Shown here: piece after piece, positions 1 through 64,000 of the stretch
Numbering within the stretch: the stretch's first letter is position 1
Layout of the letters: each line of letters begins with the position of its first letter
Assembly (NCBI GenBank): GCA_003697085.1
Contig: RFFU01000074.1
Span: 17,562 to 81,561, forward strand
Source: Candidatus Hydrogenedentota bacterium
Lineage (GTDB): Bacteria > UBA8481 > J006
Length of the DNA stretch: 64,000 bases
Direction of reading: 5' to 3'
The notes under the pieces: generated by a model
Database searches by the model: none
Seen by the model: the letters and a program-made list of their open reading frames with translations, nothing else
Told to the model about the DNA's origin: nothing
Made by a program: the position numbers and the translations under genes

Positions 1-342
1 GGTCGAGATCGGCTGTGTAGGGATAAGGAAGATCAAGAGCAGAAGCCTTCTCCTGCATTTTCTCAAGCGAATCCTCCGCGTAGTTTTTGTTCGCCGCGTT
101 GGGATTGACCGCGATCCAGTGAATACCGCGAGGCAAAGTCTTGCGGGCGAGAGAGACCGTGCGGAGATCGTAAGCCTTCGCATAGGGACAGTGGTTGCAC
201 GTGAAGACCACAACGAGTCCACGGGATCCCTTGGCGAGCGCGGAGGGAAGATACAGTTTTTCTCCCTCCAGCGTCGTAACGGAAACCTCCGGTACCGGTG
301 AGCCGAAGGGAATGATATCGGGGTTCTTTTCGATCAATACCA
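1..342 (-). CDS. Thioredoxin-fold redoxin (AhpC/TSA/thiol-disulfide oxidoreductase family), 5'-window-truncated (C-terminus runs off the edge)
   Basis: Minus-strand translation from the ATG at 342: MVLIEKNPDIIPFGSPVPEVSVTTLEGEKLYLPSALAKGSRGLVVVFTCNHCPYAKAY... has the CxxC-type redox motif (CNHCP) in a thioredoxin-like beta-alpha context. No stop before position 1, which is why it is absent from the ORF track. Confidence 0.6.
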
Positions 343-411
343 TAAGGAAAGTATCCCTCGAAGAAGGGGTGAGGTCAAGACGCGCGGTAGAGAATCGAAA
401 AAAAGAGCGTG

Positions 412-590
412 TTCCTGGGAGCGAAGGCGTCTTGCCCGCAGGAAACGGCGCGCGAATTCTCCAACCCGGGAGCGCGGGCATCTTGCCCGCAAGAAACGGA
501 GCGCAGATTCTCCAACCTGGGAGCGCGGGTATCTTGCCAGCAAGACACGCGGCGCAGATTATCAACCCGCGGAGAGCAATTCTCTCCATT
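412..590. repeat. Three tandem copies of a ~60-bp unit (module A of the dispersed repeat family)
   Basis: Unit consensus ttcctGGGAGCGcgGGCaTCTTGCCcGCAaGAAACGGaGCGCAgATTCTCCAACCcGG repeats head-to-tail at ~412-469, 470-529 and 530-590. Each unit has an internal imperfect palindrome (GCGGGCATCTTGCCCGC). Sits between the CPBP gene stop and the redoxin gene start. Confidence 0.85.
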
Positions 591-708
591 CACGGCCGAA
601 CGTGTCTGTGGTCGGATGGGACGCGGACATTCTGCTTGTAGGAACGCGAGCAGATGAGATTTTCCCCCGACAAGAGAATTCACCTTTCTTTAGGGAAAAG
701 GAAGGTGA

Positions 709-1584
709 TTATTGGTCAGAGTCCGATCCGGAAGAGGACACTTTTGCGGCGAGGCATCCAGTGAGAAGAAGCAGCGGCCACGCCAATGGTGAGGCGTAGA
801 GACGTTCGGGAGGCCAGAGCAGAGGCGAAACATCCTGTCGGGCAATGAAAAAGAGCGGCGAGGATTTCATCAGAAAGATCCACGCGCTGTGAAGGCCGAC
901 GGAGCGTCCGAGGCGGCCGGTGGCGACGAGGGGAAGCGCCAAGGCGATTCCCGTGCAGAAGAGGCCGAAGGCTTCGGGAGGAATCTGTTGGCCGGGGCGG
1001 ATACGAAGAAAGTGAATCGCGCTGAAGAAAAGGCTCCCGAGAAGAATGCCGGCGGTGCTTCCACCAGAACGAACGAGGATTCCCGTGAGATACCCTCGCA
1101 TGAAGAACTCCTCGGAGAAGGCTATGATCAGGGCGGCGAGAAGATTTTCGAGAAGGCGGAAGGCGAGATCTCCGAGGGTGCGATTGAAACCGAAAAAGGC
1201 CGCGCCGAAAAGGATTCGAAGACCAAGGAAGAAAAGAAAAGGCACCAGACCGAGACGGAATCCGCGGAGGATATCTCCGGTGAGCGCGGAGGAGGGAGCG
1301 AGGCCGACCCGGTTCCAGCCCTCGGGAAAGGTGAAAGTGTAATGAAGGGCGGCCCCGAGAGCCGAGAGAGCCGCGAGGCGGGTAAAGATGCGTTCCGGAG
1401 TGAACGTAGGAAAAAGGGGATGAAGAAGCAACGCGAGAAAAACTGACCCGACCAGAGCGGCGGCGACGCCGGCGAGAAGATGGTGCAATTCGCGACGCCG
1501 CATCCTTGTATTGGCGTTTGAATTCATCCCACCTCCCGGTTGTCGGAAAGGAAGGATTCTATCTTTTGCCCGCGTTCCAAACAA
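709..1584 (-). CDS. CPBP family intramembrane glutamic endopeptidase (CAAX protease / bacteriocin-immunity Abi-like)
   Basis: Multi-TM protein with the diagnostic motifs EEFFMRGYL (EExxxR) and FSAIHF (FxxxH) spaced as in CPBP/Abi proteins. Confidence 0.75.
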   Translation of the reverse strand: MFGTRAKDRILPFRQPGGGMNSNANTRMRRRELHHLLAGVAAALVGSVFLALLLHPLFPTFTPERIFTRLAALSALGAALHYTFTFPEGWNRVGLAPSSALTGDILRGFRLGLVPFLFFLGLRILFGAAFFGFNRTLGDLAFRLLENLLAALIIAFSEEFFMRGYLTGILVRSGGSTAGILLGSLFFSAIHFLRIRPGQQIPPEAFGLFCTGIALALPLVATGRLGRSVGLHSAWIFLMKSSPLFFIARQDVSPLLWPPERLYASPLAWPLLLLTGCLAAKVSSSGSDSDQ

Positions 1585-1659
1585 GAAAGAGGCATCCTCC
1601 CTCCTCCCCCCTCCCTCTCCCCCGTGGGGAGAGGGTTGGGGTGAGGGGAATCTCCTCCG

Positions 1660-2718
1660 TCAATGGTTCCTCTTCCATTTTTTCGCGGCTTTCTTCGCCG
1701 CCTTCGGGTGATGATACGCCGTCTTCGCCGCCTTCGGATGGCTCGTTACAGCCTTCCGATGCTTGTAGGCCTCCTTGGCGGCCTTCGGATGACTTGCGAT
1801 CGCCTTCCGATGTTTGTAAGCCTTCTTCGCCGCCTCCGGATGATTCTTGACAAAGGTCCTATGAGCGTAAATCGCCTTCGCGACCGCGGGATGGGAATTC
1901 AGATACTTCTTGTTCTTCCATAACGCCTCCGCGACCTCGGGATGATCGTACAGGTACTTGCGGTTCTTATATACCTCCTTCGCCACCTCCGGGTGGGCAT
2001 CGAGCCATTTGCGGTTCTCGTAGAGTTTCTTCGCGATCTCCGGGTGCTCGTTGAGAAAAACTCGGTTCTTGTAAACCTCCTTGGCGACTTCCGGGTGTTC
2101 GTTCAACCACGTCCGATTCTCGTAGAGCCGTTTGGCCACCTCCGGATGTTCGTTCAACCATTCCCGGTTCTCGTAGAGTTTCTTTGCCACCTCCGGGTGC
2201 TCGTTCAGCCATTTCTTGTTCCGGGCGAGGGCCTTCGCCACCTTCGGATGTCGATCCAGATAATACTTGTTCTCGAGGAGTTTCTTCGCCACGGTGGGGT
2301 GGTTCTTCAGCCACTTCAGATCGTCGAGATTCGCGTTGGGATACTTCGCCTTGAGATCGCGCCAGGCGCGTGCTTCAAGCGCTTCCCGGTGTCGGATCTC
2401 CCAGCGCCGCTGCGCCTTCGCTTCCTCAAATGAGATTCGTCCATCGCCGTCCTTGTCGGCGTGCTGGAAGCGCTCCCCGTCACGATAGGATTCAAATTCC
2501 AGCATCGCTGCGTCGATCTCATCCTTGTCCAGAAATCCATCTCCGTTTAGGTCTGTCTCGTCAAACCGTTCCTTCGAGTAATACTCCTTGTAAACCTCGC
2601 CCTCGTCGTCCGCTCTCACTGGAAGCACGGAACCAAGGGTACAGCCGATCGCCGATGCCAGAATCACCGCCGCCAGCCTTCGCACCGCTTTGCTCTTTCC
2701 TCGCTTCTCCCTTGCCAT
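1660..2718 (-). CDS. Secreted EF-hand calcium-binding protein with ~12 tandem 13-aa repeats (N[RK]xWL[ND]EHPEVAKKLYE)
   Basis: N-terminal signal peptide (AVILASAIGCTLGSVLPVRA). Two canonical EF-hand loops (DLNGDGFLDKDEI; DKDGDGRISFEE). Then a 39-nt periodic DNA repeat (~1700-2300) encoding YENR(E/T/K)WLNEHPEVAK(K/R/E)L repeats. C-terminal HPKAAK(E/T)AYKHRKA(I/V)(A/T)S repeats. Confidence 0.8.
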   Translation of the reverse strand: MAREKRGKSKAVRRLAAVILASAIGCTLGSVLPVRADDEGEVYKEYYSKERFDETDLNGDGFLDKDEIDAAMLEFESYRDGERFQHADKDGDGRISFEEAKAQRRWEIRHREALEARAWRDLKAKYPNANLDDLKWLKNHPTVAKKLLENKYYLDRHPKVAKALARNKKWLNEHPEVAKKLYENREWLNEHPEVAKRLYENRTWLNEHPEVAKEVYKNRVFLNEHPEIAKKLYENRKWLDAHPEVAKEVYKNRKYLYDHPEVAEALWKNKKYLNSHPAVAKAIYAHRTFVKNHPEAAKKAYKHRKAIASHPKAAKEAYKHRKAVTSHPKAAKTAYHHPKAAKKAAKKWKRNH

Positions 2719-2908
2719 TCTTCTCCCTCCATCTTTCGATATTCTTGAGGCTCTTTTCGTCCTCTGTTCCTTTAGAAGCTCTGAGGCGAAAACCGTTTAC
2801 CTGAAATAACGGTAACTTTTCTTACATAGGGAGCATACAACATGTTCCCAAAAGGATTTACCACGAAAAGAAGAGAGGGGAGAAAAGAGAAGAGTGATCG
2901 ACCTTCGC

Positions 2909-3904
2909 TCAAGAAACACTTTCCGCGGCACGGACTCCTCCCTTCCGGGAAGCGATGAGAAAGGTGATCAGGTCCCCGAGGGCGCTGACAACGCGCAGAA
3001 GGACCGCCAGCGCCAAGGTGGTTCCCTGTCCCAGGGTTTTTTCATAAAGAAGAAGGAAGACCGTCTCGCGGATTCCCAATCCGGCCGGCGCTCCCGGAAC
3101 CAGGAAACCGGCCAACCACGCCGCCGCGAACCCCCAAGAAAAGTCATACCATCTCAGGGGGACGTGGGAACCGGACAAAAGGGCCAACAACAGCGAAGAG
3201 ATGATGCCGTAAAGCCCGAAAACGATCCAATAGAGAAGGAAAGCAGAAATCAATCGAAGGGGAGAGCAAAAAGCCCGTCGCGCTAGAAACCATCCGCGAA
3301 CCCTCGGCAGGAGAGCGGCGAAAACGGCCGCGCCAACGCCCCCGGCCAGGAAGAGCGGAAGGCCGAATTCCTTGAAGGAAGAAAGAAAGGGAAGGAGTCT
3401 GCCCGCGCTGAAGTAACCGGAAAGGATTCCCGCAAGAATCAGCGAACCTCCGCTGAGAACGATGATGAATGTCTGCATTCCGATCGCCAGAACGGAAACC
3501 TCCCCTGGAATCCGCTTCTTAATCGCGAGGGCCACCTGGCCGATATGCTGAAAGATGTTGCCGGGGATGTACTTGGCAATCTGACTGATTCCGACGATTT
3601 CGTAACATCGTCCAAAAGTGATTGGCGGGGCGCCGGCGGAATAGAAGAGTGTCGAGACGGTCACGGTCAACGCAACGCATGACGTGGCGAGAAGGACCGC
3701 GAGGGAGAAGAAGAGGAGATTGGTTGCGGTGAGGCGGATGGAGGGAATTTGATGGAACAAAGTCGCGAAGCGTGTCAGGAAAAAGAGAAGGGAGAGTCCG
3801 AATAGGACTCGGCCGACAATGTCGATCGCTCTTCCCGCGTTCGTCCTCATTTTGTCGGTAGTTTGATCGGTGGAACGAGCGTTGTCAAAGGAAGGGGGAG
3901 TCAT
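2909..3904 (-). CDS. Polytopic membrane protein, flippase-like / lysyl-phosphatidylglycerol-synthase TM-region-like (UPF0104-type)
   Basis: About 8 predicted TM helices, glycine/leucine-rich, no soluble domain. The start is ambiguous. The ORF runs to 3949, but the ATG at 3904 gives a 4-nt overlap with the upstream methyltransferase stop. Confidence 0.5.
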   Translation of the reverse strand: MTPPSFDNARSTDQTTDKMRTNAGRAIDIVGRVLFGLSLLFFLTRFATLFHQIPSIRLTATNLLFFSLAVLLATSCVALTVTVSTLFYSAGAPPITFGRCYEIVGISQIAKYIPGNIFQHIGQVALAIKKRIPGEVSVLAIGMQTFIIVLSGGSLILAGILSGYFSAGRLLPFLSSFKEFGLPLFLAGGVGAAVFAALLPRVRGWFLARRAFCSPLRLISAFLLYWIVFGLYGIISSLLLALLSGSHVPLRWYDFSWGFAAAWLAGFLVPGAPAGLGIRETVFLLLYEKTLGQGTTLALAVLLRVVSALGDLITFLIASRKGGVRAAESVS

Positions 3905-4659
3905 GTCTTCTTCTTGATCAGGAGCCAGATGTAAGTGGGGAAGAGGCAATACAGCCGCCGCACTGCGAAAGCGGCCATCTTTTGCTTGAAGGAACCGGGG
4001 AGTAGCATATCCGTGGCGGCGAACGTTTCCGGCTCCTCAACGATCCTCGGAGTGTAATCGACGACGTCGAAGGCCTTCACAAGTTTTCTCAACCCCCAAC
4101 AGGTGTAAAGGCGTTCGTGGTATTCATTCCCGCGTCCGGTGAGCCGTACATAGGCGTTCGCGAGGGGCCGCGGTAATATCGAGAGAAAGGGAAGTCTATT
4201 GTCCGGCTCGATGAGAATCAGCCTGTTTCCCGCTCCGAAATAACAGACTCCACCCGGTTTAAGGACCCGTTCTATTTCCTTCATCAAGTCCTCGGCGTTC
4301 TCGACATGTTCATAGACGTGGTTACAGACAATGACATCGAAACTCTCGTTCGGAAAATCGGTATGAATTGCATCGCCGATTTGAAAGGAAAGGTTCGGCC
4401 CTTCGAATGTCCGCCGGGCAAACTCCACGGCGGCCTCATCGAGATCGATTCCCGTTGCCGAGCGGAAATGTCGAGCACAGGCGGAAGTCGCGAACCCGGC
4501 CGAGCATCCCATTTCCAGGAGATCAAGATTTCGAGTGTTCGGGAGAAAATCCAGGAGCACGGAGACAATCTTTTTCGCCTTCCAGAGCCGCTGCCGTTCG
4601 TCAAACTGCTCCTGATGAGAGTGGGAATATCCCGTGCGATCATCGGAATCAGGGATCAT
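3901..4659 (-). CDS. Class I SAM-dependent methyltransferase (Methyltransf_11/25-like)
   Basis: SAM-binding motif I LDLLEMGCSAGFAT, then acidic loop GIDLDEAAV and motif ...FDVIVCNHVYEHVEN...LKPGGVCYF. The longest ORF starts at 4725, but the ATG at 4659 overlaps the upstream GT1 stop by 4 nt. Confidence 0.75.
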   Translation of the reverse strand: MIPDSDDRTGYSHSHQEQFDERQRLWKAKKIVSVLLDFLPNTRNLDLLEMGCSAGFATSACARHFRSATGIDLDEAAVEFARRTFEGPNLSFQIGDAIHTDFPNESFDVIVCNHVYEHVENAEDLMKEIERVLKPGGVCYFGAGNRLILIEPDNRLPFLSILPRPLANAYVRLTGRGNEYHERLYTCWGLRKLVKAFDVVDYTPRIVEEPETFAATDMLLPGSFKQKMAAFAVRRLYCLFPTYIWLLIKKKT

Positions 4660-5930
4660 TCGGAGAAACCATCCGCTGTTTCCGCGGAAAGAAATGCGAG
4701 ATATTTCCCGACGATCTTTTCCCAACTGTAATGGTTCCGGACGAAAAGGGTGGCGCGGCGTTGTTGTTCGATAGCGTGGTCGGTGTCGAACGAGAGTATC
4801 TCGTTGATTTTTCCGGCCAGTGCCTCGACATCGGCCGGCGGGAAGTAGTAGGCCCCTTCTCCCTCCTGGACGGCCCCGATGTTTCCTCCGACCTCACTGA
4901 CCAACGCGATCGTTCCACAGGCCATTGCTTCAAGGGCGATCGTGGCGGATCCTTCCGTGTCTCCTCGGCTGTCGATGCAGGAGGGGAGAACAAAAAGGTC
5001 GGCGCTTCGCATCCAATCGACGATTTCTTCCTCGGGAATGGGACCGGGCATGATGACGTCGTTTTCGAGACATAATCTTCTCTTCAGAGCCTCCAGTTCA
5101 TTTTGCAAAGGGCCGTCGCCACCGAGAAGGAGACACGCATCGGGATGTTCTTTTTTTACCGCCGGCATCGCCTCCAAAAGGTATCGGTGCCCTTTCCTCT
5201 CAACCATTCTTCCCGTGAAGAAGAGAACTTTCCTGCCGAAGATTTTATATCTTTCGAGAAGGGTGAGGTTGGGAGGTCCTGGAGAATAATAAGCCGTATC
5301 GATGCCATCCGGGATGATCTTGGGGCGGATGCCCGGCGCCACTCGTTCGAGGGCGTCGGCCGTGTTTTTGCTGATGGCAACGAGAAGATCGGCGCCCCGA
5401 GCGCTCATGCGAACGAAAGGTTTGAGAAAAGTCCAGCGGCCGGAATCGAGCGGAAAAATCTCGGCTCCATACGCCGTGATGATCAGCGTGCGACCCGTCA
5501 TTCGTTTGATGAGATAACCGATGAATCCGGGAGGAAACGCCCAGTGGGCATTGATATAACGGATTCTGTTTTCTTGAACGATTCGATAGGCGGTCCAGAA
5601 GAGTCTGAAAAAATAGAACGGAACCTGAAGGAGGCACCACGGGTGACGAATGTTTTCGGGGATTCCGGCGCCCGAGGTGAGTGTCTCCCAGCCGGATACG
5701 AAATAATGAAATCGGTGGATGTTCACACCGTCGACTTTGGCGAAGAGTGCCGTACCGGGTTCGGCGTGAGTCACGACATGAACGGCAAATCCGGCGGAAA
5801 CGAAACTCTTCGCCGCGTGATGGACGAACTTCCCCTTCGGAAGTCTCTTTGAATCGCGGACAAAGGAAGGATAGGAGGTTGTCAGAATACAGAGGGAGCG
5901 TTGGGAGTGCCCGGCGTGGAGAGTCGTCAC
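4656..5930 (-). CDS. Glycosyltransferase family 1 (GT4-like, retaining GT-B)
   Basis: C-terminal GT1 signature ...LLLGGDGPLQNELEAL...ADLFVLPS...EGSATIALEAMACGTIALVSEVGG... (EX7E-type motif). Confidence 0.8.
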   Translation of the reverse strand: MTTLHAGHSQRSLCILTTSYPSFVRDSKRLPKGKFVHHAAKSFVSAGFAVHVVTHAEPGTALFAKVDGVNIHRFHYFVSGWETLTSGAGIPENIRHPWCLLQVPFYFFRLFWTAYRIVQENRIRYINAHWAFPPGFIGYLIKRMTGRTLIITAYGAEIFPLDSGRWTFLKPFVRMSARGADLLVAISKNTADALERVAPGIRPKIIPDGIDTAYYSPGPPNLTLLERYKIFGRKVLFFTGRMVERKGHRYLLEAMPAVKKEHPDACLLLGGDGPLQNELEALKRRLCLENDVIMPGPIPEEEIVDWMRSADLFVLPSCIDSRGDTEGSATIALEAMACGTIALVSEVGGNIGAVQEGEGAYYFPPADVEALAGKINEILSFDTDHAIEQQRRATLFVRNHYSWEKIVGKYLAFLSAETADGFSE

Positions 5931-6487
5931 GAGAATTCCACGAAATGAATGGAAACCGAATCAATGGATCGACGGGATTTTCCCAACACGGATTTCCTTC
6001 TCATCCTCCCGGCGATGAGGGTAGCAAGCCGCCAGGGGGCGGGCAACCGATAAAGCGCCGGAAGGAATGCGGCGTAAAGTCGGTCCCTTGTGTCAATCCT
6101 GTTCTTCATTCCATCGAGTCCCCGTCTCATCTTCGCGGAGCCCTTCGTGGAGGAGGCCGGCCGGGTTCTCTCCCCCGGTGTCATTCCGAGCGAGGCGGAG
6201 CGAAGCAACGCCGACGAGGAATCCCCCATGAGTGCCATCCAGCGCATAGCGCGGGGTTCTTACCTGCGGAAATTCGCTTCATAGAGCGGCCAACCCTGGG
6301 AACGCAGGCATCCTGCCTGCATGGAAGGGATGGAACGTAGACTTTTCAGTCCACGCGAGTGAAACGCGGACTCTCCCGTCCGGGGAACGACGCGGCAAAG
6401 TTCGGCACAAATGCCCCCTCTTTGCCTCGCAACCGCGGAACCGCGGGGTTTGTTGCGAAAAGAACACCTCCCTCTTATACTTGATTT

Positions 6488-7474
6488 ATGTATCAAAAAC
6501 AGCGGATCGCGCTGGTTATTCCGGCTCACAACGAAGAGAAACTCATCGGAGATACGTTGCGGGGGGTTCCGGAACTTGTGGACGATATCTACGTAATTGA
6601 CGACGGTTCCACGGACGCGACCTCGGAATGCGCAAGGAAAGTCGGAGACCGCCGGGTCGTGGTCATTCGGAAGGAGAAGAACGAGGGAGTGGGAGCTGCG
6701 ATCGTTACGGGCTACAAGGTTGCCTTTGAGAGAGGCGCCGATATCGCCGTCGTGGTTGGTGGCGATAACCAGATGGACCTGGCGGAGATCGAGAATTTTC
6801 TTCGACCGATCATCGAGGGAGCGGCGGATTACACGAAAGGCAATCGGTTTCTCGATCCCTCCGGGACTTTCGAAAGAATGCCGACCGTCCGGCTCTTCGG
6901 AAATGCCTTGATTTCGGCGATGTGTAAATTGGCTTCCGGTTATTTCAAAGTTTATGATGCGGTGGACGGTTACACGGCGCTGTCGAGATATGGATTCGAG
7001 CAAGTTCGATGGAAGAAGGTCTGGAAGGGATATGGATATCCTTTGGACTTTCTCATTCGTCTCAATACTGCAGGACTTCGGGTAATGGATGTGCCGCGAC
7101 GCGCAATTTACCTTTCCGGGGTCCGACAATCCCAGATTCACGGTTTCTCGTATGCAATTCACGTGTTCCCGATGCTTCTGCGGGGTTTCTTTCGGCGACT
7201 GCTTTACAAATATATTCTTCGAGATTTCCATCCGCTCGTCTTCTTTTATTTGCTGGGGCTCTTCCTGGTTCCGGCGGGATTCGTTTTTGGCCTCTACCTC
7301 GTTTGGCAGCAGGCAAGCGGGATCGGCGTCTCCGGCCCCCGTGCCGTTTTGTGCGCCTTGGCGATCTTGATAGGAGTGCAATCCTTCTTCTTCGCCATCG
7401 CTTTCGAAATCCTGCATCAAGAATCCCCCGGAAACCGACGCCAAGAAGGTCGTTCGAAGCGACAATCGTTATGA
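6488..7474 (+). CDS. Glycosyltransferase family 2 with C-terminal TM helices (polyprenyl-phosphate sugar transferase / DPM-synthase-like)
   Basis: IALVIPAHNEEKLIGDTL...IYVIDDGSTDAT... (GT2 DxD context). The C-terminal ~90 aa are hydrophobic (2 TM). The gene is co-directional and only 137 nt upstream of the first precursor peptide gene. Confidence 0.8.
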   Translation: MYQKQRIALVIPAHNEEKLIGDTLRGVPELVDDIYVIDDGSTDATSECARKVGDRRVVVIRKEKNEGVGAAIVTGYKVAFERGADIAVVVGGDNQMDLAEIENFLRPIIEGAADYTKGNRFLDPSGTFERMPTVRLFGNALISAMCKLASGYFKVYDAVDGYTALSRYGFEQVRWKKVWKGYGYPLDFLIRLNTAGLRVMDVPRRAIYLSGVRQSQIHGFSYAIHVFPMLLRGFFRRLLYKYILRDFHPLVFFYLLGLFLVPAGFVFGLYLVWQQASGIGVSGPRAVLCALAILIGVQSFFFAIAFEILHQESPGNRRQEGRSKRQSL

Positions 7475-7573
7475 GAAAACGTTTTGAGAAAATCTTTCGT
7501 AAAAAAAATCACCGACTTCACCCCTTGCGAATCTTTTTCGATCCGGCTTTATTTTTCGATAGAGAGAAGAAAC

Positions 7574-7611
7574 GATTCTCCGCAATCGGGGAGAAAGGAG
7601 AGGTGAAAACG
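7574..7611 (+). promoter_or_regulatory. Conserved 5' leader with stem-loop plus Shine-Dalgarno (GGAGAGG) in front of precursor gene 1
   Basis: gattctccgcaatcggggagaaaGGAGAGGtgaaaacg. The palindrome TCTCC-gcaatcgg-GGAGA sits immediately 5' of the RBS. A near-identical copy precedes gene 2 at 7791..7828. Confidence 0.5.
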
Positions 7612-7758
7612 ATGGCGGAAAAGGAAGCTGAGAAGGTTGAGTCGGATTCCGGGAAGGAGCCGGAGAGGAAAGAGGAGGAGGCGCTTTCCGAGGAGGAGAT
7701 GCGGAAGGTGACGGGGGGACGACTCTTTGGAAATTCGATCGCCGGGCGGGTGCTATGA
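7612..7758 (+). CDS. Short precursor peptide with a double-glycine leader (48 aa: 36-aa leader + 12-aa core RLFGNSIAGRVL)
   Basis: MAEKEAEKVESDSGKEPERKEEEALSEEEMRKVTGG|RLFGNSIAGRVL. The LSxxEMxxVxGG motif matches the consensus recognised by C39 peptidase-ABC exporters. Strong RBS 7 nt upstream. Paralogous leader in the next gene. In the ORF track this is the in-frame tail of the spurious 7009..7758 ORF. Confidence 0.75.
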   Translation: MAEKEAEKVESDSGKEPERKEEEALSEEEMRKVTGGRLFGNSIAGRVL

Positions 7759-7790
7759 CTCGAGTGCTCTTCTTAAATGAGGGCGGAAAT

Positions 7791-7828
7791 GATTCCCCGC
7801 AGTCGGGGAGAAAGGAGAGGTGAAAAGG
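7791..7828 (+). promoter_or_regulatory. Second copy of the conserved 5' leader (hairpin CCCCG-cagt-CGGGG plus GGAGAGG RBS)
   Basis: gattccccgcagtcggggagaaaGGAGAGGtgaaaagg is 34/38 identical to 7574..7611. Confidence 0.5.
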
Positions 7829-8515
7829 ATGGCGGAAAAGGAAGACGGGAAGGCAAAAGCCGACAAAGAGAAGGAACCGGAAAGAAAACCGGAGGAACCC
7901 CTTTCGGAGGAGGAGATGAAGGATGTGGCGGGAGGGTTTATTCCCACTCCGGCCACTTTCGGGAATCCCCTTTCGTCCCGGATGGCGTCGAGATTGCGTC
8001 GGCGCGGCGCGGTCGGTCCGGTCGATCCCGAGGAGGCGGTCTCACGCGGTCCGGTCGATCCCGAACAAAGCCGGCGTCCCGACGATCCGAAACACCCGTG
8101 GCACCTTTGCTTCGGCCCGGAGACGCTGGTTCCAACGCGGAAGGGCTATCAGCCTATTTCTGGGATCGCAGTCGGTGACGAGATCGTCAGTGTCACCTTC
8201 GACGGAACCTTGTTCGTCGATCGGGTCGAAAAGCTGGACGTTCACCACGGGGAGATTTCCGTGATCGAACTTTCGTTGGACGACGACGTGATTCTCGTCA
8301 CTCCTGACCATAAGGTCTGGTCGGGCGAGAAATGGATCCGAGCCGCCGACTCGATCTATGTTTCCCGGACGAAGGTGGGAAGAATCGTTCCGGCGGTCTA
8401 TAACCTTCGAACCACCACGGGAACATACCTGGTCGGATACAGCGGACTGCTCGTTTCAGGTGGGCGGGTGGAAGACCTGCATTCCGAGGATCCGGTGGCG
8501 GAGGTTGCTCGGTAG
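7829..8515 (+). CDS. Precursor protein of 228 aa: double-glycine leader (36 aa), 57-aa core, and a C-terminal Hedgehog/intein-type Hint autoprocessing domain
   Basis: MAEKEDGKAKADKEKEPERKPEEPLSEEEMKDVAGG|FIPTPATFGNPLSSRMASRLRRRGAVGPVDPEEAVSRGPVDPEQSRRPDDPKHPWHL|CFGPETLVPTRKGYQPISGIAVGDEIVSV...ILVTPDHKVWS...VPAVYNLRTTTGTYLVGYSGLLVSGG. Hint block A begins with Cys (codon 8108..8110; compare CFTPES in Hedgehog). Block B is T-x-x-H (VTPDHKV). Block F/G-like VYNL..TGTYLV is present, but there is no terminal His-Asn. The track ORF starts at an in-frame GTG at 7820; the ATG at 7829 with an RBS matches gene 1. Confidence 0.75.
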   Translation: MAEKEDGKAKADKEKEPERKPEEPLSEEEMKDVAGGFIPTPATFGNPLSSRMASRLRRRGAVGPVDPEEAVSRGPVDPEQSRRPDDPKHPWHLCFGPETLVPTRKGYQPISGIAVGDEIVSVTFDGTLFVDRVEKLDVHHGEISVIELSLDDDVILVTPDHKVWSGEKWIRAADSIYVSRTKVGRIVPAVYNLRTTTGTYLVGYSGLLVSGGRVEDLHSEDPVAEVAR

Positions 8516-8549
8516 GAATGTCTTCACCTGACAATTCCTGAAGTTCCCG

Positions 8550-8590
8550 AAGGAGGGCGTGTTTTCGGAACCGTCCTCCTTTTCTTTTTT
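8550..8590 (+). terminator. Rho-independent terminator after the precursor genes
   Basis: aaggagggcg-tgttttcggaac-cgtcctcctt forms a 10-bp stem (one G-U pair) followed by tttctttttt. Confidence 0.55.
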
Positions 8591-8739
8591 GCCGTGCTCG
8601 CTCGATGTCTCCCAAACGTTTCACGCTTCGATTCGCTCTTCCCCCTACCGTTCTGTATCTTCCGAGCGTTCCATCGTTTCTTAGTCCGCGCTCCCCCCTT
8701 TCCGGCGCGGGACGGCGCGTAAATGGCGGGTGGCGGGTT

Positions 8740-10986
8740 TTACCCTTGTTGGAACGGTTCCCCCGGCGCTGCCTCCGCCATACGCTCGAGAAAATAGACC
8801 GCCGGGCCGTCGTAGGGAAGTCGTCGTGCGACCTCGGTGATCGATTCCTTGGCACGGGCGACGTCCTTTTCGCGGTAGGCTCGAACGCCCTTCTCCCACG
8901 TTTCCATAACCTCCAGGTAACTCTTCGGGAGCCGTGCGGTTTCATCCACAAGTTCGTAAACATCCAACGCGGCTTTCTGTCCCCGAAGCCGAAAGACTCC
9001 GACGGTACGGAAATAGAACCGGTTTGGAGCGCACTTTTCGACCTCTTGCTTCGTCTCTCCGGACGTCAGGATTGTCGTGCCGAGATCGCGGTTGAGACTT
9101 TCGAGCCGCGAGGCGATATTGACCGTCGTGCCGATGACCGTGTAATCGAAGATCGTTTCGGAACCGAGGTTTCCGGCCACGACTTCGCCTGTATGGATTC
9201 CGATTCGAATGCCGAGATTTGGCCACACTCCGCTGGCCCACGTCTGGGCCAGCTCCGCCACCGCCCGCCGCTTTTCCAGGGCGCAGGAACAGGCGAGCAC
9301 GGCGTGCTTCTCCTGGTGAAGAGGGACGTTCCATTCGGCCATCACCGCGTCGCCGATCATCTTGTCGATCGTTCCGTCGAACGCGACGATCTTCTCGGTC
9401 ATCCTCGTGAAGTAGGTGTTGAGGAAGCGGACCAGATCTTCCGACGGCAACTCCATCGCCCACCGACTGAAGTGTTTGATATCCGAAAAGAGGACGGTCG
9501 CCGTCGTCTTTCGACCGACGAGTGTCAGCGCCGAGGGGTCCTTCAGGATCTCCCGCATTACGGAGGGGGCGACGTATTTCTGAAAGGCCAATCGCAGCCT
9601 CCGTTTCTCCTCGAACTGGTGATAGGTCCAGTCCGACAGGAGGAAGATGCTGGAGGCGAGCAAGGGAGCCGCGACCGGAAGAAGAAAGCCTTTGTTCATC
9701 AGTACTGCGGCGGCTCCCAGAAGAAGAACGCCACTTCCCGCCAAGGATGTCACTCCCCAAACCAGATTGCGGCGCATCCCCCACCATGCAAGAAACGCCG
9801 TGAGGACCGTAAGCAGCCAACCGAGCCACCTTGGAGGGAGCCGGAGGGAGGTGGGATCGAGCAGGGTTGCCGTGGCGTTTGCCAAAATCCGAGTGTAAGG
9901 AAGGGAAACGCCCAAGGGAGTCCGAATCCTCTTCCGAGCGGGACCGATCAAAACGATTCGCCCGGAAAAACGGTCCCGCGACAGCCGTTTCGGCGCGTTA
10001 TCGAAAGCCGCGTCGTGCCACAGGTCGGCGAAGGAAAGCGGTTCCCCTGGAAAGACCTCGAAACGTCCCGCCCGATCCTTTCGATTCCGTTTCGGGTTTC
10101 GGTAATAGTTGACCAGGATGGTTTCGTCCGCATTGGCGGCGCTTTGCTCCCCGAGATTCCGGAGGAGCGAACATCGTGCGCGCCCGTTTCCAGTAAACCC
10201 ACCGGAGTTGCCGGAGAGAGAAGCCGTCCAACCGGCGATCGCCAACGGCAGAGACGGGAAGAAAACGCCCTTGACCTGGAGCCAGAGTGGGAATCCCATC
10301 GTGGGGCGTTCCGGGCGCCGAAAAGCAAGGAAGCCGATCTCCGTTTTCGGAGTCGATACGCGGGACGAGGGAAAAGAGACGCTCGGAACGGAAAGAATTT
10401 TCTTCGGGGGGGTGGAAAAGGAACAGGCGGCCGCGTCGAGTACGGCGGCTTGTTGCCGGTTTGAATTCGCGAAGCCCGAGTCGATTCGGAGAGGCAGGAT
10501 GTTGGGGATTCGATCGAGCGCACTTCGAAAGGAGGCATCCTGTTCTCGGGAGAAGAGGACGGGAAATTCCGCCACGAAGGTTTCGAGTTGGCTCTCTTGT
10601 TCGGCGAGGTGTTTTCGGAGCGCGTCACGGAAGATCGTTGAATTGAGTTTGACGGGAACTTCGTCCAGTACGAAGGGAATGTGGAACGCGACCCCCTGGG
10701 CCCCGTTCTCCGCGAGATATTCGACCACCTTCGCAAAAACACTTCTCGGCCAAGGAGGTTCTCCCATTTCGGGCTTCAGTCTTCGCAAACTTTCGTCATC
10801 GATTTCCACGACCGTGAGGGGCAACTCCGTGGTCGTTTCCCGGTAATGACGGCGTATCCGAAACGCGATGGTTTCTTCCTCGAGACCCTGAACGAGATAG
10901 AACGGGTCCAAGAGGACGAAGAGGACGATCACCGCGAGAAGAAGGGTGCTCGAGTGAGAGAAGTTCTTGACCGACCTAAGAATCAT
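8740..10986 (-). CDS. CHASE2 sensor domain-containing class III adenylate/guanylate cyclase
   Basis: N-terminal signal/TM, a large periplasmic region and several TM helices typical of CHASE2. C-terminal cyclase catalytic domain VLFSDIKHFSRWAMEL...FDGTIDKMIGDAVMAEWNVP...IRIGIHTGEVVAGNLGSE...YTVIGTTVNIASRLESL. Confidence 0.85.
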   Translation of the reverse strand: MILRSVKNFSHSSTLLLAVIVLFVLLDPFYLVQGLEEETIAFRIRRHYRETTTELPLTVVEIDDESLRRLKPEMGEPPWPRSVFAKVVEYLAENGAQGVAFHIPFVLDEVPVKLNSTIFRDALRKHLAEQESQLETFVAEFPVLFSREQDASFRSALDRIPNILPLRIDSGFANSNRQQAAVLDAAACSFSTPPKKILSVPSVSFPSSRVSTPKTEIGFLAFRRPERPTMGFPLWLQVKGVFFPSLPLAIAGWTASLSGNSGGFTGNGRARCSLLRNLGEQSAANADETILVNYYRNPKRNRKDRAGRFEVFPGEPLSFADLWHDAAFDNAPKRLSRDRFSGRIVLIGPARKRIRTPLGVSLPYTRILANATATLLDPTSLRLPPRWLGWLLTVLTAFLAWWGMRRNLVWGVTSLAGSGVLLLGAAAVLMNKGFLLPVAAPLLASSIFLLSDWTYHQFEEKRRLRLAFQKYVAPSVMREILKDPSALTLVGRKTTATVLFSDIKHFSRWAMELPSEDLVRFLNTYFTRMTEKIVAFDGTIDKMIGDAVMAEWNVPLHQEKHAVLACSCALEKRRAVAELAQTWASGVWPNLGIRIGIHTGEVVAGNLGSETIFDYTVIGTTVNIASRLESLNRDLGTTILTSGETKQEVEKCAPNRFYFRTVGVFRLRGQKAALDVYELVDETARLPKSYLEVMETWEKGVRAYREKDVARAKESITEVARRLPYDGPAVYFLERMAEAAPGEPFQQG

Positions 10987-11129
10987 CGTTCTTCCTTCCC
11001 GCCCGACTCGCGTTTTCGATCGCGTTCAAGGACGATTTCGATTCGGTATCCTAAACCACGAAGAAGGCTTTATTGGAGTGGAATTTCGAAGCGGAGGCGC
11101 TTCGCGACGATCCGCGAATCGAGCGTCCG

Positions 11130-11590
11130 TGCGTGGAGCGCGGATTCACCAGTCTGCGGATGGCCGAACCGCTCTGCACAGGTTGGAGAACCTGCGGCCC
11201 ATCCTTGCAGGCAAGATGCGTGCGCTCCGAGGGAGCGTAGACTCTCCAGTCTGCGAATTGCTAATTCGCCCTCCGTGGAAGGGGCTGGTTAGCGCTGGTG
11301 GGGGATTCCTCGTCGGCGTCGCTTCGCGCCGCCTCTCTCGGAATGACACAAGGGGGGAGCGAAGCGACACACTGTTGTCATCCCGAGTTCGCCTCAAGGC
11401 GAACGACGGATCTCCCCAACGCGGTATTCCGCATTGCGAACCGATCGGTGCCTGTGGGGGATTCCTCGGCGCTAATGCGCCTCGGACTGACAGGCCGATC
11501 CGGCTCCATGTTCGCCGTGTTACGGAGCGCGGAGACTCCTGTCTGCGAATTCAGCGATCCGTCGCTCGCCGCCGACCGCACCTGTGCATT
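11130..11590. repeat. Composite intergenic repeat element (module A in reverse orientation plus two module B copies)
   Basis: 11180-11245 caggttggagaacctgcggcccatccttgcaggcaagatgcgtgcgctcc is the reverse complement of module A. 11296-11345 and 11455-11480 carry gtgggggattcctcg...ctcggaatgaca (module B). Confidence 0.7.
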
Positions 11591-11718
11591 CCCATTTTTT
11601 CTTTCATTCGCTCTTGAAAATCAATACCAATTGGATTAAACTATAATGCTCTCCTGTTGGAGATTTCGGAGAAGATCGAATTTGAGGAACCGTGGGAGGC
11701 GGGAAGGAGTTCGCGTGT

Positions 11719-12765
11719 ATGAGGTGGTTTTCGCGACGTCTTTTCTCTCTAGGAATGGCGGTTTCGGCTTTGTTTTTGGTGGCGGGAGCCGGGAATGCTT
11801 CCCTCTATTCCTCCAACGGTTTCTATAACGTTACCTTCAACAATCCAACAAACACGAAATATATCGACAAGAGAGCCTCGGATTTCATCGACGCGGCTCA
11901 GTCGTACTGTTACGTCGCGATCTACGCGCTGAATCGCCAGAGGATCGTGGACAGCCTGATCGAGCGTCACCAGGCCGGGGTGGACGTTCGCGTGGTGACC
12001 GAAGCCGATAACCGTAATCACCCCTCCTACAAGGCCGCTTATGATCAACTCGAGGCCGCCGGAATCGTCGTCAAAACCGATAACCGGTCCGCTCTGATGC
12101 ACCACAAGTTCATCGTGGTCGATGATAACGAGGTTCTGACGGGATCCTACAATTTTACCGATGAAGGAACGCAACAGAACAAGAACAATCTCTTGGTCAT
12201 CCACTCCTCGGGCGTCGCTTCGCGTTTCAAGGGAGAGTTCCTCGAGATGTGGGCGGGGAGGTTCGGCAACGCGAAGGCGGATTTCTCGGGGAGAAACACC
12301 GTCAGCGGCGCCACCGTGTACACGAAGTTCGGCCCGAAGGCGAATCTCCGCGCTTCCCTGCTCTACCATCTCAACACCGCCAACGTTTCCGTCTATTTCA
12401 ACATCTTCACCTTCACCGACCAGTCGATCGCGGACAAGTTGGTCGAACTCCACCAGCGCGGTGTTACCGTAAAAGGCACGATGGACGCCTACCAGGCCAC
12501 CGACCAGTATTCGCAGTATCAGTACCTCGTGGCGAACGGCCTGCCGATCAAGCGCGATGCATATGCGGGTTTGTTGCACGACAAATTCATCGCCATCGAC
12601 GCGGGAACCGCCAGCACACCGAAACTGATCACCGGTTCGGCGAACTGGACGGCCGCGGCCGACGAGGAGAACGACGAGGATATGTTGGTCATCTACGACT
12701 ACGACACCGTCGGAAGAAGTTACAAGGGAAACGCCGTTTACGTCTACAACTACAAGGCCTACTGA
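11719..12765 (+). CDS. Secreted phospholipase D-like superfamily protein with two HKD motifs (PLD/Nuc-like phosphodiesterase)
   Basis: Signal peptide MRWFSRRLFSLGMAVSALFLVAGAGNA. First HKD: LMHHKFIVVDDNEVLTGSYNFT. Second HKD: LLHDKFIAIDAGTASTPKLITGSANWT. The track ORF starts at 11692; the ATG at 11719 gives a clean signal peptide. Confidence 0.8.
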   Translation: MRWFSRRLFSLGMAVSALFLVAGAGNASLYSSNGFYNVTFNNPTNTKYIDKRASDFIDAAQSYCYVAIYALNRQRIVDSLIERHQAGVDVRVVTEADNRNHPSYKAAYDQLEAAGIVVKTDNRSALMHHKFIVVDDNEVLTGSYNFTDEGTQQNKNNLLVIHSSGVASRFKGEFLEMWAGRFGNAKADFSGRNTVSGATVYTKFGPKANLRASLLYHLNTANVSVYFNIFTFTDQSIADKLVELHQRGVTVKGTMDAYQATDQYSQYQYLVANGLPIKRDAYAGLLHDKFIAIDAGTASTPKLITGSANWTAAADEENDEDMLVIYDYDTVGRSYKGNAVYVYNYKAY

Positions 12766-13007
12766 GTCGACACGACGAACCTGTATCCTGCGCTTTTTTG
12801 TGCGTATCGAAGAGGCGGACTCAACCCCCCGGTGGTTCGGCCGGCGGATTGGAAAACAAAAACTTTGAGCTGGTATCGCATCGCAGTATACTTTTTCTTG
12901 AATCACAAGGCAGAGGTGCCCGCGTGAAGGCAAAAACGGACGCGTATCCGTTGTAGCGACCGGACGGTGTCGTCCACCACGGCGTCATCGAACCCGATAA
13001 GGATCCT

Positions 13008-13286
13008 GTGGTGCGGGAGATCGTCGGCGAGGCGGCCAAGGTCGAGGGAATCGCCTGGGTCGTCCTTTTCGGTTCCCGCGGCCGGGGGGATCATAATCGC
13101 CGTTCGGATTATGATATCGCAATCTCGGCACCGTTGTTGTCCAGGCAAGATTGGACGTTCTTCGCCTCCCACCTTCGGGATACGGTCCGAACTCTCTGTT
13201 GTCTCGATTTGGTCCGTTGGGAAGATCCCCTCGATCCCGAATTGAGAAGAGAGATCGAACGAGGAATCCGGGTTTACGCGGCGTGA
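13008..13286 (+). CDS. Nucleotidyltransferase-domain antitoxin (MntA-like, type VII TA)
   Basis: VVLFGSRGRGDHNRRSDYDIAI is the minimal NTase fold GS-x9-13-DxD motif; 92 aa. Confidence 0.75.
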   Translation: MVREIVGEAAKVEGIAWVVLFGSRGRGDHNRRSDYDIAISAPLLSRQDWTFFASHLRDTVRTLCCLDLVRWEDPLDPELRREIERGIRVYAA

Positions 13287-13687
13287 ATCGCCTTTCGTCC
13301 TCGATCGAGAACCTGAAATTGGCCTTCGCCGCGCTCGAACGGTTGCTGAAAACCCCCGTCACAGAACCACGCGATCTTTCCGGTATCGTGAAGGATTTCG
13401 AGATCGTCTATGAATTGAGTTGGAAGACCTTGAAAAAATTCCTCGAAAGCGAGGGCCATTCCCCTCGTTCAGCCAGGGAAGCCTTCCTTTTGGCCTTTCA
13501 ACTCGGATACCTGGAGGATGATCGGGTCTGGGTCGAGATGATCGAAGACCGAAACCTCACGGGACACACTTATAATCAACCTTTTGCAGCCTCTTTGGTG
13601 AAGCGGATACGGGAGAAGTATCTCCCCGCTTTGGCGGGACTAAGGAATACGATCGTCTCAGAGAGGGAAAACCAGACCAATCGTTGA
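13283..13687 (+). CDS. HepT-like toxin (nucleotidyltransferase substrate-binding protein, HI0074 family)
   Basis: Overlaps the MntA stop (GTGA). Contains the Rx4HxY motif (RNLTGHTY) near the C-terminus. The in-frame GTG at 13283 is taken as the start. Confidence 0.7.
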   Translation: MNRLSSSIENLKLAFAALERLLKTPVTEPRDLSGIVKDFEIVYELSWKTLKKFLESEGHSPRSAREAFLLAFQLGYLEDDRVWVEMIEDRNLTGHTYNQPFAASLVKRIREKYLPALAGLRNTIVSERENQTNR

Positions 13688-13859
13688 ATCGCGTTACGAC
13701 TTCCGTCACCCGGCTTCGCAATCTTTCCATAATGACCAGCGATACCGAGTGATGACGAGAGGGAGAACGAGCGTTTGGATAGGCGGGAGGAATGGGATGC
13801 CCGGGCCGCCGCGTTTTCTTGGACGAATCAGCATCTCCCAAAAAGGAATCGACGAAGTC

Positions 13860-14138
13860 TCAACCCCCGTTCCCGAACCGCTGTGCCACAACCAGAAGGA
13901 GTTCTCGAAACCCACCGGGCCGCCGGACAAGCGCAGCCGGATCGGGCAACGACTTCGGCACTTTCGAACCGTCGGTGAAGCCTTGGAGGTAGAGATCCAG
14001 GAAGGAATCGACGAGCGACAATAACTCCTCGAATTGTCCGGGCCCGAGCCGCGAGGCCAGATCGTTCATCAACGTTTCGTCTTCGAGAATCGCCTCGTGA
14101 ACCCGCCGGCGAAAATGAGCCGTGTTTCTTACTGCCAT
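13860..14138 (-). CDS. Hypothetical small protein (92 aa)
   Basis: Intact ORF with GC3-rich codon usage typical of the window; no recognisable motif. Weak call. Confidence 0.3.
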   Translation of the reverse strand: MAVRNTAHFRRRVHEAILEDETLMNDLASRLGPGQFEELLSLVDSFLDLYLQGFTDGSKVPKSLPDPAALVRRPGGFRELLLVVAQRFGNGG

Positions 14139-14309
14139 TCGATGACTCTATTCTCTCTGTTCCAACGATGCAATTCGATATGGCCGCGCGGGAACGAAGA
14201 AACGGCGAGGGTTTCGGGGCGCGCGGAGATTTGGAGCCGACCGGCCGGTGAAGCGCATAACATCCATTGTGATTTCGTGAAGAGCGGGGCGAACCGACGC
14301 CACCCGGCG

Positions 14310-14660
14310 CCCCCCTGTCCTTCCGAGGAGGCCGAAGGCCAACGAGGAATCCCCCGCGGGAGCGAAACCGGCCCCCTGGAAGTATGGCGAAAAACGGGCA
14401 CCGTTTGTCGGATCGTGTCCGTCCACTCCGGCGCGAAACCCCGCATGGGATCGGGACGGGCGAAAGGTGACCCTCTGCGAACCCGTTTTTGCAGGCAAGA
14501 TGCCTGCCTGTCGGCAGGCAGGCCCGCGCTCCCAGGACACGCTTCCCATTCCCTTTTCGTTTCCCTTCCCCATTCCCTTTTTTTTGCCCTTGCCTTTGCC
14601 CTTGCCCTTCCCGCGTGATACTCCGTGGAGGGGATTCCTCAATCGCCTTACGGCGATTTT
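14310..14660. repeat. Composite intergenic repeat element (modules B, A and C in reverse orientation)
   Basis: 14320-14345 cgaggaatccccc (module B). 14488-14545 gcaggcaagatgcctgcctgtcggcaggcaggcccgcgctcccagga (module A). 14545-14620 ttcccattcccttttcgtttcccttccccattcccttttttttgcccttgcctttgcccttgcccttccc (module C, pyrimidine strand). Confidence 0.7.
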
Positions 14661-14875
14661 CGGAATGATAAAAGACGCTGTCCTTCCGGGGATGCCGCAG
14701 TCCCGGTGAGGCATCCTCGATGAGGAGGGGCTGCCGACGGCTCGCTTCTCGTCCCCACCTGTCTTTGGGTCTGCGCCCCCGGCAGGAGACAGCCGGATGC
14801 CCCTCTGGATGGCTCACTATGTCCCCGTGTACTTCTGAAACTGTCAAAATGGAAGAATGACACCTTTTTCTTTGT

Positions 14876-15496
14876 ATGATAGGTTGGGAAACGATGCGAA
14901 AGGTCCTTTTCATTCTCGGGCTCCTGACGGATCAGGATGTTGAACGCCTCGGGAGGCTGGGGTCCATCGAGAAGATTTCAGCGGGAGCGACGTTGATAGA
15001 AGCGGGGCGTCATCCCGACAAGGTCTATTTCATACTCAGCGGTATTTTTCGTGTTACGCGGAACGCTGCCGTCGGTACGGAGGGGGCGAGCGAGGGGGCG
15101 GTGGGTTCGAAAAACGTCGTGGCGGAACTGCGCGCGGGTGAAGTATTGGGGGAGATGTCGTTCGTTCAAGATGCGCCGCCGACGGAGACGGTCACGGCGG
15201 TCGGGGAGGGTGAGGTCTTGGCGATACCCCGCGAGGACCTCCGCGCCGTTCTCGAATCGGATCCCGCTTTCGCCTCGCGTTTTTATCAAGCCATCGCCGC
15301 TTTTCTTGCGGATCGCCTGCGCGGAACGATGAACCGGCTCTATGGGAGGCCGACGGAAACGGCGGGAGCGGGAGACGATGACTCGGAGAGAGGAACGATT
15401 CTCGAAGAGGACGAGTTGGATCCCCGCGTTCTTGATCGTGTTTCGCGTGCCGGAGAACGATTCGACCGATTGCTCAAGAAGTTCCGCGGGAGATAA
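14876..15496 (+). CDS. Cyclic nucleotide-binding domain protein (CAP-effector-domain family, no HTH)
   Basis: ...KVYFILSGIFRVT...RAGEVLGEMSFVQDAPPTETVTAVGEGEVLAIPREDL... is the canonical cNMP-binding beta-roll signature (G-E-x-S/A ... R-T-A-T-V-like). First gene of the exporter operon. Confidence 0.8.
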   Translation: MIGWETMRKVLFILGLLTDQDVERLGRLGSIEKISAGATLIEAGRHPDKVYFILSGIFRVTRNAAVGTEGASEGAVGSKNVVAELRAGEVLGEMSFVQDAPPTETVTAVGEGEVLAIPREDLRAVLESDPAFASRFYQAIAAFLADRLRGTMNRLYGRPTETAGAGDDDSERGTILEEDELDPRVLDRVSRAGERFDRLLKKFRGR

Positions 15497-15501
15497 GACG
15501 T

Positions 15502-16746
15502 ATGGTCGAATATCGCAAGGCGGCGCTCGATAAACTTGCTTCCCCCGAGCAACTCGACCGTCTCATTACGGTCACCGGTTCCCGTAGTTGGCTCGCTCTG
15601 GGCTCCATCTGTTTTCTTCTTCTCCTGATCCTCGTTTGGAGTGTCGTCGGGCGGATCCCCGTCACCGTCTCGGGACGCGGAATCCTGATCCGGGAGGGGG
15701 GGTTGGTTGAGATCGAGAGTCTGGGGACGGGATTAATTTCGGAGCTCCTGGTGGAGGAAGGGGATCACGTGGAGCCGGGCCAGCTGGTCGCTCGGATCCG
15801 ACAACCGACGCTCGTAACGGAGATCGAACAAGCGCGGGATCGGGTGCAGGAGCTCGAGGTGCAGCGGGAACGGACTTCGAAGCTAGAGTCGGAACGTGTC
15901 CGGCTGGGGGCCGCCGCGCTCGACCAACAGGAGGCGGAATTGCGAGGAACGATCCGCACCTCTCGGGAACGTGTTGCGTGGTTGGAGAAGCGGGTGGAGG
16001 CCTATCGCGATGCTGTTCGCGAGGGGCTGATCACGGAGGAGGAGTTGCGGCGGGTGATGAAGGAACGGGCGAGCGAGCGGGAGGTGATCGCGCGGGCCGA
16101 ATCCCGTCTCAAGAAGATCGCGTCGGATCGCCAAGCGCTGGAGACCGAGCGGGAGCGAAATCTTCTTGCGATCGACAAACAGCTCAGCGACGCCCGGCGG
16201 ACGCTGGCGGCTTTGGAGTCGCGGCTTCGCGAGGAAGGGCAGGTGTTTTCTCCGCACCGGGGCCGGGTCGTGGAGATCAAGGTCGAGCAAGGAGCGATTG
16301 TGACGAGGAACGCGGCCCTGATGAGTCTCGAGGCGGAAACGGGCCCGCTGGTCGCCGAGGTTTTCATTCCGGTCGAGGCGAAGAAGATACGCCGTGGGAT
16401 GGCGGCGCGGATCGCTCCCGCCACGGTGAAAAAGGAAGAGTACGGGATGATTGTCGGGCGCGTGGACGGTGTCTCGGCGCTTCCCGCCACGCGGGAAGGG
16501 ATGATGCATCTTTTGAAGAACGAATTGTTGGTCAAAGAACTGGCTTCGCGCGGCGCCCCCTTCCGTGTCACGTTGTCGCTCGAGGAGGATTCGGCGAGTT
16601 TCAGCGGTTTCCGATGGACCTCCTCGCGCGGGCCGAGAGTGCGGATCGAAAGCGGGATGCTCTGCGAGGGACGGATCGTCGTGGAGAAGAAGGCGCCGAT
16701 CCGCTTTCTTATTCCGGCGCTCAAGTCCTTCTTCGGCATAACGTAA
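15502..16746 (+). CDS. HlyD-family membrane fusion protein (bacteriocin-type / NHLM-type secretion adaptor)
   Basis: N-terminal cytoplasmic stretch, single TM (WLALGSICFLLLLILVWSVV), then long coiled-coil and beta-barrel hairpin regions typical of type I secretion MFPs. 6 nt downstream of the cNMP-binding gene. Confidence 0.8.
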   Translation: MVEYRKAALDKLASPEQLDRLITVTGSRSWLALGSICFLLLLILVWSVVGRIPVTVSGRGILIREGGLVEIESLGTGLISELLVEEGDHVEPGQLVARIRQPTLVTEIEQARDRVQELEVQRERTSKLESERVRLGAAALDQQEAELRGTIRTSRERVAWLEKRVEAYRDAVREGLITEEELRRVMKERASEREVIARAESRLKKIASDRQALETERERNLLAIDKQLSDARRTLAALESRLREEGQVFSPHRGRVVEIKVEQGAIVTRNAALMSLEAETGPLVAEVFIPVEAKKIRRGMAARIAPATVKKEEYGMIVGRVDGVSALPATREGMMHLLKNELLVKELASRGAPFRVTLSLEEDSASFSGFRWTSSRGPRVRIESGMLCEGRIVVEKKAPIRFLIPALKSFFGIT

Positions 16747-16757
16747 CTCGGAGAACG

Positions 16758-18962
16758 ATGGCTGTCGCCGCCGCGGAAGGTATCAAACCGTCTTCGGGAA
16801 AACCGCGGTTCCGTCGTGTCCGAACGCCGACGGTTCTTCAGATGGAGGCGGTGGAGTGCGGCGCGGCATCGCTGGCGATTATTCTCGAGTATTACGGCCG
16901 CGTGGTTCCGCTCGAGGAACTTCGCGTCGCATGCGGGGTGACGCGGGACGGAAGCAACGCCTTTCATTTGATCTCGGCTGCGCGGGAGTACGGATTCGAA
17001 GCCCACGGATACCGAAAGGACATTCCCCACCTCTACAACATCAAACCGCCCTTCATCATCTTCTGGAACTTCAACCATTTTTTGGTCGTCGAGGGATTGG
17101 CCAAGGATCGCGTTTTTCTCAACGATCCCGCGATGGGACCGCGCGTCGTTCCGATGGACGAATTCAACGAGTCCTACACCGGCGTTGTTCTGACCTTTGA
17201 ACCGACGCCGCGCTTCAGGAGAGGGGGACGCCGTCCGAGCCTGTCAGCGGCGGTCTGGAACCGCGTACGCCACTCTTCCGAAGGCATCGCCTACGCCGCT
17301 GTGGCGGCCGTCGCGCTCGTCGGCCCCGGATTGGCGGTTCCCGCCTTTTCGCGGATCTTCATCGATGACATTCTCATCGGCGGAATGCACGACTGGATCC
17401 GTCCCGTCCTGCTCGGTTTGGCGATCACTGGGTTTTTTCGCGTCTTTCTTACCTTTCTCCAGTCCCATTCTCTTCTTCGGCTCGAAACGAAACTTTCGAT
17501 CACCCAGACCGGTCGCTTTTTGCACCATATCCTTCATCTTCCCGTCTCGTTCTACCAGCAGCGTTACGGCGGAGAAATCAGCAACCGAGTCGGTTTCAAT
17601 TCGGACATCGCCCGCATCCTTTCGAACCGTCTCGCCGGAACGATCCTGGACCTTTTCATGACTGTCTTTTATGGAACGGTTCTCTTTCTGCTTTCTCCGG
17701 TGTTGATGCTGATTGCGGTTCTGGGAGTGGCCGCGAATGCCGTTACGGCTCGGACGATGCATCGGACCCTGACCGACGAGAACCTCCGTCTTCAGCAAGA
17801 GGCCGGAGCGACTTTGTCCGCGGCGATGTCCGGCGTGGCCTCGATCGAGACGCTGAAGGCGACGGGGAGCGAATCGGACTTCTTCGCGAACTGGGCGGGG
17901 CATCACGCGAAATACACGGTGACGATGCAAAACCTGAGTCTCAAAAGTGCTCTCTATTCCTCCCTCTCGACCCTCGTGAATTCCCTTTCGGACGTGGCGA
18001 TTCTGGGAGCCGGGGCCCTTCTGATTATGAACGGCCGCATCACGATGGGAACCTTTGTCGCCTTTCACGCGCTCTCCGCCTCCTTTGCGGGTCCGGTGAC
18101 GCGGATCATCAATCTCGCGACGGTGATTCAAGCCTTGCGCGCGCGCCTTGTCCGTCTCGACGACGTGCTCAATCACAAACACGCGCCGGACCTGCGGGTC
18201 GCGGAATCGACGCCGGTCGTTGCAGAAGAGGAAGAGAAACTTTCGGGACATCTCGAGATCCGCAATCTCACCTTCGGCTATTCGCGTTTCGATCCGCCGT
18301 TGATCGAGAATTTTTCGATGACGATCGCTCCGGGCGGGCGCGTGGCTTTGGTGGGGGCATCGGGATGCGGGAAATCGACATTGGCGAAACTGATCACCGG
18401 ATTGTACGAGCCGTGGGAGGGTGAGATTTATTTCGACGGACGTCCGCGAAAGGCGATCCCGCGTTCCGTGCTTACGAGCTCCGTTGCGATGGTGGATCAA
18501 GAGATTTCACTCTTTTCCGGAACCATTCGCGAGAACATTACACTTTGGGACGAGACGATTCCGGATATCGAAGTGGTGCGGGCGGCCAAGGATGCGGCGA
18601 TTCACTCCGAGATCACAGCGCGCGCGGGGGGATATGACGCGGAGTTGGAGGAGGGAGGAGCGAATCTTTCCGGCGGTCAACGCCAGAGGCTGGAGATCGC
18701 CCGGGCGCTCGTGACGAATCCTCGCCTGCTGATTCTGGACGAGGCGACCAGCGCTCTCGATCCCGTGACCGAGAAGGAGATCGATCGCAATCTGCGGGTG
18801 CGCGGTTGTACCTGCGTGATCGTCGCCCATCGGCTTTCGACGATTCGCGACGCGGACGAGATCATCGTCCTTGAACGCGGCCGGGTGGTTCAAAGGGGGA
18901 CGCACGAGGAATTGATCGCCGATCCGGACGCGCCGTATGCGCGATTGGTAAAGGCTCAATGA
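16758..18962 (+). CDS. Peptidase C39 domain-containing ABC transporter (double-glycine leader cleaving, bacteriocin exporter, peptidase/permease/ATPase)
   Basis: N-terminal C39 domain with catalytic Cys in MEAVECGAASLAIIL and His in FNHFLVVEG. Six-TM permease. C-terminal NBD with Walker A GASGCGKST, signature LSGGQRQRLEIARAL and Walker B LLILDEATSALD. The ATG at 16758 is used; the track ORF's upstream extension overlaps hlyD and is spurious. Confidence 0.88.
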   Translation: MAVAAAEGIKPSSGKPRFRRVRTPTVLQMEAVECGAASLAIILEYYGRVVPLEELRVACGVTRDGSNAFHLISAAREYGFEAHGYRKDIPHLYNIKPPFIIFWNFNHFLVVEGLAKDRVFLNDPAMGPRVVPMDEFNESYTGVVLTFEPTPRFRRGGRRPSLSAAVWNRVRHSSEGIAYAAVAAVALVGPGLAVPAFSRIFIDDILIGGMHDWIRPVLLGLAITGFFRVFLTFLQSHSLLRLETKLSITQTGRFLHHILHLPVSFYQQRYGGEISNRVGFNSDIARILSNRLAGTILDLFMTVFYGTVLFLLSPVLMLIAVLGVAANAVTARTMHRTLTDENLRLQQEAGATLSAAMSGVASIETLKATGSESDFFANWAGHHAKYTVTMQNLSLKSALYSSLSTLVNSLSDVAILGAGALLIMNGRITMGTFVAFHALSASFAGPVTRIINLATVIQALRARLVRLDDVLNHKHAPDLRVAESTPVVAEEEEKLSGHLEIRNLTFGYSRFDPPLIENFSMTIAPGGRVALVGASGCGKSTLAKLITGLYEPWEGEIYFDGRPRKAIPRSVLTSSVAMVDQEISLFSGTIRENITLWDETIPDIEVVRAAKDAAIHSEITARAGGYDAELEEGGANLSGGQRQRLEIARALVTNPRLLILDEATSALDPVTEKEIDRNLRVRGCTCVIVAHRLSTIRDADEIIVLERGRVVQRGTHEELIADPDAPYARLVKAQ

Positions 18963-21877
18963 CGGCGCGCGATCTGCTCGCGTCTCTCGCTCGGCTCGGT
19001 CCAGAACGGGATGTGAGCGGGAAGGAGACGTTCTACGTTCAGGGAGCCGAACGCGCGTGGGTCCTGACGAAAGGCGTTGTCGATGTCTTCGCGGTTATGC
19101 TCGAGGACGAGCGGCCCATCGGCCCGCGACATTACCTCTTCAGCGCCTCGCCGGGAATCATTCTCTTCGGTGTCGATCTTCTCCGCTACCACAAGCGTTG
19201 TGCTCTGTTGGCGGTCGGAGTTCCGGGAACGCGTGTTGTTTCCTTCGGCATCGCGGATTTGGTCGAGACGGCCCGGCGAAGTGGAACGCTGGAGGCGCTG
19301 GCGAGGCAGATTGAGGATTTTTCTGGAAAGGTAGGGGCGCTCTTCACCGCTCGTGAGCGGCCACCGTTCGATGAATTTCTCGCCGTGGGAGAGGAACGAG
19401 AGGTTCCGGCGGGTCGTGTTCTCGGAACGGAGCGCGGAATTACTTGGGTCCACGTGATCGGGGGGAAGGTCCGGCTCTGTGGTTTCGAGGATCTCGTCGT
19501 GGAGGCCGACGGCACCGCCGTTCCTCTCGCCCCGGGGCTTTGGCTCGAAACACTTATTGCGTCACATCTCGAGGTGATCGACAGCCGCGCGTTGCTTGAA
19601 CGCGATCCGCGCCTGAAGGCGTTGGGAAATTTGCAAGCCGTATATGTCCGATGGATCGAGGACCGCATCGCGGCGAAGCGGGCCGAGGAGCGGGAACGAA
19701 TTTCCCGGAGGCGTGAGCGGGATCAGGCGATTCTTGCCAAGGCTCTGGAGGATCTTAGCAGTGTTCTTGTCGGAAAAGGGCGCGCCGTGCCGGAGCACGA
19801 TCGTCCTCTGTTGGCCGCCTTGAATCGGATCGGCGCCGCGCTCGATTTGGATTTTCACCTTCCTTCGGAGTGGGAGTTGAGCCGGTACGGCGCCGCGCCT
19901 CTCGAGGCCATCTGCCGCCGTTCGCGGATCCGCCACCGGCGGGTGGCCCTTTACGGAGATTGGTATCGCCGGGACAACGGGCCGTTATTGGTCTTTCGAG
20001 ACAAGGAGCACGGGGCAACGCCCGTAGCCGCGGTTCCTCTTTCGGAGTCGCAGTACGAATACTTTGACCCTGTCACGGGAGCGACGGGGATTCTGACGCG
20101 GGATGTTGCCGCCACGCTCGATCCCTTCGGCGTGATGTTTTATCCTCCGCTTCCCGCAAAACCGCTTCACGTCTTTCAACTACTCAGACACGGAAGCCGG
20201 TTCGTTTCGAAGGACCTCCGGCGGGTGTTGGGGTTGAGTTTGGCGGCCGGCGCGCTTTCGCTGGCGTTGCCGTGGGCGACAGGGCTCCTTTTCAGCGACG
20301 TGATTCCTTCTTCCGAGCGACCGCTTCTTCTGCAGGTTGTTTTAGCGCTGTTGATCGCTTCTTCCGTCCAGACGCTCTTCCATTTCGTTCGCACGATTGC
20401 GCTGACGCGGATGCGGGCACGGTGGGGCGAGACGGTTCAGGCGGCGCTGTGGGACCGGATCGCTTCCTTGCCTCCGCGATTCTTCCGCCGCTTCACCGTC
20501 GGGGATCTCGTGGATCGCGCCGAGGTCGTGGATCACCTGCGCGAGGAACTCAGCGGCGCCGGGCTGACGGCCATCATCGGCGGGTTGATGTCGCTGATGC
20601 AATTTATTTTGATGTTCTACTATAGCCGGGTTCTCGCTCTGGGAGCCTTGGGAATCACGGCGCTCTTTGCTCTCGTGACCGGAGGCCTTGCCGTGGGAAT
20701 GCTGCGGTACGAGAGGGAGATGCAGAGGATCGCGGGGCGCCTCTCGGGTTTTCTTTACCAGGTGATCACCGGCATTGCCAAGATTCGGGTGGCGGGGGCC
20801 GAGGAACGGGCGTTTGCGGAATGGGCGCGACGGTTCCGCCGCGAACGCCTTCTCCGCTTCCGGGCCGGCTCCTACCAGAACATCATTCTCACCGTCAATG
20901 CCGGGCTGCCGATCCTTTCGACGATTCTCGTCTTTCTCCTTGTGCGTTATGCCGCGTTGCTCCCGGAGGGAGCCTGGATCAGTGTCGGGGATTTCATTGC
21001 CTTCAACGCCGCGATGACCGTCTTCCTCAACTCCGCGCTTTCGCTTACCGACACGGCGGTCAACCTTCTCAACCTCGTCCCGATGTTCGAACGCGTCGAG
21101 CCGATTCTTGTGACGGAGCCGGAAGCGCGGGAGGATCGGCCGGATCCGGGGCGCATCACCGGTTCTGTCGAGATGAGTCACGTTTCGTTTCGGTATCATC
21201 CCGACGGGCCGCTTGTTCTCGACGATGTTTCGTGGTCGGCGGCGCCCGGGGAGTTCGTTGCGTTGGTCGGGCCGTCCGGGGGAGGCAAATCGACGATCAT
21301 CCGGTTGTTGCTGGGATTCGAAATCCCGGAGACGGGAAACATCTATTTCGATGGGAGGGATGTATCGGCGGTGGACGTCACGGCGTTGCGGCGTCAGATC
21401 GGAGTCGTTCTCCAGAACAGCCGGCTCCGCCCCGGCTCGATCTTCGACAATATCGTCGGTTCCTCGAATCTTACCCTCGATGATGCCTGGCGTGTGGCCG
21501 AGCAGGCGGGTTTGAAGGAGGATATCGAGGCGATGCCGATGGGAATGCACACGAACATTTCCGAGGGAGGGACGACGTTTTCGGGGGGGCAGCGACAACG
21601 AATTCTGATCGCCCGCGCGCTGATTCATCAACCGCGAATCCTGATCTTCGACGAAGCGACGAGTGCCCTGGACAACACGACGCAGAAAGTCGTCTCCGAC
21701 AGTCTCGACCGTCTCAATGCAACGCGGATCGTGATCGCCCATCGCCTTTCGACGATCCGAAATGCCGACAGAATCTATGTAATCGAGAAGGGAAGGATTG
21801 TACAACGGGGAAACTACGAGGAATTGATGACGGAGGGAGGTCTATTCACCGACCTCGCGCGCCGTCAACTCGCTTAG
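18959..21877 (+). CDS. ABC transporter ATP-binding/permease with N-terminal cyclic nucleotide-binding-like domain (second component of the NHLM-type exporter)
   Basis: 972 aa. The N-terminal ~150 aa are cNMP-binding-like (ETFYVQGAERAWVLTKGVVDVF). Then a degenerate peptidase-like region, a 6-TM permease, and an NBD (GPSGGGKST; FSGGQRQRILIARAL; ILIFDEATSALD). ATGA start/stop overlap with the preceding gene. Confidence 0.85.
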   Translation: MTARDLLASLARLGPERDVSGKETFYVQGAERAWVLTKGVVDVFAVMLEDERPIGPRHYLFSASPGIILFGVDLLRYHKRCALLAVGVPGTRVVSFGIADLVETARRSGTLEALARQIEDFSGKVGALFTARERPPFDEFLAVGEEREVPAGRVLGTERGITWVHVIGGKVRLCGFEDLVVEADGTAVPLAPGLWLETLIASHLEVIDSRALLERDPRLKALGNLQAVYVRWIEDRIAAKRAEERERISRRRERDQAILAKALEDLSSVLVGKGRAVPEHDRPLLAALNRIGAALDLDFHLPSEWELSRYGAAPLEAICRRSRIRHRRVALYGDWYRRDNGPLLVFRDKEHGATPVAAVPLSESQYEYFDPVTGATGILTRDVAATLDPFGVMFYPPLPAKPLHVFQLLRHGSRFVSKDLRRVLGLSLAAGALSLALPWATGLLFSDVIPSSERPLLLQVVLALLIASSVQTLFHFVRTIALTRMRARWGETVQAALWDRIASLPPRFFRRFTVGDLVDRAEVVDHLREELSGAGLTAIIGGLMSLMQFILMFYYSRVLALGALGITALFALVTGGLAVGMLRYEREMQRIAGRLSGFLYQVITGIAKIRVAGAEERAFAEWARRFRRERLLRFRAGSYQNIILTVNAGLPILSTILVFLLVRYAALLPEGAWISVGDFIAFNAAMTVFLNSALSLTDTAVNLLNLVPMFERVEPILVTEPEAREDRPDPGRITGSVEMSHVSFRYHPDGPLVLDDVSWSAAPGEFVALVGPSGGGKSTIIRLLLGFEIPETGNIYFDGRDVSAVDVTALRRQIGVVLQNSRLRPGSIFDNIVGSSNLTLDDAWRVAEQAGLKEDIEAMPMGMHTNISEGGTTFSGGQRQRILIARALIHQPRILIFDEATSALDNTTQKVVSDSLDRLNATRIVIAHRLSTIRNADRIYVIEKGRIVQRGNYEELMTEGGLFTDLARRQLA

Positions 21878-21927
21878 CGAGGCAGGGCTGGACAAATCCA
21901 TGACGACACGACAGCGAGGCACCAAAG

Positions 21928-23367
21928 GTGAATCTCCGCCCCTTCGTTTCCTTTTTCTCTCCCGCTGATACAATTTCCCCGATGGAACGGTTTTCGGATA
22001 AGAGCTTCTCGGATCGTGATGTCTCCGAACAACGGCGGCCGCGGATTCTCGTGGTTCGCTCCTGCGCGGCGACGCTCCTACCCGCAATCGATTCTCTCCG
22101 TAATGAATTTCCAGATGCGGCTGTCGATCTTCTGGTGAGCCGCGGATTTCGAGACGCGGCGGGGAACGAAGCCGCGAACGGCCGCGTAATCGAGGTTGAT
22201 CGGGACGGACCGTTTCGTCGAGCCAGTCTGCGTGCCGCCACGCGACGAACGTTTCGCAAGACGAATTATATCGCCGTCGTGACCCTCTATCCTCCGGAAA
22301 CCACCGCACCGGCCGCGAATCTCGAGTCCCTCGTCCGATCGCTTCGCGTCCACCGCCACCTTCGGCTTCGCCGAAAGGGAAACAGCGTCGAACCTCTTCC
22401 CGAGACACCGGCGATTCGAGCAAGAACGAGGCAAGGGCGAGGCTCCGGCCGATGGCGTTCGAGTGCATTCGTTGAACTCGCCTCCCCGGCGCGTTCCCCG
22501 CATTCCTTCTCGCGTCGGCTTCGATCCTTTTACGCCACGCTCTTCAATAAACCCGCCTTCCTCCCATGGAACCGTTTTCTCTTCCGGCTCGGACTGGCCG
22601 GTTTGGGCGTCGACCATTGCGGAGACGAGAAGAACAGCGGGGAAGCCTGGTTCGTCCGCAACATCCTGCGCCGTATCGGAAAAAAGGCCACGGTCGTCGA
22701 TGTGGGAGCCGGTATCGGTCGTTACGCACGCTTGGTCCGACGGAATGCTTCCGATGCACGTATCCTCTGCCTCGAACCCCACCCCGCCACCTTTCGCGTT
22801 CTTTCGGCCGCCGCCGCCGAAATAGGAGCGGAGGCTTTCGCCGTCGGCGCAGCGGAGACGGATCGTTCAGCGCCGCTTTTCGATTTTGTTCCGACCGGCT
22901 CGTCCCGAGCATCGCTCTTTCCGGAGACGCTCCTCTCCGGCTCCCGTCTTGATCAGTCACGTCCCGCGGAGGGGGATTCCGGTGAAGAATCCCTCTGGCA
23001 CTCCGACGTTCCCCTCGTCAGCCTCGACTCTTGGCTCCCCGCGCAGGAGGTCTCCCAGATTCATCTTCTTAAAATAGATACCGAAGGTTCTGAACGTCTC
23101 GTCCTCGAAGGGGCACGCCGTTTTCTTTCGGAGGGAAGGGTGGATGTCATTCAGTTCGAATTCAACGAGATGAATCTTGCCTCTCGGACGTTCTTGGCGG
23201 ACATTCGAACGCTTCTCCCCGGATTTCAACTCTATCGGATTCTCTCCACCGGCCTCCTTCCGCTCGATTCCCTCGCTCCCTTCGAGCGAGAGATATTCGC
23301 GTATCAGAATATCGCCGCGATCCGATCCGCTCTGTCGTCGCCGGATGGCATCTTCAACTCACTGTGA
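21928..23367 (+). CDS. FkbM-family SAM methyltransferase with an N-terminal Rossmann-like (GT9-like?) extension
   Basis: The C-terminal half matches FkbM: VVDVGAGIGRYARLV...ILCLEPHPATF...HLLKIDTEGSERLVLEGA...VIQFEFNEMN. The N-terminus RILVVRSCAATLLPAIDSLR resembles the start of heptosyltransferase-like proteins but is short. Confidence 0.65.
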   Translation: MNLRPFVSFFSPADTISPMERFSDKSFSDRDVSEQRRPRILVVRSCAATLLPAIDSLRNEFPDAAVDLLVSRGFRDAAGNEAANGRVIEVDRDGPFRRASLRAATRRTFRKTNYIAVVTLYPPETTAPAANLESLVRSLRVHRHLRLRRKGNSVEPLPETPAIRARTRQGRGSGRWRSSAFVELASPARSPHSFSRRLRSFYATLFNKPAFLPWNRFLFRLGLAGLGVDHCGDEKNSGEAWFVRNILRRIGKKATVVDVGAGIGRYARLVRRNASDARILCLEPHPATFRVLSAAAAEIGAEAFAVGAAETDRSAPLFDFVPTGSSRASLFPETLLSGSRLDQSRPAEGDSGEESLWHSDVPLVSLDSWLPAQEVSQIHLLKIDTEGSERLVLEGARRFLSEGRVDVIQFEFNEMNLASRTFLADIRTLLPGFQLYRILSTGLLPLDSLAPFEREIFAYQNIAAIRSALSSPDGIFNSL

Positions 23368-25089
23368 TTTCGGATTCATCCAGGGAGGGAAGAGTGCGTC
23401 GCGGAAGACCCGCAGAAACTCTTTTGCCGTCAAAAGGGCGATACGCTCTCCCGTTCCATCACGGCATTCGGTCCTTCGGGAATGCCGTTCAAGGAAATTC
23501 CGTAGGCGGAGGTAGGACGCGTCGGCGGGATCGTTGACGGGAAGAACCGCCAGGTCGAACCTCTCTTGAACCAGTTTCTCGAGAACCTCGACACGGTAAT
23601 TTTCGAGATTCGGATAAAAGATCGTCTTTTCCAAACGCGCCTCCTCCGGCGGCGGATAATTGCGGTGGCAGACGAGAGTGAACGAAGCCTGGGGCCATTC
23701 TCGACGGAGAGCATCCCAAACTCTCTTCATAACCTCCCGTCTTGCGGACTGCAAAATGAGAATCGACCGCGGCTGATTCGGCGATACCTCTCTCTCTTTT
23801 TCCCGGGAAATGTCTTCTCCTCTCGATGCCTCTCCCCCCCGTTCGCCTTCCTCCGGCCGTGCTTCGTCTTCCCGGCGCGTTTCGCATTTCGTTCCTCCCC
23901 TCCTTTTTCGAAGTGGCGTCGCTTGTTCCGCGAATTCTGCGAACAACTCCTCGTACCGCCGCGCGACGGCTTCCGAATCGTCCCAGATTTCACGGCGAAC
24001 GCGTTTCGCCCTTGCGCCTCTCTCCAATTCCTCGCGCCGGCGTTCGTTCTTCAATAGGTGCGTCAGGGTTTTCCGTAAAGCGGCACGGCTTCCGGCGGGG
24101 AGAAGCACGCCGTTCACTCCTTCCTCGATCACCTCTTTCACAAGTCCCACGGAAAAGGCCACCGCCGGGATCCCGGCGTCGAGCGCTTCGAGGAGCGTCA
24201 ACGGGAGGCCTTCCGAGCAGGAGAGCACGAGGATGAGGTCGATGAGACCGGTGCGTTCGCGGACGGTGGGCAGTGAGCCCGTGAAGAGAATCCTCTCCGC
24301 CCAAGAGGTCCCGTCGAGCATCTTCCGCATTCTCTCTTCCGTTTCCGGGTCGACGCGGGGACCTATGAAGGCGACGCGAACGCTCCGTCCATCGTCCGTT
24401 TCGGTCGGCAGTCCAGGAAGAACCGCGGCCAAGTGATGAACCCCCTTGTGGGCATTAACAGCGCCGACCATTCCCAAGACGTATTCGTCCTTTTCCAGAC
24501 CGTATTCTTTTCGAAGCGCCTCGTCTCGCCCGCCGGGAGGGCCGAAACGCGGATAGGGGAGGCGAAAGAAGGGACGATGGCGGGCGGGAAGCGAAAGCAA
24601 AGCGGGAGACGGCCCGGCGAACGCGTCGGGAGGGGCGGTTTCATCGAGCCAGCGGCGGTAAGGGGGAGGAGCGAACGATTCCTGGACGAACTGAAGGGCG
24701 GTCGCACCGAGGTTGCGGGCCAGCACGTTGCCGTAGCGGATGGCCCCGGTCGTCGAGACGACAAGGTCCGGTGGTTCCTCGGCGAGCCGTTCTCCGAGGC
24801 GTTCGATGTTCTTCCAGCCCGCGCGAACGGCGGCGACCACTCTCCGAAACCGAACATTGATCGGAAAAGCGCCGTCGTGAAGAAGATGGATCTTTCCGAC
24901 AAACGGACGCAATTCCTCGACAGCCGGCCCCGCGGGAAGGGCCGCGTCGATCAGTAGACCGGTCTCCTTGACTCTTCCCGCGAGATACTCCAGCACGGGG
25001 AGCATCAGGCGGTAGGAGCCGCCGAGCCCGGAGCCGGAATGAAAAAGGAGCAGAACGCGCCGGCGGATGATTTCGTCTCGGAGCGTCAC
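23359..25089 (-). CDS. Glycosyltransferase family 1 (GT4-like) with a ~200-aa N-terminal extension
   Basis: ...RVAFIGPRVDPETEERMRKML...ILFTGSLP...IDLILVLSCSEGLPLTLLEALDAGIPAVAFSVGLVKEVIEEGVNGVLL (GT1 C-terminal Rossmann domain). Confidence 0.75.
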   Translation of the reverse strand: MTLRDEIIRRRVLLLFHSGSGLGGSYRLMLPVLEYLAGRVKETGLLIDAALPAGPAVEELRPFVGKIHLLHDGAFPINVRFRRVVAAVRAGWKNIERLGERLAEEPPDLVVSTTGAIRYGNVLARNLGATALQFVQESFAPPPYRRWLDETAPPDAFAGPSPALLSLPARHRPFFRLPYPRFGPPGGRDEALRKEYGLEKDEYVLGMVGAVNAHKGVHHLAAVLPGLPTETDDGRSVRVAFIGPRVDPETEERMRKMLDGTSWAERILFTGSLPTVRERTGLIDLILVLSCSEGLPLTLLEALDAGIPAVAFSVGLVKEVIEEGVNGVLLPAGSRAALRKTLTHLLKNERRREELERGARAKRVRREIWDDSEAVARRYEELFAEFAEQATPLRKRRGGTKCETRREDEARPEEGERGGEASRGEDISREKEREVSPNQPRSILILQSARREVMKRVWDALRREWPQASFTLVCHRNYPPPEEARLEKTIFYPNLENYRVEVLEKLVQERFDLAVLPVNDPADASYLRLRNFLERHSRRTECRDGTGERIALLTAKEFLRVFRDALFPPWMNPKSQ

Positions 25090-26243
25090 GAAAGCGCCGT
25101 TCGGAGAACGCGAACCATTTCCGGGGGTTTCGTCGAGCCCGCCGGGTGAAGACGCCGGTGAATTCCACCGAGAAGAAGATTCGTTCGCACGAAGGGAATT
25201 GCGCTTCGCGGTCCATGGCGTTCGAGGTAGCGCAGTCGTCCCCGCGCCAACCGCTCCCAGACAATCCAGGAGTTTTCGGTGCTTCCTCTTCCGTAGTGAA
25301 CGACCGGTCCCACCGGAAGATAACCGATACGGTATCCGGCCTTGCGCATCCGGCGGCAGAGGTCGGGATCGTCAAAGTACATCCGGAAGGTTTCATCGAT
25401 TCCACCGGTTCGTTCGAGTGCCTCGCGGCGCAAGGCGACGAAGGCGAAGGAGACCGAGGCGAGATTCCGATGCTCGCTTTCATATTCACGCGGATCTCGA
25501 ATCAATAGTCTGTTGTGCCAACGCCGATAACGCGGCGTTCTTCCAAGCCATGCATCCACGAGCCCCTGTTCCAAAAGCGTCTTCCAACCATAATCGTCGC
25601 GAACAAGGTTGAAATACGGACGTCCGGAGCCATCCTCCATCCGACACGTCACCGCTCCGAGACCTCGATGCTTCTCCAGAAATCCAATCAGCGGTTCGAA
25701 CGGGTCGATGGGAAACGAGAGATCACTGTTGCAAAGAAACAATATCTCCGCGCGACTCGCTTCCAATCCGTCATTCACGCTCGCCGCATATCCCCGATTC
25801 CGTTCGTGAGCGATGAGACGAATTTCCGGATATCTTTCCCTCACGAACTCGGCGCTTCCGTCGGTCGAAGCGTCATCGACGACGGTAACGGGAATCGCGA
25901 TGCGCAGGCGGCTCAGGCTTCGAAGAATTTCGGCAAGATACTCGCGGGTGTTGTAGTTGGTAACGATAATTTCCGCAGGATCTTCCTTTGTCAGCGAAGA
26001 CGTTTTTCGAGCGGAGCCGATCTTCCAATCGTCTCCTGCTTTCGCGGCGCCGTCCGGTCGCATCTTCCTCCGTGAGGGGATCGTTCGGATTCGCGGCGGT
26101 TCGAATCGAATGAGAGAGAGAATCGTGCCGAACGAGGCCGCAGCGAAAACGGGAGGGAGAAGGAGAGCCTCAATCAGCCCGGTAAAGAGAGACCGTATCA
26201 GGGTTCTTCTTCGCGCCCGCCGACACTCTTTCGGCGACAACAT
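25086..26243 (-). CDS. Glycosyltransferase family 2 (start uncertain; the longest ORF extends to 27011)
   Basis: ...EIIVTNYNTREYLAEILRSL...VTVVDDASTDGS...NRGYAASVNDG...LCNSDL... The upstream extension to 27011 would overlap the oppositely oriented lipoprotein gene by ~300 nt and carries no recognisable domain. The ATG at 26243 (MLSPKE..., followed by a hydrophobic anchor) is chosen; an internal MRPDGAAK start is also possible. Confidence 0.55.
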   Translation of the reverse strand: MLSPKECRRARRRTLIRSLFTGLIEALLLPPVFAAASFGTILSLIRFEPPRIRTIPSRRKMRPDGAAKAGDDWKIGSARKTSSLTKEDPAEIIVTNYNTREYLAEILRSLSRLRIAIPVTVVDDASTDGSAEFVRERYPEIRLIAHERNRGYAASVNDGLEASRAEILFLCNSDLSFPIDPFEPLIGFLEKHRGLGAVTCRMEDGSGRPYFNLVRDDYGWKTLLEQGLVDAWLGRTPRYRRWHNRLLIRDPREYESEHRNLASVSFAFVALRREALERTGGIDETFRMYFDDPDLCRRMRKAGYRIGYLPVGPVVHYGRGSTENSWIVWERLARGRLRYLERHGPRSAIPFVRTNLLLGGIHRRLHPAGSTKPPEMVRVLRTALS

Positions 26244-26714
26244 TCGAATATCCCCGCGCGAAAGACACGCGTGAACCGAGGACGCCCCGAGGGAATAAAG
26301 CCGGCCGGCAAGCCGTAACAGAGCCGCGGATTCATCGATTCCGGCGATGACGACGCGATCGAAAACGTGCGGCTTTACCTCGAACTTCCCGGAATCAGGA
26401 AGGAGGTTTTGGTCGAAGGAACGTTGAAGAACGAGCGACTCCCCGTTCGGTCTCTTCCGGAAGGAAAAACCGTTCCGTTCCGCCAAAGCCGCCTCCTCGG
26501 ATCGAATCATACAGATCCGCGTCGAAGACTCCTGACCGGGGATCGAAAAGGGCGTCTCCAACGCGCGCCGAACCTCGTCGGACCACCTCAATACAAGCCA
26601 GAGCTCCTTCATAGAGCCATCATACGCCCCCCGATTCTTTTCCACAACCGCGGCCGCAACGACGTTTCTCTCCCTTACCAAGAGCGGTCTCCGTGTTGTA
26701 TAATTCCCCCCGTG

Positions 26715-28169
26715 ATGAGAGCACGGATTTTCACGATACGGGCATTCTTGCTTTTGGTTCTTGCGATCGCATCCGGTTGTGCTCAGGCGGACGTGGTGAT
26801 TGCGAAGGCGGAACAGACGATCGAGAAGGCGCGGGAAGTGCGCGCCGAGGAATTTGCTCCCGACTATTACCGCCAAGCGGTCGACCGGCTCGCGGAAGCG
26901 AAGCGCTATCAGCAGAGCAACAACGCGGCGGCGCTCGAGAACGCCGAGAAGGCGCTCGATGCCGCCCAACGGGCCTACGAACTCGCCGCCGTCCACTTCG
27001 AACTGGCTCAAACCCGCGAAGAGCTCGAACGAACGAAGGAGGAGGCGCGGAAGAAACTCGACGCGTTGACAAAAGAACTGTTGAAATTACGCGCTGACCG
27101 GGACCGGCTCGAGGCGGCGGCGCGCCAAGCCGAAAAAGAACGCGACGCGCTCCGCGCCGATCTCGAGAAACAATCGCGTCTTCTGGCTGATCTGAAGTCG
27201 GAGAAAGAATCTCTCGGCCGAGAACTCGATTCTCTCAACAACCAGATCGCGACGTTGAGTGAGGCGCGGGAGAAACTTCAGTCCGACAGAGAATCCCTGC
27301 GGAAGGAATTGGAGAAACGCACGAAGGAATTGGAGGAATTGGCGGCGCGAGGCGATTCTTTGGCGAAGCAGGTTGCGGAACTGGCCGCTCACCGCGCCAG
27401 TCTTGAAAAGGCGCTGGCGGAAAAGGATCGCGAGGTCTCGAAGATGAAGGCGGCGGCGGATTCTCTCCGAAAGGAGATTGCGACGCGGGAAGAGGCGTTG
27501 GCGAAGGAGAGAAGAGCGCTCGAAGACCTCCAAAAACAGCGCGAGGAGGCCGAGGGTCTTCTCGAAAGCCTCCGAAAACAGAGCGAAGAGGAGCGCGCGG
27601 CGCTGGAGAAGCAACTCCGGGAATTCGAAACGGCGAAGAAACGATCCGAAGAAGCCTTGCTTGCGGCGAAACAGGAATTGAAGCGGCACGAAGAGGAGTT
27701 GGCGAAGGCGAAGAAAGAGAACGAGAAATTGATGCGCGACCTCAGCGGCCTGCAGAATGAACAGGTTCGTCTTCGTGAGGAGTCGGATCGCATAACGCTC
27801 ACCTTCGTGGATAAGATTCTCTTCGAGTCCGGGAAGGCGGAGATTCAGCCCGAAGGGAAGGAGGCGCTGAAGAAGGTCGCCGAGATTTTGAAGCAGTATC
27901 CCGACCGGATCGTGCAGGTTGCCGGTCATACCGATACGGTGCCGATCACAAGTGCGCGCTTCCCGAGCAACTGGGATCTCTCCGTGGCGCGAGCCGTGAC
28001 CGTCCTGCGGTTTCTCTTGGAGAGTGAGCCGGATCTGAATCCGCGCCGGTTCATCGCCGCCGGGTTCGGCGAGTATCGGCCCGTGGCGACGAATCAAACG
28101 GAGGCCGGACGAAGAGAGAACCGCCGCGTCGAGATCGTCATTCTGAAGGGGAAGTTCGTCATCGAGTAG
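26715..28169 (+). CDS. Lipoprotein with a ~300-aa coiled-coil and C-terminal OmpA/MotB-like peptidoglycan-binding domain
   Basis: Lipobox LVLAIASGC. Long heptad-rich region (EELERTKEEARKKLDALTKELLKLRADRDRLEAAARQAEKERDALRADLEKQ...). C-terminus ...VAGHTDTVPI...SNWDLSVARAVTVLRFL...RRENRRVEIVIL matches the OmpA_C domain. The track ORF start at 26367 is an upstream read-through. Confidence 0.8.
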   Translation: MRARIFTIRAFLLLVLAIASGCAQADVVIAKAEQTIEKAREVRAEEFAPDYYRQAVDRLAEAKRYQQSNNAAALENAEKALDAAQRAYELAAVHFELAQTREELERTKEEARKKLDALTKELLKLRADRDRLEAAARQAEKERDALRADLEKQSRLLADLKSEKESLGRELDSLNNQIATLSEAREKLQSDRESLRKELEKRTKELEELAARGDSLAKQVAELAAHRASLEKALAEKDREVSKMKAAADSLRKEIATREEALAKERRALEDLQKQREEAEGLLESLRKQSEEERAALEKQLREFETAKKRSEEALLAAKQELKRHEEELAKAKKENEKLMRDLSGLQNEQVRLREESDRITLTFVDKILFESGKAEIQPEGKEALKKVAEILKQYPDRIVQVAGHTDTVPITSARFPSNWDLSVARAVTVLRFLLESEPDLNPRRFIAAGFGEYRPVATNQTEAGRRENRRVEIVILKGKFVIE

Positions 28170-28597
28170 AGGGCGGGGGGGCGATGGATTCTCCTGATTT
28201 ATCTTTGTTCCGAGGCTTCTCATCGGAACGGCGGAGACAGGCGAAATCCGTTGCGTTTGGTTGCGGAGCCGAGGTGGAGGAACGACGAGCCTAGTAGAGA
28301 AGGGGAACAGCCGAAGAGGATTACGGGTGCAAGGCAAATTTTGGGCAAGGTCAAATTTAGCCAAACAGGTATTCCTGGGAGCGCAGGCCCGCCTGCTGGC
28401 AGGCAGGCATCTTGCCTCTGCAATGACGGACTCGGAGAAGGTTACCTTTCGGCCGCCCCGATCCTATGCAGGGGGTTCGCCTAGGGAGTGGTCTGATACG
28501 ATTCGGCGAAAGCTTCCCGTTTTTCGCCATGCACCTGAGAATTACAAAGAGAAAGAGATAGAATATTCGGGGAAGTTCTTGTAATCTCGGCTCGAGC

Positions 28598-28672
28598 GGC
28601 GGCGTAGCTCAGAGGTAGAGCAGAGGTCTCATAAGCCTCGTGTCGGCGGTTCGATTCCGCCCGCCGCTACCA
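28598..28672 (+). tRNA. tRNA-Met (anticodon CAT; elongator type, or tRNA-Ile2 if lysidinylated), CCA encoded
   Basis: 75-nt cloverleaf GGCGGCG-TA-GCTC-AGAGGTA-GAGC-A-GAGGT-CTCATAA-GCCTC-GTGTC-GGCGG-TTCGATT-CCGCC-CGCCGCT-A-CCA. The anticodon stem lacks the three G-C pairs of initiators. Confidence 0.85.
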
Positions 28673-28737
28673 AGGCGGTGACGGTGCCTCTTCTTCTGCG
28701 GGAGGGAAGCGGTTTTGGACGAAGGCGGGGGTGGCCT

Positions 28738-29406
28738 ATGAAAATCAATCGTGTTTATACGCGCGCGGGCGATGACGGAACAACGGCGTTGTTGGGTGGA
28801 GGACGGGTTCCGAAGGACTCGGTGCGCGTCGAGGCTTACGGAACACTTGATGAACTCCAATCGATTCTCGGGCTTTTGCGCGCTGAACTGCGCGGAATCG
28901 TCGAATCCGGCGGGCAAGACAGTGCTTTCGCCACCGGTGTCCTCAATGACCTCCACGCTCTCCAGAACGACCTTTTCGATATCGGCCGGAGGCTTTCGAT
29001 TTTCGGCGGCAATTCCGAGGCCGGCGCCGAACCGTTCGACGAGAAACGAGTGCGGTTCTTGGAGTACCGCATCGACGAGGGCACGGCGGATTTGCCCGAG
29101 TTGCGTTCGTTCATACTCTCCGGAGGAGGTCGGTTCTCGGCGCTGGCTCATTTCGCGAGAACGGTCTCACGGCGCGCCGAGCGGATCGTCGTGGCGCTTG
29201 CGCGTTCCGAGCCCGTCTCGAGCGTCACACTTGCCTATCTCAATCGCCTTTCCGATTATCTCTTCGTCCTGGCACGGCGTCTGGCCGCCCATTTCGGCGA
29301 AAGCGAACCGTTGTGGGAAACACCGCTGAAGAAGGAATCTCAACAAGAAGATACCTCGCCGCCCCCGCAAGTCGAAGGAGAAGGGGGAACGCCGGCTGGG
29401 AAATGA
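28738..29406 (+). CDS. ATP:cob(I)alamin adenosyltransferase, PduO-type
   Basis: MKINRVYTRAGDDGTTALLGG is the hallmark N-terminus of PduO/MMAB-type adenosyltransferases (compare MKIYTKTGDKGTT). Length ~220 aa with a helical bundle. Confidence 0.8.
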   Translation: MKINRVYTRAGDDGTTALLGGGRVPKDSVRVEAYGTLDELQSILGLLRAELRGIVESGGQDSAFATGVLNDLHALQNDLFDIGRRLSIFGGNSEAGAEPFDEKRVRFLEYRIDEGTADLPELRSFILSGGGRFSALAHFARTVSRRAERIVVALARSEPVSSVTLAYLNRLSDYLFVLARRLAAHFGESEPLWETPLKKESQQEDTSPPPQVEGEGGTPAGK

Positions 29407-29408
29407 CG

Positions 29409-29482
29409 TAGCGGGGGGAGGATTTGAACCTCCGACCTCTGGGTTATGAGCCCAGCGAGCTACCAGACTGCTCTACCCCGCG
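29409..29482 (-). tRNA. Initiator tRNA-fMet (anticodon CAT)
   Basis: The reverse complement folds as CGCGGGG-TA-GAGC-AGTCTGGTA-GCTC-G-CTGGG-CTCATAA-CCCAG-AGGTC-GGAGG-TTCAAAT-CCTCC-CCCCGCT-A. Initiator hallmarks: 1:72 mismatch (C:U), A11:U24, and three consecutive G-C pairs (29-31:39-41) in the anticodon stem. CCA is not encoded. Confidence 0.8.
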
Positions 29483-29499
29483 TCGCTGAAGGGTATCCT

Positions 29500-30060
29500 A
29501 TTCACGTTTCTCGAAATTTCAAGACGAATTTTTGGACGAGTTGGGAATGCACATCTACAGTACGAGACACCTGGAGGGGCCGCTGCCGCGTTGTGTCCTT
29601 CCGACGCGCGTCTTCGATGTCAATCCGAGGCACGCATCTTCTGTCATTCCGATGCGCGTCTCTTCTATCATTCCGGGGCGCGTCTTTTCTGTCATTCCGA
29701 GGCGCTTTGGCGCCGAGGAATCCCCTTCCCGTGGTATCCCGCGTTTTGTCATTCCGAGCGCCAGCGAGGAATCCCCTCGGCGCGGTATCCCGCGGGAAGG
29801 GCAAGGGCAAAAGCAAGGCCAAGAATAAGGGAATGGGGAAGGGAAAGGAAAAAGGGAATGGGAAGCGTGTCCTGGTAGCGCAGGCAATCTGCTTGCAAGG
29901 ATGGGGCGCAGGTTCTCCAACCTGCAGGGCCGATCGGCACTCGTGGGGGATTCCTCGTCGGGCTTCGCCCTCCTCGGAATGACAAGTATGGTGTCGGATT
30001 GCGCCTGCCTGCCGGCAGGGCCTCCTCAGAATGACACGCCTGGGGGGCGGGATCGGCCAA
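29500..30060. repeat. Large composite repeat element (module B x4-5, module C, module A, module B)
   Basis: 29590-29790 has repeated (t)gtcattccga(g/t)gcgc units ending in gcgaggaatcccc. 29800-29870 is the purine-rich module C (gggaagggcaagggcaaaagcaaggccaagaataagggaatggggaaggg). 29868-29930 is module A (gcgcaggcaatctgcttgcaaggatggggcgcaggttctccaacctgcagg). 29942-29990 is module B. Confidence 0.75.
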
Positions 30061-30293
30061 ACGCAGACTGGAGAGTCCGCGCTCTATAACTCGGCGAAAA
30101 TCGAGTGTAGGTTATCCAGCTCCATTGGGAGCGAACGTTTTCTTGACAGTACCGCCGTTCGACGTGGATCGGGAACGATTCTTGCTACCATCATCGCCGG
30201 TCGATTTTGAATCGCCCGATCGCCGCTGTCTGATTTCCCGAAACGGCTTTCGGACGTCGCTGAAAATGACTCTCTACGCACGGTGACTGTCAG

Positions 30294-31358
30294 ATGGGCG
30301 TTTTTGAGATGCAAGAAAATGTCATAACGGCACGGCGGATTCTTTGCGGCCGTTCTTCCTTTTCAATCCCTTTCCATTCCTTTCTAGCGGTTTTCGCGGC
30401 CGCACTTGTTTTCGCGTCACCGGCGCCGGCGACAACAGCCGCCGCGGACTCGGCCCCCGTGAATCGATCTTTTCCGCCGCCGCGTTCCTCCACTCCGTCC
30501 GTCCCCGCGCTCGTCACGCCCACGCCTCTTCGACGGCCACTCCCGCCCGACGCGGACTTCCAGGATCAGATCCGCCTCGGCGTCGAGACCTCCCGCGACA
30601 GCCTCCCCTTAGGGGATTCGGTTTCAGTCACGATCACAATTGCCACGCGGGGAACCCCGATCATTTTCGATCCGATCGACCATCTTCCCACCCGCGGCCT
30701 CCGCCTCATCGGCTCCCGCCACGAGGTTCTCTCGGAAGGGGCGGAAACCGCTTCTCTCCGCGTCACCCGCTTCCGTTTTCTCTTCCGCGCCTCCGAACTC
30801 GGAATGGCGTATCTCGAACCGATTCGATTCCGCTATCGTGTTTCCTCGGATACTGCGGAACGGATTCTCTTTTCTCCCCAGATCGGATTTCTGGTGATAC
30901 GCGGTGCGGAGGTGAATCAAACCCATCGCGGTCTCTTTATCGTTGGGGGGATAACGTTACTGATTCTGTTCTTGCTGGGGGGAGCGCTTTTCGTTTTGCG
31001 TCGCCGGTCCGGGACGGTCGAAAAGGAAGAAGCCGAAGAGGAGCGGGAGGAAATCATCGCGGAGATGGTGTCCGCCGTAGACGGGGTGGATGTCGAGGAC
31101 CCGGCGGCGGCGGGGGAGCTCTACCGACTGGCGCGCGAGTTTGTCCGGCGTTACGATCCGGACGCGCCGTCGTTTCCAACGGCGAAGAATCTTTGTCACT
31201 ATCTTGCCGAGCGGCATCCCGGTGTCGATGCCGACTTTCTGCCGCGCCTCGAGGAGCGTCGTTTCGCCAAGAGCATTACGCGGGACGACCTCGTCGTGGA
31301 AAAGATGCGGGTCAAGAATTTCATTCGATCTTTCAGAAAGAGGAGGAAGAGTCAATGA
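30294..31358 (+). CDS. Membrane protein of the Bat/MoxR operon (N-terminal signal, beta-rich ectodomain, one TM, cytoplasmic acidic tail; DUF4381/BatD-N-like)
   Basis: Signal/TM FHSFLAVFAAALVFASPAPA. Central TM GLFIVGGITLLILFLLGGALFVLRRR followed by an acidic stretch EEAEEEREE. Architecture is paralogous to 33268..34287. First gene of the operon. Confidence 0.55.
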   Translation: MGVFEMQENVITARRILCGRSSFSIPFHSFLAVFAAALVFASPAPATTAAADSAPVNRSFPPPRSSTPSVPALVTPTPLRRPLPPDADFQDQIRLGVETSRDSLPLGDSVSVTITIATRGTPIIFDPIDHLPTRGLRLIGSRHEVLSEGAETASLRVTRFRFLFRASELGMAYLEPIRFRYRVSSDTAERILFSPQIGFLVIRGAEVNQTHRGLFIVGGITLLILFLLGGALFVLRRRSGTVEKEEAEEEREEIIAEMVSAVDGVDVEDPAAAGELYRLAREFVRRYDPDAPSFPTAKNLCHYLAERHPGVDADFLPRLEERRFAKSITRDDLVVEKMRVKNFIRSFRKRRKSQ

Positions 31359-32344
31359 ACCCGGAGATTGAAGCGATCCAGAAACGGATCACGGAGACGA
31401 GCGGTTTCGTGGAGCCCTTCTTCGAGAGGGCGGGGACGGTCGTGATCGGACAGAAGAACCTTCTGCGGTCGATCCTGATGACGATTTTGGCGCGGGGGCA
31501 CATCTTGATCGAGGGCTTGCCGGGCCTGGCGAAGACGCTGGCCGCGCGCACGACTGCGGCTCTAATCGAGGGGACCTACTCGCGGATCCAGTTCACGCCG
31601 GACCTGCTTCCTTCGGACATCACGGGAACGACGATCTACAATCAGAACACGGGGAAGTTCGAATCGCGAAAAGGCCCTATCTTCGCGAACATCGTCCTGG
31701 CGGACGAGATCAACCGCGCACCGGCGAAGGTCCAATCGGCGCTTCTGGAGGCGATGCAGGAGCGCCAGGTGACGATCGGCGAAACCTCGTATCCCTTGCC
31801 CGATCCGTTTCTCGTTTTGGCGACGGAGAATCCGATCGAGCAGGAGGGAACGTATCCGTTGCCGGAGGCTCAAATCGACCGATTCCTCTTTAAGATCGAT
31901 GTTACGTATCCGTCGCGCGAGGAAGAGGAAGAGATTCTCAAGCGAATGAGCGCGGCGGCGCCGGCGTTGCCGGAGCCGGTGATCACGCAGGAAGGGTTGG
32001 CGCGCGCCGTCGAGGCGTACGAAGGCATCTATGTGGACGAGAAACTCTACGGCTATGTCGCGCGGTTGCTCGAGGCGACCCGCACTCCCGGAAAGGCGGG
32101 ATTGTCGGATCTGGAGGCGATGATCCAATACGGCGCCTCGCCCCGGTCCGGAATCTTCCTCGTTCGGGCCGCCAAAGCCAACGCCTTCCTGAACCACCGC
32201 GGCTACACGACCCCGGAGGATGTTCGTGAGGTCGCACGGACGGTGTTGAGCCACCGGATCATTCCGACGTATGAGGCGGAGGCGGAGAATATCTCGCGCG
32301 AAGAGATCATCCTGAAGATACTCGATACCGTCGAAGCGCCCTGA
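31355..32344 (+). CDS. MoxR-family AAA+ ATPase
   Basis: GHILIEGLPGLAKT (Walker A); ...FANIVLADEINRAPAKVQSALLEAMQERQVTIGETSYPLPDPFLVLATENPIEQEGTYPLPEAQIDRF (sensor/arginine finger region typical of MoxR). The ATG at 31355 overlaps the upstream stop. Confidence 0.88.
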   Translation: MNPEIEAIQKRITETSGFVEPFFERAGTVVIGQKNLLRSILMTILARGHILIEGLPGLAKTLAARTTAALIEGTYSRIQFTPDLLPSDITGTTIYNQNTGKFESRKGPIFANIVLADEINRAPAKVQSALLEAMQERQVTIGETSYPLPDPFLVLATENPIEQEGTYPLPEAQIDRFLFKIDVTYPSREEEEEILKRMSAAAPALPEPVITQEGLARAVEAYEGIYVDEKLYGYVARLLEATRTPGKAGLSDLEAMIQYGASPRSGIFLVRAAKANAFLNHRGYTTPEDVREVARTVLSHRIIPTYEAEAENISREEIILKILDTVEAP

Positions 32345-32357
32345 GGAGGTCCCGCGC

Positions 32358-33260
32358 GTGATCGACAAACGCCTTCTGGCTTATCTCCGGCGGCTGGAGT
32401 TGGAGAGCCGTTCCCGACTGACCGGCCTCTTCAGCGGGCGCTACCGGAGCGTCTTTCGCGGCCAAGGAATCGAGATGGCCGATCTGCGTGAGTACATACC
32501 CGGCGATGACATCAAGGCGATTCACTGGAAGGTCACGGCTCGGACCGGAACCCCGCACGTGAAACTCTTCGAGGAGGAGCGGGAGTTGGAGATGATGATC
32601 GTCGTGGATGTTTCCGGGTCGCAATCCTTCGGCTCGAAGCGCAACACGAAGACGGCGACGGCGGCGGAAGCGGCGGCCTTCCTCGCTCTGGCGGCCGGAT
32701 TCAACAACGATCGGGCCGGACTCGTTCTCTTTTCAGAAACGATCGAGCACTTCGTTCCAGCCCGCCGCGGGCGTAATCACGCCCTCCGTCTCGCTCGCGA
32801 TATTCTCGAGCAGCGTTCCGGTCGCCGGGCGACCGATCTCGATCGCGCGATCCGCTTTACGGATCGTATTATGAAGAAGCGCGGGATGGTCTTTCTCATC
32901 TCCGATTTCCTCGACGAGGGCTACGAACGGGCCTTGAGCCGGCTCTGCGGTCGGCACGACGTCACCGCTTTGGTGGTCCTCGATCCCCGGGAATGCGCCT
33001 TGCCCGACGCCGGCGTGGTTCTTCTTGAGGACGCGGAGACGGGAGGGATTCTCGAGGTCGAGACCGGCTCGGAAGAGATTCGTGAATCCTTCGCTACAGC
33101 GGCACGAAAGCGGAAACGCGACCTCGAGGTGCAACTGCGCGGGATCGGCGCCGATGTCGTCTTCCTCTCGACCGATCGCCTCTGTTACCCGGAACTGGTC
33201 GCGTTCTTCAACCGCCGCGCGGTCCGGTCGCGGCGCCGTGAGCGAAGCCGCATTCGGTGA
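32358..33260 (+). CDS. DUF58 (vWA-like) protein, MoxR partner
   Basis: ...SVFRGQGIEMADLREYIPGDDIKAIHWKVTART... then MIVVDVSGSQSFGS (degenerate MIDAS). Positioned immediately after MoxR as in Bat operons. Confidence 0.8.
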   Translation: MIDKRLLAYLRRLELESRSRLTGLFSGRYRSVFRGQGIEMADLREYIPGDDIKAIHWKVTARTGTPHVKLFEEERELEMMIVVDVSGSQSFGSKRNTKTATAAEAAAFLALAAGFNNDRAGLVLFSETIEHFVPARRGRNHALRLARDILEQRSGRRATDLDRAIRFTDRIMKKRGMVFLISDFLDEGYERALSRLCGRHDVTALVVLDPRECALPDAGVVLLEDAETGGILEVETGSEEIRESFATAARKRKRDLEVQLRGIGADVVFLSTDRLCYPELVAFFNRRAVRSRRRERSRIR

Positions 33261-33267
33261 TCCGGCT

Positions 33268-34287
33268 ATGAATGTCCCTCCGCGTTCCCGCAAAACGCGA
33301 AACGGGAGGCGAGACAGCGCCTGCAGGTGTACAGTAGGCTCTTGTCCGCCGGTAAGGATCTTCTTCCTCCTCCTTCTCTTCCTCGCGCCGTATCCTCCCG
33401 CCGGTGCGGCTCCCTCGTTCCGGCCGAAGTTCGTTTCCTCGGAACTCGATCGCCTCGCCGTCCGCATCGGTGATACCGTCACGCTGACCTTGACGGCACG
33501 CTTCGACACGGGTTTCACCGTCCTGAAGCCGCCCGAAATCCGAACCGGTCCGCTCGAATTGCGCCGGTGGAACCTCGATACGTCGCCGACCTCGCTGACT
33601 CTTTCCGTCACCTTTCAAGCCTTCACGCCCGATACGATCCTCGTTCCTCCCGCCTCCCTTTCGGTCCGGCACGCCGATACGATGATCGCAATCCGGTCGG
33701 AAACATTTCCCCTCTTCGTTTCCCTCGGACTTGCCCCGGGTGACTCGGCTCTCCGCGATATTATTGGACCGATCGCGCCGTCACCGCCCTTCTGGAAGCG
33801 CCGGGGGCTTCTCCTCCTCCTCCCGGTGCTCCTTTTCCTTGTGCTCATCCTCGCTCTGGTGTGGAAGGCCGTGCGCCGCCGGAGACGAACGCCGGCGGGA
33901 ACCAAACGACGGACACCGTTCGAGGAGTTCGACGACCGGATGCGGATGATCAAGCGGCTTCTGGCGAGGGACGCCCCGGACATCAAAGAAATCCACTTTG
34001 TTCTTACGGAGGCCTTCAAGGAATACCTCGCCGTGGCGGAGGGGATCGACGTGTTGGGTTTGAGTACGCGGGAAACACTCGAGCATCCCGGACTCCGGGC
34101 TTGGCCGGAATCGTTGTATCGAAAGACGGCCGAGGTTCTTCGAGCAGCCGACCTCGTGAAATTCGCCAAAGCCGCTTCGACGCGCGAGGAGACGTGGAGC
34201 CGAGCGCAAATGCTGCGCGAGGTCGTGGAAGAGCTCGAGGCGGCGCGCAAGCGAGATGAGGCGGAGACAGGAGGAACGCACCGATGA
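33268..34287 (+). CDS. Membrane protein of the Bat/MoxR operon, paralogous in architecture to 30294..31358 (DUF4381-like)
   Basis: Signal/TM IFFLLLLFLAPYPPAGAAPS, beta-rich ectodomain, TM LLLLLPVLLFLVLILALVWKAVRRRRR, cytoplasmic C-terminus. The ATG at 33268 is chosen because the track ORF start at 33025 overlaps the DUF58 gene. Confidence 0.6.
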   Translation: MNVPPRSRKTRNGRRDSACRCTVGSCPPVRIFFLLLLFLAPYPPAGAAPSFRPKFVSSELDRLAVRIGDTVTLTLTARFDTGFTVLKPPEIRTGPLELRRWNLDTSPTSLTLSVTFQAFTPDTILVPPASLSVRHADTMIAIRSETFPLFVSLGLAPGDSALRDIIGPIAPSPPFWKRRGLLLLLPVLLFLVLILALVWKAVRRRRRTPAGTKRRTPFEEFDDRMRMIKRLLARDAPDIKEIHFVLTEAFKEYLAVAEGIDVLGLSTRETLEHPGLRAWPESLYRKTAEVLRAADLVKFAKAASTREETWSRAQMLREVVEELEAARKRDEAETGGTHR

Positions 34288-35276
34288 CGTGGCTGGCTCC
34301 CCAATACTTCTGGCTCCTTCTGCTTCTGCCGTTTCCTTTTCTTGTGCAAAGGAAGCGCCGGGAGGCGGCGGTGCTCTTCTCTTCGTTCCGTTTGCTTCCC
34401 CCATCGATTCGACGGAGGCGCCGGCGGCTCCGTCACATTCTTCCGCCGGTCCTGCGTTTCTTCGTTCTTCTTCTCGGGATCGTGGCGCTGGCGCGGCCGG
34501 TCAAGATCAAGCGGAACGTTACGGAGACGGTCGAGGGGATCGACATCGTGCTCGTGATGGATGTTTCGAGTTCGATGAGCGCGCGGGACCTGGGGCGCCG
34601 GACACGCCTGGAAACCGCCAAAGAGGTCATCAAGGAGTTCATCGGGAAACGTCCGAACGACCGGATCGGTCTAGTCGTCTTTTCCGGGCGCGCGTTCACG
34701 CAGGCTCCGCTCACGCTCGACCACGATCTTGTCGCCACGCTCGTCGATTCTCTCAAGATTGGAATGATCGAAGACGGGACGGCGATCGGGACGGCGCTGG
34801 GAACAGCCGTCAGCCGCTTGCGGACCTCGAAGGCCCGCTCGAAGGTCGTGATCCTCTTGACCGACGGCGATAATAACGCCGGTGTTCTCGATCCGCTTAC
34901 CGCGGCGGAACTGGCCCGGCAGTTCTCGGTTAAGGTTTATACCATCGGCCTCGGGTCCGAATCCGGATACCGCTTCACGCAACGCGATCCAGCCACGGGA
35001 CGCCTTTTTACCGGTCTCTACCGCTTCAATCCTCGACTCCTCCGCCGGATTGCGCAAATCACGACGGGAAGTGAAGCCGCCTATTTCAACGCCACCAGTG
35101 AAGAGGAATTGCGACAGATCTACGACACAATCGATGCACTCGAGAAAACGGCGATCGAGGTCAAGCGTTTCGAGAAGCGGGACGAATACTTCGCTCCGTT
35201 TCTCTTCGCGGCCGTCCTGCTGCTCACTCTCGAGATCGTTCTCACCGCCACGGTGTTCCGGAGGGTGCCGTTATGA
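34284..35276 (+). CDS. batA: BatA-like von Willebrand factor A domain membrane protein
   Basis: Two N-terminal TM helices, then vWA with MIDAS DIVLVMDVSSSMSARD...DGTAIGTAL...VVILLTDGDNN, and a C-terminal TM. Confidence 0.85.
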   Translation: MTWLAPQYFWLLLLLPFPFLVQRKRREAAVLFSSFRLLPPSIRRRRRRLRHILPPVLRFFVLLLGIVALARPVKIKRNVTETVEGIDIVLVMDVSSSMSARDLGRRTRLETAKEVIKEFIGKRPNDRIGLVVFSGRAFTQAPLTLDHDLVATLVDSLKIGMIEDGTAIGTALGTAVSRLRTSKARSKVVILLTDGDNNAGVLDPLTAAELARQFSVKVYTIGLGSESGYRFTQRDPATGRLFTGLYRFNPRLLRRIAQITTGSEAAYFNATSEEELRQIYDTIDALEKTAIEVKRFEKRDEYFAPFLFAAVLLLTLEIVLTATVFRRVPL

Positions 35277-36262
35277 CGCTGGCCCAACCGCACGTCTTGA
35301 TTCTGCTGGCGGTTTTGCCGGTCCTGGTTCTGCTTTATCTTGCCGCGGATCGGGCGTTTCAGGCGCGATTGCACCGCTTTCTCTCCCGCCGCCTCTCTTC
35401 GCGGATGACGCGGTGTTTCTCGCTGGGGCGGCTCCGGTTCAAGCGCATCCTTCTCTTGGCTGCGTTGGCATTGTTGATCCTCGCGGCCGCCCGCCCGCAA
35501 GCCGGTGAGGCGATCCGTATGGTCCGCAAACGCGGAATGAACATCGTCTTCGTGCTCGACACCTCGCGCAGTATGGCGACACCGGATGTCGCGCCGAATC
35601 GATACGCTCGGGCGATGCATGACATCGAAAAGATACTCGAACACCTTGGCACCGATCGTGTCGGGCTGGTGACGTTTGCCGGCGAGGCCTTCCCGCAGTG
35701 TCCACTGACAACCGACTACGCCGCCTTTCGAATCCTGGCGCGCGCGGCACACCTCGGCTCGATCCCGCTGCCGGGAACCAATATCGAGAAGGCCGTCGCG
35801 AAGGCGCTGGAAACACTGGAGGCCGGGTCGAAGGGCAAGGGCAAGGGAGCCGTCGTGCTCTTCACCGACGGCGAGAACCACCAGGGCGATCTCGATGCCG
35901 CGATCGCGGCGGCGAAAAAGAAGAGCATCCCGGTCTTTACGATCGGATTCGGTTCGCCCGCCGGCTCCCCCGTTCCCGATCCTCGCGGGGGCTTCAAAAA
36001 AGACCGCGAAGGGAATATTGTCGTCAGTCGGCTCGATGCCGAGACCCTGCGCCGTCTGGCTTCGGGAACCCGCGGTCGCTTCTTCCTCGCCGACGCTCGC
36101 GGCACCGAGGTCGATGCGGTTCTGCGGGCGCTGGAGGGATTCGAGCGGGAAGAGGTGCTCAGCCGCGAGGTGAGTTCCCGCGCGGAACGGTATCAGTGGC
36201 CGTTGGCCGGAGCCTTGATCCTTTTGGCCTGTGAATTCTGTCTGGGAGTGAGACGCCGATGA
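35273..36262 (+). CDS. batB: BatB-like vWA domain membrane protein
   Basis: N-terminal TMs; MIDAS NIVFVLDTSRSMATPD...GTNIEKAV...VVLFTDGENHQGD; C-terminal TM. Confidence 0.85.
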   Translation: MTLAQPHVLILLAVLPVLVLLYLAADRAFQARLHRFLSRRLSSRMTRCFSLGRLRFKRILLLAALALLILAAARPQAGEAIRMVRKRGMNIVFVLDTSRSMATPDVAPNRYARAMHDIEKILEHLGTDRVGLVTFAGEAFPQCPLTTDYAAFRILARAAHLGSIPLPGTNIEKAVAKALETLEAGSKGKGKGAVVLFTDGENHQGDLDAAIAAAKKKSIPVFTIGFGSPAGSPVPDPRGGFKKDREGNIVVSRLDAETLRRLASGTRGRFFLADARGTEVDAVLRALEGFEREEVLSREVSSRAERYQWPLAGALILLACEFCLGVRRR

Positions 36263-36999
36263 GAGAGTCTTTCTCGAAAAGGACGCGATTGGGTAGGATA
36301 CGCCTTTACCTGCCGACACCGGCCTCGCTCGCCGGAATGGTCGCTTCGCTTCTTCTTCTCTTCTCCTTCTCCGCCGCGGCGGCCGCCGCTGATCCCTTCG
36401 CCGAAGGGTACCGATTTCAAAAGGAACACCGTTACGAGGAGGCCCTCCGCCGCTACGCGGCCGTCCCCGCGGACGCACCGGAGCACGGGGCGGCGCTCTT
36501 CAACAGCGGCGTGGCGGCTTACACCGCGGGGTGGTACGACACCGCAGCACGCTTCTTCACCGCCTGCCGGAACCTCGTCGATACCTTCTCCGTTTCCTAC
36601 AACCTCGGGAACTCCCTCTACCGGGAGGGAAAATTCAAGGAGGCGGTCGAGGCGTACAAGCAAGCCCTGCGCACGCGTCCGGGCGAGGAGCGGGCGGCTC
36701 ACAACCTCGCGCTCGCTTTGGAACACCTCCGGGGAAAGTCCGGCGCGGATACCGGTGCGCGGAACGATACCGGAGCGGGAAACTCCAAGCAGCCGTCTCC
36801 GCGGGCCGATTCCTCGGCGCGCCGGAATCCGTCGCCGCGGGCGGCGCAGAATCCGCCGGCGTCACCGAAGCAGCAGGGGCTCGACCGTGACCAGGCGCAA
36901 CAGATCCTCGATGCGCTCGACGACGCGGACAAAAAGACACGCGAGAAACTCGCCCCCATCGCGGTTCCTCGTGCTCCATACGTGGAGAAGGACTGGTGA
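36259..36999 (+). CDS. batC: BatC-like TPR-repeat protein
   Basis: Signal/TM, then 3-4 TPR motifs (YEEALRRYAAV...ALFNSGVAAY...YNLGNSLYREGKFKEAVEAYKQAL...AHNLALAL), and an Arg/Pro-rich C-terminus. Confidence 0.75.
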   Translation: MRESFSKRTRLGRIRLYLPTPASLAGMVASLLLLFSFSAAAAAADPFAEGYRFQKEHRYEEALRRYAAVPADAPEHGAALFNSGVAAYTAGWYDTAARFFTACRNLVDTFSVSYNLGNSLYREGKFKEAVEAYKQALRTRPGEERAAHNLALALEHLRGKSGADTGARNDTGAGNSKQPSPRADSSARRNPSPRAAQNPPASPKQQGLDRDQAQQILDALDDADKKTREKLAPIAVPRAPYVEKDW

Positions 37000-38927
37000 G
37001 GCGCGGCGCCGAGAGTCGCGGGCCTCTACCCCTTATTGCAATGGCGACCGCTGTCGTGCTGATAATGGGCTTGCTCCCCGGTGCGCTGCGCGCCGACGCC
37101 GGAGTTCGCCTCACGGCCAACGTCTCAAGCACTCACGTCCGTGTCGGCGAGCCCTTTCGCTACACCGTCACCGTCTTTTCCTCCTCCGGAAGTGTACCGC
37201 AACCGCAACTCGGTGCTCTGACCGGCGTCGACGTCGTCGGTCGCTCGACCTCCCAGTCCTTCTCCTTCGTCAACGGATCCCTCTCGGCCTCCTCCTCGAC
37301 ACATTACACACTCGTGGCCCGCAGACCTGGAACGCTGACGATTCCGCCCGCAACCATCACCGTAGGCGGAACACTCATCCAATCGAATCCCGTGACCGTC
37401 ACGGTCGATACGGCCGCGCCGACGCCGCCGTCACCGTCCGGATCGGGGGCGGCGCAGGCTCCTCCCGCTTCTGGTGCGAATCCGCCGGCTCACCGATCTT
37501 CGGCCTCCCGCCCCGATATCTGGCTCGAACTCGAGCCCGAAAAACGCACGGTCTTCGTCGGCGAGGCGCTTCCGGTCAATATCCGGCTCTATTCCAACAC
37601 GGCGCTTGCGGGGTATGGATTGGAGCCGATGACACCGAGCGGTTTCTGGATCGAGGAAGCAGAGTTGCCGAAGAAGCCGGAGGTCGAGCAGAAGACGGTC
37701 CGGGGACAGCGCGTCTATTCCGTTCTCGTCCGCCGGCTCATCCTCTTCCCCACCAAGCCGGGGAGACTGACCATCCCCTCGCAGAAGGGAACGATCCAAT
37801 ACTACGTGCGGAAGCGGCAGAGGGATCCGTTCGAGGAGTTCTTCCGGCATCCGTTCTTCAACGATCCCTTCTTCCGCGATCCCTTCTTCGACCGGAGCGT
37901 GCTCGTCGTGGAGGAAACCGAGGCACGATCGAAGCCGCTGGCGATCACGGTGAAGTCTCTGCCGCGATCGAGGTTCCGCCGCAACCACGTTCCCGTCGGA
38001 CGGTTTACCATCGCGGCGCGGCTGAAGAAACGAACCCTCGCCGTGAACGAAGGAACGACTTTGACGGTCACGATTCAGGGGCGGGGAACACTTCAAGGTT
38101 CGAATATCGATACGCCTCCGGAGGTGCCGGGCTGTAACGTCTTTCCGTCACAGACCCGGCGCTCCTTCGAGGCCGATCGGAACTCCTATCGCGGAACACT
38201 GGTTGCCGAATACGCCGTCGTGGGACTGGCCGAAGGCCGGTACACCGTTCCCCCGATTCCTTTCACCTTCTTCGATCCGGAACGGAAACGATATGTCACG
38301 ATCTCTTCGGAGAGCCTCCCTTTTGTCGTCGAAGGAACGGCCTCGGCGGCGCCGATACCCGGCGTGACCGCGCAAGGACCAGCGACTCCCGTCAACCGCA
38401 TCACGGGGGAACAGAAGGATCTGATCGATATCCATACGGAATACCGACCGCGCCGGCGACGGCGGCCCCTGAGCTCGACGCAGAAAATCCTGCTGAATCT
38501 TCTGCCGTGGACTCTGGTTCTTCTGAGTGCACTCGACCGGCGGCGGCGGATCCTTTTGCGCGACCCCGCCTACGCCGCTCGTGTCCGCGCGCCGGCCCGC
38601 GTTCGAGCGGCACTCAGTGATGCGGTGAAAGCACTATCGAGCCCGGAGGTGTCCGAATTTTATCGCCTTCTCTACCTTGCTATCGCCGAGGAGATCGCCG
38701 CGAAGTTCAGTGTTCCCGCCCCGTCGGTTCAGCCGGAGCGCGTCTCGGCGATCCTCCAGGGGGCGGTTCCGGAGGAAAAAATCCGTACCATCCGCGATTT
38801 CCTCGAGATCTGCCATCGACGGCGGTACTCCCCGGAAACGCCGGAGCGTGCGGAGAAGAAACGCGACTTGGAGACGGCTCGGAACCTCGTCAAGACGCTG
38901 GGGCGGATCAAGGTGAGGAACCGATGA
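36996..38927 (+). CDS. batD: BatD-like (oxygen-tolerance) membrane protein
   Basis: 643 aa. Signal peptide, repeated beta-sandwich-like segments, C-terminal TM (LNLLPWTLVLLSAL). Position and size match BatD of Bat operons. Confidence 0.7.
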   Translation: MRRGAESRGPLPLIAMATAVVLIMGLLPGALRADAGVRLTANVSSTHVRVGEPFRYTVTVFSSSGSVPQPQLGALTGVDVVGRSTSQSFSFVNGSLSASSSTHYTLVARRPGTLTIPPATITVGGTLIQSNPVTVTVDTAAPTPPSPSGSGAAQAPPASGANPPAHRSSASRPDIWLELEPEKRTVFVGEALPVNIRLYSNTALAGYGLEPMTPSGFWIEEAELPKKPEVEQKTVRGQRVYSVLVRRLILFPTKPGRLTIPSQKGTIQYYVRKRQRDPFEEFFRHPFFNDPFFRDPFFDRSVLVVEETEARSKPLAITVKSLPRSRFRRNHVPVGRFTIAARLKKRTLAVNEGTTLTVTIQGRGTLQGSNIDTPPEVPGCNVFPSQTRRSFEADRNSYRGTLVAEYAVVGLAEGRYTVPPIPFTFFDPERKRYVTISSESLPFVVEGTASAAPIPGVTAQGPATPVNRITGEQKDLIDIHTEYRPRRRRRPLSSTQKILLNLLPWTLVLLSALDRRRRILLRDPAYAARVRAPARVRAALSDAVKALSSPEVSEFYRLLYLAIAEEIAAKFSVPAPSVQPERVSAILQGAVPEEKIRTIRDFLEICHRRRYSPETPERAEKKRDLETARNLVKTLGRIKVRNR

Positions 38928-39835
38928 AGCGATTCGTCGTTGGACTCCTTCTGGCCCTGTTGGCGGGAGGGATCGTCTTGACGAGCACGGCGGCGGAAGA
39001 CACGACGTCTGTATCTCGACAAGGGCCGGCGAAAGAGGCGGCGGTCGGTCCGGAAGTTCTCTTCCGGAAGGCGAATGCCTTGTACAAAGAAGGCGATTAT
39101 GCCGGCGCCGCCGAACTCTACCGGCGCGTGGTGGAGGCCGATCCCGGCAACCCGGTCGCTCTCTTCAATCTCGGCAATACCGCCTACCGCCTCGGACATC
39201 TCGGCCGCGCCGTCGTCGCGTATCGAAAAGCCCTTCTGGTCGATCCCGATTTCACGGATGCAAGAAAGAATCTCGCCTTTGTCCGGAAACGGAGAACCGA
39301 CAAGATCGAAATTCCCACGCCTTCACTGATCGCAAAACTCCTCGCTCGCGCCCAGACAAACGCAGGAACGGGTCTTTTGATCACGAACGGACTCTTCGCC
39401 TTAGTGCTGGCGCTTCTCTTCCGCTTCTCTCCCTTGCCCGGTGATGCCGAACCGGAATCGGGAGCGGTCGAGGGCGAGGAATCCGAGGAGAGCGGCGAAG
39501 GGAGGCGAAGTCGGCGCGGTCGAGCACTGCGATTCGCGGCGATCTTTTTGGGCGTGCTGTTTCTGGGGAATCTCCTTCTTGTCGTTGCAAGCGGAACGCG
39601 GAAGGAGCGCGCGGAGGCGGTGGTGGTCGCAAAAGAAGTGCCGGTCTATGCGGAGCCGAAAGAGACGGCGCCGGTATTGACGGTCCATGACGGGCTGGAA
39701 GTCGTGATCCGGCGTTCGAGCGGCAGTTATGTCGAGATCGGGATCGCGGACGCGCCGCTGGGCTGGGTCCGGAGCGCCGTTCTCTATGTCCTTCCGAAGA
39801 GGGAGCGGAACTTTGATCAGCGTGCCGCAGGTTGA
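38924..39835 (+). CDS. batE: BatE-like TPR plus SH3b-domain protein
   Basis: Signal peptide. TPR motifs (ANALYKEGDYAGAAELYRRVVEADPGNPVALFNLGNTAYRLGHLGRAVVAYRKALLVDPDF). TM. C-terminal SH3b-like region (VVVAKEVPVYAEPKETAPVLTVHDGLEVVIRRSSGSYVEIGIADAPLGWVRSAVL). Confidence 0.75.
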   Translation: MKRFVVGLLLALLAGGIVLTSTAAEDTTSVSRQGPAKEAAVGPEVLFRKANALYKEGDYAGAAELYRRVVEADPGNPVALFNLGNTAYRLGHLGRAVVAYRKALLVDPDFTDARKNLAFVRKRRTDKIEIPTPSLIAKLLARAQTNAGTGLLITNGLFALVLALLFRFSPLPGDAEPESGAVEGEESEESGEGRRSRRGRALRFAAIFLGVLFLGNLLLVVASGTRKERAEAVVVAKEVPVYAEPKETAPVLTVHDGLEVVIRRSSGSYVEIGIADAPLGWVRSAVLYVLPKRERNFDQRAAG

Positions 39836-39839
39836 GGGC

Positions 39840-40420
39840 CAGGCCTGTCTGCTCTGAGTGCCCGCCAATAGCGCAATTCCTGGGAGCGCAGGCATCATGC
39901 CTGCAAGAATGGGGCGCGGGTTCTCCAACCTGCGGGGCTGATCGCCGTCTGCGTTGTCATTCCGAGCGCCAGCGAGGAATCCCCTTCGCGCGGTATCCCG
40001 AGGGAAGGGCAAGGGCAAAGGCAAGGGCAAGAAAAAGGGAATGGGGAAGGGGAACGAAAAAGGAGACAGGAAGCGCTTCCTGGGAACGCACGCCTGCCTG
40101 CAGGAAGTCCCGCAAGGAGCGCCATTCCCGGTAGCGCAGGCATCTTGCCTGTAAGAATGGGGCGCAGGGTCTCCAAGCTGCGGGGCGCATCGATACCACC
40201 GTTGTCATTACTGAGCCCCTCGCATTCGCTCGGGACAGGCTCCGCGAGGAATTCCCCCAGGTGGTTCCCGTCGCGGGGGCCGATGGGCGCTCGTGGGGGA
40301 TTCCTCGTCGGCCTCCGGCTGCCTCGGAATGACACCACGGGTGGGCGGACCGGCCGAACGCTCCTCACCCCTACCTGTTCTGCACCTCACGTCCTCCTTT
40401 GTCGGCCCGCTCCCGGTGGC
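39840..40420. repeat. Large composite repeat element (module A, B, C, A, A, B)
   Basis: 39868-39935 module A (gggagcgcaggcatcatgcctgcaagaatggggcgcgggttctccaacctgcgg). 39950-39995 module B (tgtcattccgagcgccagcgaggaatcccc). 39995-40060 module C (gggaagggcaagggcaaaggcaagggcaagaaaaagggaatggggaagggg). 40080-40185 two more module A copies. 40288-40335 module B (gtgggggattcctcgtcggcctccggctgcctcggaatgaca). Confidence 0.75.
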
Positions 40421-40865
40421 TCACCTGATCCGACCTAAGATGTGAACTTAATCACCTTGCCCCATGAGTTCCCGAGGCCGGATAATTTAATTGAATTTCG
40501 GAGGAAGTGGTTTTCGGGATTCCGATGGATTCCGCGCAGTTTTCTATATAACTCGTTCCACTCCGCTCATGCGGGGCCCGACCCTCGGGCCCCGCGCTTT
40601 TCTCTGGTTCTCTGCACTTTCCCCTCTCTCTTCTTCGTGCTTCGATCGGGAAGGAAGCATGGGAGACATCAGAACGCAAGACATCAGAACGCAGAAACCG
40701 TGGCGCGAGTGGAAACACCGCCCCGGGAGCGCAGGCATTCTGCCTGTATCCCCGACACGCCGCTGGGCCGAGGGAATCCCGAGTCGAGGGATCGGATAGA
40801 ATCTGCCAAGCCGTTGCGTTCCCTTGGGGGAAAAGCCTTGAGGAAGTATTAAAAGCAGACCATTC

Positions 40866-41255
40866 TCAGGGTTCGAGCAGTTGTAGTTCCCGGAAGTACT
40901 TCCGGAAGAACCCGCGATCACGCGTGCAGAGCCGGTCGGCATGGTGGAGGGCGTGGGCTCCAATCATGAAGTCCGAAAGAATTCGCGTTCTCTTTCCCCC
41001 GGAGCGAAGGTGACGCGTCCAAAGCGCACCAGCCCTGGCGAGCGCGTCCGGTGACGAAGCGACGAAGGTCACACCCAGGCGCGCGAGAATCTCGTCGACC
41101 TCTTGTCGGGATCTCACCGCGCATAACTCCGAGTAGACAACCTCCCCGAGGACCAGGCCGCCCTCCGCGTGGGCTCGCCGAACCGCCTCTCTCGATGCGA
41201 CGTTCGAGGCCGTCACGATGTCGATGAGGATGTTTGTGTCGAGGGCAGTGATCAA
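40866..41255 (-). CDS. vapC: PIN-domain ribonuclease toxin VapC
   Basis: (M)ITALDTNILIDIV... places the first conserved Asp of the PIN fold at residue 5. ...LSDFMIGAHAL (conserved D). The TTG start at 41255 overlaps the antitoxin stop (TTGA). The track ORF extends to the ATG at 41321, inside the antitoxin gene. Confidence 0.7.
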   Translation of the reverse strand: MITALDTNILIDIVTASNVASREAVRRAHAEGGLVLGEVVYSELCAVRSRQEVDEILARLGVTFVASSPDALARAGALWTRHLRSGGKRTRILSDFMIGAHALHHADRLCTRDRGFFRKYFRELQLLEP

Positions 41256-41491
41256 CGTCCGCGGATCGCCTCGATGAACTCGTCCGTAGACATCTTCCCC
41301 GGTAGCCCCTTTTCCGCCCACGCTCCCCAGACGTGATCAACAGGATCCAGGTCGCCTTTTACCAACACCAGACGCCCCTTCTCCTCGCGAAACGTGATGC
41401 TCGTGCCGGGCCGGAGACCGAAGCGATCCCTGAGCGGCTTCGGGATTACTACCTGCCCCTTGGTGTTGACCTGATATGTCTTACTCATCAA
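41252..41491 (-). CDS. vapB: AbrB/MazE/SpoVT-family antitoxin (VapB-like)
   Basis: KGQVVIPKPLRDRFGLRPGTSITF is the swapped-hairpin beta-barrel DNA-binding motif. 79 aa, immediately upstream of and overlapping vapC. Confidence 0.7.
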   Translation of the reverse strand: MMSKTYQVNTKGQVVIPKPLRDRFGLRPGTSITFREEKGRLVLVKGDLDPVDHVWGAWAEKGLPGKMSTDEFIEAIRGR

Positions 41492-41794
41492 GTAATATCA
41501 TACTACATAAAAAGTAATCACGTCAATAGGGGAAGCAGATCACAAATCTCCTCTGCGGATTCGAAAATCCGTGCTCCGCTGAGGATAAGATGCCTGCCTG
41601 CCGGCGGACAGGCCTGCGCTCCCGGGAAGGCATGTCTACCGATGATTTAAAAATTTTCCGTTTGATGCGCCGTTGGCTTTCGTGTATCAATTTTTGGATT
41701 TTCCCTGGCATCGATGTGGATTTTTCGTGGTGAGGCATGGCTCACTGATGACCGTGGGGAAGGAACAAAACCGATTCAGCAGGAGAGGAATTCG

Positions 41795-44341
41795 ATGAAG
41801 ATTTTGCCGATTACCGTTCTACCCAACCTTCCGGACCGCCTCAAGCCGCTTCAAGAAATGGCGGAGAATATCTGGTTCTCGTGGCATCCGGAACTGCTCC
41901 TTCTCTTCCGCCAGATGAGCCAGGAACTCTGGCAGTTGACGGGGCACAATCCGGTCAAGATTCTCGCCGAATTGGATCAAGATCGGATCGAGGAATTGCT
42001 CTCGGACGAAGGTTTTCTCGACGGCATGGATTCCGTCTACAAGAAGTTCCAGCGATATATGAAGGAGCAGGCCTCCTACGATTTTCATCTCGAGGAGCCC
42101 GCTGATTACACGATCGCCTACTTTTCGACCGAATATGGTTTGACGGAGTGTCTGCCGATCTACTCCGGAGGTTTGGGAGTCCTCTCCGGCGACCATCTCA
42201 AGTCCGCCAGCGATATCCGCATTCCGCTTGTGGCCGTCGGGCTTCTCTACCAAGAAGGCTATTTCAAGCAACGGCTCAACTCTCAAGGGTGGCAGGAGGA
42301 ACAATATCCGGACAATGATTTCTACGTCCTCCCGTCATCACCGGTTCTCGATGCCAACGGTGAGCCGGAAACGATCGAGATTCTTGTTGGAGAACGATCG
42401 GTCAAGGTTCATATTTGGCGGGTCAAGGTCGGCCGCGTCGACCTTTATCTCCTCGACACGAACCTCGCGGAGAACCACCCGGACGACCGCAAGATCACGG
42501 GACAGCTCTACGGCGGAGACCGGGAGATGCGCCTGAAACAGGAGATCGTGCTGGGGATCGGCGGCGTGCGGGCTCTCCACCATCTCGATATTCATCCGGC
42601 CGTTTACCATATGAACGAGGGGCACAGCGCTTTCGCCACGCTCGAACGCGCCAATATCCTGATGAAGAAAGGCCTCTCCTTCACCGCAGCGAAGAATTAC
42701 ATCCGGGCGACAAGCGTTTTCACGACGCATACTCCGGTCCCGGCGGGCAACGACTACTTCGCGCCCGATCTGATGATTCGTTACTTTCGGAAGTACTGCG
42801 AGGAGATCGGGATCGACCTCGCGCAACTCCTTTCCTTGGGCCGAATCAATCCCGAGGACAAGAACGAGTACTTCTGTATGACAGTCTTTGCTTTGAGATT
42901 AAGTCTGTGGTGCAACGGCGTAAGCAAGATCCACGCTCGCGTCTCCAAGAATATGTGGAAGGGGATCTGGCCGGACGTACCTTTCGACGAGATCCCCATC
43001 AAGCCGCTCACGAACGGCGTGCATATCCCCTCCTGGATCTCTTACGAGATCGGCCTGCTTTACGATCGGTACCTCGGCCCGCGTTGGAGTGAGGATCCGG
43101 ACAATCAGAAGGTGTGGGAGAAATCGCTGACGATTCCGGACACGGAGTTATGGCGGACGCACGAGCGGCGGAGGGAACGGCTGGTCTCCTTCGCCCGGCG
43201 GCGATTGGCGTGGCAGCGGATGCGGCGCGGCGCGGCGCCCTCGGCCGTGGAAGAATCCCGAACGGTCCTTCATCCCGAAGCGCTCACGATCGGCTTCGCG
43301 CGCCGCTTTGCCACCTACAAACGGGCCATTCTCATCTTCCGCGATCCCGAGCGTCTGGCGCGGATTCTCAACGATCCCGAACGTCCCGTTCAAATCATCT
43401 TTGCGGGGAAGGCGCATCCCGCGGACGAACGAGGAAAGGAGTTCATCCAGCAGATCATTCGTTACAGCGAGGATCCTCGTTTCCGGAACCGCGTGGTCTT
43501 CCTCGAGGATTACGATATGAACGTCGCTCGGTATCTCGTCCAGGGAGCCGATGTCTGGCTCAACAATCCCCGGCGCCCCTTGGAGGCTTGCGGGACGAGC
43601 GGGATGAAGGCCGCGGCGAACGGCGCCATCAATCTCAGTGTCCTCGACGGTTGGTGGGCAGAAGGGTATTCCCCCGACAACGGTTGGGCCATCGGCCGAG
43701 GGGAGGAGTATCAGGACGAGGATTACGCCGACGAGGTGGAAGCGCGGGCCATCTACGATCTTCTCGAAAAGGAGGTTATTCCCACCTTCTACCAACTCAG
43801 CGAAGATGGATTACCACACGCCTGGATCGCCCGGATGAAGAATGGTCTCAAGAACGTCTGTCCCTTCTTCAACACCCACCGAATGGTTGAGGATTATATG
43901 GAGATGTTCTACAACCCGGCGGCGCTTCTGGGCAAGCGGCTCCGCCAGAACGATTATCAGGACCTCAATGCGATGACCGAGTGGCTCGATCGAGTCCGTT
44001 CCGTTTGGCCGAATGTCGTCGTGCGCGAAATCCACGTCTCGCCGGAGAAAGAGGTTTCAGTCTATTCCGAACTGACGGTGGAGGCGGTCGTGGACGCCGC
44101 CGGTCTCGCTCCGGCCGAGATCGATGTCCAGGCCTACTACGGTCGGCTCAATACCGCCGGGGAGTTCGAGGAGAGTTGGAAGGATTCGTTGGAATTTGTC
44201 GAGGAACGTGACGGGGCGCTGCTCTTTCGTGGAACGGTGAAGTGCCGGAGGACCGGTCGCGGAGGCGTCACGGTTCGCGTTCTTCCGAAACACGAACTGC
44301 TCCTCAACCCGCTCCATCTCAACCTCGTCCGCTGGGCGTAA
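41795..44341 (+). CDS. glgP: Alpha-glucan (glycogen/maltodextrin) phosphorylase, GT35, alpha-glucan-family ~850-aa form
   Basis: ...AYFSTEYGLTECLPIYSGGLGVLSGDHLKSASD... (GT35 N-terminal signature) and the PLP-site region ...ACGTSGMKAAANGAINLSVLDGWW... The ATG at 41795 with RBS AGGAGAGG is used; the track ORF begins at an upstream in-frame ATG. Confidence 0.88.
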   Translation: MKILPITVLPNLPDRLKPLQEMAENIWFSWHPELLLLFRQMSQELWQLTGHNPVKILAELDQDRIEELLSDEGFLDGMDSVYKKFQRYMKEQASYDFHLEEPADYTIAYFSTEYGLTECLPIYSGGLGVLSGDHLKSASDIRIPLVAVGLLYQEGYFKQRLNSQGWQEEQYPDNDFYVLPSSPVLDANGEPETIEILVGERSVKVHIWRVKVGRVDLYLLDTNLAENHPDDRKITGQLYGGDREMRLKQEIVLGIGGVRALHHLDIHPAVYHMNEGHSAFATLERANILMKKGLSFTAAKNYIRATSVFTTHTPVPAGNDYFAPDLMIRYFRKYCEEIGIDLAQLLSLGRINPEDKNEYFCMTVFALRLSLWCNGVSKIHARVSKNMWKGIWPDVPFDEIPIKPLTNGVHIPSWISYEIGLLYDRYLGPRWSEDPDNQKVWEKSLTIPDTELWRTHERRRERLVSFARRRLAWQRMRRGAAPSAVEESRTVLHPEALTIGFARRFATYKRAILIFRDPERLARILNDPERPVQIIFAGKAHPADERGKEFIQQIIRYSEDPRFRNRVVFLEDYDMNVARYLVQGADVWLNNPRRPLEACGTSGMKAAANGAINLSVLDGWWAEGYSPDNGWAIGRGEEYQDEDYADEVEARAIYDLLEKEVIPTFYQLSEDGLPHAWIARMKNGLKNVCPFFNTHRMVEDYMEMFYNPAALLGKRLRQNDYQDLNAMTEWLDRVRSVWPNVVVREIHVSPEKEVSVYSELTVEAVVDAAGLAPAEIDVQAYYGRLNTAGEFEESWKDSLEFVEERDGALLFRGTVKCRRTGRGGVTVRVLPKHELLLNPLHLNLVRWA

Positions 44342-44489
44342 ACCGCTCCTCGCTCGTTGAAGAGTACCACGGGAATTCGTGTGAGTCCGCCGGAGGTGCA
44401 AGAAACAGCAACTTGGTGATGGAAAATCCGGCGTCCCCGCCGTTTCCTCGGCCCCCCGGGTCCTCAAGTTCAGGAAAGAGTTTCCGGTC

Positions 44490-44795
44490 TTATTTCAGAA
44501 ATCCGCGGACTTTCTGCTCCACGATCTTCGCCTTGATGGACATTGCGCTCTCTTCCGGAAGCGCCTCGACGTGATAACTGTCTCCCAATTCCCGTACGGA
44601 GGTCACTTTCAAACCGGTCCGGATCTTCGGTGTCTGAATCACCAATTGAAAGCGGCTTCCCAGCGCGACGGGATCAAGCGTATAGATTTCCAAATACCCC
44701 TTTTCGCTCACGTGAACCAGCTTGCACGGGATCGAATCGGCATTTTCGTTCACGAGCACCCCGCTGATTTCGAGAGATTGCGTCATTTCACCCAT
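44490..44795 (-). CDS. Hypothetical small protein, possibly a degenerate PilZ-like beta-barrel
   Basis: 101 aa. ...LVHVSEKGYLEI... loosely resembles the D/NxSxxG PilZ motif, but no RxxxR motif is present. Weak call. Confidence 0.35.
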   Translation of the reverse strand: MGEMTQSLEISGVLVNENADSIPCKLVHVSEKGYLEIYTLDPVALGSRFQLVIQTPKIRTGLKVTSVRELGDSYHVEALPEESAMSIKAKIVEQKVRGFLK

Positions 44796-44817
44796 ATCAT
44801 ATTATATCTCGGCTGTT

Positions 44818-45342
44818 ATGAACAGAGACTTTACCGATGAAGACGTCCACTGGCTCGAAGAGGCCTTGAGACTCGCGGAAGAGGCGGCCGCGGCGGGAGA
44901 AGTCCCGGTGGGAGCCGTTGTCGTGGAGGACTCGGAAATGATTGGAAGCGCCCGGAACCGGATGATCGAGGGGAACGACCCGACGGCTCACGCCGAGGTG
45001 TTGGCTCTTCGTCAAGCGGCGCGCCGTCGCCGGAATTATCGGCTTCCCAACACGACCCTCTACACCACCCTCGAGCCGTGTCTTCTCTGCGCAGGAGCCA
45101 TCGTGCAGGCCCGCTGCCGCCGCGTCGTCTTCGGAGCCTTCGATCCGAAAGCCGGAGCGTGCGGCTCCGCGCTTTCGGTTCTGCCTCATCCGGCACTCAA
45201 TCACCGGCCGGAGGTCCGGGGAGGTCTTTTGGCCGATCGCTGCGGAATTCTCCTCTCCACGTTCTTCGCCCTTCGTAGAAATCCGAAAGGTTCGATAAGG
45301 GCACCGGCATCCGCCGCCTCCGACAGTGTCGTTCAGCGCTGA
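44818..45342 (+). CDS. tadA: tRNA-specific adenosine(34) deaminase
   Basis: VPVGAVVVED...HAEVLALRQAA (H-A-E zinc ligand plus catalytic Glu) and TLEPCLLCAGAI (PCxxC zinc ligands). Confidence 0.88.
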   Translation: MNRDFTDEDVHWLEEALRLAEEAAAAGEVPVGAVVVEDSEMIGSARNRMIEGNDPTAHAEVLALRQAARRRRNYRLPNTTLYTTLEPCLLCAGAIVQARCRRVVFGAFDPKAGACGSALSVLPHPALNHRPEVRGGLLADRCGILLSTFFALRRNPKGSIRAPASAASDSVVQR

Positions 45343-45351
45343 AGAAGAGCG

Positions 45352-46617
45352 ATGAAGACCGTTGCAATCGTCGGGAGGCCGAACGTGGGAAAATCCCGGC
45401 TCTTCAACCGGTTGATCGGCCGGCGATACGCGATCGTCGAGGGCACCCCGGGCATCACGAGAGATCGAATAGAAAAAGTAGGCGAGTGGAGGGGAAGAAG
45501 AATTCGGTGGATCGATACGGGCGGCATCGGTTCCGATGACGATCTTTCTTCCCTCGTCGCCTTTCAGGTTCGTGTGGCGATCGAAGCCGCCGATCTGATC
45601 ATCTTCGTCGTGGATGGAGCGGAGGGGCTTCTCCCGCTCGACGAGGAAATCGCCGATTCCCTTCGGGGGCGCAAGCCGGTGATCCTTGCCGTCAATAAAA
45701 TCGACCATCCGAAGCGGGAGTCGCTTGTTTCGGAATTCTTCTCTCTGGGATTCGAGGAGAGCTTCGCTGTTTCGGCGGAACACGGCCGCGGCGTCGGCGA
45801 TCTCCTCGACTCCGTCGTCGAACGGCTCGGTTCCGAGGAAGAGGGAGAGTCGGATGAGGAAGGCGGCGTTCGCGTCTCGATCGTCGGGAGGCCCAATGTT
45901 GGGAAATCAAGCCTGCTGAACGCCTTTCTTGAGACGGAACGCGTCATCGTTTCGGAGATTCCCGGTACAACCCGCGATACGGTTGAGGAAACGATCGATC
46001 TTCCTCAAGGACGAATCACGTTCGTGGATACCGCGGGAATACGGAGGAAGCGCCGGAAATACGACCTTCTCGAAAGTATAATGGTCTCCCGAACGCGCAA
46101 CGCCGTCAGTGCCAGTGACGCCGCGATCGTGGTCGCGGACGCCGTGGAGGGAATCACGGAACAAGACGTCAAAATCGTTCAGGCCGTCTTCGCACTCGGC
46201 CGTTGCGCCGTGCTCGCGCTGAATAAATGGGACGCCGTTTCGGAAAAAGATTTCGACGCAGTTTTGAAAGGCTTTCGCGCAAAATATCCGACCGATGCTC
46301 ACCTCCCCGTTATCAGTGTCTCCGCTCTCCGCCGCCTCCGCCTCCGCCGGCTCCTCTCGACGGTTCTCGATACGGTCGAACGGAGTCGATTTCGGTTTCG
46401 GACTTCGGAACTGAACAGGCTCCTCGGTCCGGTGGCCGCGCAAGCGCCGCGAAAGGTGAAACTCCGTTACGCGCTCCAGAAATCGATCTCACCGCCGACC
46501 TTCGTTCTCTTCGGAAGCGGGCGCCCGCCGCATTCCTACCTCCACTTCATCCGGAACACGATCCGCGACGCAGGAGGCTTCCAGGGTATTCCCCTGAATA
46601 TCGAGTTTCGGTCGTGA
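45352..46617 (+). CDS. der: Ribosome-associated GTPase EngA/Der (tandem GTPase domains plus KH-like C-terminus)
   Basis: First G domain GRPNVGKSRLFNRL...DTGG.... Second G domain GRPNVGKSSLLNAF...DTAG...NKWD. Confidence 0.9.
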   Translation: MKTVAIVGRPNVGKSRLFNRLIGRRYAIVEGTPGITRDRIEKVGEWRGRRIRWIDTGGIGSDDDLSSLVAFQVRVAIEAADLIIFVVDGAEGLLPLDEEIADSLRGRKPVILAVNKIDHPKRESLVSEFFSLGFEESFAVSAEHGRGVGDLLDSVVERLGSEEEGESDEEGGVRVSIVGRPNVGKSSLLNAFLETERVIVSEIPGTTRDTVEETIDLPQGRITFVDTAGIRRKRRKYDLLESIMVSRTRNAVSASDAAIVVADAVEGITEQDVKIVQAVFALGRCAVLALNKWDAVSEKDFDAVLKGFRAKYPTDAHLPVISVSALRRLRLRRLLSTVLDTVERSRFRFRTSELNRLLGPVAAQAPRKVKLRYALQKSISPPTFVLFGSGRPPHSYLHFIRNTIRDAGGFQGIPLNIEFRS

Positions 46618-47213
46618 GTTTCATTCTCTGGTTGGGAGCCGCCGTCATCGGATACTGCTGCGGGGCGATTCCCTTCTGCCTTCTGATCGGCTTGAAGCGG
46701 CACGGAATCGATATTCGTAAACACGGCTCGGGAAACGTTGGAGCCACGAATCTCTGGAGGACGTGCGGATTTCGGAGCGGTCTCCTGGGCTTTTTCTGCG
46801 ATATGGGCAAGGGCCTCCTTCCGACACTGCTCTTCAAGGCCGCTGGCGGGGAATTTCTCGGCTTGACGGCGGGGATCGCCGCCGTCGTGGGACATATCTT
46901 TCCCGTCTCGATCGGAGCCCGCGGAGGAAAGGGCGTCGCGACGATGGCCGGAGTCCTGCTCGTCCTCGCCCCGCACACTTTTCTCTATTCCTTCTTCGTC
47001 TTTCTTATCGTCGGTCCGCTTGCGACACGAACGATATCCGGAGGGAGCCTGGCGGCGGCGGCGCTTCTTCCCTTCGTCTCCTTCACGAATGACTCGACAC
47101 TCGTCGCTTCCGTCTGTACTCTCATCTCCCTCCTCGTAATCTATCGCCACCGCGAGAACATCCGCCGCCTTTACAACGGCACGGAACGAAAAATTTGGGA
47201 AGGGCGTAAATGA
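46614..47213 (+). CDS. plsY: Glycerol-3-phosphate acyltransferase PlsY (acyl-phosphate dependent)
   Basis: ...IDIRKHGSGNVGATNLWR... (the GSGNxGATN motif) in a 5-TM protein. The GTG at 46614 overlaps the der stop. Conserved der-plsY-gpsA synteny. Confidence 0.85.
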   Translation: MSFILWLGAAVIGYCCGAIPFCLLIGLKRHGIDIRKHGSGNVGATNLWRTCGFRSGLLGFFCDMGKGLLPTLLFKAAGGEFLGLTAGIAAVVGHIFPVSIGARGGKGVATMAGVLLVLAPHTFLYSFFVFLIVGPLATRTISGGSLAAAALLPFVSFTNDSTLVASVCTLISLLVIYRHRENIRRLYNGTERKIWEGRK

Positions 47214-47285
47214 CGAAATGAACCTTTACGAGAGATTATCGCGTTCACGGTGGTCGAGGTGCGCCGGATTGAACGGAAATTCGGG

Positions 47286-48290
47286 ATGAGGATCGCTGTT
47301 CTCGGAGCCGGGGGGTGGGGAACGGCTCTCGCCGTACTCTGGCACCGCCACGGGCGCGACGTTCTTCTCTGGACGCCCTTCGAGCAGGAGCGGCGGGCGA
47401 TTCGCGAAGCCGGTGAACATTCCCGCGTCCTCCCTGGAATCCGCGTGCCGGAGACACTTCCTATTACGACCGACATCGAGGAAGCCGTCGGCGGCGCACA
47501 GGTCGTGCTCCTCGTGACTCCTTCTCAGTTCATCGAGGAAACGGCGTGCAAGGCCGCGCCCTTCCTCGCTGAGGGGACCCCCGTCATCTCCGCCGCCAAA
47601 GGTCTCGAACGAACGGAGAATCCGGTGCCGCGAACCTTGACGGCGTTGATCGAGGAGGCCTTGCGAACTCACGGGGTCCTGTGCCCCGTTCTGGCGCTCT
47701 CCGGACCGAGCCATGCCGAGGAAGTGGGGCGGGGGCTTCCCACGACCATCGTTCTGGCGGGTGAGAATCCGGAACCGCTTCAAAAAGTCTTCAGCACCCC
47801 GACCTTCCGTGTCTATCGCTCCACCGATCGGCTCGGAGTGGAACTCGGCGGAGCCCTCAAGAACCCCATCGCCATCGCGGCGGGAATCGGAGCAGGGCTG
47901 GGAGGGGGTGATAACGCGCTCGGTGCGCTTGTCACGCGGGGAATGGTCGAGATCGCCCGTCTGGGAACCCGCGCCGGTGCCCGGCCGGAAACCTTCTGGG
48001 GTCTTTCAGGAATCGGTGATTTGGTCACGACATGCGCCAGCCCCCACTCCCGAAACCGGCGCGTCGGAATGGAACTGGCCAAAGGACGAGCCCTGGACGA
48101 CATCTTAAGAGAACTCGGAATGGTGGCGGAAGGCGTTCAGACAGCGCAGACCGTCGATTGCTGGGCCCGCCATCTCGGGATCGAAACGCCGATCACCTCC
48201 GCCGTGGCTCGCGTCCTCTTCCAAGGTTCGTCTCCGATGGAGGAACTTCAAAATCTTATGACCCGAGACCTGAAGGAGGAGCATTTCTGA
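47286..48290 (+). CDS. gpsA: NAD(P)H-dependent glycerol-3-phosphate dehydrogenase
   Basis: MRIAVLGAGGWGTALA (Rossmann GxGxxG) ...; C-terminal GpsA catalytic domain. Confidence 0.9.
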   Translation: MRIAVLGAGGWGTALAVLWHRHGRDVLLWTPFEQERRAIREAGEHSRVLPGIRVPETLPITTDIEEAVGGAQVVLLVTPSQFIEETACKAAPFLAEGTPVISAAKGLERTENPVPRTLTALIEEALRTHGVLCPVLALSGPSHAEEVGRGLPTTIVLAGENPEPLQKVFSTPTFRVYRSTDRLGVELGGALKNPIAIAAGIGAGLGGGDNALGALVTRGMVEIARLGTRAGARPETFWGLSGIGDLVTTCASPHSRNRRVGMELAKGRALDDILRELGMVAEGVQTAQTVDCWARHLGIETPITSAVARVLFQGSSPMEELQNLMTRDLKEEHF

Positions 48291-48616
48291 AGGGATCATC
48301 GCCGGATCCGCTCGCTGATTCCCGGCGCCCGAAGGAAGGCACGCCGGCTGGTGGAGCGGGTTGAGACGGCTTTACGGTTGACGCCGGGGTGGCGGATAGA
48401 AATCCTCACCCGATCGAAGCGAAATTCGGGGTGTGCTCTCACACCTCACCTCCCTCCTGTCCCTCCGGGAAATCGTTTCGCCACGCGGGAGTTTTTTTGT
48501 GCCGCGGGAGGAGCTTCTGAAGAGGAAGGATTAGGTTGACGACGGGGATTTTCGCAAAATACCACTTTCTCCCGTTAAATTCCTCACGGAGAACGCCGAT
48601 AAGGATAATACCAAGG

Positions 48617-50071
48617 ATGGTTATGGAAATGATGCAAACGGATTTGTCACAACTTCTTTCTTTCCGGGCCGACTCTCCCGGAAACGGCGTTTCCACCGCT
48701 GTTTCGGCTGCGCCGCCCGCTCCGCCCACCTCGCCTGATCTTTCCGGCATACGCGTTCCGGTTTCCGTTCTTTCCCCGACCGAACCGACTTTCGATCAGC
48801 AAGTTTCGGATACCGCTGCGGGAGCCGATTCGGGAAACGACAGAGTGGAGATTACGGGGGAAAAACCCGATTCCTCCCGGCAAGACCAACTTTTCGAGGA
48901 CGTGGCGCGGAAGACGAAAGACCTTCCAACACCGGAGCAAATCTCCTCGGCCAATATCGTCCGAATCGTCAGTGAGAACGCTCCTCACGTTCTCCAGACA
49001 CTCCGGGCCATTCTGGCGACACGACTCGGGCTCGAACCTCCTCAACCGGCAAGCGACACCGTCTCTGACGAAACAGGCGGTGATTCCTCGAACGAGGTTT
49101 TGCCATCCTTTCCCGCTCCGGAAGGAACGGTTGACGGTTCCACCGTAAAACCGCTCGAAGACGCCTTGACGGCCGCCGCCGGCTCACCGGACCCGAGCCG
49201 GCGCGTGGCGGCAGTTGTCGAGGGAGCGGCGAATTTACCGGAGAAGGTGCGCGATACCTTCTACAAGGCCGCAACGCATCTTCTGAAGAACGAAAGCGCA
49301 GTCGTGCGTCGGGATCTCGTTTCCGGCCAGACTTCCCCCGTTGCCGTCGATCCGTCCTCGGGGGTCTATTCCGCGGAGGGAACGGGGACCCGTGTCGGCG
49401 TCAAATTCGATCTCTTCTATTCCATCTCGTCACGCTACGCCGTTCAGGCCGGGAAAGATGCAAGCGGCTCCTTTTACGAAGCGACGGCGGCCGTGGAGGC
49501 GAAATTTGGCGCGTCCTTCTCTCTGGAGATCGGAGGACGCTTCCTCTCCCTCGCCGACGCCGCTTCCAAGGTCGATCCCACGGTGCTCGACGCTTTCTCG
49601 GAAGCGGTCTCGGGCCTGGCTGGACTCGACGAGAACGCCCTGGATCGCTTCTTCAAAGCGACCGAATCGCTCTTTTCCGCCGTCGAGGATTCCTTGGAGC
49701 TGGCCGACGGCAGCCTCGACGGTGTCGCCACCGAGGTGAAAGAGACGGCGAAATCCTTCTTCGCCGCCGTCTCCTCCGCGACGGCGGACACCTTTCCCGG
49801 GGTCGACGTAAGCCAAATCTTCTCGCTTCCCGAGGGACTGGATTCCAACGGCACGACCCCCTTGTTGGATATGTTGCTGGGGGCGTTGGAGCAGGGAGAC
49901 GTATCGCCGACGGAACGACTCCTTGCCGCGCTCACGGGTGCGGAGAACGGTCGCGCCGCCGCCGCGCAACCGCCTTCAACGGAGAATCTCCCGAACCTTC
50001 CGGTCGGAAGTGTGCCGGGCACCGCTCAAGGAGGAACGACGACTGCGGACACATCCGCGAAGGCGGTCTGA
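48617..50071 (+). CDS. Hypothetical acidic Ser/Ala/Thr/Pro-rich protein, no recognisable domain
   Basis: 484 aa beginning at the ATG at 48617 (MVMEMMQTDL...) with an upstream AAGGA-like RBS. Low-complexity acidic composition. Followed by a strong terminator. Confidence 0.5.
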   Translation: MVMEMMQTDLSQLLSFRADSPGNGVSTAVSAAPPAPPTSPDLSGIRVPVSVLSPTEPTFDQQVSDTAAGADSGNDRVEITGEKPDSSRQDQLFEDVARKTKDLPTPEQISSANIVRIVSENAPHVLQTLRAILATRLGLEPPQPASDTVSDETGGDSSNEVLPSFPAPEGTVDGSTVKPLEDALTAAAGSPDPSRRVAAVVEGAANLPEKVRDTFYKAATHLLKNESAVVRRDLVSGQTSPVAVDPSSGVYSAEGTGTRVGVKFDLFYSISSRYAVQAGKDASGSFYEATAAVEAKFGASFSLEIGGRFLSLADAASKVDPTVLDAFSEAVSGLAGLDENALDRFFKATESLFSAVEDSLELADGSLDGVATEVKETAKSFFAAVSSATADTFPGVDVSQIFSLPEGLDSNGTTPLLDMLLGALEQGDVSPTERLLAALTGAENGRAAAAQPPSTENLPNLPVGSVPGTAQGGTTTADTSAKAV

Positions 50072-50130
50072 AGACGGAACTTTTACGAATAGGGTGAACG
50101 GCCTTATTCATACGTTATAATATAATTCAA

Positions 50131-50168
50131 ATTGTCCCGCAACGACCTTGCGGGACATTTTTTTGGAT
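50131..50168. terminator. Bidirectional Rho-independent terminator between convergent genes
   Basis: gtcccgcaa-cgacc-ttgcgggac (9-bp stem) followed by attttttt on the + strand, with an A-rich run upstream that serves the minus-strand hisZ. Confidence 0.7.
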
Positions 50169-50217
50169 GGATAGAGGACGCCATTCCGTTTTCCGTTGTT
50201 TGCAATAGTGTGCTTGG

Positions 50218-51156
50218 TTATCCGCGCAAAATCGACTCCAATTGCACACTGAATCCGATGGCGGGAACGTCGGGACCGAAACGGCCGACAACATTATCGT
50301 AGCGGCCGCCGACGAGCACGGGGCGCCCGTGTCCCCGGGCCACTCCTTCAAAGACGATCCCCGTGTAATACGGCGTTACCGGCACCATCGCCGGGTCCAC
50401 GATCACTTCGATCCCTTCCCCCCGCAAAAATTCCGCCACGCCGAACAACCTCTCCACGGCGTCTCGAAATTCCGCATCGGAAGCAAGCGATTCCACCGCG
50501 GACCGCGACGGAGAAAAACCGAACTCAAGGAGTCGCACCAGTCGTTCGCCTCCTTCGAAAGCCCCGAGTGCCGTGCGATCCCGCCGCCGAATACTTTGGA
50601 GTATCGTCTCTCGTTCCGTCTCATCTCCGGCGGAAAGAAGCGCCGGGACAAGCGTGGAGTCTCCCAGGGCGATCCGAACATCCTTCAATCCCAGATCCCG
50701 CAAAGACTCGACCGCCAAACGCACCGTGGCGCGATCTTCTTCGGAAACATCGCCCCCATAAACCTCGTACCCGACCTGGCGGAATTCCCGGGTCCGGCCC
50801 GTATTCCGCAAGACTTGCCGAAAGACTTCGCCGGCATAAAAGACACGCACGGGAAGGTCTCGATCCGTCATTGCAGCGGCGAAAATCCGCGCCGCCGGAA
50901 TCGTCAATTCGGGCCGCAGGGCCAGCGTCTTTCCGTCCGTGTCGGAAAAAAGAAAGAGATCGTCCCAACCGGCATTGGCTTCCTCGAAGACGGAAGCGTA
51001 CTCGAGACACGGAAGCGAAATTTCTTCGGCTCCCCACGCGAGAAACCTCCGCCGCAAAATCTGCTCGCTCTCCCGCAAACGCCGGCAATCTTCGCCGAGC
51101 CACACCGACGTTCCCCAAGGGTACGGCGGAACAGCCCGTTCCTTCTTTTTCTTCAT
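50218..51156 (-). CDS. hisZ: ATP phosphoribosyltransferase regulatory subunit HisZ (HisRS paralog lacking the anticodon-binding domain)
   Basis: Class II aaRS-like catalytic core (...LPCLEYASVFEE...LALRPELTIPAARIFAA...RVFYAGEVFR...FRQVGYEVYGG). 312 aa is too short for HisS. Confidence 0.65.
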   Translation of the reverse strand: MKKKKERAVPPYPWGTSVWLGEDCRRLRESEQILRRRFLAWGAEEISLPCLEYASVFEEANAGWDDLFLFSDTDGKTLALRPELTIPAARIFAAAMTDRDLPVRVFYAGEVFRQVLRNTGRTREFRQVGYEVYGGDVSEEDRATVRLAVESLRDLGLKDVRIALGDSTLVPALLSAGDETERETILQSIRRRDRTALGAFEGGERLVRLLEFGFSPSRSAVESLASDAEFRDAVERLFGVAEFLRGEGIEVIVDPAMVPVTPYYTGIVFEGVARGHGRPVLVGGRYDNVVGRFGPDVPAIGFSVQLESILRG

Positions 51157-51302
51157 CTCTTCACACTCCCTCTTTCCTTCCCTCCGTTTCCTCTCGAAAA
51201 CGTTCTCTCCTCGTTACCCATTCCGCTCCGGATAATCTTCCTCGCACCTTTCCTCGAGACGACACGCCATCGATCGCCCGAGGAAACGGGTCGAGGGACG
51301 AT

Positions 51303-52238
51303 TCAGACGAGCCGATTCCGAAACGTTCCCGAACGGGCGTATTCGACGATAATCGCGGCCGCCTCGGTCGAAACGCTTGCTTGTGCTTCATCCGTGGAGG
51401 CTCCGATGTGAGGCGTTGCGATCACCTTCGGATGACTCGCGATCGAATTCTCTCCCGGCGGTTCCGTTTCATACACATCGAAAGCCGCTCCGGCGACCCG
51501 ACCGTCGTCGAGCGCTTCCCGCAGGGCCTGTTCATCCACGACTCCTCCCCGCGCGCAGTTGATGATCCTCACACCCTTCTTCACCTTCTTCAATGTCTCC
51601 GTGCCGACCATATGCCGAGTCTCTTCCGTCAGGGGAACGTGGAGAGAAAGGTAATCCGCCTCCCGAAAAACCCGATCCAGATCGCATCGTTCGATTCCGG
51701 CGATATCTTCCGTCACGAGCGGATCGTAACCGATGACGGTCATACCGAAAGCACGGGCATATTCCGCAACCGTACGGCCGATCCTTCCAAGGCCGATCAG
51801 GCCCAAGGTCTTGTCCTTCAACTGCGTTCCCTGAAGCGACTTCTTCTCCCAGCGGCCGGCCTTCATCGTGCGGTCCGCCTCGGGAAGACGCCGAGCCAGT
51901 CCCAGCATCATTCCTAAAACCAGTTCCGCCACGGCGCTCGTGGACCCGCCTGGCGTGTTCATTACCGCGATGCCTCGCTCCTTCGCCGCCGTCAAGTCGA
52001 CGTTATCCACCCCGACCCCCGCGCGAACGATCGCTTTCAACGAGACCGCCTTCTCGAGAATCGAAGCCGGAAGTTTCGTCGCTGATCGGATGATGATCGC
52101 TTCGTACCCCCCGATCCGTTCCGACAGCTCCTCCGGACTCAAGCCGACCGCGACATCGAGTTCCACCTCTTCCGCCGCCCGCAAAATCTCCAATCCCGCT
52201 TCCGACAACTTGTCCGATACCAAAACCTTCACCGCCAT
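51303..52238 (-). CDS. serA: D-3-phosphoglycerate dehydrogenase-like 2-hydroxyacid dehydrogenase (short form, no ACT domain)
   Basis: MAVKVLVSDKLSEAGLEIL... then NAD-binding GLIGLGRIGRTVA and catalytic ...CARGGVVDEQAL...; D-isomer-specific 2-hydroxyacid dehydrogenase family. Confidence 0.7.
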   Translation of the reverse strand: MAVKVLVSDKLSEAGLEILRAAEEVELDVAVGLSPEELSERIGGYEAIIIRSATKLPASILEKAVSLKAIVRAGVGVDNVDLTAAKERGIAVMNTPGGSTSAVAELVLGMMLGLARRLPEADRTMKAGRWEKKSLQGTQLKDKTLGLIGLGRIGRTVAEYARAFGMTVIGYDPLVTEDIAGIERCDLDRVFREADYLSLHVPLTEETRHMVGTETLKKVKKGVRIINCARGGVVDEQALREALDDGRVAGAAFDVYETEPPGENSIASHPKVIATPHIGASTDEAQASVSTEAAAIIVEYARSGTFRNRLV

Positions 52239-52354
52239 CGATCCGCCTCCTTAATCTTCTGTTCCTTTCAGGAGGAGCGACGATCGGCGTTTTCGCGAAT
52301 CGAAGGTCTCCGCCTCGCGAAGCCCCCCGCTCCTCCGTCCGCAATGCCCGTTTC

Positions 52355-52903
52355 TCACTCCCCCTTCAACACCCGGTATATCCTCCGGCGCAATTCTTCC
52401 ACCCCATAACCGGTCCGCGCGGAAATCGCGATCACTTCCGTTCCGGCCGGGGATTGAGCCTCTCTTCGCCGCATTATTCCCGGAATGGCGGAACGCGCAA
52501 CCTTGTCCGCTTTCGTCAAAAGGAGCAGGTTCTCTCCCTCCCCCTTGGCGAACCACCCTAAAAATTCGCGTTCCTCCTCCCTCAACTCCCGCCGAATATC
52601 ACAGCAGAGAACGAAGAGGGCGACATATCCGGAGGCGAGAAGTTCCCGAATCAGCGGTTCGAAGTTCCGTGAACGCACCTTCGCCGTGGCGGCGTAGCCG
52701 TACCCCGGAAGATCAACGAAATAACCGCCTTGGGAAAGAGAAAAGAAGTTCGCCGCCGCGGTGCAACCGGGCGTCTTCGAGACACGGGCTAATTTTCGGT
52801 TTCCGCACAGAAGATTGAGGACCGTGGACTTTCCGGCGTTGCTCCTCCCGCCGAACAGGACCCATCGCGCATCGTCCCGCGGGAAATCCCTCGCCGACAC
52901 CAC
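52355..52903 (-). CDS. engB: Ribosome biogenesis GTPase EngB/YihA/YsxC
   Basis: VLFGGRSNAGKSTVLNLL (G1); ...VDLPGYGYA (G3 DxPGYG, characteristic of EngB); 182 aa. Confidence 0.85.
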   Translation of the reverse strand: MVSARDFPRDDARWVLFGGRSNAGKSTVLNLLCGNRKLARVSKTPGCTAAANFFSLSQGGYFVDLPGYGYAATAKVRSRNFEPLIRELLASGYVALFVLCCDIRRELREEEREFLGWFAKGEGENLLLLTKADKVARSAIPGIMRRREAQSPAGTEVIAISARTGYGVEELRRRIYRVLKGE

Positions 52904-52938
52904 GCTTTTGTGGAAAGCGGCTTCAAACCGGATCGGAA

Positions 52939-55386
52939 CTACCTCTTCTTCTTCCGAGCCCTTCCCGACGGCGCCTTCCGCGCCAACGCCAAATCCAAAA
53001 CCTCGTCCATCGACTCGACGGGATGGAATTGGATCTTTTTCTTGATGGATTCGGGAATGTCCTCGAGGTCACGTTCGTTCTCTTTCGGAAAGATGACATG
53101 ATCGATTCCCGCGCGGGCGGCGGCCATAAGTTTCTCCTTCAATCCCCCGATCGGAAGAACCTTTCCTCGCAACGTGATCTCGCCTGTCATCGCCAAATCG
53201 CAACGAACGACGCGATTCGAAACGAGCGAAAGCAGCGCGGTGGCGATCGTGATTCCCGCCGAAGGCCCATCCTTCGGTATGGCCCCTTCGGGAACATGCA
53301 CGTGGACGTCGGTCTTCTTGAAGAAATCCCGCGGACATCCGAACTCCTTCGCGCGCGAGCGGGTGTATCCGTAGGCGGCTTGAGCCGATTCCTGCATCAC
53401 CTCTCCCAGTTTCCCCGTCAGGGTCAGTTTTCCCGTCCCAGGCATCTTCAGGGCCTCCACGGCCAGCAACTCGCCTCCCGTCTCCGTCCAAGCCAATCCC
53501 ATCACGACACCGACCTCGGGTTTCTTTTCCGCGGTTCCCGGCCGGTATTTCGGCACGCCGAGATAGGTTTTGAGGTCTTCCGGAGCGATGCGGCGCGGAG
53601 CGGGCCTTTTCTTCTCCGGTCTCCCGGGGCTTCCCGCTTTCTTCTTTCTCTTCCCCCTTCCCGTTCCTTCTCCCTGCTCGACGATCTCACGTGCCACCTT
53701 CCGGCATGTGCGTGCGATCGAGCGCTCCAAGTTTCTAACTCCGGCTTCGCGCGTGTACTCCCGGATGATTCGATACAGCGTTTCGTCTGGAAACGTGATC
53801 CGAAACTTCTTCAGCCCGTGCTCCTCCAGTTGTTTCGGAACAAGAAAACGTTTCCCGATCTCGACCTTCTCGTCATCGGTGTACCCGGAAAGATTGATCA
53901 CCTCCATCCGATCCAGAAGCGGACGAGGAATCGGATAGAGAACGTTGGCCGTGGTGATGAAGATGACCTGCGAGAGATTGTAGTCGACGTCGAGGTAGTG
54001 ATCGGCGAAGGTCGCGTTCTGCTCGGGATCGAGAACTTCGAGGAGAGCTGCGGAGGGATCGCCCCGAAAATCCATCGCCATCTTGTCCACTTCGTCGAGA
54101 AGAAAGAGCGGATTGATCGAACCGGCGCGGCGCATTCCCTGAATGATCCTTCCGGGCAACGCCCCCACGTACGTACGGCGATGCCCGCGGATTTCCGCCT
54201 CGTCCCGCACACCCCCCAGACTCATTCTGACGAACTTCCGCCCGATCGCCCGCGCGATGCTCCGCCCCAAACTCGTCTTTCCCACCCCGGGCGGTCCGAC
54301 GAAACAGAGGATCGGTCCGCGATGCGTGCGCGAAAGTTTCCGTACAGAGAGATACTCGAGGATTCGTTCCTTTGCCTTCTCCAACCCGTAATGGTCCTCA
54401 TCGAGGATCCTCGCGGCCTTGCGGATATCGAGCCGGTCCCGCGTCGAGGTCTTCCATGGAAGTTCCACGAGCCAATCGAGATACGTGCGGCAGACGGAAG
54501 CCTCGGCCGACATCGGGCTCATTCGCTCCAGTCTCCGCAACTCGCGCTCCGCCTTCACCCGAACCTCGTCCGGCATCCCCGCCGCGGCGATCTTCTGCTT
54601 CAGTTCCTCCATCTCGGTGAAGTCCTCGTCCTTCTTCCCGAGCTCCTTCTGGATCGCCTTCATCTGTTCGTTGAGATAATACTCCCTTTGCGTCTGCTCC
54701 ATCTGACTTCGCACTTCGCTGCGGATCTTCTTTTCGATCTTGAGAATCTCGATCTCGGCCGTCAGTTTCTCCATGATCAACTCGATACGCCGCTTCAAGT
54801 CGCGCGTCTCGAGTATCTCCTGCTTGTCCTTGACCTTCAGAACCATCTGCGCCGCGATCGCGTCCGCTACGCGCGCGGGATCCTCCTGGTTCGTGATCGC
54901 CATCACCGTCTCCGGAGGAACACGCTTGTTCAATTTCACGTATTGTTCGAAAAGCCCCACGCAACTGCGCAACAGTGCGGCGAATTCAACCGTCCCTTCC
55001 ACAATGTCCGGATACGGCGCCGTCAAAACCTCGAAGTATGCATCATTCGGAAGATAATCCCGGATCGCTCTCCGCTCGACCCCTTCCACCAGAACCTTGA
55101 TCGTTCCATCGGGCAGTTTGAGCAGTTGGAGGATCTCAGAGACGGTTCCGATCCGGAAGATGTCGTCTTGAACCGGATCGTCGGTCGTGGGGTCTCGTTG
55201 AGCGGCAAGAAAGATGAGACGCGGTCCCTTCATCGCCGCGTTCAAGGCTTCGACCGAGCGCTCGCGTCCCACGAAAAGCGGAATGACCATATGCGGGAAA
55301 ACGACGAGATCGCGCAAGGGCAACAGCGGCAGCGCCTCCGGAATCCGGGTGACCGAAGCCGCACGCTTGATCGGTCCCGCCGTCAC
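52939..55386 (-). CDS. lon: ATP-dependent Lon protease (LonA)
   Basis: N-terminal LON domain, AAA+ module ([15 protein letters not shown]; Walker B LLDEVDKM), C-terminal protease with catalytic Ser in ...[18 protein letters not shown]. Confidence 0.92.
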
Positions 55387-55589
55387 GGACTCTCTCCGAA
55401 GAACCGCACCGGCCGCCTCCTGCGCCCGCGTCCTCGTTTTTTAACTCGTTTCGAACTCGTTTTCGTCATTCGTGGGACGGAGTCTAGCCGGGAATCCTTC
55501 CCGGTGGCAAGAAGATTGCGAACGTTTCCGAAGCGGGCATGAGAAATTTTCGGTGAGGAACGTCCCTACGAGCGCGGGTTCTATATGCC

Positions 55590-55990
55590 GGGAACGCCGG
55601 CATCCCTGCCGGCAGAAATGGGGCGCAGGTTCTCCAACCTGCGGAAGCCAAATCGTGCACCCGTAGGGGATTCCTCGTCGGACTGCGCCTGCCTGCCGGC
55701 AGGCAGGCCCGCCTCGGAATGACACTACGTGCGGATCGCCGGTCGCCGCTACGATTGTCGGTCGTGCCAGGAGGGCGACCGGCCGGTCGCCCCTGTGGGA
55801 AGGATGCCCGCGCTCCCAGGTTCCCCTCCTCCCCTTTTTCCTTCTCCCTTTTGCCTTTTTCCTTTTGCCTTCTTCCCGTTCCGTTTTTCGTGATTTCCGT
55901 GTCCGTGGTTTTACTTCCTTCCGCGTCTTCCGTGGTTCTCATTTTTTCCGTGTCCTTCCGCGTGCTCCGTGGTCCTCAGTTTGTGACGAC
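55590..55990. repeat. Composite repeat element (modules A, B, C) plus a CT-rich TTCCG-periodic tract
   Basis: 55592-55660 module A (ggcatccctgccggcagaaatggggcgcaggttctccaacctgcgg). 55665-55735 module B (gtaggggattcctcgtcggactgcgcctgcctgccggcaggcaggcccgcctcggaatgaca). 55810-55880 module C pyrimidine strand. 55880-55980 has repeated ttccgtg/ttccgcg. Confidence 0.7.
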
Positions 55991-56377
55991 GAGTTTGAAG
56001 ATCTGCCGGCTCCGAGCGGGACCGCAGGAAGCATGACAGGTGAAGGCGTAGGTCCCCGGGACAGTCGCCGGGATCTCGATCGGCCCCGCCTCAGGTCCCT
56101 TCTCCTCCCCCTCCTTCCGTGCCGGAATCACAAGGTCGATCCCCAAGGCGCGATTCGTCAAGGTGTGTTCCACGTCGAGCGATCGCGCACGCAGCCGAAG
56201 AATCGTTCCCTTTCGCACCGTTATGCGCGCCGGCTCGTATCCCCACTGCCATGCCGTAAGATTCACTTCGCGTACCGCCGGCAGCGGCTCCATCAGATTC
56301 TCCCGGCAACCCCACGCCAACAACGCCACGCCGAAAAGCGCGATCACGGCTCTCCGAGAAGGTCGAATTCCGCTCAT
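55976..56377 (-). CDS. Small lipoprotein with cupredoxin-like fold (133 aa)
   Basis: Lipobox signal [24 protein letters not shown]. Beta-rich mature part ending ...[29 protein letters not shown], with a Cys/His cluster as in plastocyanin/CoxII-like metal sites. The start ATG overlaps the thrC stop (ATGA). The track ORF's N-terminal extension overlaps thrC and is rejected. Confidence 0.5.
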
Positions 56378-57744
56378 GAGGCCATTCGGTCCCGGTGCAT
56401 CCGAATTGCCTCGAGAACCGCTTCCGCTCTCGCCGGTAATTCCACCGGCTTGTTGACGTAATGCCCGACGACCCCTTCGAGCGCATCCGTGTGATATCGA
56501 ATCTTGAACTCTGGAAACTTCAAACCGTTGGCCGTGGAAATCACGACAACCTTTTCGTCCTTCCGAATAATTCCCTTTTCCAGACACTTGATCAACGAGG
56601 CCAATGCGACACCGGTGTGGGGACAATTGAAGAGTCCCGTCCGATCCGCGCGGGCGACGGCATCCGAGAGTTCCTGTTCCGTCGCCTGCTCGACGATCCC
56701 GTTGAACCGTTTCAATGTTCGTATCGCCCGCCGAATCGATACCGGATTCCCGATCTGAATCGCCGAAGCCAATGTCTTTTCCGCTTTCTTCGGACGAAAC
56801 TCCGCAAACCCGGTGAGAAAGGATTCGTAGAGCGGATTGGCGCGCGCGGCCTGCGCGCAAACGATCCGCGGCAATCGGTTGATCACGCCCAACTCCTTCA
56901 TCATCCAGAAACCGCTTCCGAGGGCGGAGACGTTACCGAGGTTTCCGCCGGGAATCACGACCCAGTCCGGAACCTCCCAATCACACTGCTGAACGATCTC
57001 GAACGCGACCGTCTTCTGTCCCTCGATCCGCAACGAATTCATCGAGTTGGCGAGATAGATTGATTTGTCCTTTGTGATCTCCTTGACGATGGCCATGCAC
57101 CCGTCGAAGTCGGTATCGAGAGAAAGAACGAGAGCGCCGTTGGCGATCGGCTGGATCAGTTGGGCCGGCGAGATCTTCGCTCGAGGAAGCAGAACCACCG
57201 CTGGGATGCCCGCGGCCGCGCAGTATGCGGCCAGCGCCGCCGAGGTATCACCGGTCGAGGCACACGCGACGGCGTCGATTGCGATTCCCTGAGCAATCAT
57301 CTCGTTCACCATCGAAACCAACACCGTCATGCCGAGATCCTTGAAGGAGCCAGTGTGCGAATTGCCGCACTGCTTGATCCAAAGATCCTCGACCCCGATC
57401 TCGGCTCCAAATCGCTCCGCCCAAAAGAGATTCGTTCCGCCTTCATACATCGAGATGACATTCTCATTACTCACTTCCGGGCAGACCCATTCCTTTTTTC
57501 CCCAAACCCCTGATCCGTAAGGCCAATTCGTGCGCATATAACGCTCGTCGAAGAGCCGGCGCCAGTAATTCGGAGATTGCTGCTTCAATCGTTCGATATC
57601 GTGTTCGACCTCGAGTAACCCTCCGCACTTCGGACAGTGATAAACGATCTCGGTAAGATCCAAGCGAACATCGCAACCTTCTCCACATCGAAACCAGGCC
57701 CGATAAGGAGTCTGCTGTCGGTGATTTTCACGGTTGCCAGCCAT
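56374..57744 (-). CDS. thrC: Threonine synthase (long form with N-terminal zinc-ribbon)
   Basis: N-terminal CxxC...CxxC ribbon (YHCPKCGG). PLP-lysine motif ...[19 protein letters not shown]...; PLP fold type II. Confidence 0.88.
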
Positions 57745-58197
57745 ACGCTGATCCTATCCGGGAACTTTCCTCTGCGGCAAGCACGGAATCCGATTTTCTT
57801 GGTGACCGGATTGCGCGGATGCGTTCGCTCCGCGTGGCAGTCGGCAACGAGGCGCGGATTCTCAACCCACGGAGGCGAAAAAAGCGCTGGAGAGGCGGAC
57901 GTACCGTTGCGCCCTCCAATGGCCGCCTTCTTTTTTATCCCGGTTCCGATGCCGGCCCCTCGATCAGCCGATGGGGAATAGAGAGACGGGATTCGTGTTG
58001 GATAGCCAAGAGCGTTCGCGCCCTTCTTCCTTTGTTTCCTTTGCCCTGTCTCCTTCCTCCTATTTCCGTGCATTCGGTGTATTCCGGGGTTCTCCTTTTC
58101 CGTTTTCCGTCTCTTCCGCGGTTCCTTTCCGCTCCGTGTGTTCCGGTGTTTCGGGCTTGACCAGCGTTACTTTCGAATTGTAGGTGGGGAGGGGGTT

Positions 58198-58899
58198 TCA
58201 GAGGGCTCCGAGTTGTCTGAGGTTGACCCGGGCGGGCTCCATGTTGGGATCGATCAGAAGGGCCGCCCAGTAGTTCTCGACCGCCTTCCTCCGGTTTTGA
58301 AGAGATTGATAGGCTACCCCGAGGGAAAAGTATCCCAGTGCGTCGAACGGATGGTGCCGTACGTAACGGGTGAATATCTCGACGGCGCCCGTGTCATTGC
58401 CGAGCCGTAAACGACACGAACCGACCAACGTCATTACCGTCGTGTCGTCCGGCATCTCGCGAAGGACCGAAAGGCCGTACTCCTCGGCTCGCTCGTAGTC
58501 TCCGCCGTCGTAGTACTGGAGGGCGATATAGAGTCGCCGGAGCCGGTCCAGTTCCGAGAGGAAGGCGGCGCGGTCGGGAGGAACCGGGGCGGCGGCAGCG
58601 GCGGAAGCAGCAATGCCGACGGGACGGGAAGGAGCGGAAGGCGAAGGGGTCGTGGAGGGGGAGGCGGGAGCCGAAGGAGCGCGAACTGAGGACGCGTGTT
58701 GCGCGGTCTCGGCGGAAGCGGTGGAGGGGAGAAGGGAGGGCGAGGAGAGGGAGGCGGCAATGCTGGAGTCGGCGGTGGGAGCGGAGGCGGGTGCGGTTTC
58801 GATGCCGGGGACCGGCGCGCTTGCGGGGGGAGCGGAAGAAGACTCCGCCGCCCCGGCGGGACGCGCGGCCGCCAGAAGCAACACTAGCGGAAACAGCAT
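58198..58899 (-). CDS. Secreted TPR-repeat protein with Ala/Pro/Ser-rich linker
   Basis: Signal peptide MLFPLVLLLAAARPAGAA. Low-complexity ASAPxP region. C-terminal TPRs (YIALQYYDGGDYERAEEYGLSVLREMPDD...ALGYFSLGVAYQSLQNRRKAVENYWAALLIDPN). The start is set at the ATG at 58899, because the longer track ORF would read through the tRNA-Leu gene. Confidence 0.65.
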   Translation of the reverse strand: MLFPLVLLLAAARPAGAAESSSAPPASAPVPGIETAPASAPTADSSIAASLSSPSLLPSTASAETAQHASSVRAPSAPASPSTTPSPSAPSRPVGIAASAAAAAPVPPDRAAFLSELDRLRRLYIALQYYDGGDYERAEEYGLSVLREMPDDTTVMTLVGSCRLRLGNDTGAVEIFTRYVRHHPFDALGYFSLGVAYQSLQNRRKAVENYWAALLIDPNMEPARVNLRQLGAL

Positions 58900-59057
58900 C
58901 TTTCCCTTGCCGGAATATGCGAAGTGGGAAAGGACCGAGACGAAGCACAGCGAGAAAACCGAATTCAATTTTGAGAACCCTTTGGACATCATTTCCAGAT
59001 CCAGATAAATATAATCGGTCTTTCCGCTCGAGTCAGAAAGGATTTTCGAGTGAAAAA

Positions 59058-59145
59058 TGGTGCCCCGGGCGGGATTCGAACCCGCACTCCCTTTTGGGGA
59101 ACCGGATTTTAAGTCCGGCGCGTCTGCCGATTCCGCCACCGGGGC
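59058..59145 (-). tRNA. tRNA-Leu (anticodon TAA), long variable arm, CCA encoded
   Basis: The reverse complement GCCCCGG-TG-GCGG-AATCGGCAG-ACGC-...-GGACTTAAAATCC-...-GGGTTCGAATCCC-GCCCGGGGC-A-CCA gives an 88-nt class II tRNA with anticodon loop CTTAAAA. Confidence 0.85.
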
Positions 59146-59448
59146 TCCGACGGCGGAAATATCTTATGCCACTGATCCAACGTCGAAAACAGGATTTCAA
59201 CCCCGCGAATGGTGTTTAAGAGAACTGCAATTTTTGTAATTCTTTTTCATTTCCTGGTTTTTATGGTTTTTCCTTTTCCGGTGTCCCGTCTTTCAGAACA
59301 GAAGAAGATGGTTGGGAAAGCGGGACAGTCGTTTGCGAAAAATTCTTATCCAATAGCTATGGAATACAGATTCTCCAATTTGAGCGGGAATCGAGTTGTT
59401 TAAATCTTCTGTTCCTCATTTTTTTGAATTACGAAGTGATCCGTGGTC

Positions 59449-60579
59449 TCAAGCGGGGCGTTTTCGCGCCCGCCCTTCCGTCACGGGGAGACTTTCGGCG
59501 CGGGCCAGCCGGGAGAGCTGTTCATCGACGGTTTGTGCAACCCGAGGGAAGTTCTCGTCGGTTACGTTCCTATACGGGAAGGGACGGTGGGGGCCGGCTC
59601 CGGCGCTTCCCGCTCCGCGATGTCCTCCGCCGCCGAACGGTCGCAGCATTTCTCCCGCGTGAAGTTCGTTCTCCCGCGGATTGATCCTGATCGAGAGGAA
59701 CGGGTCGCGGTGGAGGAAGACGGCGACGCGTGCGTGAAGGTTCTGGAGGCAGTGAAGGCCGGCGGCGGTGACCTTAAGTCCGTGATGAGGGGGCATCAGA
59801 GCATAGACGACGTCGATGCGGCGTCCGGAGGCTAAGCGCCATCGGCGCCAGTGGTACCTCAATTCCCGCAAGAGGCGTTGCGTCTTCTCCTCCTGTCGGG
59901 AATGCACGGCGGCCAACTCGCGGTTCCAAAAAATTCCCCGGGAAAGGCAATCCGCTAGTTTCAAGGGAGGATAGTCGGCGCCGATCACGACCGAGATGCG
60001 ATTGGCTTCGGGAATCTCACGGAGCCCGAAGTCCTGATCGTGCGCCCACCGCATAATCCTCCGCGCGGTTTCGTCCAGGGGGACGTTCCATACACGTTCG
60101 AGGAAACGGGCCGTGACTTCCGTCGCACAAAGTTTTCGAGTATGGTCCAGAACTCGATCCTCCTCGGGACAAAAGGGGCAGATCCAAAGGGAGCGGATCA
60201 ATCCGTTTCGGTGGAATTCTTCGAAGATCGCTCGAGTCTCGCGTGTTACAGGGTGATGGTCGAGAAAATGGAGAATGACCTTCTGCGCGCGGAGTTTTTC
60301 GAGGCGTTGTCTGAGACCATCGCGGCCACCGGATTCCGGTTTCAATAATACATCGGGCGGAATATCCGCCAGTAAAATCTCCGTATTCCTTCGTTGAAGG
60401 AGGCGATCGAGCCCCGAGGAGTAGTAATCAATCATATCGAGTTCAAAGTCGCGACCGTACCGAAAGCCCTTTGCCATCGCTGTATGTTGGAGCAAGGCCA
60501 GAGATGCAACCGCGTCGAAATCCGTTCTTGTGTTCTCTCCCTCGGGAGATCCGTGGCTGACGTAGAGATAACGAGGCAT
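59449..60579 (-). CDS. DHH-family phosphoesterase (NrnA/RecJ-like DHH plus DHHA1)
   Basis: DHH motif in ...VILHFLDHHPV...; DHHA1 motif ...RPFGGGGHRGAGSAGA... (GGGH). Confidence 0.7.
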   Translation of the reverse strand: MPRYLYVSHGSPEGENTRTDFDAVASLALLQHTAMAKGFRYGRDFELDMIDYYSSGLDRLLQRRNTEILLADIPPDVLLKPESGGRDGLRQRLEKLRAQKVILHFLDHHPVTRETRAIFEEFHRNGLIRSLWICPFCPEEDRVLDHTRKLCATEVTARFLERVWNVPLDETARRIMRWAHDQDFGLREIPEANRISVVIGADYPPLKLADCLSRGIFWNRELAAVHSRQEEKTQRLLRELRYHWRRWRLASGRRIDVVYALMPPHHGLKVTAAGLHCLQNLHARVAVFLHRDPFLSIRINPRENELHAGEMLRPFGGGGHRGAGSAGAGPHRPFPYRNVTDENFPRVAQTVDEQLSRLARAESLPVTEGRARKRPA

Positions 60580-60803
60580 AGTACTTCCACTCCGATGAAT
60601 TATGAAAAGTGAGTATAATCCGAAAGCAATTCACGTTAAGATATTTCTTCATTTCTCGGCCGGGATGTCAAAATACCCTTTACGCGACCGCGACGCGACG
60701 TGTGAACGCCGGGCCGGGATGCTTGAACTTTTTTCGTGAGGAGTATCTCCTTCCAAATTCAGCGACGTTTTTTCGGAGAGGGCCATAGGGTGACTGAGAA
60801 CAA

Positions 60804-61850
60804 ATGAGCAAGATAGCGGTGGCAATGTCGGGAGGCGTCGACTCCTCGGTCGTTTTTCGTATGTTGTACGAGGAGGGGCACGAGGTTTTTGGAATCACGA
60901 TGCGGCATCTTCCCGAAGAGTTGGTTCGGGACAGGATCGGTTCTTGTTGTGCTCCTCGGGCTGTTCGTGCGGCTTCTCGTTTGGCGGCGTCTCTGAACCG
61001 GCCGCACTATCTTTTTGATCTCTCGGAGGAGTTCGCCGCCACGGTGATGCGGTGGACGGCCGAGGCCTATCGAAGTGGAGTGACGCCGAATCCCTGCGTG
61101 TTGTGTAACGAGGGAATCAAGTTCGGCCTGCTTTTTCAGCGGGCGCGGGCTTTGGGGGCGGAGTTCCTCGCCACCGGTCATTACGCCCGTGTCCACAACG
61201 GGCGTCTTTTCGCGGCCCGGGATCGGATGCGGGACCAATCTTATTTTCTCTACCGCGTGCCGAGATCGGTCCTTTCCGCGACGTTTTTTCCTCTCGGGGA
61301 AGTGGGCAAAGACGAGGTGCGGAGGATGGCCGAGGAATGGGATTTGGAGATGAAGGATGCGCCGGATTCGACCGACGTCTGCTTCGCTCCCGAGGGGGAT
61401 TTTTCCTATATCTTCGAACGTTTCGCGCCGGAGGCGATCGAGTCCGGACCGATCGTCGACGAGGCAACGCGTCTCTTGGGAAGACACCGCGGCTTCGGGC
61501 GCGTGACGATCGGCCAGAGGCGAGGGTTGGGGATTCCGGCCTCCGAACGGCTTTATGTCCGGGCGATACGCCCGGAAACGAAGACGGTCGTTCTCGGCGG
61601 GCGTCCCGTTGCCTCGCGGATGCTCGTGGAGAACCTCATTTGGCATCAGAAAATGCCGGAGCGATTCGAGGCGGTGGTCAAGATTCGGAGCCGGCATCCG
61701 GGGCGCGCCGTGTCGATCGAACGTATCGGAGACCGCTGTCATGTCACCTTTCCGGCTCCGGAACCGAACGTGACACCGGGGCAATCCGCCGTCTTTTATG
61801 AAGGCGATTGTGTTTTGGGGGGAGGCATTATTTGCCAAGGCGAAGTGTGA
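60804..61850 (+). CDS. mnmA: tRNA-specific 2-thiouridylase
   Basis: MSKIAVAMSGGVDSSV (PP-loop SGGxDS); catalytic cysteines ...NPCVLCN...; C-terminal beta-barrel. Confidence 0.9.
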   Translation: MSKIAVAMSGGVDSSVVFRMLYEEGHEVFGITMRHLPEELVRDRIGSCCAPRAVRAASRLAASLNRPHYLFDLSEEFAATVMRWTAEAYRSGVTPNPCVLCNEGIKFGLLFQRARALGAEFLATGHYARVHNGRLFAARDRMRDQSYFLYRVPRSVLSATFFPLGEVGKDEVRRMAEEWDLEMKDAPDSTDVCFAPEGDFSYIFERFAPEAIESGPIVDEATRLLGRHRGFGRVTIGQRRGLGIPASERLYVRAIRPETKTVVLGGRPVASRMLVENLIWHQKMPERFEAVVKIRSRHPGRAVSIERIGDRCHVTFPAPEPNVTPGQSAVFYEGDCVLGGGIICQGEV

Positions 61851-61869
61851 CGCGTAGAATCGGGTCGCT

Positions 61870-62958
61870 ATGAGCGGAAACACATTCGGCCGGTTGTTTC
61901 GAGTGACTTCCTGTGGAGAATCGCACGGGGCGGGAATCGGTGTGATCCTCGACGGCGTTCCGCCGGGATTATCGCTCGATCCATCCGAGATCGACGCAGC
62001 ATTGGCCCGGCGACGTCCCGGGCAATCCGACCTCGTTTCGCCGCGGAGCGAGGCGGATCGTTGCGAGATTTTTTCGGGTGTCGAGTCGGGGGTGACACTG
62101 GGGACGCCGATCGGTGTTCTGGTGCGAAACAAGGATGCGCGACCGGAATCTTATGACGAAATCAAGAATGTGTATCGTCCCTCGCATGCCGATTTCACTT
62201 ACGAACGAAAATACGGGCGGACGGCGGCGTCCGGGGGAGGGCGAGCCAGTGCGCGCGAGACGATCGCGCGGGTCGTCGGCGGCGTTGTTGCCGAGAAGAT
62301 TTTATCGCGAGCCGGGAGGATCGAGATCGTCGCGGCGGTCGAGCGGGTGGGAACGATCGAGACGAAGATCAGTCCGGATGATCCGCGTTTGACCCGCGAG
62401 TCCGTCGATGCGCATCCGGTACGATGTCCGGTTGCGGAGATTGCCGATAAGATGGGGGACTTGATCCGTGATACGCGCCGGCAGGGCGACTCGTTGGGGG
62501 GGATCATTTTGGCTGTGGCACGGAACGTCCCGGCGGGGTGGGGGGATCCCGTCTTCGATAAGATCGACGCGACGCTGGCCCACGCGCTCTTTTCGCTTCC
62601 TGCCGTGAAAGGTGTCGAGATCGGTTCGGGATTTGGAGGCGTTGCGCTTCGAGGAAGCGAACACAACGACGTCTTCGAAAATCGAGAAGGGCGAATACAA
62701 ACCCGGACGAACCGCTCAGGCGGCATTCAAGGCGGGATTACGAACGGTGAGAATATCGTGGTGCGCATCGCGTTCAAGCCGACCTCGACGATTGCTTTGG
62801 AGCAGGACACGGTGACGCGGCAAGGAGAACCGGCGCGGCTGAAAGGCCGGGGACGACACGACCCCTGTGTTCTTCCTCGCGCCGTTCCGATCGTCGAAGC
62901 GATGATTGCGATCGTTCTCGCCGACCATTACCTTCGCCAGCGCGCGATTACGTTCTGA
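61870..62958 (+). CDS. aroC: Chorismate synthase
   Basis: MSGNTFGRLFRVTSCGESHGAGIGVILDGVPPGL is the near-invariant AroC N-terminus. ...GGGRASARETIARV...; 362 aa. Confidence 0.92.
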   Translation: MSGNTFGRLFRVTSCGESHGAGIGVILDGVPPGLSLDPSEIDAALARRRPGQSDLVSPRSEADRCEIFSGVESGVTLGTPIGVLVRNKDARPESYDEIKNVYRPSHADFTYERKYGRTAASGGGRASARETIARVVGGVVAEKILSRAGRIEIVAAVERVGTIETKISPDDPRLTRESVDAHPVRCPVAEIADKMGDLIRDTRRQGDSLGGIILAVARNVPAGWGDPVFDKIDATLAHALFSLPAVKGVEIGSGFGGVALRGSEHNDVFENREGRIQTRTNRSGGIQGGITNGENIVVRIAFKPTSTIALEQDTVTRQGEPARLKGRGRHDPCVLPRAVPIVEAMIAIVLADHYLRQRAITF

Positions 62959-62979
62959 TTTGGTGGGTTGTCTGAAGCG

Positions 62980-64000
62980 ATGGATAAGACTCCAAAGCGG
63001 GAAAAGCGCGCGGCTTCCTTGACGATTCGCCTCCGGGTTCTTATCGGTGCTCTTCTCATCGGAAGCCTTGCCGTTTCGGCGGGCGCGGCATCGGTCGAAA
63101 GAGCACCGAACGGTGCGGCCTTGATACTGGAACACCGTGCCGGGGCTCCCGTGACGGCGGTACAACTCTGGGTTCGAACAGGTTCGCGCGACGAAGACAC
63201 GGTGACGATGGGGCTGAGTCATTTTTTGGAGCATATGCTTTTCAAGGGAACGAAGACGCGACCGGTCGGGGAGATCGATGAGGAGGTCGAGAGCAACGGC
63301 GGTGAGATGAATGCCGCGACCTCGAAGGACTGGACCTATTATCACGTCACGATTCGTTCGGAGGAGTGGCGGCGCGCCCTCGAGATCATCACGGATATTG
63401 CGAGGAATGCGTCCTTCCCTCCGGTGGAGATGAAGAAGGAGCGGGAGGTGATCAAGTCGGAGATCGACCGCCGTAACGATGATCCTGTCACGATGCTCTA
63501 CGACAGCATCGATCGCGCCGCCTATCTTCGTCACCCCTATCGCTTCCGCGTCATCGGAACAGACACCACGTTGGATCGCACGACGCGCGAGGACCTTGTT
63601 CGATACTACCGGTCACGTTACGAACCGACACATCTTGCCGTCGTTGTCGTGGGGGACTTCGACACGGTGATCGCACGGAATATCTTCAGGGAAACGCTCG
63701 GCGCGGACACTCGGCGGCCGGCCGTGGATCGGTTCTTCTCACCCGAGGTTGGGCTCCCCGCCGATACACTGCTCATTCTTCATACCAATGCCGTTTCCGC
63801 CTACGGAGCCATTTCCTATCCCGCGCCGGCCGCGCGGAATTTCCGCGACAATGTTGCCGCCGACCTTCTTCTGACCCTCCTTTCCGGAGACGCCGTCGGT
63901 CGCATGCGGCGTCACCTTGTCGAGGAAACCCGCCTCGCTGATCGGTTTTGGATCTCCTTTCCGACTTCGCGCGATCCCGCGCGATTCAGTTTTCTCTACG
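62980..64000 (+). CDS. M16-family (pitrilysin/insulinase-like) zinc peptidase, secreted; 3'-truncated by the window edge
   Basis: Signal peptide (LRVLIGALLIGSLAVSAGAAS). Inverted zinc motif HxxEH in ...GLSHFLEHMLFKGT... with a downstream Glu in EVESNGGEMNAATS. Runs off the window. Confidence 0.8.
   Translation, partial: MDKTPKREKRAASLTIRLRVLIGALLIGSLAVSAGAASVERAPNGAALILEHRAGAPVTAVQLWVRTGSRDEDTVTMGLSHFLEHMLFKGTKTRPVGEIDEEVESNGGEMNAATSKDWTYYHVTIRSEEWRRALEIITDIARNASFPPVEMKKEREVIKSEIDRRNDDPVTMLYDSIDRAAYLRHPYRFRVIGTDTTLDRTTREDLVRYYRSRYEPTHLAVVVVGDFDTVIARNIFRETLGADTRRPAVDRFFSPEVGLPADTLLILHTNAVSAYGAISYPAPAARNFRDNVAADLLLTLLSGDAVGRMRRHLVEETRLADRFWISFPTSRDPARFSFLY

Follow-up and report, generated by a model that had tools for sequence, protein, structure and literature searches.

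The locus lies in a MAG of Candidatus Hydrogenedentota, and the whole 64-kb stretch of DNA that was analysed is referred to here as the window. Four open reading frames, with products of 206, 414, 734 and 972 amino acids, follow one another on the forward strand, with junctions in gene order of 5 nt, 11 nt and an ATGA overlap; the overlap with the PCAT gene implies translational coupling of the second ABC subunit. An earlier reading of this DNA (the sequence-only reading) had described the four genes as tightly packed, which holds apart from its figure of 6 nt for the first gap.

14876..15496, + strand: soluble single-domain cyclic-nucleotide-binding (CNB) protein, exporter companion (PF00027)
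15502..16746, + strand: HlyD-type membrane fusion protein, a periplasmic adaptor (TIGR03794, Pfam)
16758..18962, + strand: peptidase-containing ABC transporter (PCAT) with active C39, transmembrane and ATPase domains (TIGR03796, Pfam)
18959..21877, + strand: second ABC exporter subunit, 972 aa (TIGR03797)

Comparison of the three transport proteins with TIGRFAM models, as the sequence-only reading had proposed, placed all of them above the curated NCBIfam equivalog cut-offs. The HlyD adaptor matched TIGR03794 over its full length (348.4 bits, cut-off 156.2), the PCAT matched TIGR03796 (1027 bits, cut-off 853) and the second ABC subunit matched TIGR03797 (876 bits, cut-off 709), the last match covering only amino acids 281-971. 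The NHLM/NHLP exporter family assignment was thereby confirmed, and Pfam matches on the adaptor were to HlyD_3 and Biotin_lipoyl_2. The locus is an ordinary representative of the NHLP/NHLM-type peptide export module, a four-gene system that is widespread and has been catalogued before. None of the large ORFs tested encodes a TolC-like outer-membrane factor.

The PCAT and its C39 peptidase domain

16824..17210, + strand: C39 double-glycine peptidase domain of the PCAT, aa 23-151 (PF03412, 124 bits)

The PCAT contains the Pfam domains Peptidase_C39, ABC_membrane and ABC_tran, matches PCAT1 (4ry2, E 4e-103) and ComA over its full length, and has intact ATPase motifs (Walker A, signature, Walker B-Glu and H-loop). 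Among solved structures, LahT150 (6mpz; E 8e-45, about 54% identity by our own count) comes closest to its C39 domain, and Q28, C34, H107 and D123 of the PCAT align with Q21, C27, H101 and D117 of LahT150 (PMC6363468), in agreement with the earlier claim that the catalytic Cys, His and Asp are intact. The window contains a single exporter and only this one C39 domain.

Candidate cargo genes and their neighbourhood

Two tandem genes with Gly-Gly leaders lie 6.4 kb upstream of the exporter module, and a cyclase gene adjoins them, 3.9 kb upstream of the module.

7612..7758, + strand: candidate cargo 1, 48 aa (sequence, Gly-Gly leader)
7829..8515, + strand: candidate cargo 2, 228 aa (Gly-Gly leader and Hint domain)
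8740..10986, - strand: membrane sensor cyclase with CHASE2 and class III adenylate/guanylate cyclase domains (Pfam CHASE2 E 9e-24, Guanylate_cyc E 2e-23)

Cargo 1 consists of a 36-aa Glu/Lys-rich leader ending in LSEEEMRKVTGG and a 12-aa core (RLFGNSIAGRVL); it matches Gly-Gly leader families only, and weakly, and duplicates the beginning of cargo 2 in tandem (77% over 157 nt). In cargo 2, a 36-aa leader (7829-7936) ending in LSEEEMKDVAGG is followed by a 57-aa peptide (7937-8107) and then by a C-terminal Hint autoprocessing domain from Cys94 (8108-8512). The Pfam Hint_2 match of cargo 2 is weak (18.7 bits), and PDB matches from the Cys onward, to the Hedgehog autoprocessing domain and inteins, are marginal; a related protein (P0002; 36% identity, E 1e-26), which also has a Gly-Gly leader, scored 35.8 bits against the Hint_2 cut-off of 28.4. 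Minus its leader, cargo 2 measures 192 aa with a foldable Hint domain, which is large for a PCAT; a Planctomycetaceae locus (L054), however, has proteins with Gly-Gly leaders and 166- to 230-aa cores beside the same export module. Proteins that combine a Gly-Gly leader with a Hint autoprocessing domain, as cargo 2 does, are rare.

The recognition motif of C39 peptidases is present in canonical form in both leaders (Val-4, Met-7, Leu-12 and Gly-Gly). The two genes are the sole convincing cargo candidates in the window, in line with the sequence-only reading. A third strict match to the leader motif, in an Arg/Gly-rich reverse-strand frame (52254-52598), was dismissed as spurious. Ad hoc HMMs for NHLP and Nif11 leaders, run against all six frames of the 64 kb, detected no NHLP or Nif11 precursor in the window and matched the cargo leaders alone, through the Gly-Gly motif only. 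Cargo and exporter are separated by about 1.2 kb of non-coding DNA and by several genes (the opposite-strand cyclase gene, a PLD-like gene and a toxin-antitoxin pair); because of this distance and the intervening genes, the proposed pairing of cargo with exporter draws on proximity and motif compatibility only.

The two leaders had been taken as a sign that this exporter family has a different class of cargo here, a view that was not supported. The motif in both is canonical, and short charged Gly-Gly leaders were the commonest neighbour of the export module in our survey. A Gly-Gly candidate was detectable in 29 of 64 related exporter loci (short leaders that are neither NHLP nor Nif11 in 13, Nif11 in 8, NHLP in 7), and none was detectable within 10 kb in 35. 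For LahT150, the final 13 residues of a leader are sufficient, and short leaders are cleaved too (PMC6363468). Wang et al. (2011) had already placed 150 cyanobacterial precursors out of 290 under 'Other', outside their four named families (PMC3140520). The two tandem genes are the likeliest local substrates of the exporter, of an ordinary short-leader cargo type.

It is rather unlikely that the main substrates are NHLP or Nif11 precursors elsewhere in the genome, with the short-leader genes incidental or additional. Such an arrangement would be in keeping with Haft et al. 2010 (PMC2887384), where the exporter is defined by co-distribution with NHLP and Nif11 precursors often encoded far from the transporter, and with the loci in our survey that have no candidate nearby; the leader search spanned 64 kb out of the 199.7 kb of this contig of the MAG, and precursors may lie elsewhere. 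The absence of NHLP and Nif11 leaders from the window argues against it, as do the exact fit of both local leaders to the recognition motif and the absence from the window of any other C39 peptidase able to serve them.

The soluble CNB protein

The product of the first gene matched Pfam cNMP_binding (PF00027; 65.5 bits, cut-off 27.5), so that the standalone cNMP-domain protein of the sequence-only reading is real. Its true start is probably Met7, at 14894, judging from the family alignment and from NCBI's gene model. Against TIGR03896 it scored 131.7 bits, under the 161 cut-off, and matched the second half of the profile only (E 4e-38). Its family comprises single-domain proteins of roughly 180 aa from many phyla. 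In a survey across many phyla, a C39-ABC gene was located within 10 kb of the soluble CNB gene in 64 of 81 related loci, and in 63 of these 64 the CNB gene was co-stranded with the exporter (upstream in 39, downstream in 24).

The phosphate-binding cassette of the protein is GEMSFVQDAPPTETV, in which the Gly-Glu is retained and, in alignments with PDB structures, Pro102 replaces the canonical Arg. The family alignment showed Pro at the Arg position to be nearly invariant throughout the family; the neighbouring Arg at -2, present in about half of the members, is missing from the window protein, and a nearly invariant Ala is Glu104. A C-terminal motif, ELDxxVLDxxxxAGxRFDRLLK, is also conserved across the family and resembles a docking helix.

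The second ABC subunit

19004..19579, + strand: tandem pair of CNB-like beta-barrels (aa 16-97, aa 139-207); no conserved phosphate-binding cassette (AlphaFold, Foldseek)
19616..19768, + strand: long helix, aa 220-270, linking the sensor-like module to the C39-like domain (DSSP on AlphaFold model, pLDDT above 90)
19799..20158, + strand: degenerate C39-like domain, aa 281-400 (AlphaFold pLDDT 88.7, Foldseek)

These three elements are followed by a transmembrane domain and an ATPase domain with intact motifs. The layout is family-wide, and the N-terminal 420 aa are common to 969 cluster representatives at E<1e-10. The AlphaFold model of the N-terminus (pLDDT 93.3) gave as best Foldseek matches of the barrels the tandem CNB domains of PKA-R and PKG (E 2e-8 to 1e-5, identity 11-16%), but a Pfam cNMP signal (PF00027) was found in the N-terminus of none of 50 family members (the window protein and 49 relatives). 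The cNMP-like N-terminus proposed earlier for the 972-aa protein thus stands at the level of the fold, as two barrels rather than one, and is invisible to Pfam. Column profiles of the barrels showed Gly71 to be kept, the Glu position to be hydrophobic and the Arg position to be variable or gapped, and the second barrel, by our own reading of the DSSP string, has no helix at the expected site of the phosphate-binding cassette helix.

In the C39-like domain, Leu288 stands where 59 of 82 relatives have Cys and Asp370 is retained, and the column profiles showed no conserved His in the family. Foldseek ranked the C39-like domain of HlyB first (7sgr_A, E 8e-4; 3zua), followed by PCAT1, ComA and LahT150.

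Possible nucleotide gating and the ligand of the CNB domains

The two cNMP-type domains had been read as implying cAMP/cGMP-gated secretion, and support for this claim is weak. Gating by cAMP or cGMP bound to the soluble CNB protein and the fused CNB-like domain, with the CHASE2 cyclase supplying the signal, appears improbable. The true PF00027 domain with its Gly-Glu speaks for it, as does the class III cyclase gene beside the cargo genes, a possible source of the nucleotide signal: cyclase homologues were found in 10 of roughly 80 related loci, most of them directly flanking the module (as in L018, L021, L023, L032, L040, L047, L056), and NCBIfam has a model for a 'TOMM system kinase/cyclase fusion protein', matched faintly by the window cyclase (31.5 bits, cut-off 705.75). 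However, the position of the Arg that contacts the cyclic phosphate is occupied by Pro102 in the soluble protein, with the further changes at -2 and Glu104, the fused barrels have neither a Pfam cNMP signal nor a conserved cassette, and in HetC, the only studied relative, neither cAMP nor 2-oxoglutarate stabilised the N-terminal cNMP domain (PMC10986499).

It is quite possible, if tentative, that the CNB-type domains sense another ligand (ppGpp or GTP, as in HetC, or another metabolite) or are ligand-free interaction modules, coupling export to the physiological state or docking the substrate. HetC is a long-type PCAT whose N-terminal cNMP domain bound ppGpp (Kd 59 uM) and GTP, not cAMP, in vitro and was needed in vivo (PMC10986499). 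The loss of canonical cassette residues from both the soluble protein and the fused barrels, and the docking-helix-like motif of the former, point the same way; the recurrent cyclase neighbours, on the other side, argue for some cyclic-nucleotide link.

Proposed mechanism

Overall, a standard NHLP/NHLM-type module with short-leader local cargo and an accessory CNB layer is the best explanation of the locus, and we consider it probable. The C39 domain of the PCAT would bind about 13 residues at the end of a Gly-Gly leader, most likely that of the two tandem genes upstream, and cleavage after the Gly-Gly would feed the core into the ABC exporter. This exporter is probably a heterodimer of the PCAT and the second ABC subunit, which would have lost peptidase chemistry and kept a C39-like docking fold, as in HlyB. 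The HlyD adaptor is predicted to link this pump with a channel in the outer membrane whose gene lies elsewhere. A conserved regulatory or accessory layer may be formed by the soluble CNB protein together with the fused tandem barrels, and the binding of its ligand probably departs from the canonical cAMP/cGMP mode.

Comparison with known systems

The locus resembles the NHLP/NHLM system as described in the relevant passages of Haft et al. 2010 (PMC2887384) in its three proteins above equivalog cut-offs, adjacent co-stranded genes and active C39 domain, and its leaders match the logo published there (Leu 2, Ser 3, acidic 4 and 6, Val 10, Gly-Gly). It differs in that the window has no NHLP/Nif11 precursor and in its nearby leaders, which at 36 aa are short, and rich in Glu and Lys. 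Hydrogenedentota is not among the genomes named in those passages, where the third NHLP protein is said to be without a peptidase domain; here, and family-wide, a degenerate C39-like fold is kept. TIGR03896, the 'bacteriocin-type transport-associated protein' (cyc_nuc_ocin), is likewise a CNB-domain protein encoded beside the same transport operon, but the model has 317 positions, whereas the window protein is a single CNB domain of 200 to 206 aa below the cut-off.

HetC of Nostoc PCC 7120 (PMC10986499) is alike in domain layout, with an N-terminal extension of about 280 aa containing a CNB-type domain, followed by C39-type, transmembrane and ATPase domains, and in both proteins canonical cyclic nucleotides are doubtful as ligands. 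HetC has a catalytically active C39 domain (C347, H420) and a cNMP domain that Pfam detects, whereas the second ABC subunit has a dead C39-like domain, no Pfam cNMP signal, and a separate active PCAT and HlyD adaptor alongside.

The C39 domain of the PCAT compares with the double-glycine peptidase domains of LahT150 (6mpz), PCAT1 (4ry2) and ComA (3k8u); it has the catalytic residues of LahT150, and the local leaders are hydrophobic at the three positions (-4, -7 and -12) where LahT150 requires it. Those transporters, in contrast, are homodimers encoded by one gene in Gram-positive bacteria, and they have neither an adaptor nor a second ABC subunit. The best structural match for amino acids 281-400 of the second ABC subunit is the C39-like domain of HlyB (3zua, 7sgr), and both proteins place a C39 fold without catalytic residues before the transmembrane domain and have a HlyD adaptor as partner. 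HlyB is a homodimer that uses a C-terminal signal without cleavage, whereas here the inactive domain belongs to the putative partner subunit of an active, leader-cleaving PCAT.

The exporter module and its family

The module comprises four genes:

14876-15496 (+), soluble cyclic-nucleotide-binding (CNB) protein, ORF of 206 aa
15502-16746 (+), HlyD-like adaptor, ORF of 414 aa
16758-18962 (+), peptidase-containing ABC transporter (PCAT), ORF of 734 aa
18959-21877 (+), second ABC subunit, ORF of 972 aa

These ORFs lie head to tail, separated by 5 nt and 11 nt at the first two junctions and joined by an ATGA overlap at the third; the sequence-only reading had described the same packing, and its 11-nt gap and ATGA overlap were recovered, but its 6-nt gap was measured as 5 nt. 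The three transport genes are adjacent on the + strand, with the 11-nt gap followed by the ATGA overlap, as expected of an NHLP/NHLM bacteriocin export operon. Assignment with the TIGRFAM HMMs gave the HlyD-like adaptor 348.4 bits on TIGR03794 over its full length (cut-off 156.2), the PCAT 1027.4 bits on TIGR03796 (cut-off 853.3) and the 972-aa subunit 876.3 bits on TIGR03797 (cut-off 709.4), the last match being restricted to aa 281-971. The generic models for HlyB, HlyD and bacteriocin ABC transporters all stayed far under their own cut-offs. The proposal of an NHLM-type exporter is upheld by these assignments, with three family cut-offs passed and the generic HlyB/HlyD models failed.

The proposed standalone cNMP-binding protein was likewise found, the soluble CNB protein matching PF00027 (Pfam cNMP_binding) at 65.5 bits against a cut-off of 27.5. 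Single-domain proteins of ~180 aa (73 clusters) make up its family, and it carries a conserved C-terminal motif, ELDxxVLDxxxxAGxRFDRLLK; because the family N-terminus, MRKVLFILG, is also conserved, the alignment suggests that the true start of the protein is Met7, at 14894. When one genome per GTDB species was scanned, relatives were found at a minimum of 494 loci, hosted by Proteobacteria, Acidobacteriota, Cyanobacteria, Gemmatimonadota, Planctomycetota, Chloroflexota, Spirochaetota, Bacteroidota and others. Linkage was surveyed in the best 80 of these at least 494 loci together with one metagenomic locus (n=81), and a C39-ABC gene lay within 10 kb of the CNB gene in 64 of the 81, the 17 loci without an exporter being mostly short contigs. 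Of the 64 positive loci, 63 have both genes on one strand, the CNB gene lying upstream of the C39-ABC gene, as in the window, in 39 and downstream of it in 24. Given this linkage, the spread of hosts and the existing curated models, the four-gene module is conserved, widespread and already recognised, and the exporter is an ordinary, well-catalogued one. It adds Hydrogenedentota as one more phylum to a family catalogued since 2010 and brings no conceptual change.

An ORF of 361 aa on the opposite strand (13828-14913, -), lying over the operon start, was rejected as spurious, being rich in Arg, Gly and Pro, matching no family and crossing a non-coding stretch. Scanning 13600-22100 for promoters and terminators gave counts no different from those in shuffled sequence.

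The PCAT subunit and its C39 peptidase

Pfam resolved the PCAT into PF03412, PF00664 and PF00005, placing a C39 peptidase, a six-helix transmembrane domain and an ATPase in one protein, and homology to PCAT1 (E 4e-103, residues 24-721) and ComA extends along the whole chain. Its C39 domain, the only one in the window, matches the sequence of the LahT150 crystal structure at E 8e-45 with ~54% identity, and Q28, C34, H107 and D123 align with LahT150 Q21, C27, H101 and D117, the catalytic set of that enzyme (PMC6363468); the Cys/His/Asp noted from sequence alone are therefore intact by alignment with LahT150. The Walker A, signature, Walker B-Glu and H-loop motifs are intact in both ABC proteins.

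Architecture of the second ABC subunit

Neither Pfam nor NCBIfam placed a domain in aa 1-280 of the 972-aa subunit. Among 50 family members, PF00027 was found in 0/50 N-termini at E up to 0.05, and a Pfam search of their N-terminal 420 aa gave no cNMP and no C39 match. The N-terminal extension is a family trait, as at E<1e-10 exhaustive HMMER searching with aa 1-420 returned 969 cluster representatives, the majority measuring ~960-990 aa, with the match starting at their own N-terminus. An AlphaFold model of residues 1-280 (60 relatives; mean pLDDT 93.3) consists of two beta-barrels (~16-97 and 139-207) and a helix (220-270), and its top Foldseek matches in the PDB were to PKG and the regulatory subunits of PKA, in each case to their tandem CNB domains (11-16% identity, probability 1.0, E 2e-8 to 1e-5). 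The cNMP-binding-like N-terminus that had been read from the sequence thus stands at the level of fold, but not as a single domain, since two barrels are modelled.

The next segment, residues 270-426 (pLDDT 88.7), gave as its best Foldseek match the inactive C39-like domain of HlyB (7sgr_A, E 8e-4; 3zua), followed by PCAT1, ComA and LahT150. A BLASTP comparison of the active C39 domain with aa 271-430 of the second subunit found no significant similarity (E 22), and on the evidence of the model the kinship of the two domains is visible only at fold level. Position 288 of the C39-like domain (window 19820-19822) is Cys in 59 of 82 relatives and Leu here; within aa 275-405 the family conserves no His, and Asp370 is retained. 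Haft et al. describe the second subunit as lacking a peptidase domain (PMC2887384); as modelled, this supposedly peptidase-less subunit keeps a catalytically dead C39-like fold. The domain order is CNB-like, C39-type, transmembrane and ATPase.

Cargo genes and the cargo class

Two genes encoding Gly-Gly-leader proteins lie upstream of the module:

7612-7758 (+), cargo 1, 48 aa, a leader MAEKEAEKVESDSGKEPERKEEEALSEEEMRKVTGG followed by the core RLFGNSIAGRVL
7829-8515 (+), cargo 2, 228 aa, a leader MAEKEDGKAKADKEKEPERKPEEPLSEEEMKDVAGG followed by 192 residues

They are tandem duplicates, 7562-7718 and 7779-7935 being 77% identical over 157 nt that include the ribosome-binding site and the leader. 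Because an FGNx(I/L)xxR motif is common to both cores, the shorter gene looks, by sequence, like a truncated copy. Neither cargo gene matches the NHLP (TIGR03793) or Nif11 (TIGR03798) leader models; among NCBIfam families cargo 1 has weak matches to Gly-Gly leader families only, and cargo 2 has none. Ad hoc NHLP and Nif11 HMMs were constructed from NCBIfam-validated seeds among the neighbours of related loci, and a scan of all six frames of the 64-kb window with these models found nothing beyond the two cargo genes, in agreement with the proposal that their short leaders are the only Gly-Gly substrates in the window. NHLP or Nif11 precursors do not co-occur with the exporter within the 64-kb window, and they are often missing in related loci too.

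The sequence-only reading had gone further, taking these leaders as a sign of a different cargo class for the exporter family. Both leaders carry the canonical motif of Val-4, Met-7, Leu-12 and Gly-Gly, which fits the NHLP/Nif11 logo of Haft et al. (PMC2887384) and corresponds to the leader positions (-4, -7, -12 and Gly-Gly) docked by the hydrophobic groove of LahT150, an enzyme for which the last 13 residues of a leader suffice and which acts on short lanthipeptide leaders as well (PMC6363468). A Gly-Gly candidate was found within 10 kb in 29 of the 64 exporter loci, and the leader types in related loci were short (50 aa or less, often Lys/Glu-rich) in 13, Nif11 in 8 and NHLP in 7. In cyanobacteria, Wang et al. 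2011 classed 150 of 290 Gly-Gly precursors as 'Other', being neither NHLP, Nif11, HetP nor DUF37, and these include clusters with an extra peptidase-less ABC gene (PMC3140520). The claim of a different cargo class fails because of this motif fit, the short leaders at the 13 related loci and the 'Other' group of Wang et al.

In a Planctomycetaceae MAG (related locus L054, 17547-20506), three consecutive Gly-Gly-leader proteins are encoded directly downstream of the four-gene module. Their Ser/Thr/Asp-rich cores, one with a Nif11 leader and two with short leaders, are of 166, 179 and 230 aa, and large cargo is therefore not unique to the window. As the cargo genes lie 6.4 kb from the exporter and their leaders fit the motif, we infer that the two cargo proteins may be its substrates.

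A Hint-like domain in cargo 2

The C-terminal domain of cargo 2 follows a 57-aa peptide, begins at Cys94, contains a TPDH sequence and scores 18.7 bits on Pfam Hint_2, under the cut-off of 28.4. The His of TPDH, His161, is invariant in the sequence alignment. PDB matches to the Hedgehog autoprocessing domain and DnaE inteins were marginal (E 0.04-0.9) and begin exactly at the Cys. A search of 5.8 billion clusters returned a single homologue, P0002, which scores 35.8 bits on Hint_2, above the same cut-off, and is 36% identical to cargo 2 over the domain (E 1e-26). Its layout is that of cargo 2, with a Gly-Gly leader (...EEAQAITGG), a ~60-aa peptide, the conserved junction DPKHP(W/L)(H/N)LC and the Hint domain. 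P0002 is encoded at 1076-1771 of related locus L084, a contig of 1.9 kb on which the upstream neighbour is a protein-kinase-like fragment. No relatives of cargo 2 were found in JGI metagenome contigs with protein patterns or with a degenerate DNA pattern for YNLRTxTGxYLVG.

Hint domains act by an N-to-S acyl shift at the Cys junction, and by analogy this chemistry predicts that one at Leu93-Cys94 would free the peptide preceding it. We regard it as rather unlikely that cargo 2 represents a novel type of self-processing precursor destined for export, in which the Gly-Gly leader would direct the protein to the PCAT and a Hint thioester at Leu93-Cys94 would free a 57-aa peptide. If cargo 2 did process itself in this way, the peptide might carry a modified or cyclised C-terminus, and autoproteolysis would replace a separate tailoring enzyme in maturation. 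The leader-plus-Hint cargo is a rare architecture which, if functional, would link double-glycine export with Hedgehog-style autoprocessing.

The region between cargo and exporter, and flanking features

Between the cargo genes and the exporter lie a cyclase gene, a PLD-like gene, a nucleotidyltransferase/substrate-binding-protein pair and ~1.2 kb of non-coding DNA; an intramembrane protease gene is ~6 kb from the cargo genes on their other side:

709-1584 (-), Rce1-like (CAAX/CPBP) intramembrane protease
8740-10986 (-), CHASE2 class III cyclase, beside the cargo genes and convergent with them
11692-12765 (+), PLD-like protein (PLDc_2, two HKD motifs) whose N-terminus has a hydrophobic segment, encoded between cyclase and exporter
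13008-13286 (+), nucleotidyltransferase (Polbeta/NTP_transf_2), upstream gene of the pair
13151-13687 (+), nucleotidyltransferase substrate-binding protein, downstream gene of the pair

The Rce1-like (CAAX/CPBP) family is often tied to bacteriocin self-immunity. By its layout, the nucleotidyltransferase/substrate-binding pair looks like an MNT/HEPN-type toxin-antitoxin. In place of a 619-aa ORF at 8605-10464 (+), which was rejected, the cyclase gene on the other strand was accepted.

No convincing genes were found in 10987-11690 or 13690-14875. These two stretches have short direct and inverted repeats in common (11198-11223/14482-14507 and 11281-11317/14338-14374), a 41-nt unit occurs in three copies at 11135, 11232 and 11524, and a C/T-rich run with a 24-nt period occupies 14545-14610, just upstream of the operon. 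Elsewhere in the window, two tRNA-Met (CAT) genes stand in opposite orientation ~0.7 kb apart (28598-28672, +, and 29408-29482, -).

Binding-site residues and cyclic-nucleotide gating

The two kinds of CNB domain had been taken from the sequence to imply cAMP/cGMP-gated secretion. In HMMER alignments, GEMSFVQDAPPTETV of the soluble CNB protein pairs with the solved cassettes GEIS...TRTATV, GELS...PRTATG and GELA...PRAATV, and Gly92 and Glu93 are present, with Pro102 at the position of the phosphate-contacting Arg of solved CNB domains. This Pro102 is nearly invariant among 33 members of the CNB family; an Arg two residues before it occurs in about half of the 33 and is Ala here, and position 104, Ala in nearly all of the family, is Glu here. 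In the fused barrels of the second subunit the structural glycines alone are conserved, the cassette Glu position being hydrophobic and the Arg position variable or gapped.

A link to nucleotide signalling is favoured by the gene that neighbours the cargo genes, which encodes a class III adenylate/guanylate cyclase fused to a CHASE2 sensor. Cyclase homologues were found in 10 related loci, most directly flanking the module (L018, L021, L023, L032, L040, L047, L056), and we expect this adjacency to lie above chance. With the residue evidence against canonical binding and the cyclase adjacency in favour of a signalling link, it is plausible that the CNB domains are nucleotide-responsive, and canonical cAMP/cGMP gating of secretion appears unlikely from the aligned residues; the gating proposed from the sequence is accordingly not sustained in its cAMP/cGMP form, although there may be a connection to nucleotide signalling. 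The CNB partner family of these very common peptide exporters is without the cyclic-phosphate-binding arginine.

Proposed working of the exporter and comparison with known systems

In the working that we propose, which is supported by homology for the PCAT steps, the PCAT subunit would recognise the amphipathic end of the leader, cleave after Gly-Gly and hand the core on to the transmembrane cavity. The second subunit probably pairs with the PCAT, as suggested by their strict co-occurrence, their translational coupling and the HlyB analogy; the exporter would then be asymmetric, with one C39-type domain for catalysis and the other for docking. The HlyD adaptor would bridge to an outer-membrane factor encoded outside the operon; no match to a TolC/OEP family gene was obtained among the 10 largest other window ORFs tested, and in one related metagenomic locus (L002) an OEP gene lies directly upstream of the HlyD gene. 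Together, the soluble CNB protein and the fused CNB-like barrels may act as a conserved control or docking layer.

What is new here is modest: the second subunit combines tandem pseudo-CNB barrels with a dead C39-like domain, the cassette of the partner family lacks its arginine, and the leader-Hint cargo is rare. The first of these points suggests an asymmetric PCAT, in which one subunit cuts and the other docks and senses.

Among known families, the soluble CNB protein compares with TIGR03896, 'bacteriocin-type transport-associated protein', which like the window gene, 5 nt upstream of the HlyD gene, is found beside the TIGR03794/03796/03797 operon. It differs in having one CNB domain and a score under the cut-off (131.7 bits against 161.05), with only profile positions 137-317 of 317 matched. 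In HlyB, as in the second subunit, a C39 fold is present without the catalytic Cys and His. The domain order of the second subunit is paralleled by HetC, the 'long-type' PCAT of Nostoc (PMC10986499, PMC3140520), which is the one experimentally studied relative. The N-terminal cNMP domain of HetC was not stabilised by cAMP or 2-oxoglutarate; its ligands are instead GTP and ppGpp (Kd 59 uM), and the domain is essential in vivo (PMC10986499).

Follow-up and report, generated by a model that had tools for sequence, protein, structure and literature searches.

Which sequences fill the unusually long gaps between genes on this contig from an uncultured Hydrogenedentota bacterium, and are they repeats of a known kind? 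In the window, by which we mean the whole 64-kb stretch analysed, the long intergenic gaps are occupied by clusters of two already known kinds of hairpin repeat. A preliminary description had proposed that three modules, A, B and C, recur across a list of intergenic sites; this observation is confirmed, with recurrence far above chance at every site by self-BLAST and motif counts. Alignment of positions 39840-40420 with the window, and of the window with itself, gave matches of 74-89% identity and E-values down to 1e-47 at 412-572, 6168-6329, 11163-11493, 14316-14640, 28372-28530, 29689-30037, 39840-40347, 41587-41628 and 55572-55725. With dinucleotide shuffles of the window as the chance expectation, GTCATTCCGAG with at most one mismatch was found 16 times (2.55 expected) and CGAGGAATCCCC, at the same tolerance, 13 times (1.41 expected), while the A1 and A2 hairpins defined below occurred eight and six times, respectively, with 0 expected for each; the motif counts exceeded those in every shuffle.

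All clusters lie in long intergenic regions with Pfam-supported ORFs on either side. The repeats had been said never to interrupt ORFs, which describes their location overall but is not strictly true, because ORF 6260-7465(-) reads through repeat units over about its last 45 codons. Many of the other small ORF calls within the clusters translate repeat sequence and should be treated with caution; a protein search with one of them, a spurious 157-aa ORF spanning the region, gave no match, and a literature search by repeat sequence strings returned only primers and unrelated papers. Only three tRNAs reached the gathering score of Rfam 15 in the whole window, and at E <= 10 over 39700-40900 there was nothing relevant, only tRNAs and noise. 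Pfam scans of about 30 window ORFs found no transposase, nuclease or Cas family. The earlier preference for a REP/BIME-like reading over CRISPR thus agrees with the irregular spacing, the lack of an Rfam match and the lack of a Cas family among the scanned ORFs. Readings as CRISPR, attC, K-turn or ribozyme were set aside on the irregular spacing, the absence of GTTRRRY/RYYYAAC boxes, a symmetric internal loop and the absence of an Rfam match.

Module A had been described as a single palindromic unit. It does form hairpins, but there are two of them, separately tagged: module A is a pair of REP units, A1 and A2, each with a 5' tag (GGAG/GTAG), one C, a 7-bp stem, a 3-4-nt loop and a purine tail. 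Module B, a hairpin tagged (T/C)GTC, falls in the CGTC-REP / NTS-SRM class; its distal stem-loop is free to vary. Module C is a purine-rich tract. The units are arranged in the window as follows.

417-574, plus strand: three tandem module A units of 51 nt each (A1 hairpin and degenerate A2); TRF period 51, 3.1 copies, with A1 matches at 418, 469 and 520.
6179-6226, plus strand: B unit, TGTC-ATTCC-GA-(distal stem)-GA-GGAAT-CCCC, from motif matches and unit detection.
6299-6384, plus strand: A1 (6299-6320), then two A2'-type tagged hairpins (6332-6354, 6361-6384), overlapping the 3' end of ORF 6260-7465(-).
11136-11255, strands as given: four A-type units, A2'(+) 11136-11158, A2(-) 11176-11197, A1(-) 11207-11228 and A2'(+) 11233-11255.
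11301-11547, strands as given: B(-) 11301-11348, B variant(+) with an ATCC/GGAT stem from 11377 (its end, near 11420, judged by eye), B(-) 11457-11492 and A2'(+) 11525-11547.
14316-14669, minus strand: reverse composite of a B variant 14631-14669(-), C at about 14540-14615, a long A1 variant 14482-14532(-), a unique stretch and B 14317-14353(+).
28371-28418, plus strand: long A1 variant with a CCTGGGAGCGC tag, then the palindrome GCC(C/T)GCCTGC..GCAGGCAGGC.
29594-29689, plus strand: four left arms of B only, in tandem at period 24 (TRF 24-nt period, 4.5 copies at 29600-29705).
29690-29725, plus strand: complete B unit closing the left-arm array.
29747-29984, plus strand: composite of B(+) 29748-29775, C at about 29790-29870, A1 29875-29896, A2 29903-29927 and B(-) 29947-29983.
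29999-30084, minus strand: degenerate B with palindromic core (left arm 30025-30035) and A2' at 30062-30084.
39879-39935, plus strand: module A, with A1 at 39883-39904 (GGAGC, then GCAGGCA.tca.TGCCTGC) and A2 at 39911-39935 (GGGGC, then GCGGGTT.ctcc.AACCTGC).
39955-39984, plus strand: near-minimal B, TGTCATTCCGAG-CGCCAG-CGAGGAATCCCC, the left end of a composite.
39990-40075, plus strand: module C, purine-rich tract, (AGGGCA)n.
40080-40106, plus strand: degenerate A1-like unit (CTGGGAACGCACGCCTGCCTGCAGG).
40131-40183, plus strand: second module A, with A1 at 40131-40152 carrying a true GTAG tag and A2 at 40162-40183.
40203-40257, plus strand: degenerate B (TGTCATTACTGAG...CGAGGAATTCCC).
40296-40334, minus strand: inverted B unit, the right end of composite 39956-40333.
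40726-40747, plus strand: solitary A1.
41587-41628, minus strand: long A1 variant with palindromic core.
55591-55724, strands as given: A1(+) 55591-55613, A2(+) 55620-55644 and B(-) 55667-55723, whose distal stem is the GCCTGCCTGCCGGCAGGCAGGC palindrome.
55800-55990, minus strand: partial A1(-), then a CT-rich tract, purine-rich on the thrC/lon strand and loosely C-like.

Three stretches (11136-11547, 29594-30084 and 39879-40334) mix units of both orientations with other conserved motifs, as BIMEs do, and the window holds further variant hairpins such as GCGGACT-CTCC-AGTCTGC and the GCCTGCCTGCCGGCAGGCAGGC palindrome. A CT-rich tract at 57990-58180 had been called similar to the repeats; it resembles 55824-55984 weakly (68-70%) and nothing else. 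The likely explanation of the region, in our view, is a BIME-like mosaic that combines two classes of short hairpin with no relation to each other, each of which is elsewhere the single-stranded DNA (ssDNA) substrate of a small dedicated nuclease. Like E. coli BIMEs, the window has intergenic clusters in which REP types stand in both orientations among short conserved motifs; unlike them, it mixes two repeat classes with different presumed enzymes and adds a purine-rich hexamer tract. The repeats are a new instance of a known phenomenon, not a new kind. We know of no earlier report of REP-type and Ssn-type hairpins in the candidate phylum Hydrogenedentota. The modules do not form the one family that they had been taken for, as A and B belong to distinct classes already described, each with its own partner enzyme: a RAYT for A and a single-domain GIY-YIG nuclease for B. 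Nor is the family lineage-specific for two of its three modules: the exact 23 conserved bases of B recur in metagenome-assembled genomes (MAGs) that bear the labels of about ten phyla (the hosts found include Acidobacteriota, Chloroflexota, Clostridia, Bacteroidota and Hydrogenedentota), and at least 120 metagenome contigs contain A1, for the most part in inverted doublets.

RAYTs (HUH/Y1 transposases) act on the class of tagged REP hairpins to which module A belongs: they recognise such units, cut them and copy them. A1 and A2 are short palindromic stem-loops with compensatory changes between copies, the A1 stems reading GCAGGCA/TGCCTGC, GCGGGCA/TGCCCGC or GCCGGCA/TGCCGGC and the A2 stems GCAGGTT/AACCTGC or GTAGACT/AGTCTGC. 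With the REP/REPIN and RAYT systems (GTAG superfamily; Nunvar 2010; Bertels & Rainey 2011, PMC3116915; Di Nocera 2013, PMC3733652), module A shares tagged stem-loops of 22-25 nt, co-varying stems, short loops, a purine tail and multi-copy intergenic placement; identical A1 units elsewhere also form inverted doublets and flank RAYT genes. It differs in its mostly GGAG tag and in its arrangement, for in the window the A units are not organised mainly as inverted doublets (REPINs) but stand mostly head-to-tail (+ +) as A1->A2 pairs and once as the 51-nt tandem array; no RAYT or Y1 ORF was found within the 64 kb. The tag was GGAG or GGAA in 11 of 13 A1 units of the window and the canonical GTAG in 2 of 13, and REPs beside bona fide RAYT genes at two other loci (L164 and L251) likewise carry GGAG. 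Degenerate tags are reported for some REP families.

Around A1 in metagenome loci, a detector that demanded a tag and a perfect stem picked out 208 tagged units (control, 14); of 63 adjacent pairs, 45 stood inverted, tags facing outward, with a median gap of 41 nt. A generic version allowing one mismatch was dropped because it did no better than its reversed-sequence control (100 against 110), leaving the perfect-stem version as the informative one. The RAYT at L164 (NF047646, 86.1 bits, cutoff 80) has A1 units on both sides, and its homologues at two further loci (L251 and L252) have A1-like and A2-like units around them. All three loci show the REPtron arrangement, a RAYT gene between REPs of its own genome. 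Homologues of the A1-flanked RAYT carry Verrucomicrobiota names.

In module B, a tandem G.A mismatch, present as G.A/A.G at stem positions 6-7, closes the AT-TCC/GGA-AT stem at the base of the hairpin, a C directly follows the palindrome, and the distal inserts run from 4 to 37 nt. Our survey of 111 genome loci (766 kb) detected 237 B units, and none on reversed sequence. Over these loci and the window, the base-stem pairs were ATTCC/GGAAT (173), ATCCT/AGGAT (22), ATTCT/AGAAT (21), ATCCC/GGGAT (17), ATGTT/AACAT (12) and others, and all of the co-varying subfamilies keep GTC-AT-NNN...NNN-AT-C. The base before GTC in the 111 loci was T in 187 units, C in 41, G in 7 and A in 2, and each window copy inspected has TGTC or a one-base variant of it. 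The tail was CCC in 163 of the 237 units, and adjacent B pairs stood in +- orientation in 58 of 85 cases.

These are traits of a described class. CGTC REPs may have their tag changed to TGTC, begin the stem with A-T pairs, end in a short C-rich tail, occur predominantly as HH dimers and have no associated transposase (PMC3733652); B has the same A-T stem start, C after the palindrome and short C-rich tail. With the CGTC REPs, the Neisseria dRS3/NTS repeats and SRM (Di Nocera 2013; Chenal 2025, PMC11893778) it further shares the (T/C)GTC tag, an ATTCC...GGAAT core matching that of NTS (CGTCATTCCCGCG...GCGGGAATC), a predominance of inverted doublets with tags outward and a place beside single-domain GIY-YIG genes. 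B differs from NTS in having tandem G.A in place of the inner C-G pairs and a distal stem-loop of variable length in place of the loop, and its hosts lie mostly outside the Pseudomonadati emphasised in the Ssn paper (PMC11893778). The published SRM pattern, HGTCWYN(0-2)YYVSBRHN(0-5)WNVSBRGN(0-2)RNCYNB, which is a search heuristic and not a family definition, detected NTS but matched B 0 times in the window and four times in the 766 kb. [quoted passage not shown]

ORF clustering around the 111 B loci revealed no recurrent large gene and no transposase; only a GIY-YIG family recurs. Just three GIY-YIG ORFs occur in the 766 kb (L026, L031 and L054), all touching B units, whereas a random 300-bp segment would be flanked on one side with a probability of 0.083 and on both with 0.0019. 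In five loci retrieved by protein and not by motif (L246-L250), B-type hairpins lay beside the GIY-YIG gene in all five, and on both sides with tags outward in three. B-type hairpins thus flank the gene in 8/8 related loci, five of them on both sides; the 64-kb window itself has no GIY-YIG gene. The flanked genes encode single-domain proteins of 94-111 aa, which resemble the published Ssn ssDNA nuclease and may be regarded as putative Ssn-like proteins. The family comprises at least about 8,000 sequence clusters, with Clostridia and Acidobacteriota examples 55-64% identical, and one Acidobacteriota-like group has the gene at a fixed position downstream of a dihydroorotate dehydrogenase gene. 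An exact 23-base hairpin frame together with a conserved small GIY-YIG gene across about ten phyla points to wide horizontal spread or to strong enzyme-substrate constraint. Ssn enzymes attract interest as tools that cut ssDNA at defined sites, and the B-type units suggest a natural set of substrates in which the loop can carry long inserts.

Module C and the composites complete the picture. The AGGGCA hexamer is repeated 5.3 times at 40001-40031 (TRF); by hexamer regular expression, C-like tracts were found only in the window and in one other locus (L013), and the upstream B flank of a syntenic locus (L019) shows a similar tract. A purine/pyrimidine content test for C beside B was uninformative. 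Three composites of 236-378 bp, built as B(+)-linker-C-A1-(A2)-B(-), align end to end and terminate in inverted B hairpins. They resemble non-autonomous copies of a hairpin-gene-hairpin unit in which the gene would have been swapped for non-coding modules.

That outline had suggested MITE-like elements, and the description suits the composites in part: like the bacterial Correia/NEMIS, RUP and Nezha MITEs they are non-coding, multi-copy, intergenic and 0.2-0.4 kb long with inverted ends, here TGTCATTCCGAG / CTCGGAATGACA. Were these ends the terminal inverted repeats of classical MITEs derived from a DDE element and moved by cut-and-paste, target-site duplications would be anticipated, but on reading the flanks of the three composites we saw none. 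Each supposed terminal repeat is a complete, autonomous hairpin that is also found singly and with compensatory stem changes; the same termini elsewhere flank the small GIY-YIG gene and not a DDE transposase, and no other gene family recurs near B in the 111 loci. We conclude that the composites are not classical MITEs, because neither target-site duplications nor a DDE transposase were found, and regard such an origin as very improbable. Even less credible is an artefact, whether a mis-joined contig at low-complexity GC-rich sequence or chance similarity. The window does come from a metagenome-assembled genome, and in sample SRR7905022, whose independent short-read assembly includes an identical Der protein, the contigs break off at the clusters. 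Such breaks fit multi-copy repeats, and the clusters explain both them and the unusual length of the intergenic regions; the shuffles, the compensatory changes in the stems and the presence of the same A and B units in hundreds of independent assemblies, chromosome-scale contigs among them, all speak against an artefact. A phage origin is unlikely, because viral contigs hold only eight A1 and five B stretches.

A different reading, which we consider unlikely though less so than these, is that the hairpins act mainly as RNA, co-transcribed with the upstream gene as 3'-end stabilisers, terminators, attenuators or sources of sRNA, with the purine-rich module C as a protein- or ribosome-binding tract at the RNA level; this would be compatible with an origin at the DNA level. 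The A1, A2 and B units fold consistently, and with the same architecture as RNA and as DNA, the energies of single units being only modestly better than those of shuffles (z from +1.2 to -3.1); stem covariation alone does not distinguish DNA from RNA hairpins. B units are rarer between divergent genes (8) than between convergent (16) or co-directional ones (40), by a crude ORF call on resolvable loci only, and the same rarity is reported for REPs (PMC3733652). A few stems pair G with T(U), as GTAGACT/AGTCTGC does, and at four of five sites, as read from the sequence and ORF map, the strand that is sense for the upstream gene is the one carrying the purine-rich tract. Against a main role as RNA, units occur in both orientations inside one cluster, B units by co-directional genes favour neither strand strongly (24 sense and 16 antisense, again by a crude gene call), and no Rfam family matches the repeats. 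The commonest B core is GCGNAGC, an unusually stable DNA mini-hairpin. SsnA, moreover, does not bind RNA (PMC11893778).

On the preferred reading, a mosaic of two ssDNA-hairpin classes, we infer enzyme action in this genome, since neither enzyme gene lies in the window. The Hydrogenedentota genome would encode the partner enzymes elsewhere, A and B units would be spread or maintained through cleavage and rejoining of ssDNA, and effects on transformation, recombination or mRNA ends may follow. More tentatively, B could represent a large unrecognised branch of the Ssn/SRM class and the composites chimeric non-autonomous elements, a joint reading that we consider possible but less likely than not. 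The branch would consist of tandem G.A hairpins with an extendable distal stem, missed by the published pattern and paired with the GIY-YIG family; in the composites, Ssn-type termini would carry RAYT-type REPs and a purine-rich cargo, so that two independent ssDNA-hairpin systems would spread each other's substrates. Tandem arrays of B left arms only, and a (CTTGCC)n tract beside B, recur in several phyla and are possible footprints of enzyme action.

Three modules recur in the repeat region 39840-40420 and elsewhere in the window. Module A consists of two tagged, REP-like hairpins, A1 and A2; module B is a TGTC-tagged hairpin with a constant base stem and tandem G.A, and with a distal part (6 to 37 nt) that is different in each window copy; module C is a purine tract.

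Modules, composites and tandem repeats of the window
A1: (C)CTGG-GAGC, then GCAGGCA.tcn.TGCCTGC, then AAG
A2: GGGGC, then GCAGGTT.ctcc.AACCTGC, then GG
Module A variants, tag unchanged: stems GTAGACT/AGTCTGC, GCGGATT/AGTCTGC, GCCGGCA/TGCCGGC
Module A variants, tag unchanged: palindrome GCCTGCCTGCCGGCAGGCAGGC inserted
Module B: TGTC-ATTCC-GA-(variable stem-loop)-GA-GGAAT-CCCC
Module C: purine tract, about 85 nt
39956-40333: composite, by alignment
29748-29983: composite, by alignment
14317-14669, reverse strand: composite, by alignment
417-574: tandem repeat (TRF), 51-nt unit x 3.1
29600-29705: tandem repeat (TRF), 24-nt unit x 4.5
40001-40031: tandem repeat (TRF), (AGGGCA) x 5.3

The three composites aligned end to end in the order B(+)-linker-C-A1-(A2)-variable-B(-) and differed by gain or loss of whole modules; reading their flanks by eye, we saw no target-site duplication. 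BLAST of 39840-40420 against the window, and of the window against itself, gave significant matches at every site at which the preliminary description had placed recurring modules (identity 74-89%, E-values down to 1e-47), so the recurrence was borne out. The CT-rich tract at 57990-58180, also described as similar, was so only weakly (68-70% to 55824-55984, and to nothing else). Core motifs far exceeded dinucleotide-shuffle expectation, with 16 B left arms against 2.55 expected, 13 B right arms against 1.41, and eight A1 and six A2 units against 0 each. The region's repeats are real and belong to the REP/BIME and CGTC-REP/SRM classes, ordinary in kind and now seen in a candidate phylum.

Nine window proteins were identical to NCBI entries within RMH56960-RMH57004, which belong to a MAG named Candidatus Hydrogenedentota bacterium, and the gene content is that of an ordinary chromosome (a MoxR/DUF58/VWA/BatD/TPR operon, Lon, ThrC, Der, glycogen phosphorylase, glycosyltransferases and an NHLP-type exporter). 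An Rfam and tmRNA search of the window returned three tRNAs, no tmRNA and no other family. Repeat sites are long intergenic regions of 0.3-1.2 kb. Repeat-overlapping ORFs lacked the codon-position GC pattern typical of real genes. The proposal that repeats never interrupt ORFs is not strictly true, as ORF 6260-7465(-) runs into repeats. This ORF has no Pfam match, and roughly its last 45 codons (...MQAGCLRSQG...) run through A1 and A2' units (the latter an A2-type variant) at 6260-6420; either its C-terminus comes from the repeat or it is not a gene. Sample SRR7905022 encodes an identical Der protein, and its independent Logan short-read assembly contained a 14-kb contig that, judged by gene content, spans the phosphorylase gene to lon and so ends at the flanking clusters near 41.6 kb and 55.5 kb. 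Breaks of this kind are what multi-copy repeats yield.

Module B is not lineage-specific, contrary to the earlier proposal for the family. Scanning 185,579 species genomes (596 Gb) for GTCATTCCGAG-N4..34-CGAGGAATCCCC gave at least 111 stretches, against about 0.5 chance matches by our own estimate. MAG labels among the matches listed were Acidobacteriota (including Thermoanaerobaculia and Terriglobia), Clostridia, Ruminococcus, Oscillospiraceae, Bacteroidales, Saprospiraceae, Kapaibacterium, four classes of Chloroflexota, Udaeobacter, Gemmatimonadales, Caldithrix, and Alpha- and Deltaproteobacteria. The smallest form was GTCATTCCGAG-CGNAG(T)-CGAGGAATCCCC, and GCGAAGC was the commonest core in the 111 loci listed. 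In these loci plus the window the base stem co-varied: ATTCC/GGAAT (173), ATCCT/AGGAT (22), ATTCT/AGAAT (21), ATCCC/GGGAT (17), ATGTT/AACAT (12), ATTTC/GAAAT (5) and ATGTC/GACAT (4). A B-frame detector found 237 units in the listed loci and 0 in reversed sequence; the base 5' of GTC was T or C in 228 of the 237, and 58 of 85 adjacent pairs were +-, with tags outward. Modules A and C were essentially absent from these 111 loci. In two Acidobacteriota species with genes 87-90% identical, four corresponding intergenic regions in a row held elements with B, which suggests vertical persistence over a long time.

Left-arm-only tandem arrays of B (TGTCATTCCGAG plus ~12 nt, period ~24), closed by one complete B hairpin, were seen at 29594-29725 in the window and in five B loci (L042, L068, L016, L095 and L071), the hosts being Hydrogenedentota, Dehalococcoidia, Oscillospiraceae/Ruminococcus and Acidobacteriaceae. 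The GTC that the nuclease SsnA requires for cleavage is part of this left arm. A purine-rich tract of hexamers, either (AGGGCA)n or, on the opposite strand, (CTTGCC)n, lay directly beside B in the window (39990-40075, 29790-29870 and 14540-14615) and in two Acidobacteriota species (L013, 7659-7760; L019, upstream flank of B). The arrays in several phyla, and module C with its (CTTGCC)n counterpart beside B in Acidobacteriota, are worth attention.

B resembles published hairpins. CGTC-tagged REPs often carry a TGTC tag; they have 8-9 bp stems in which A-T pairs almost always come first, loops of 4-5 nt and short, C-rich tails. Five phyla contain them, HH dimers are the prevailing form, and no transposase is associated with them (Di Nocera et al. 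2013, PMC3733652). CGTC-1 is the Neisseria dRS3 (PMC3733652), which was extended to the 28-nt NTS, CGTCATTCCCGCGMAVGCGGGAATCYRG (Chenal et al. 2025, PMC11893778). In many bacteria ssnA, a gene for a single-domain GIY-YIG protein of 94 aa, has NTS-like 'SRM' hairpins on its flanks. The hairpin is bound and cut by SsnA as ssDNA only, with cleavage set by the three bases 5' of the palindrome and binding by the C after it, and removal or extension of the loop is tolerated (PMC11893778). Ssn proteins cut ssDNA beside their own hairpin, and in Neisseria they modulate transformation (PMC11893778). B has the same determinants (GTC, AT..AT and C) and varies just where SsnA is tolerant; the SRM search pattern as published fails to match B, since G.A stands in place of inner C-G pairs and the inserts are long.

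Using a self-written generic GIY-YIG consensus as phmmer query against all ORFs of the 111 listed B loci and the window, we found three GIY-YIG ORFs, from Clostridia, Thermoanaerobaculia and Acidobacteriota (PF01541, E 5e-18 to 8e-16; mutual identity 55-64%), and no gene of this type among the ORFs of the 64-kb window. All three touched B units, and the first two were bracketed on both sides; for a random 300-bp segment in B loci, P = 0.083 for flanking on one side and 0.0019 for both. Counted at E <= 1e-10, this family comprises at least 7963 members. In five members on long contigs, chosen through protein alone (L246-L250), B-superfamily hairpins lay within ~110 bp of the gene in 5/5 and on both sides, tags outward, in 3/5; the two in L249 formed a perfect inverted pair, and those in L250 were NTS-like and fully paired. 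Missed by the published pattern, this B-type variant of the SRM merits attention together with its large GIY-YIG family.

On six independent contigs (the Acidobacteriota B locus L031 and L246-L250), the gene directly upstream of the small Ssn-like gene encodes dihydroorotate dehydrogenase (PF01180; for L031 judged from the translated C-terminus only), the source being Acidobacteriota wherever named. Given this shared neighbour, the nuclease gene seems to have become fixed there and to be passed on vertically, much as a domesticated gene would be.

The A1 pattern occurred in eight IMG/VR contigs and at least 120 metagenome contigs. In the A1 metagenome loci listed, a perfect-stem detector found 208 tagged units versus 14 in the control; stems were GCGGGCA (101), GCAGGCA (69) and GCGGGCG (10), with TCC or TCT loops, and 45 of 63 adjacent pairs were inverted with tags outward (median gap 41 nt), hence a REPIN architecture. 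One such locus (L164) encodes a protein that scored 86.1 bits with the NCBIfam REP-associated tyrosine transposase (RAYT) model, above the cutoff of 80, and also passed Pfam Y1_Tnp; its gene has A1 units on both sides. Homologues are often called RayT in source databases, the named organisms being Opitutaceae, Luteolibacter, Prosthecobacter and Verrucomicrobiaceae, all of them Verrucomicrobiota. Around three homologue genes, the flanks of L251 carried six units of GGAGC followed by GCGGGCA.tcc.TGCCCGC, those of L252 carried A2-like units (GCGGGTT.ttct.AACCCGC and GCGGACA.ttct.TGTCCGC), and in the flanks of L253 no A-type units were detected. Among the sequences compared, A1 was the only part of module A matched outside the window, and A2 in its window form, module C and the composite had no match there.

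These comparisons show two hairpin classes whose variation preserves structure and each of which is linked, in other genomes, to the gene of a small ssDNA-active enzyme. RAYTs cut and rejoin REPs (PMC6006769). In this genome, partner enzyme genes would lie elsewhere in the MAG, their products may generate or keep the units while DNA is single-stranded (for example in replication, transformation or conjugation), and the composites would be non-autonomous derivatives of hairpin-gene-hairpin units. An RNA-level role additional to this DNA-level one is possible, but not supported; by crude count, B units at co-directional genes were 24 sense versus 16 antisense, and units between divergent genes were depleted (8/64).

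Several neighbouring features were also recorded. Two tRNA-Met (CAT) genes, 28598-28672 (+) and 29408-29482 (-), bracket a cobalamin adenosyltransferase gene, with repeat clusters outside both tRNA genes, and a PIN-domain toxin gene, 40866-41321 (-), adjoins a repeat cluster. Gene 1660-2718(-), which has weak EF-hand matches, contains 51-nt (17-codon) tandem repeats at 1723-2292. At 15502-21877 lie genes that NCBI names as an NHLP bacteriocin secretion protein and large ABC permease/ATPase export genes (RMH56967, RMH56969). Two tandem paralogous stretches, 7560-7725 and 7777-7942, share 87% identity, and both contain an ATG and a Shine-Dalgarno-like GGAGAAAGGAGAGG. They read as acidic peptides ending ...LSEEEM(R/K)(K/D)V(T/A)GG, a double-glycine leader, and are probably precursor peptides for this NHLP-type exporter.
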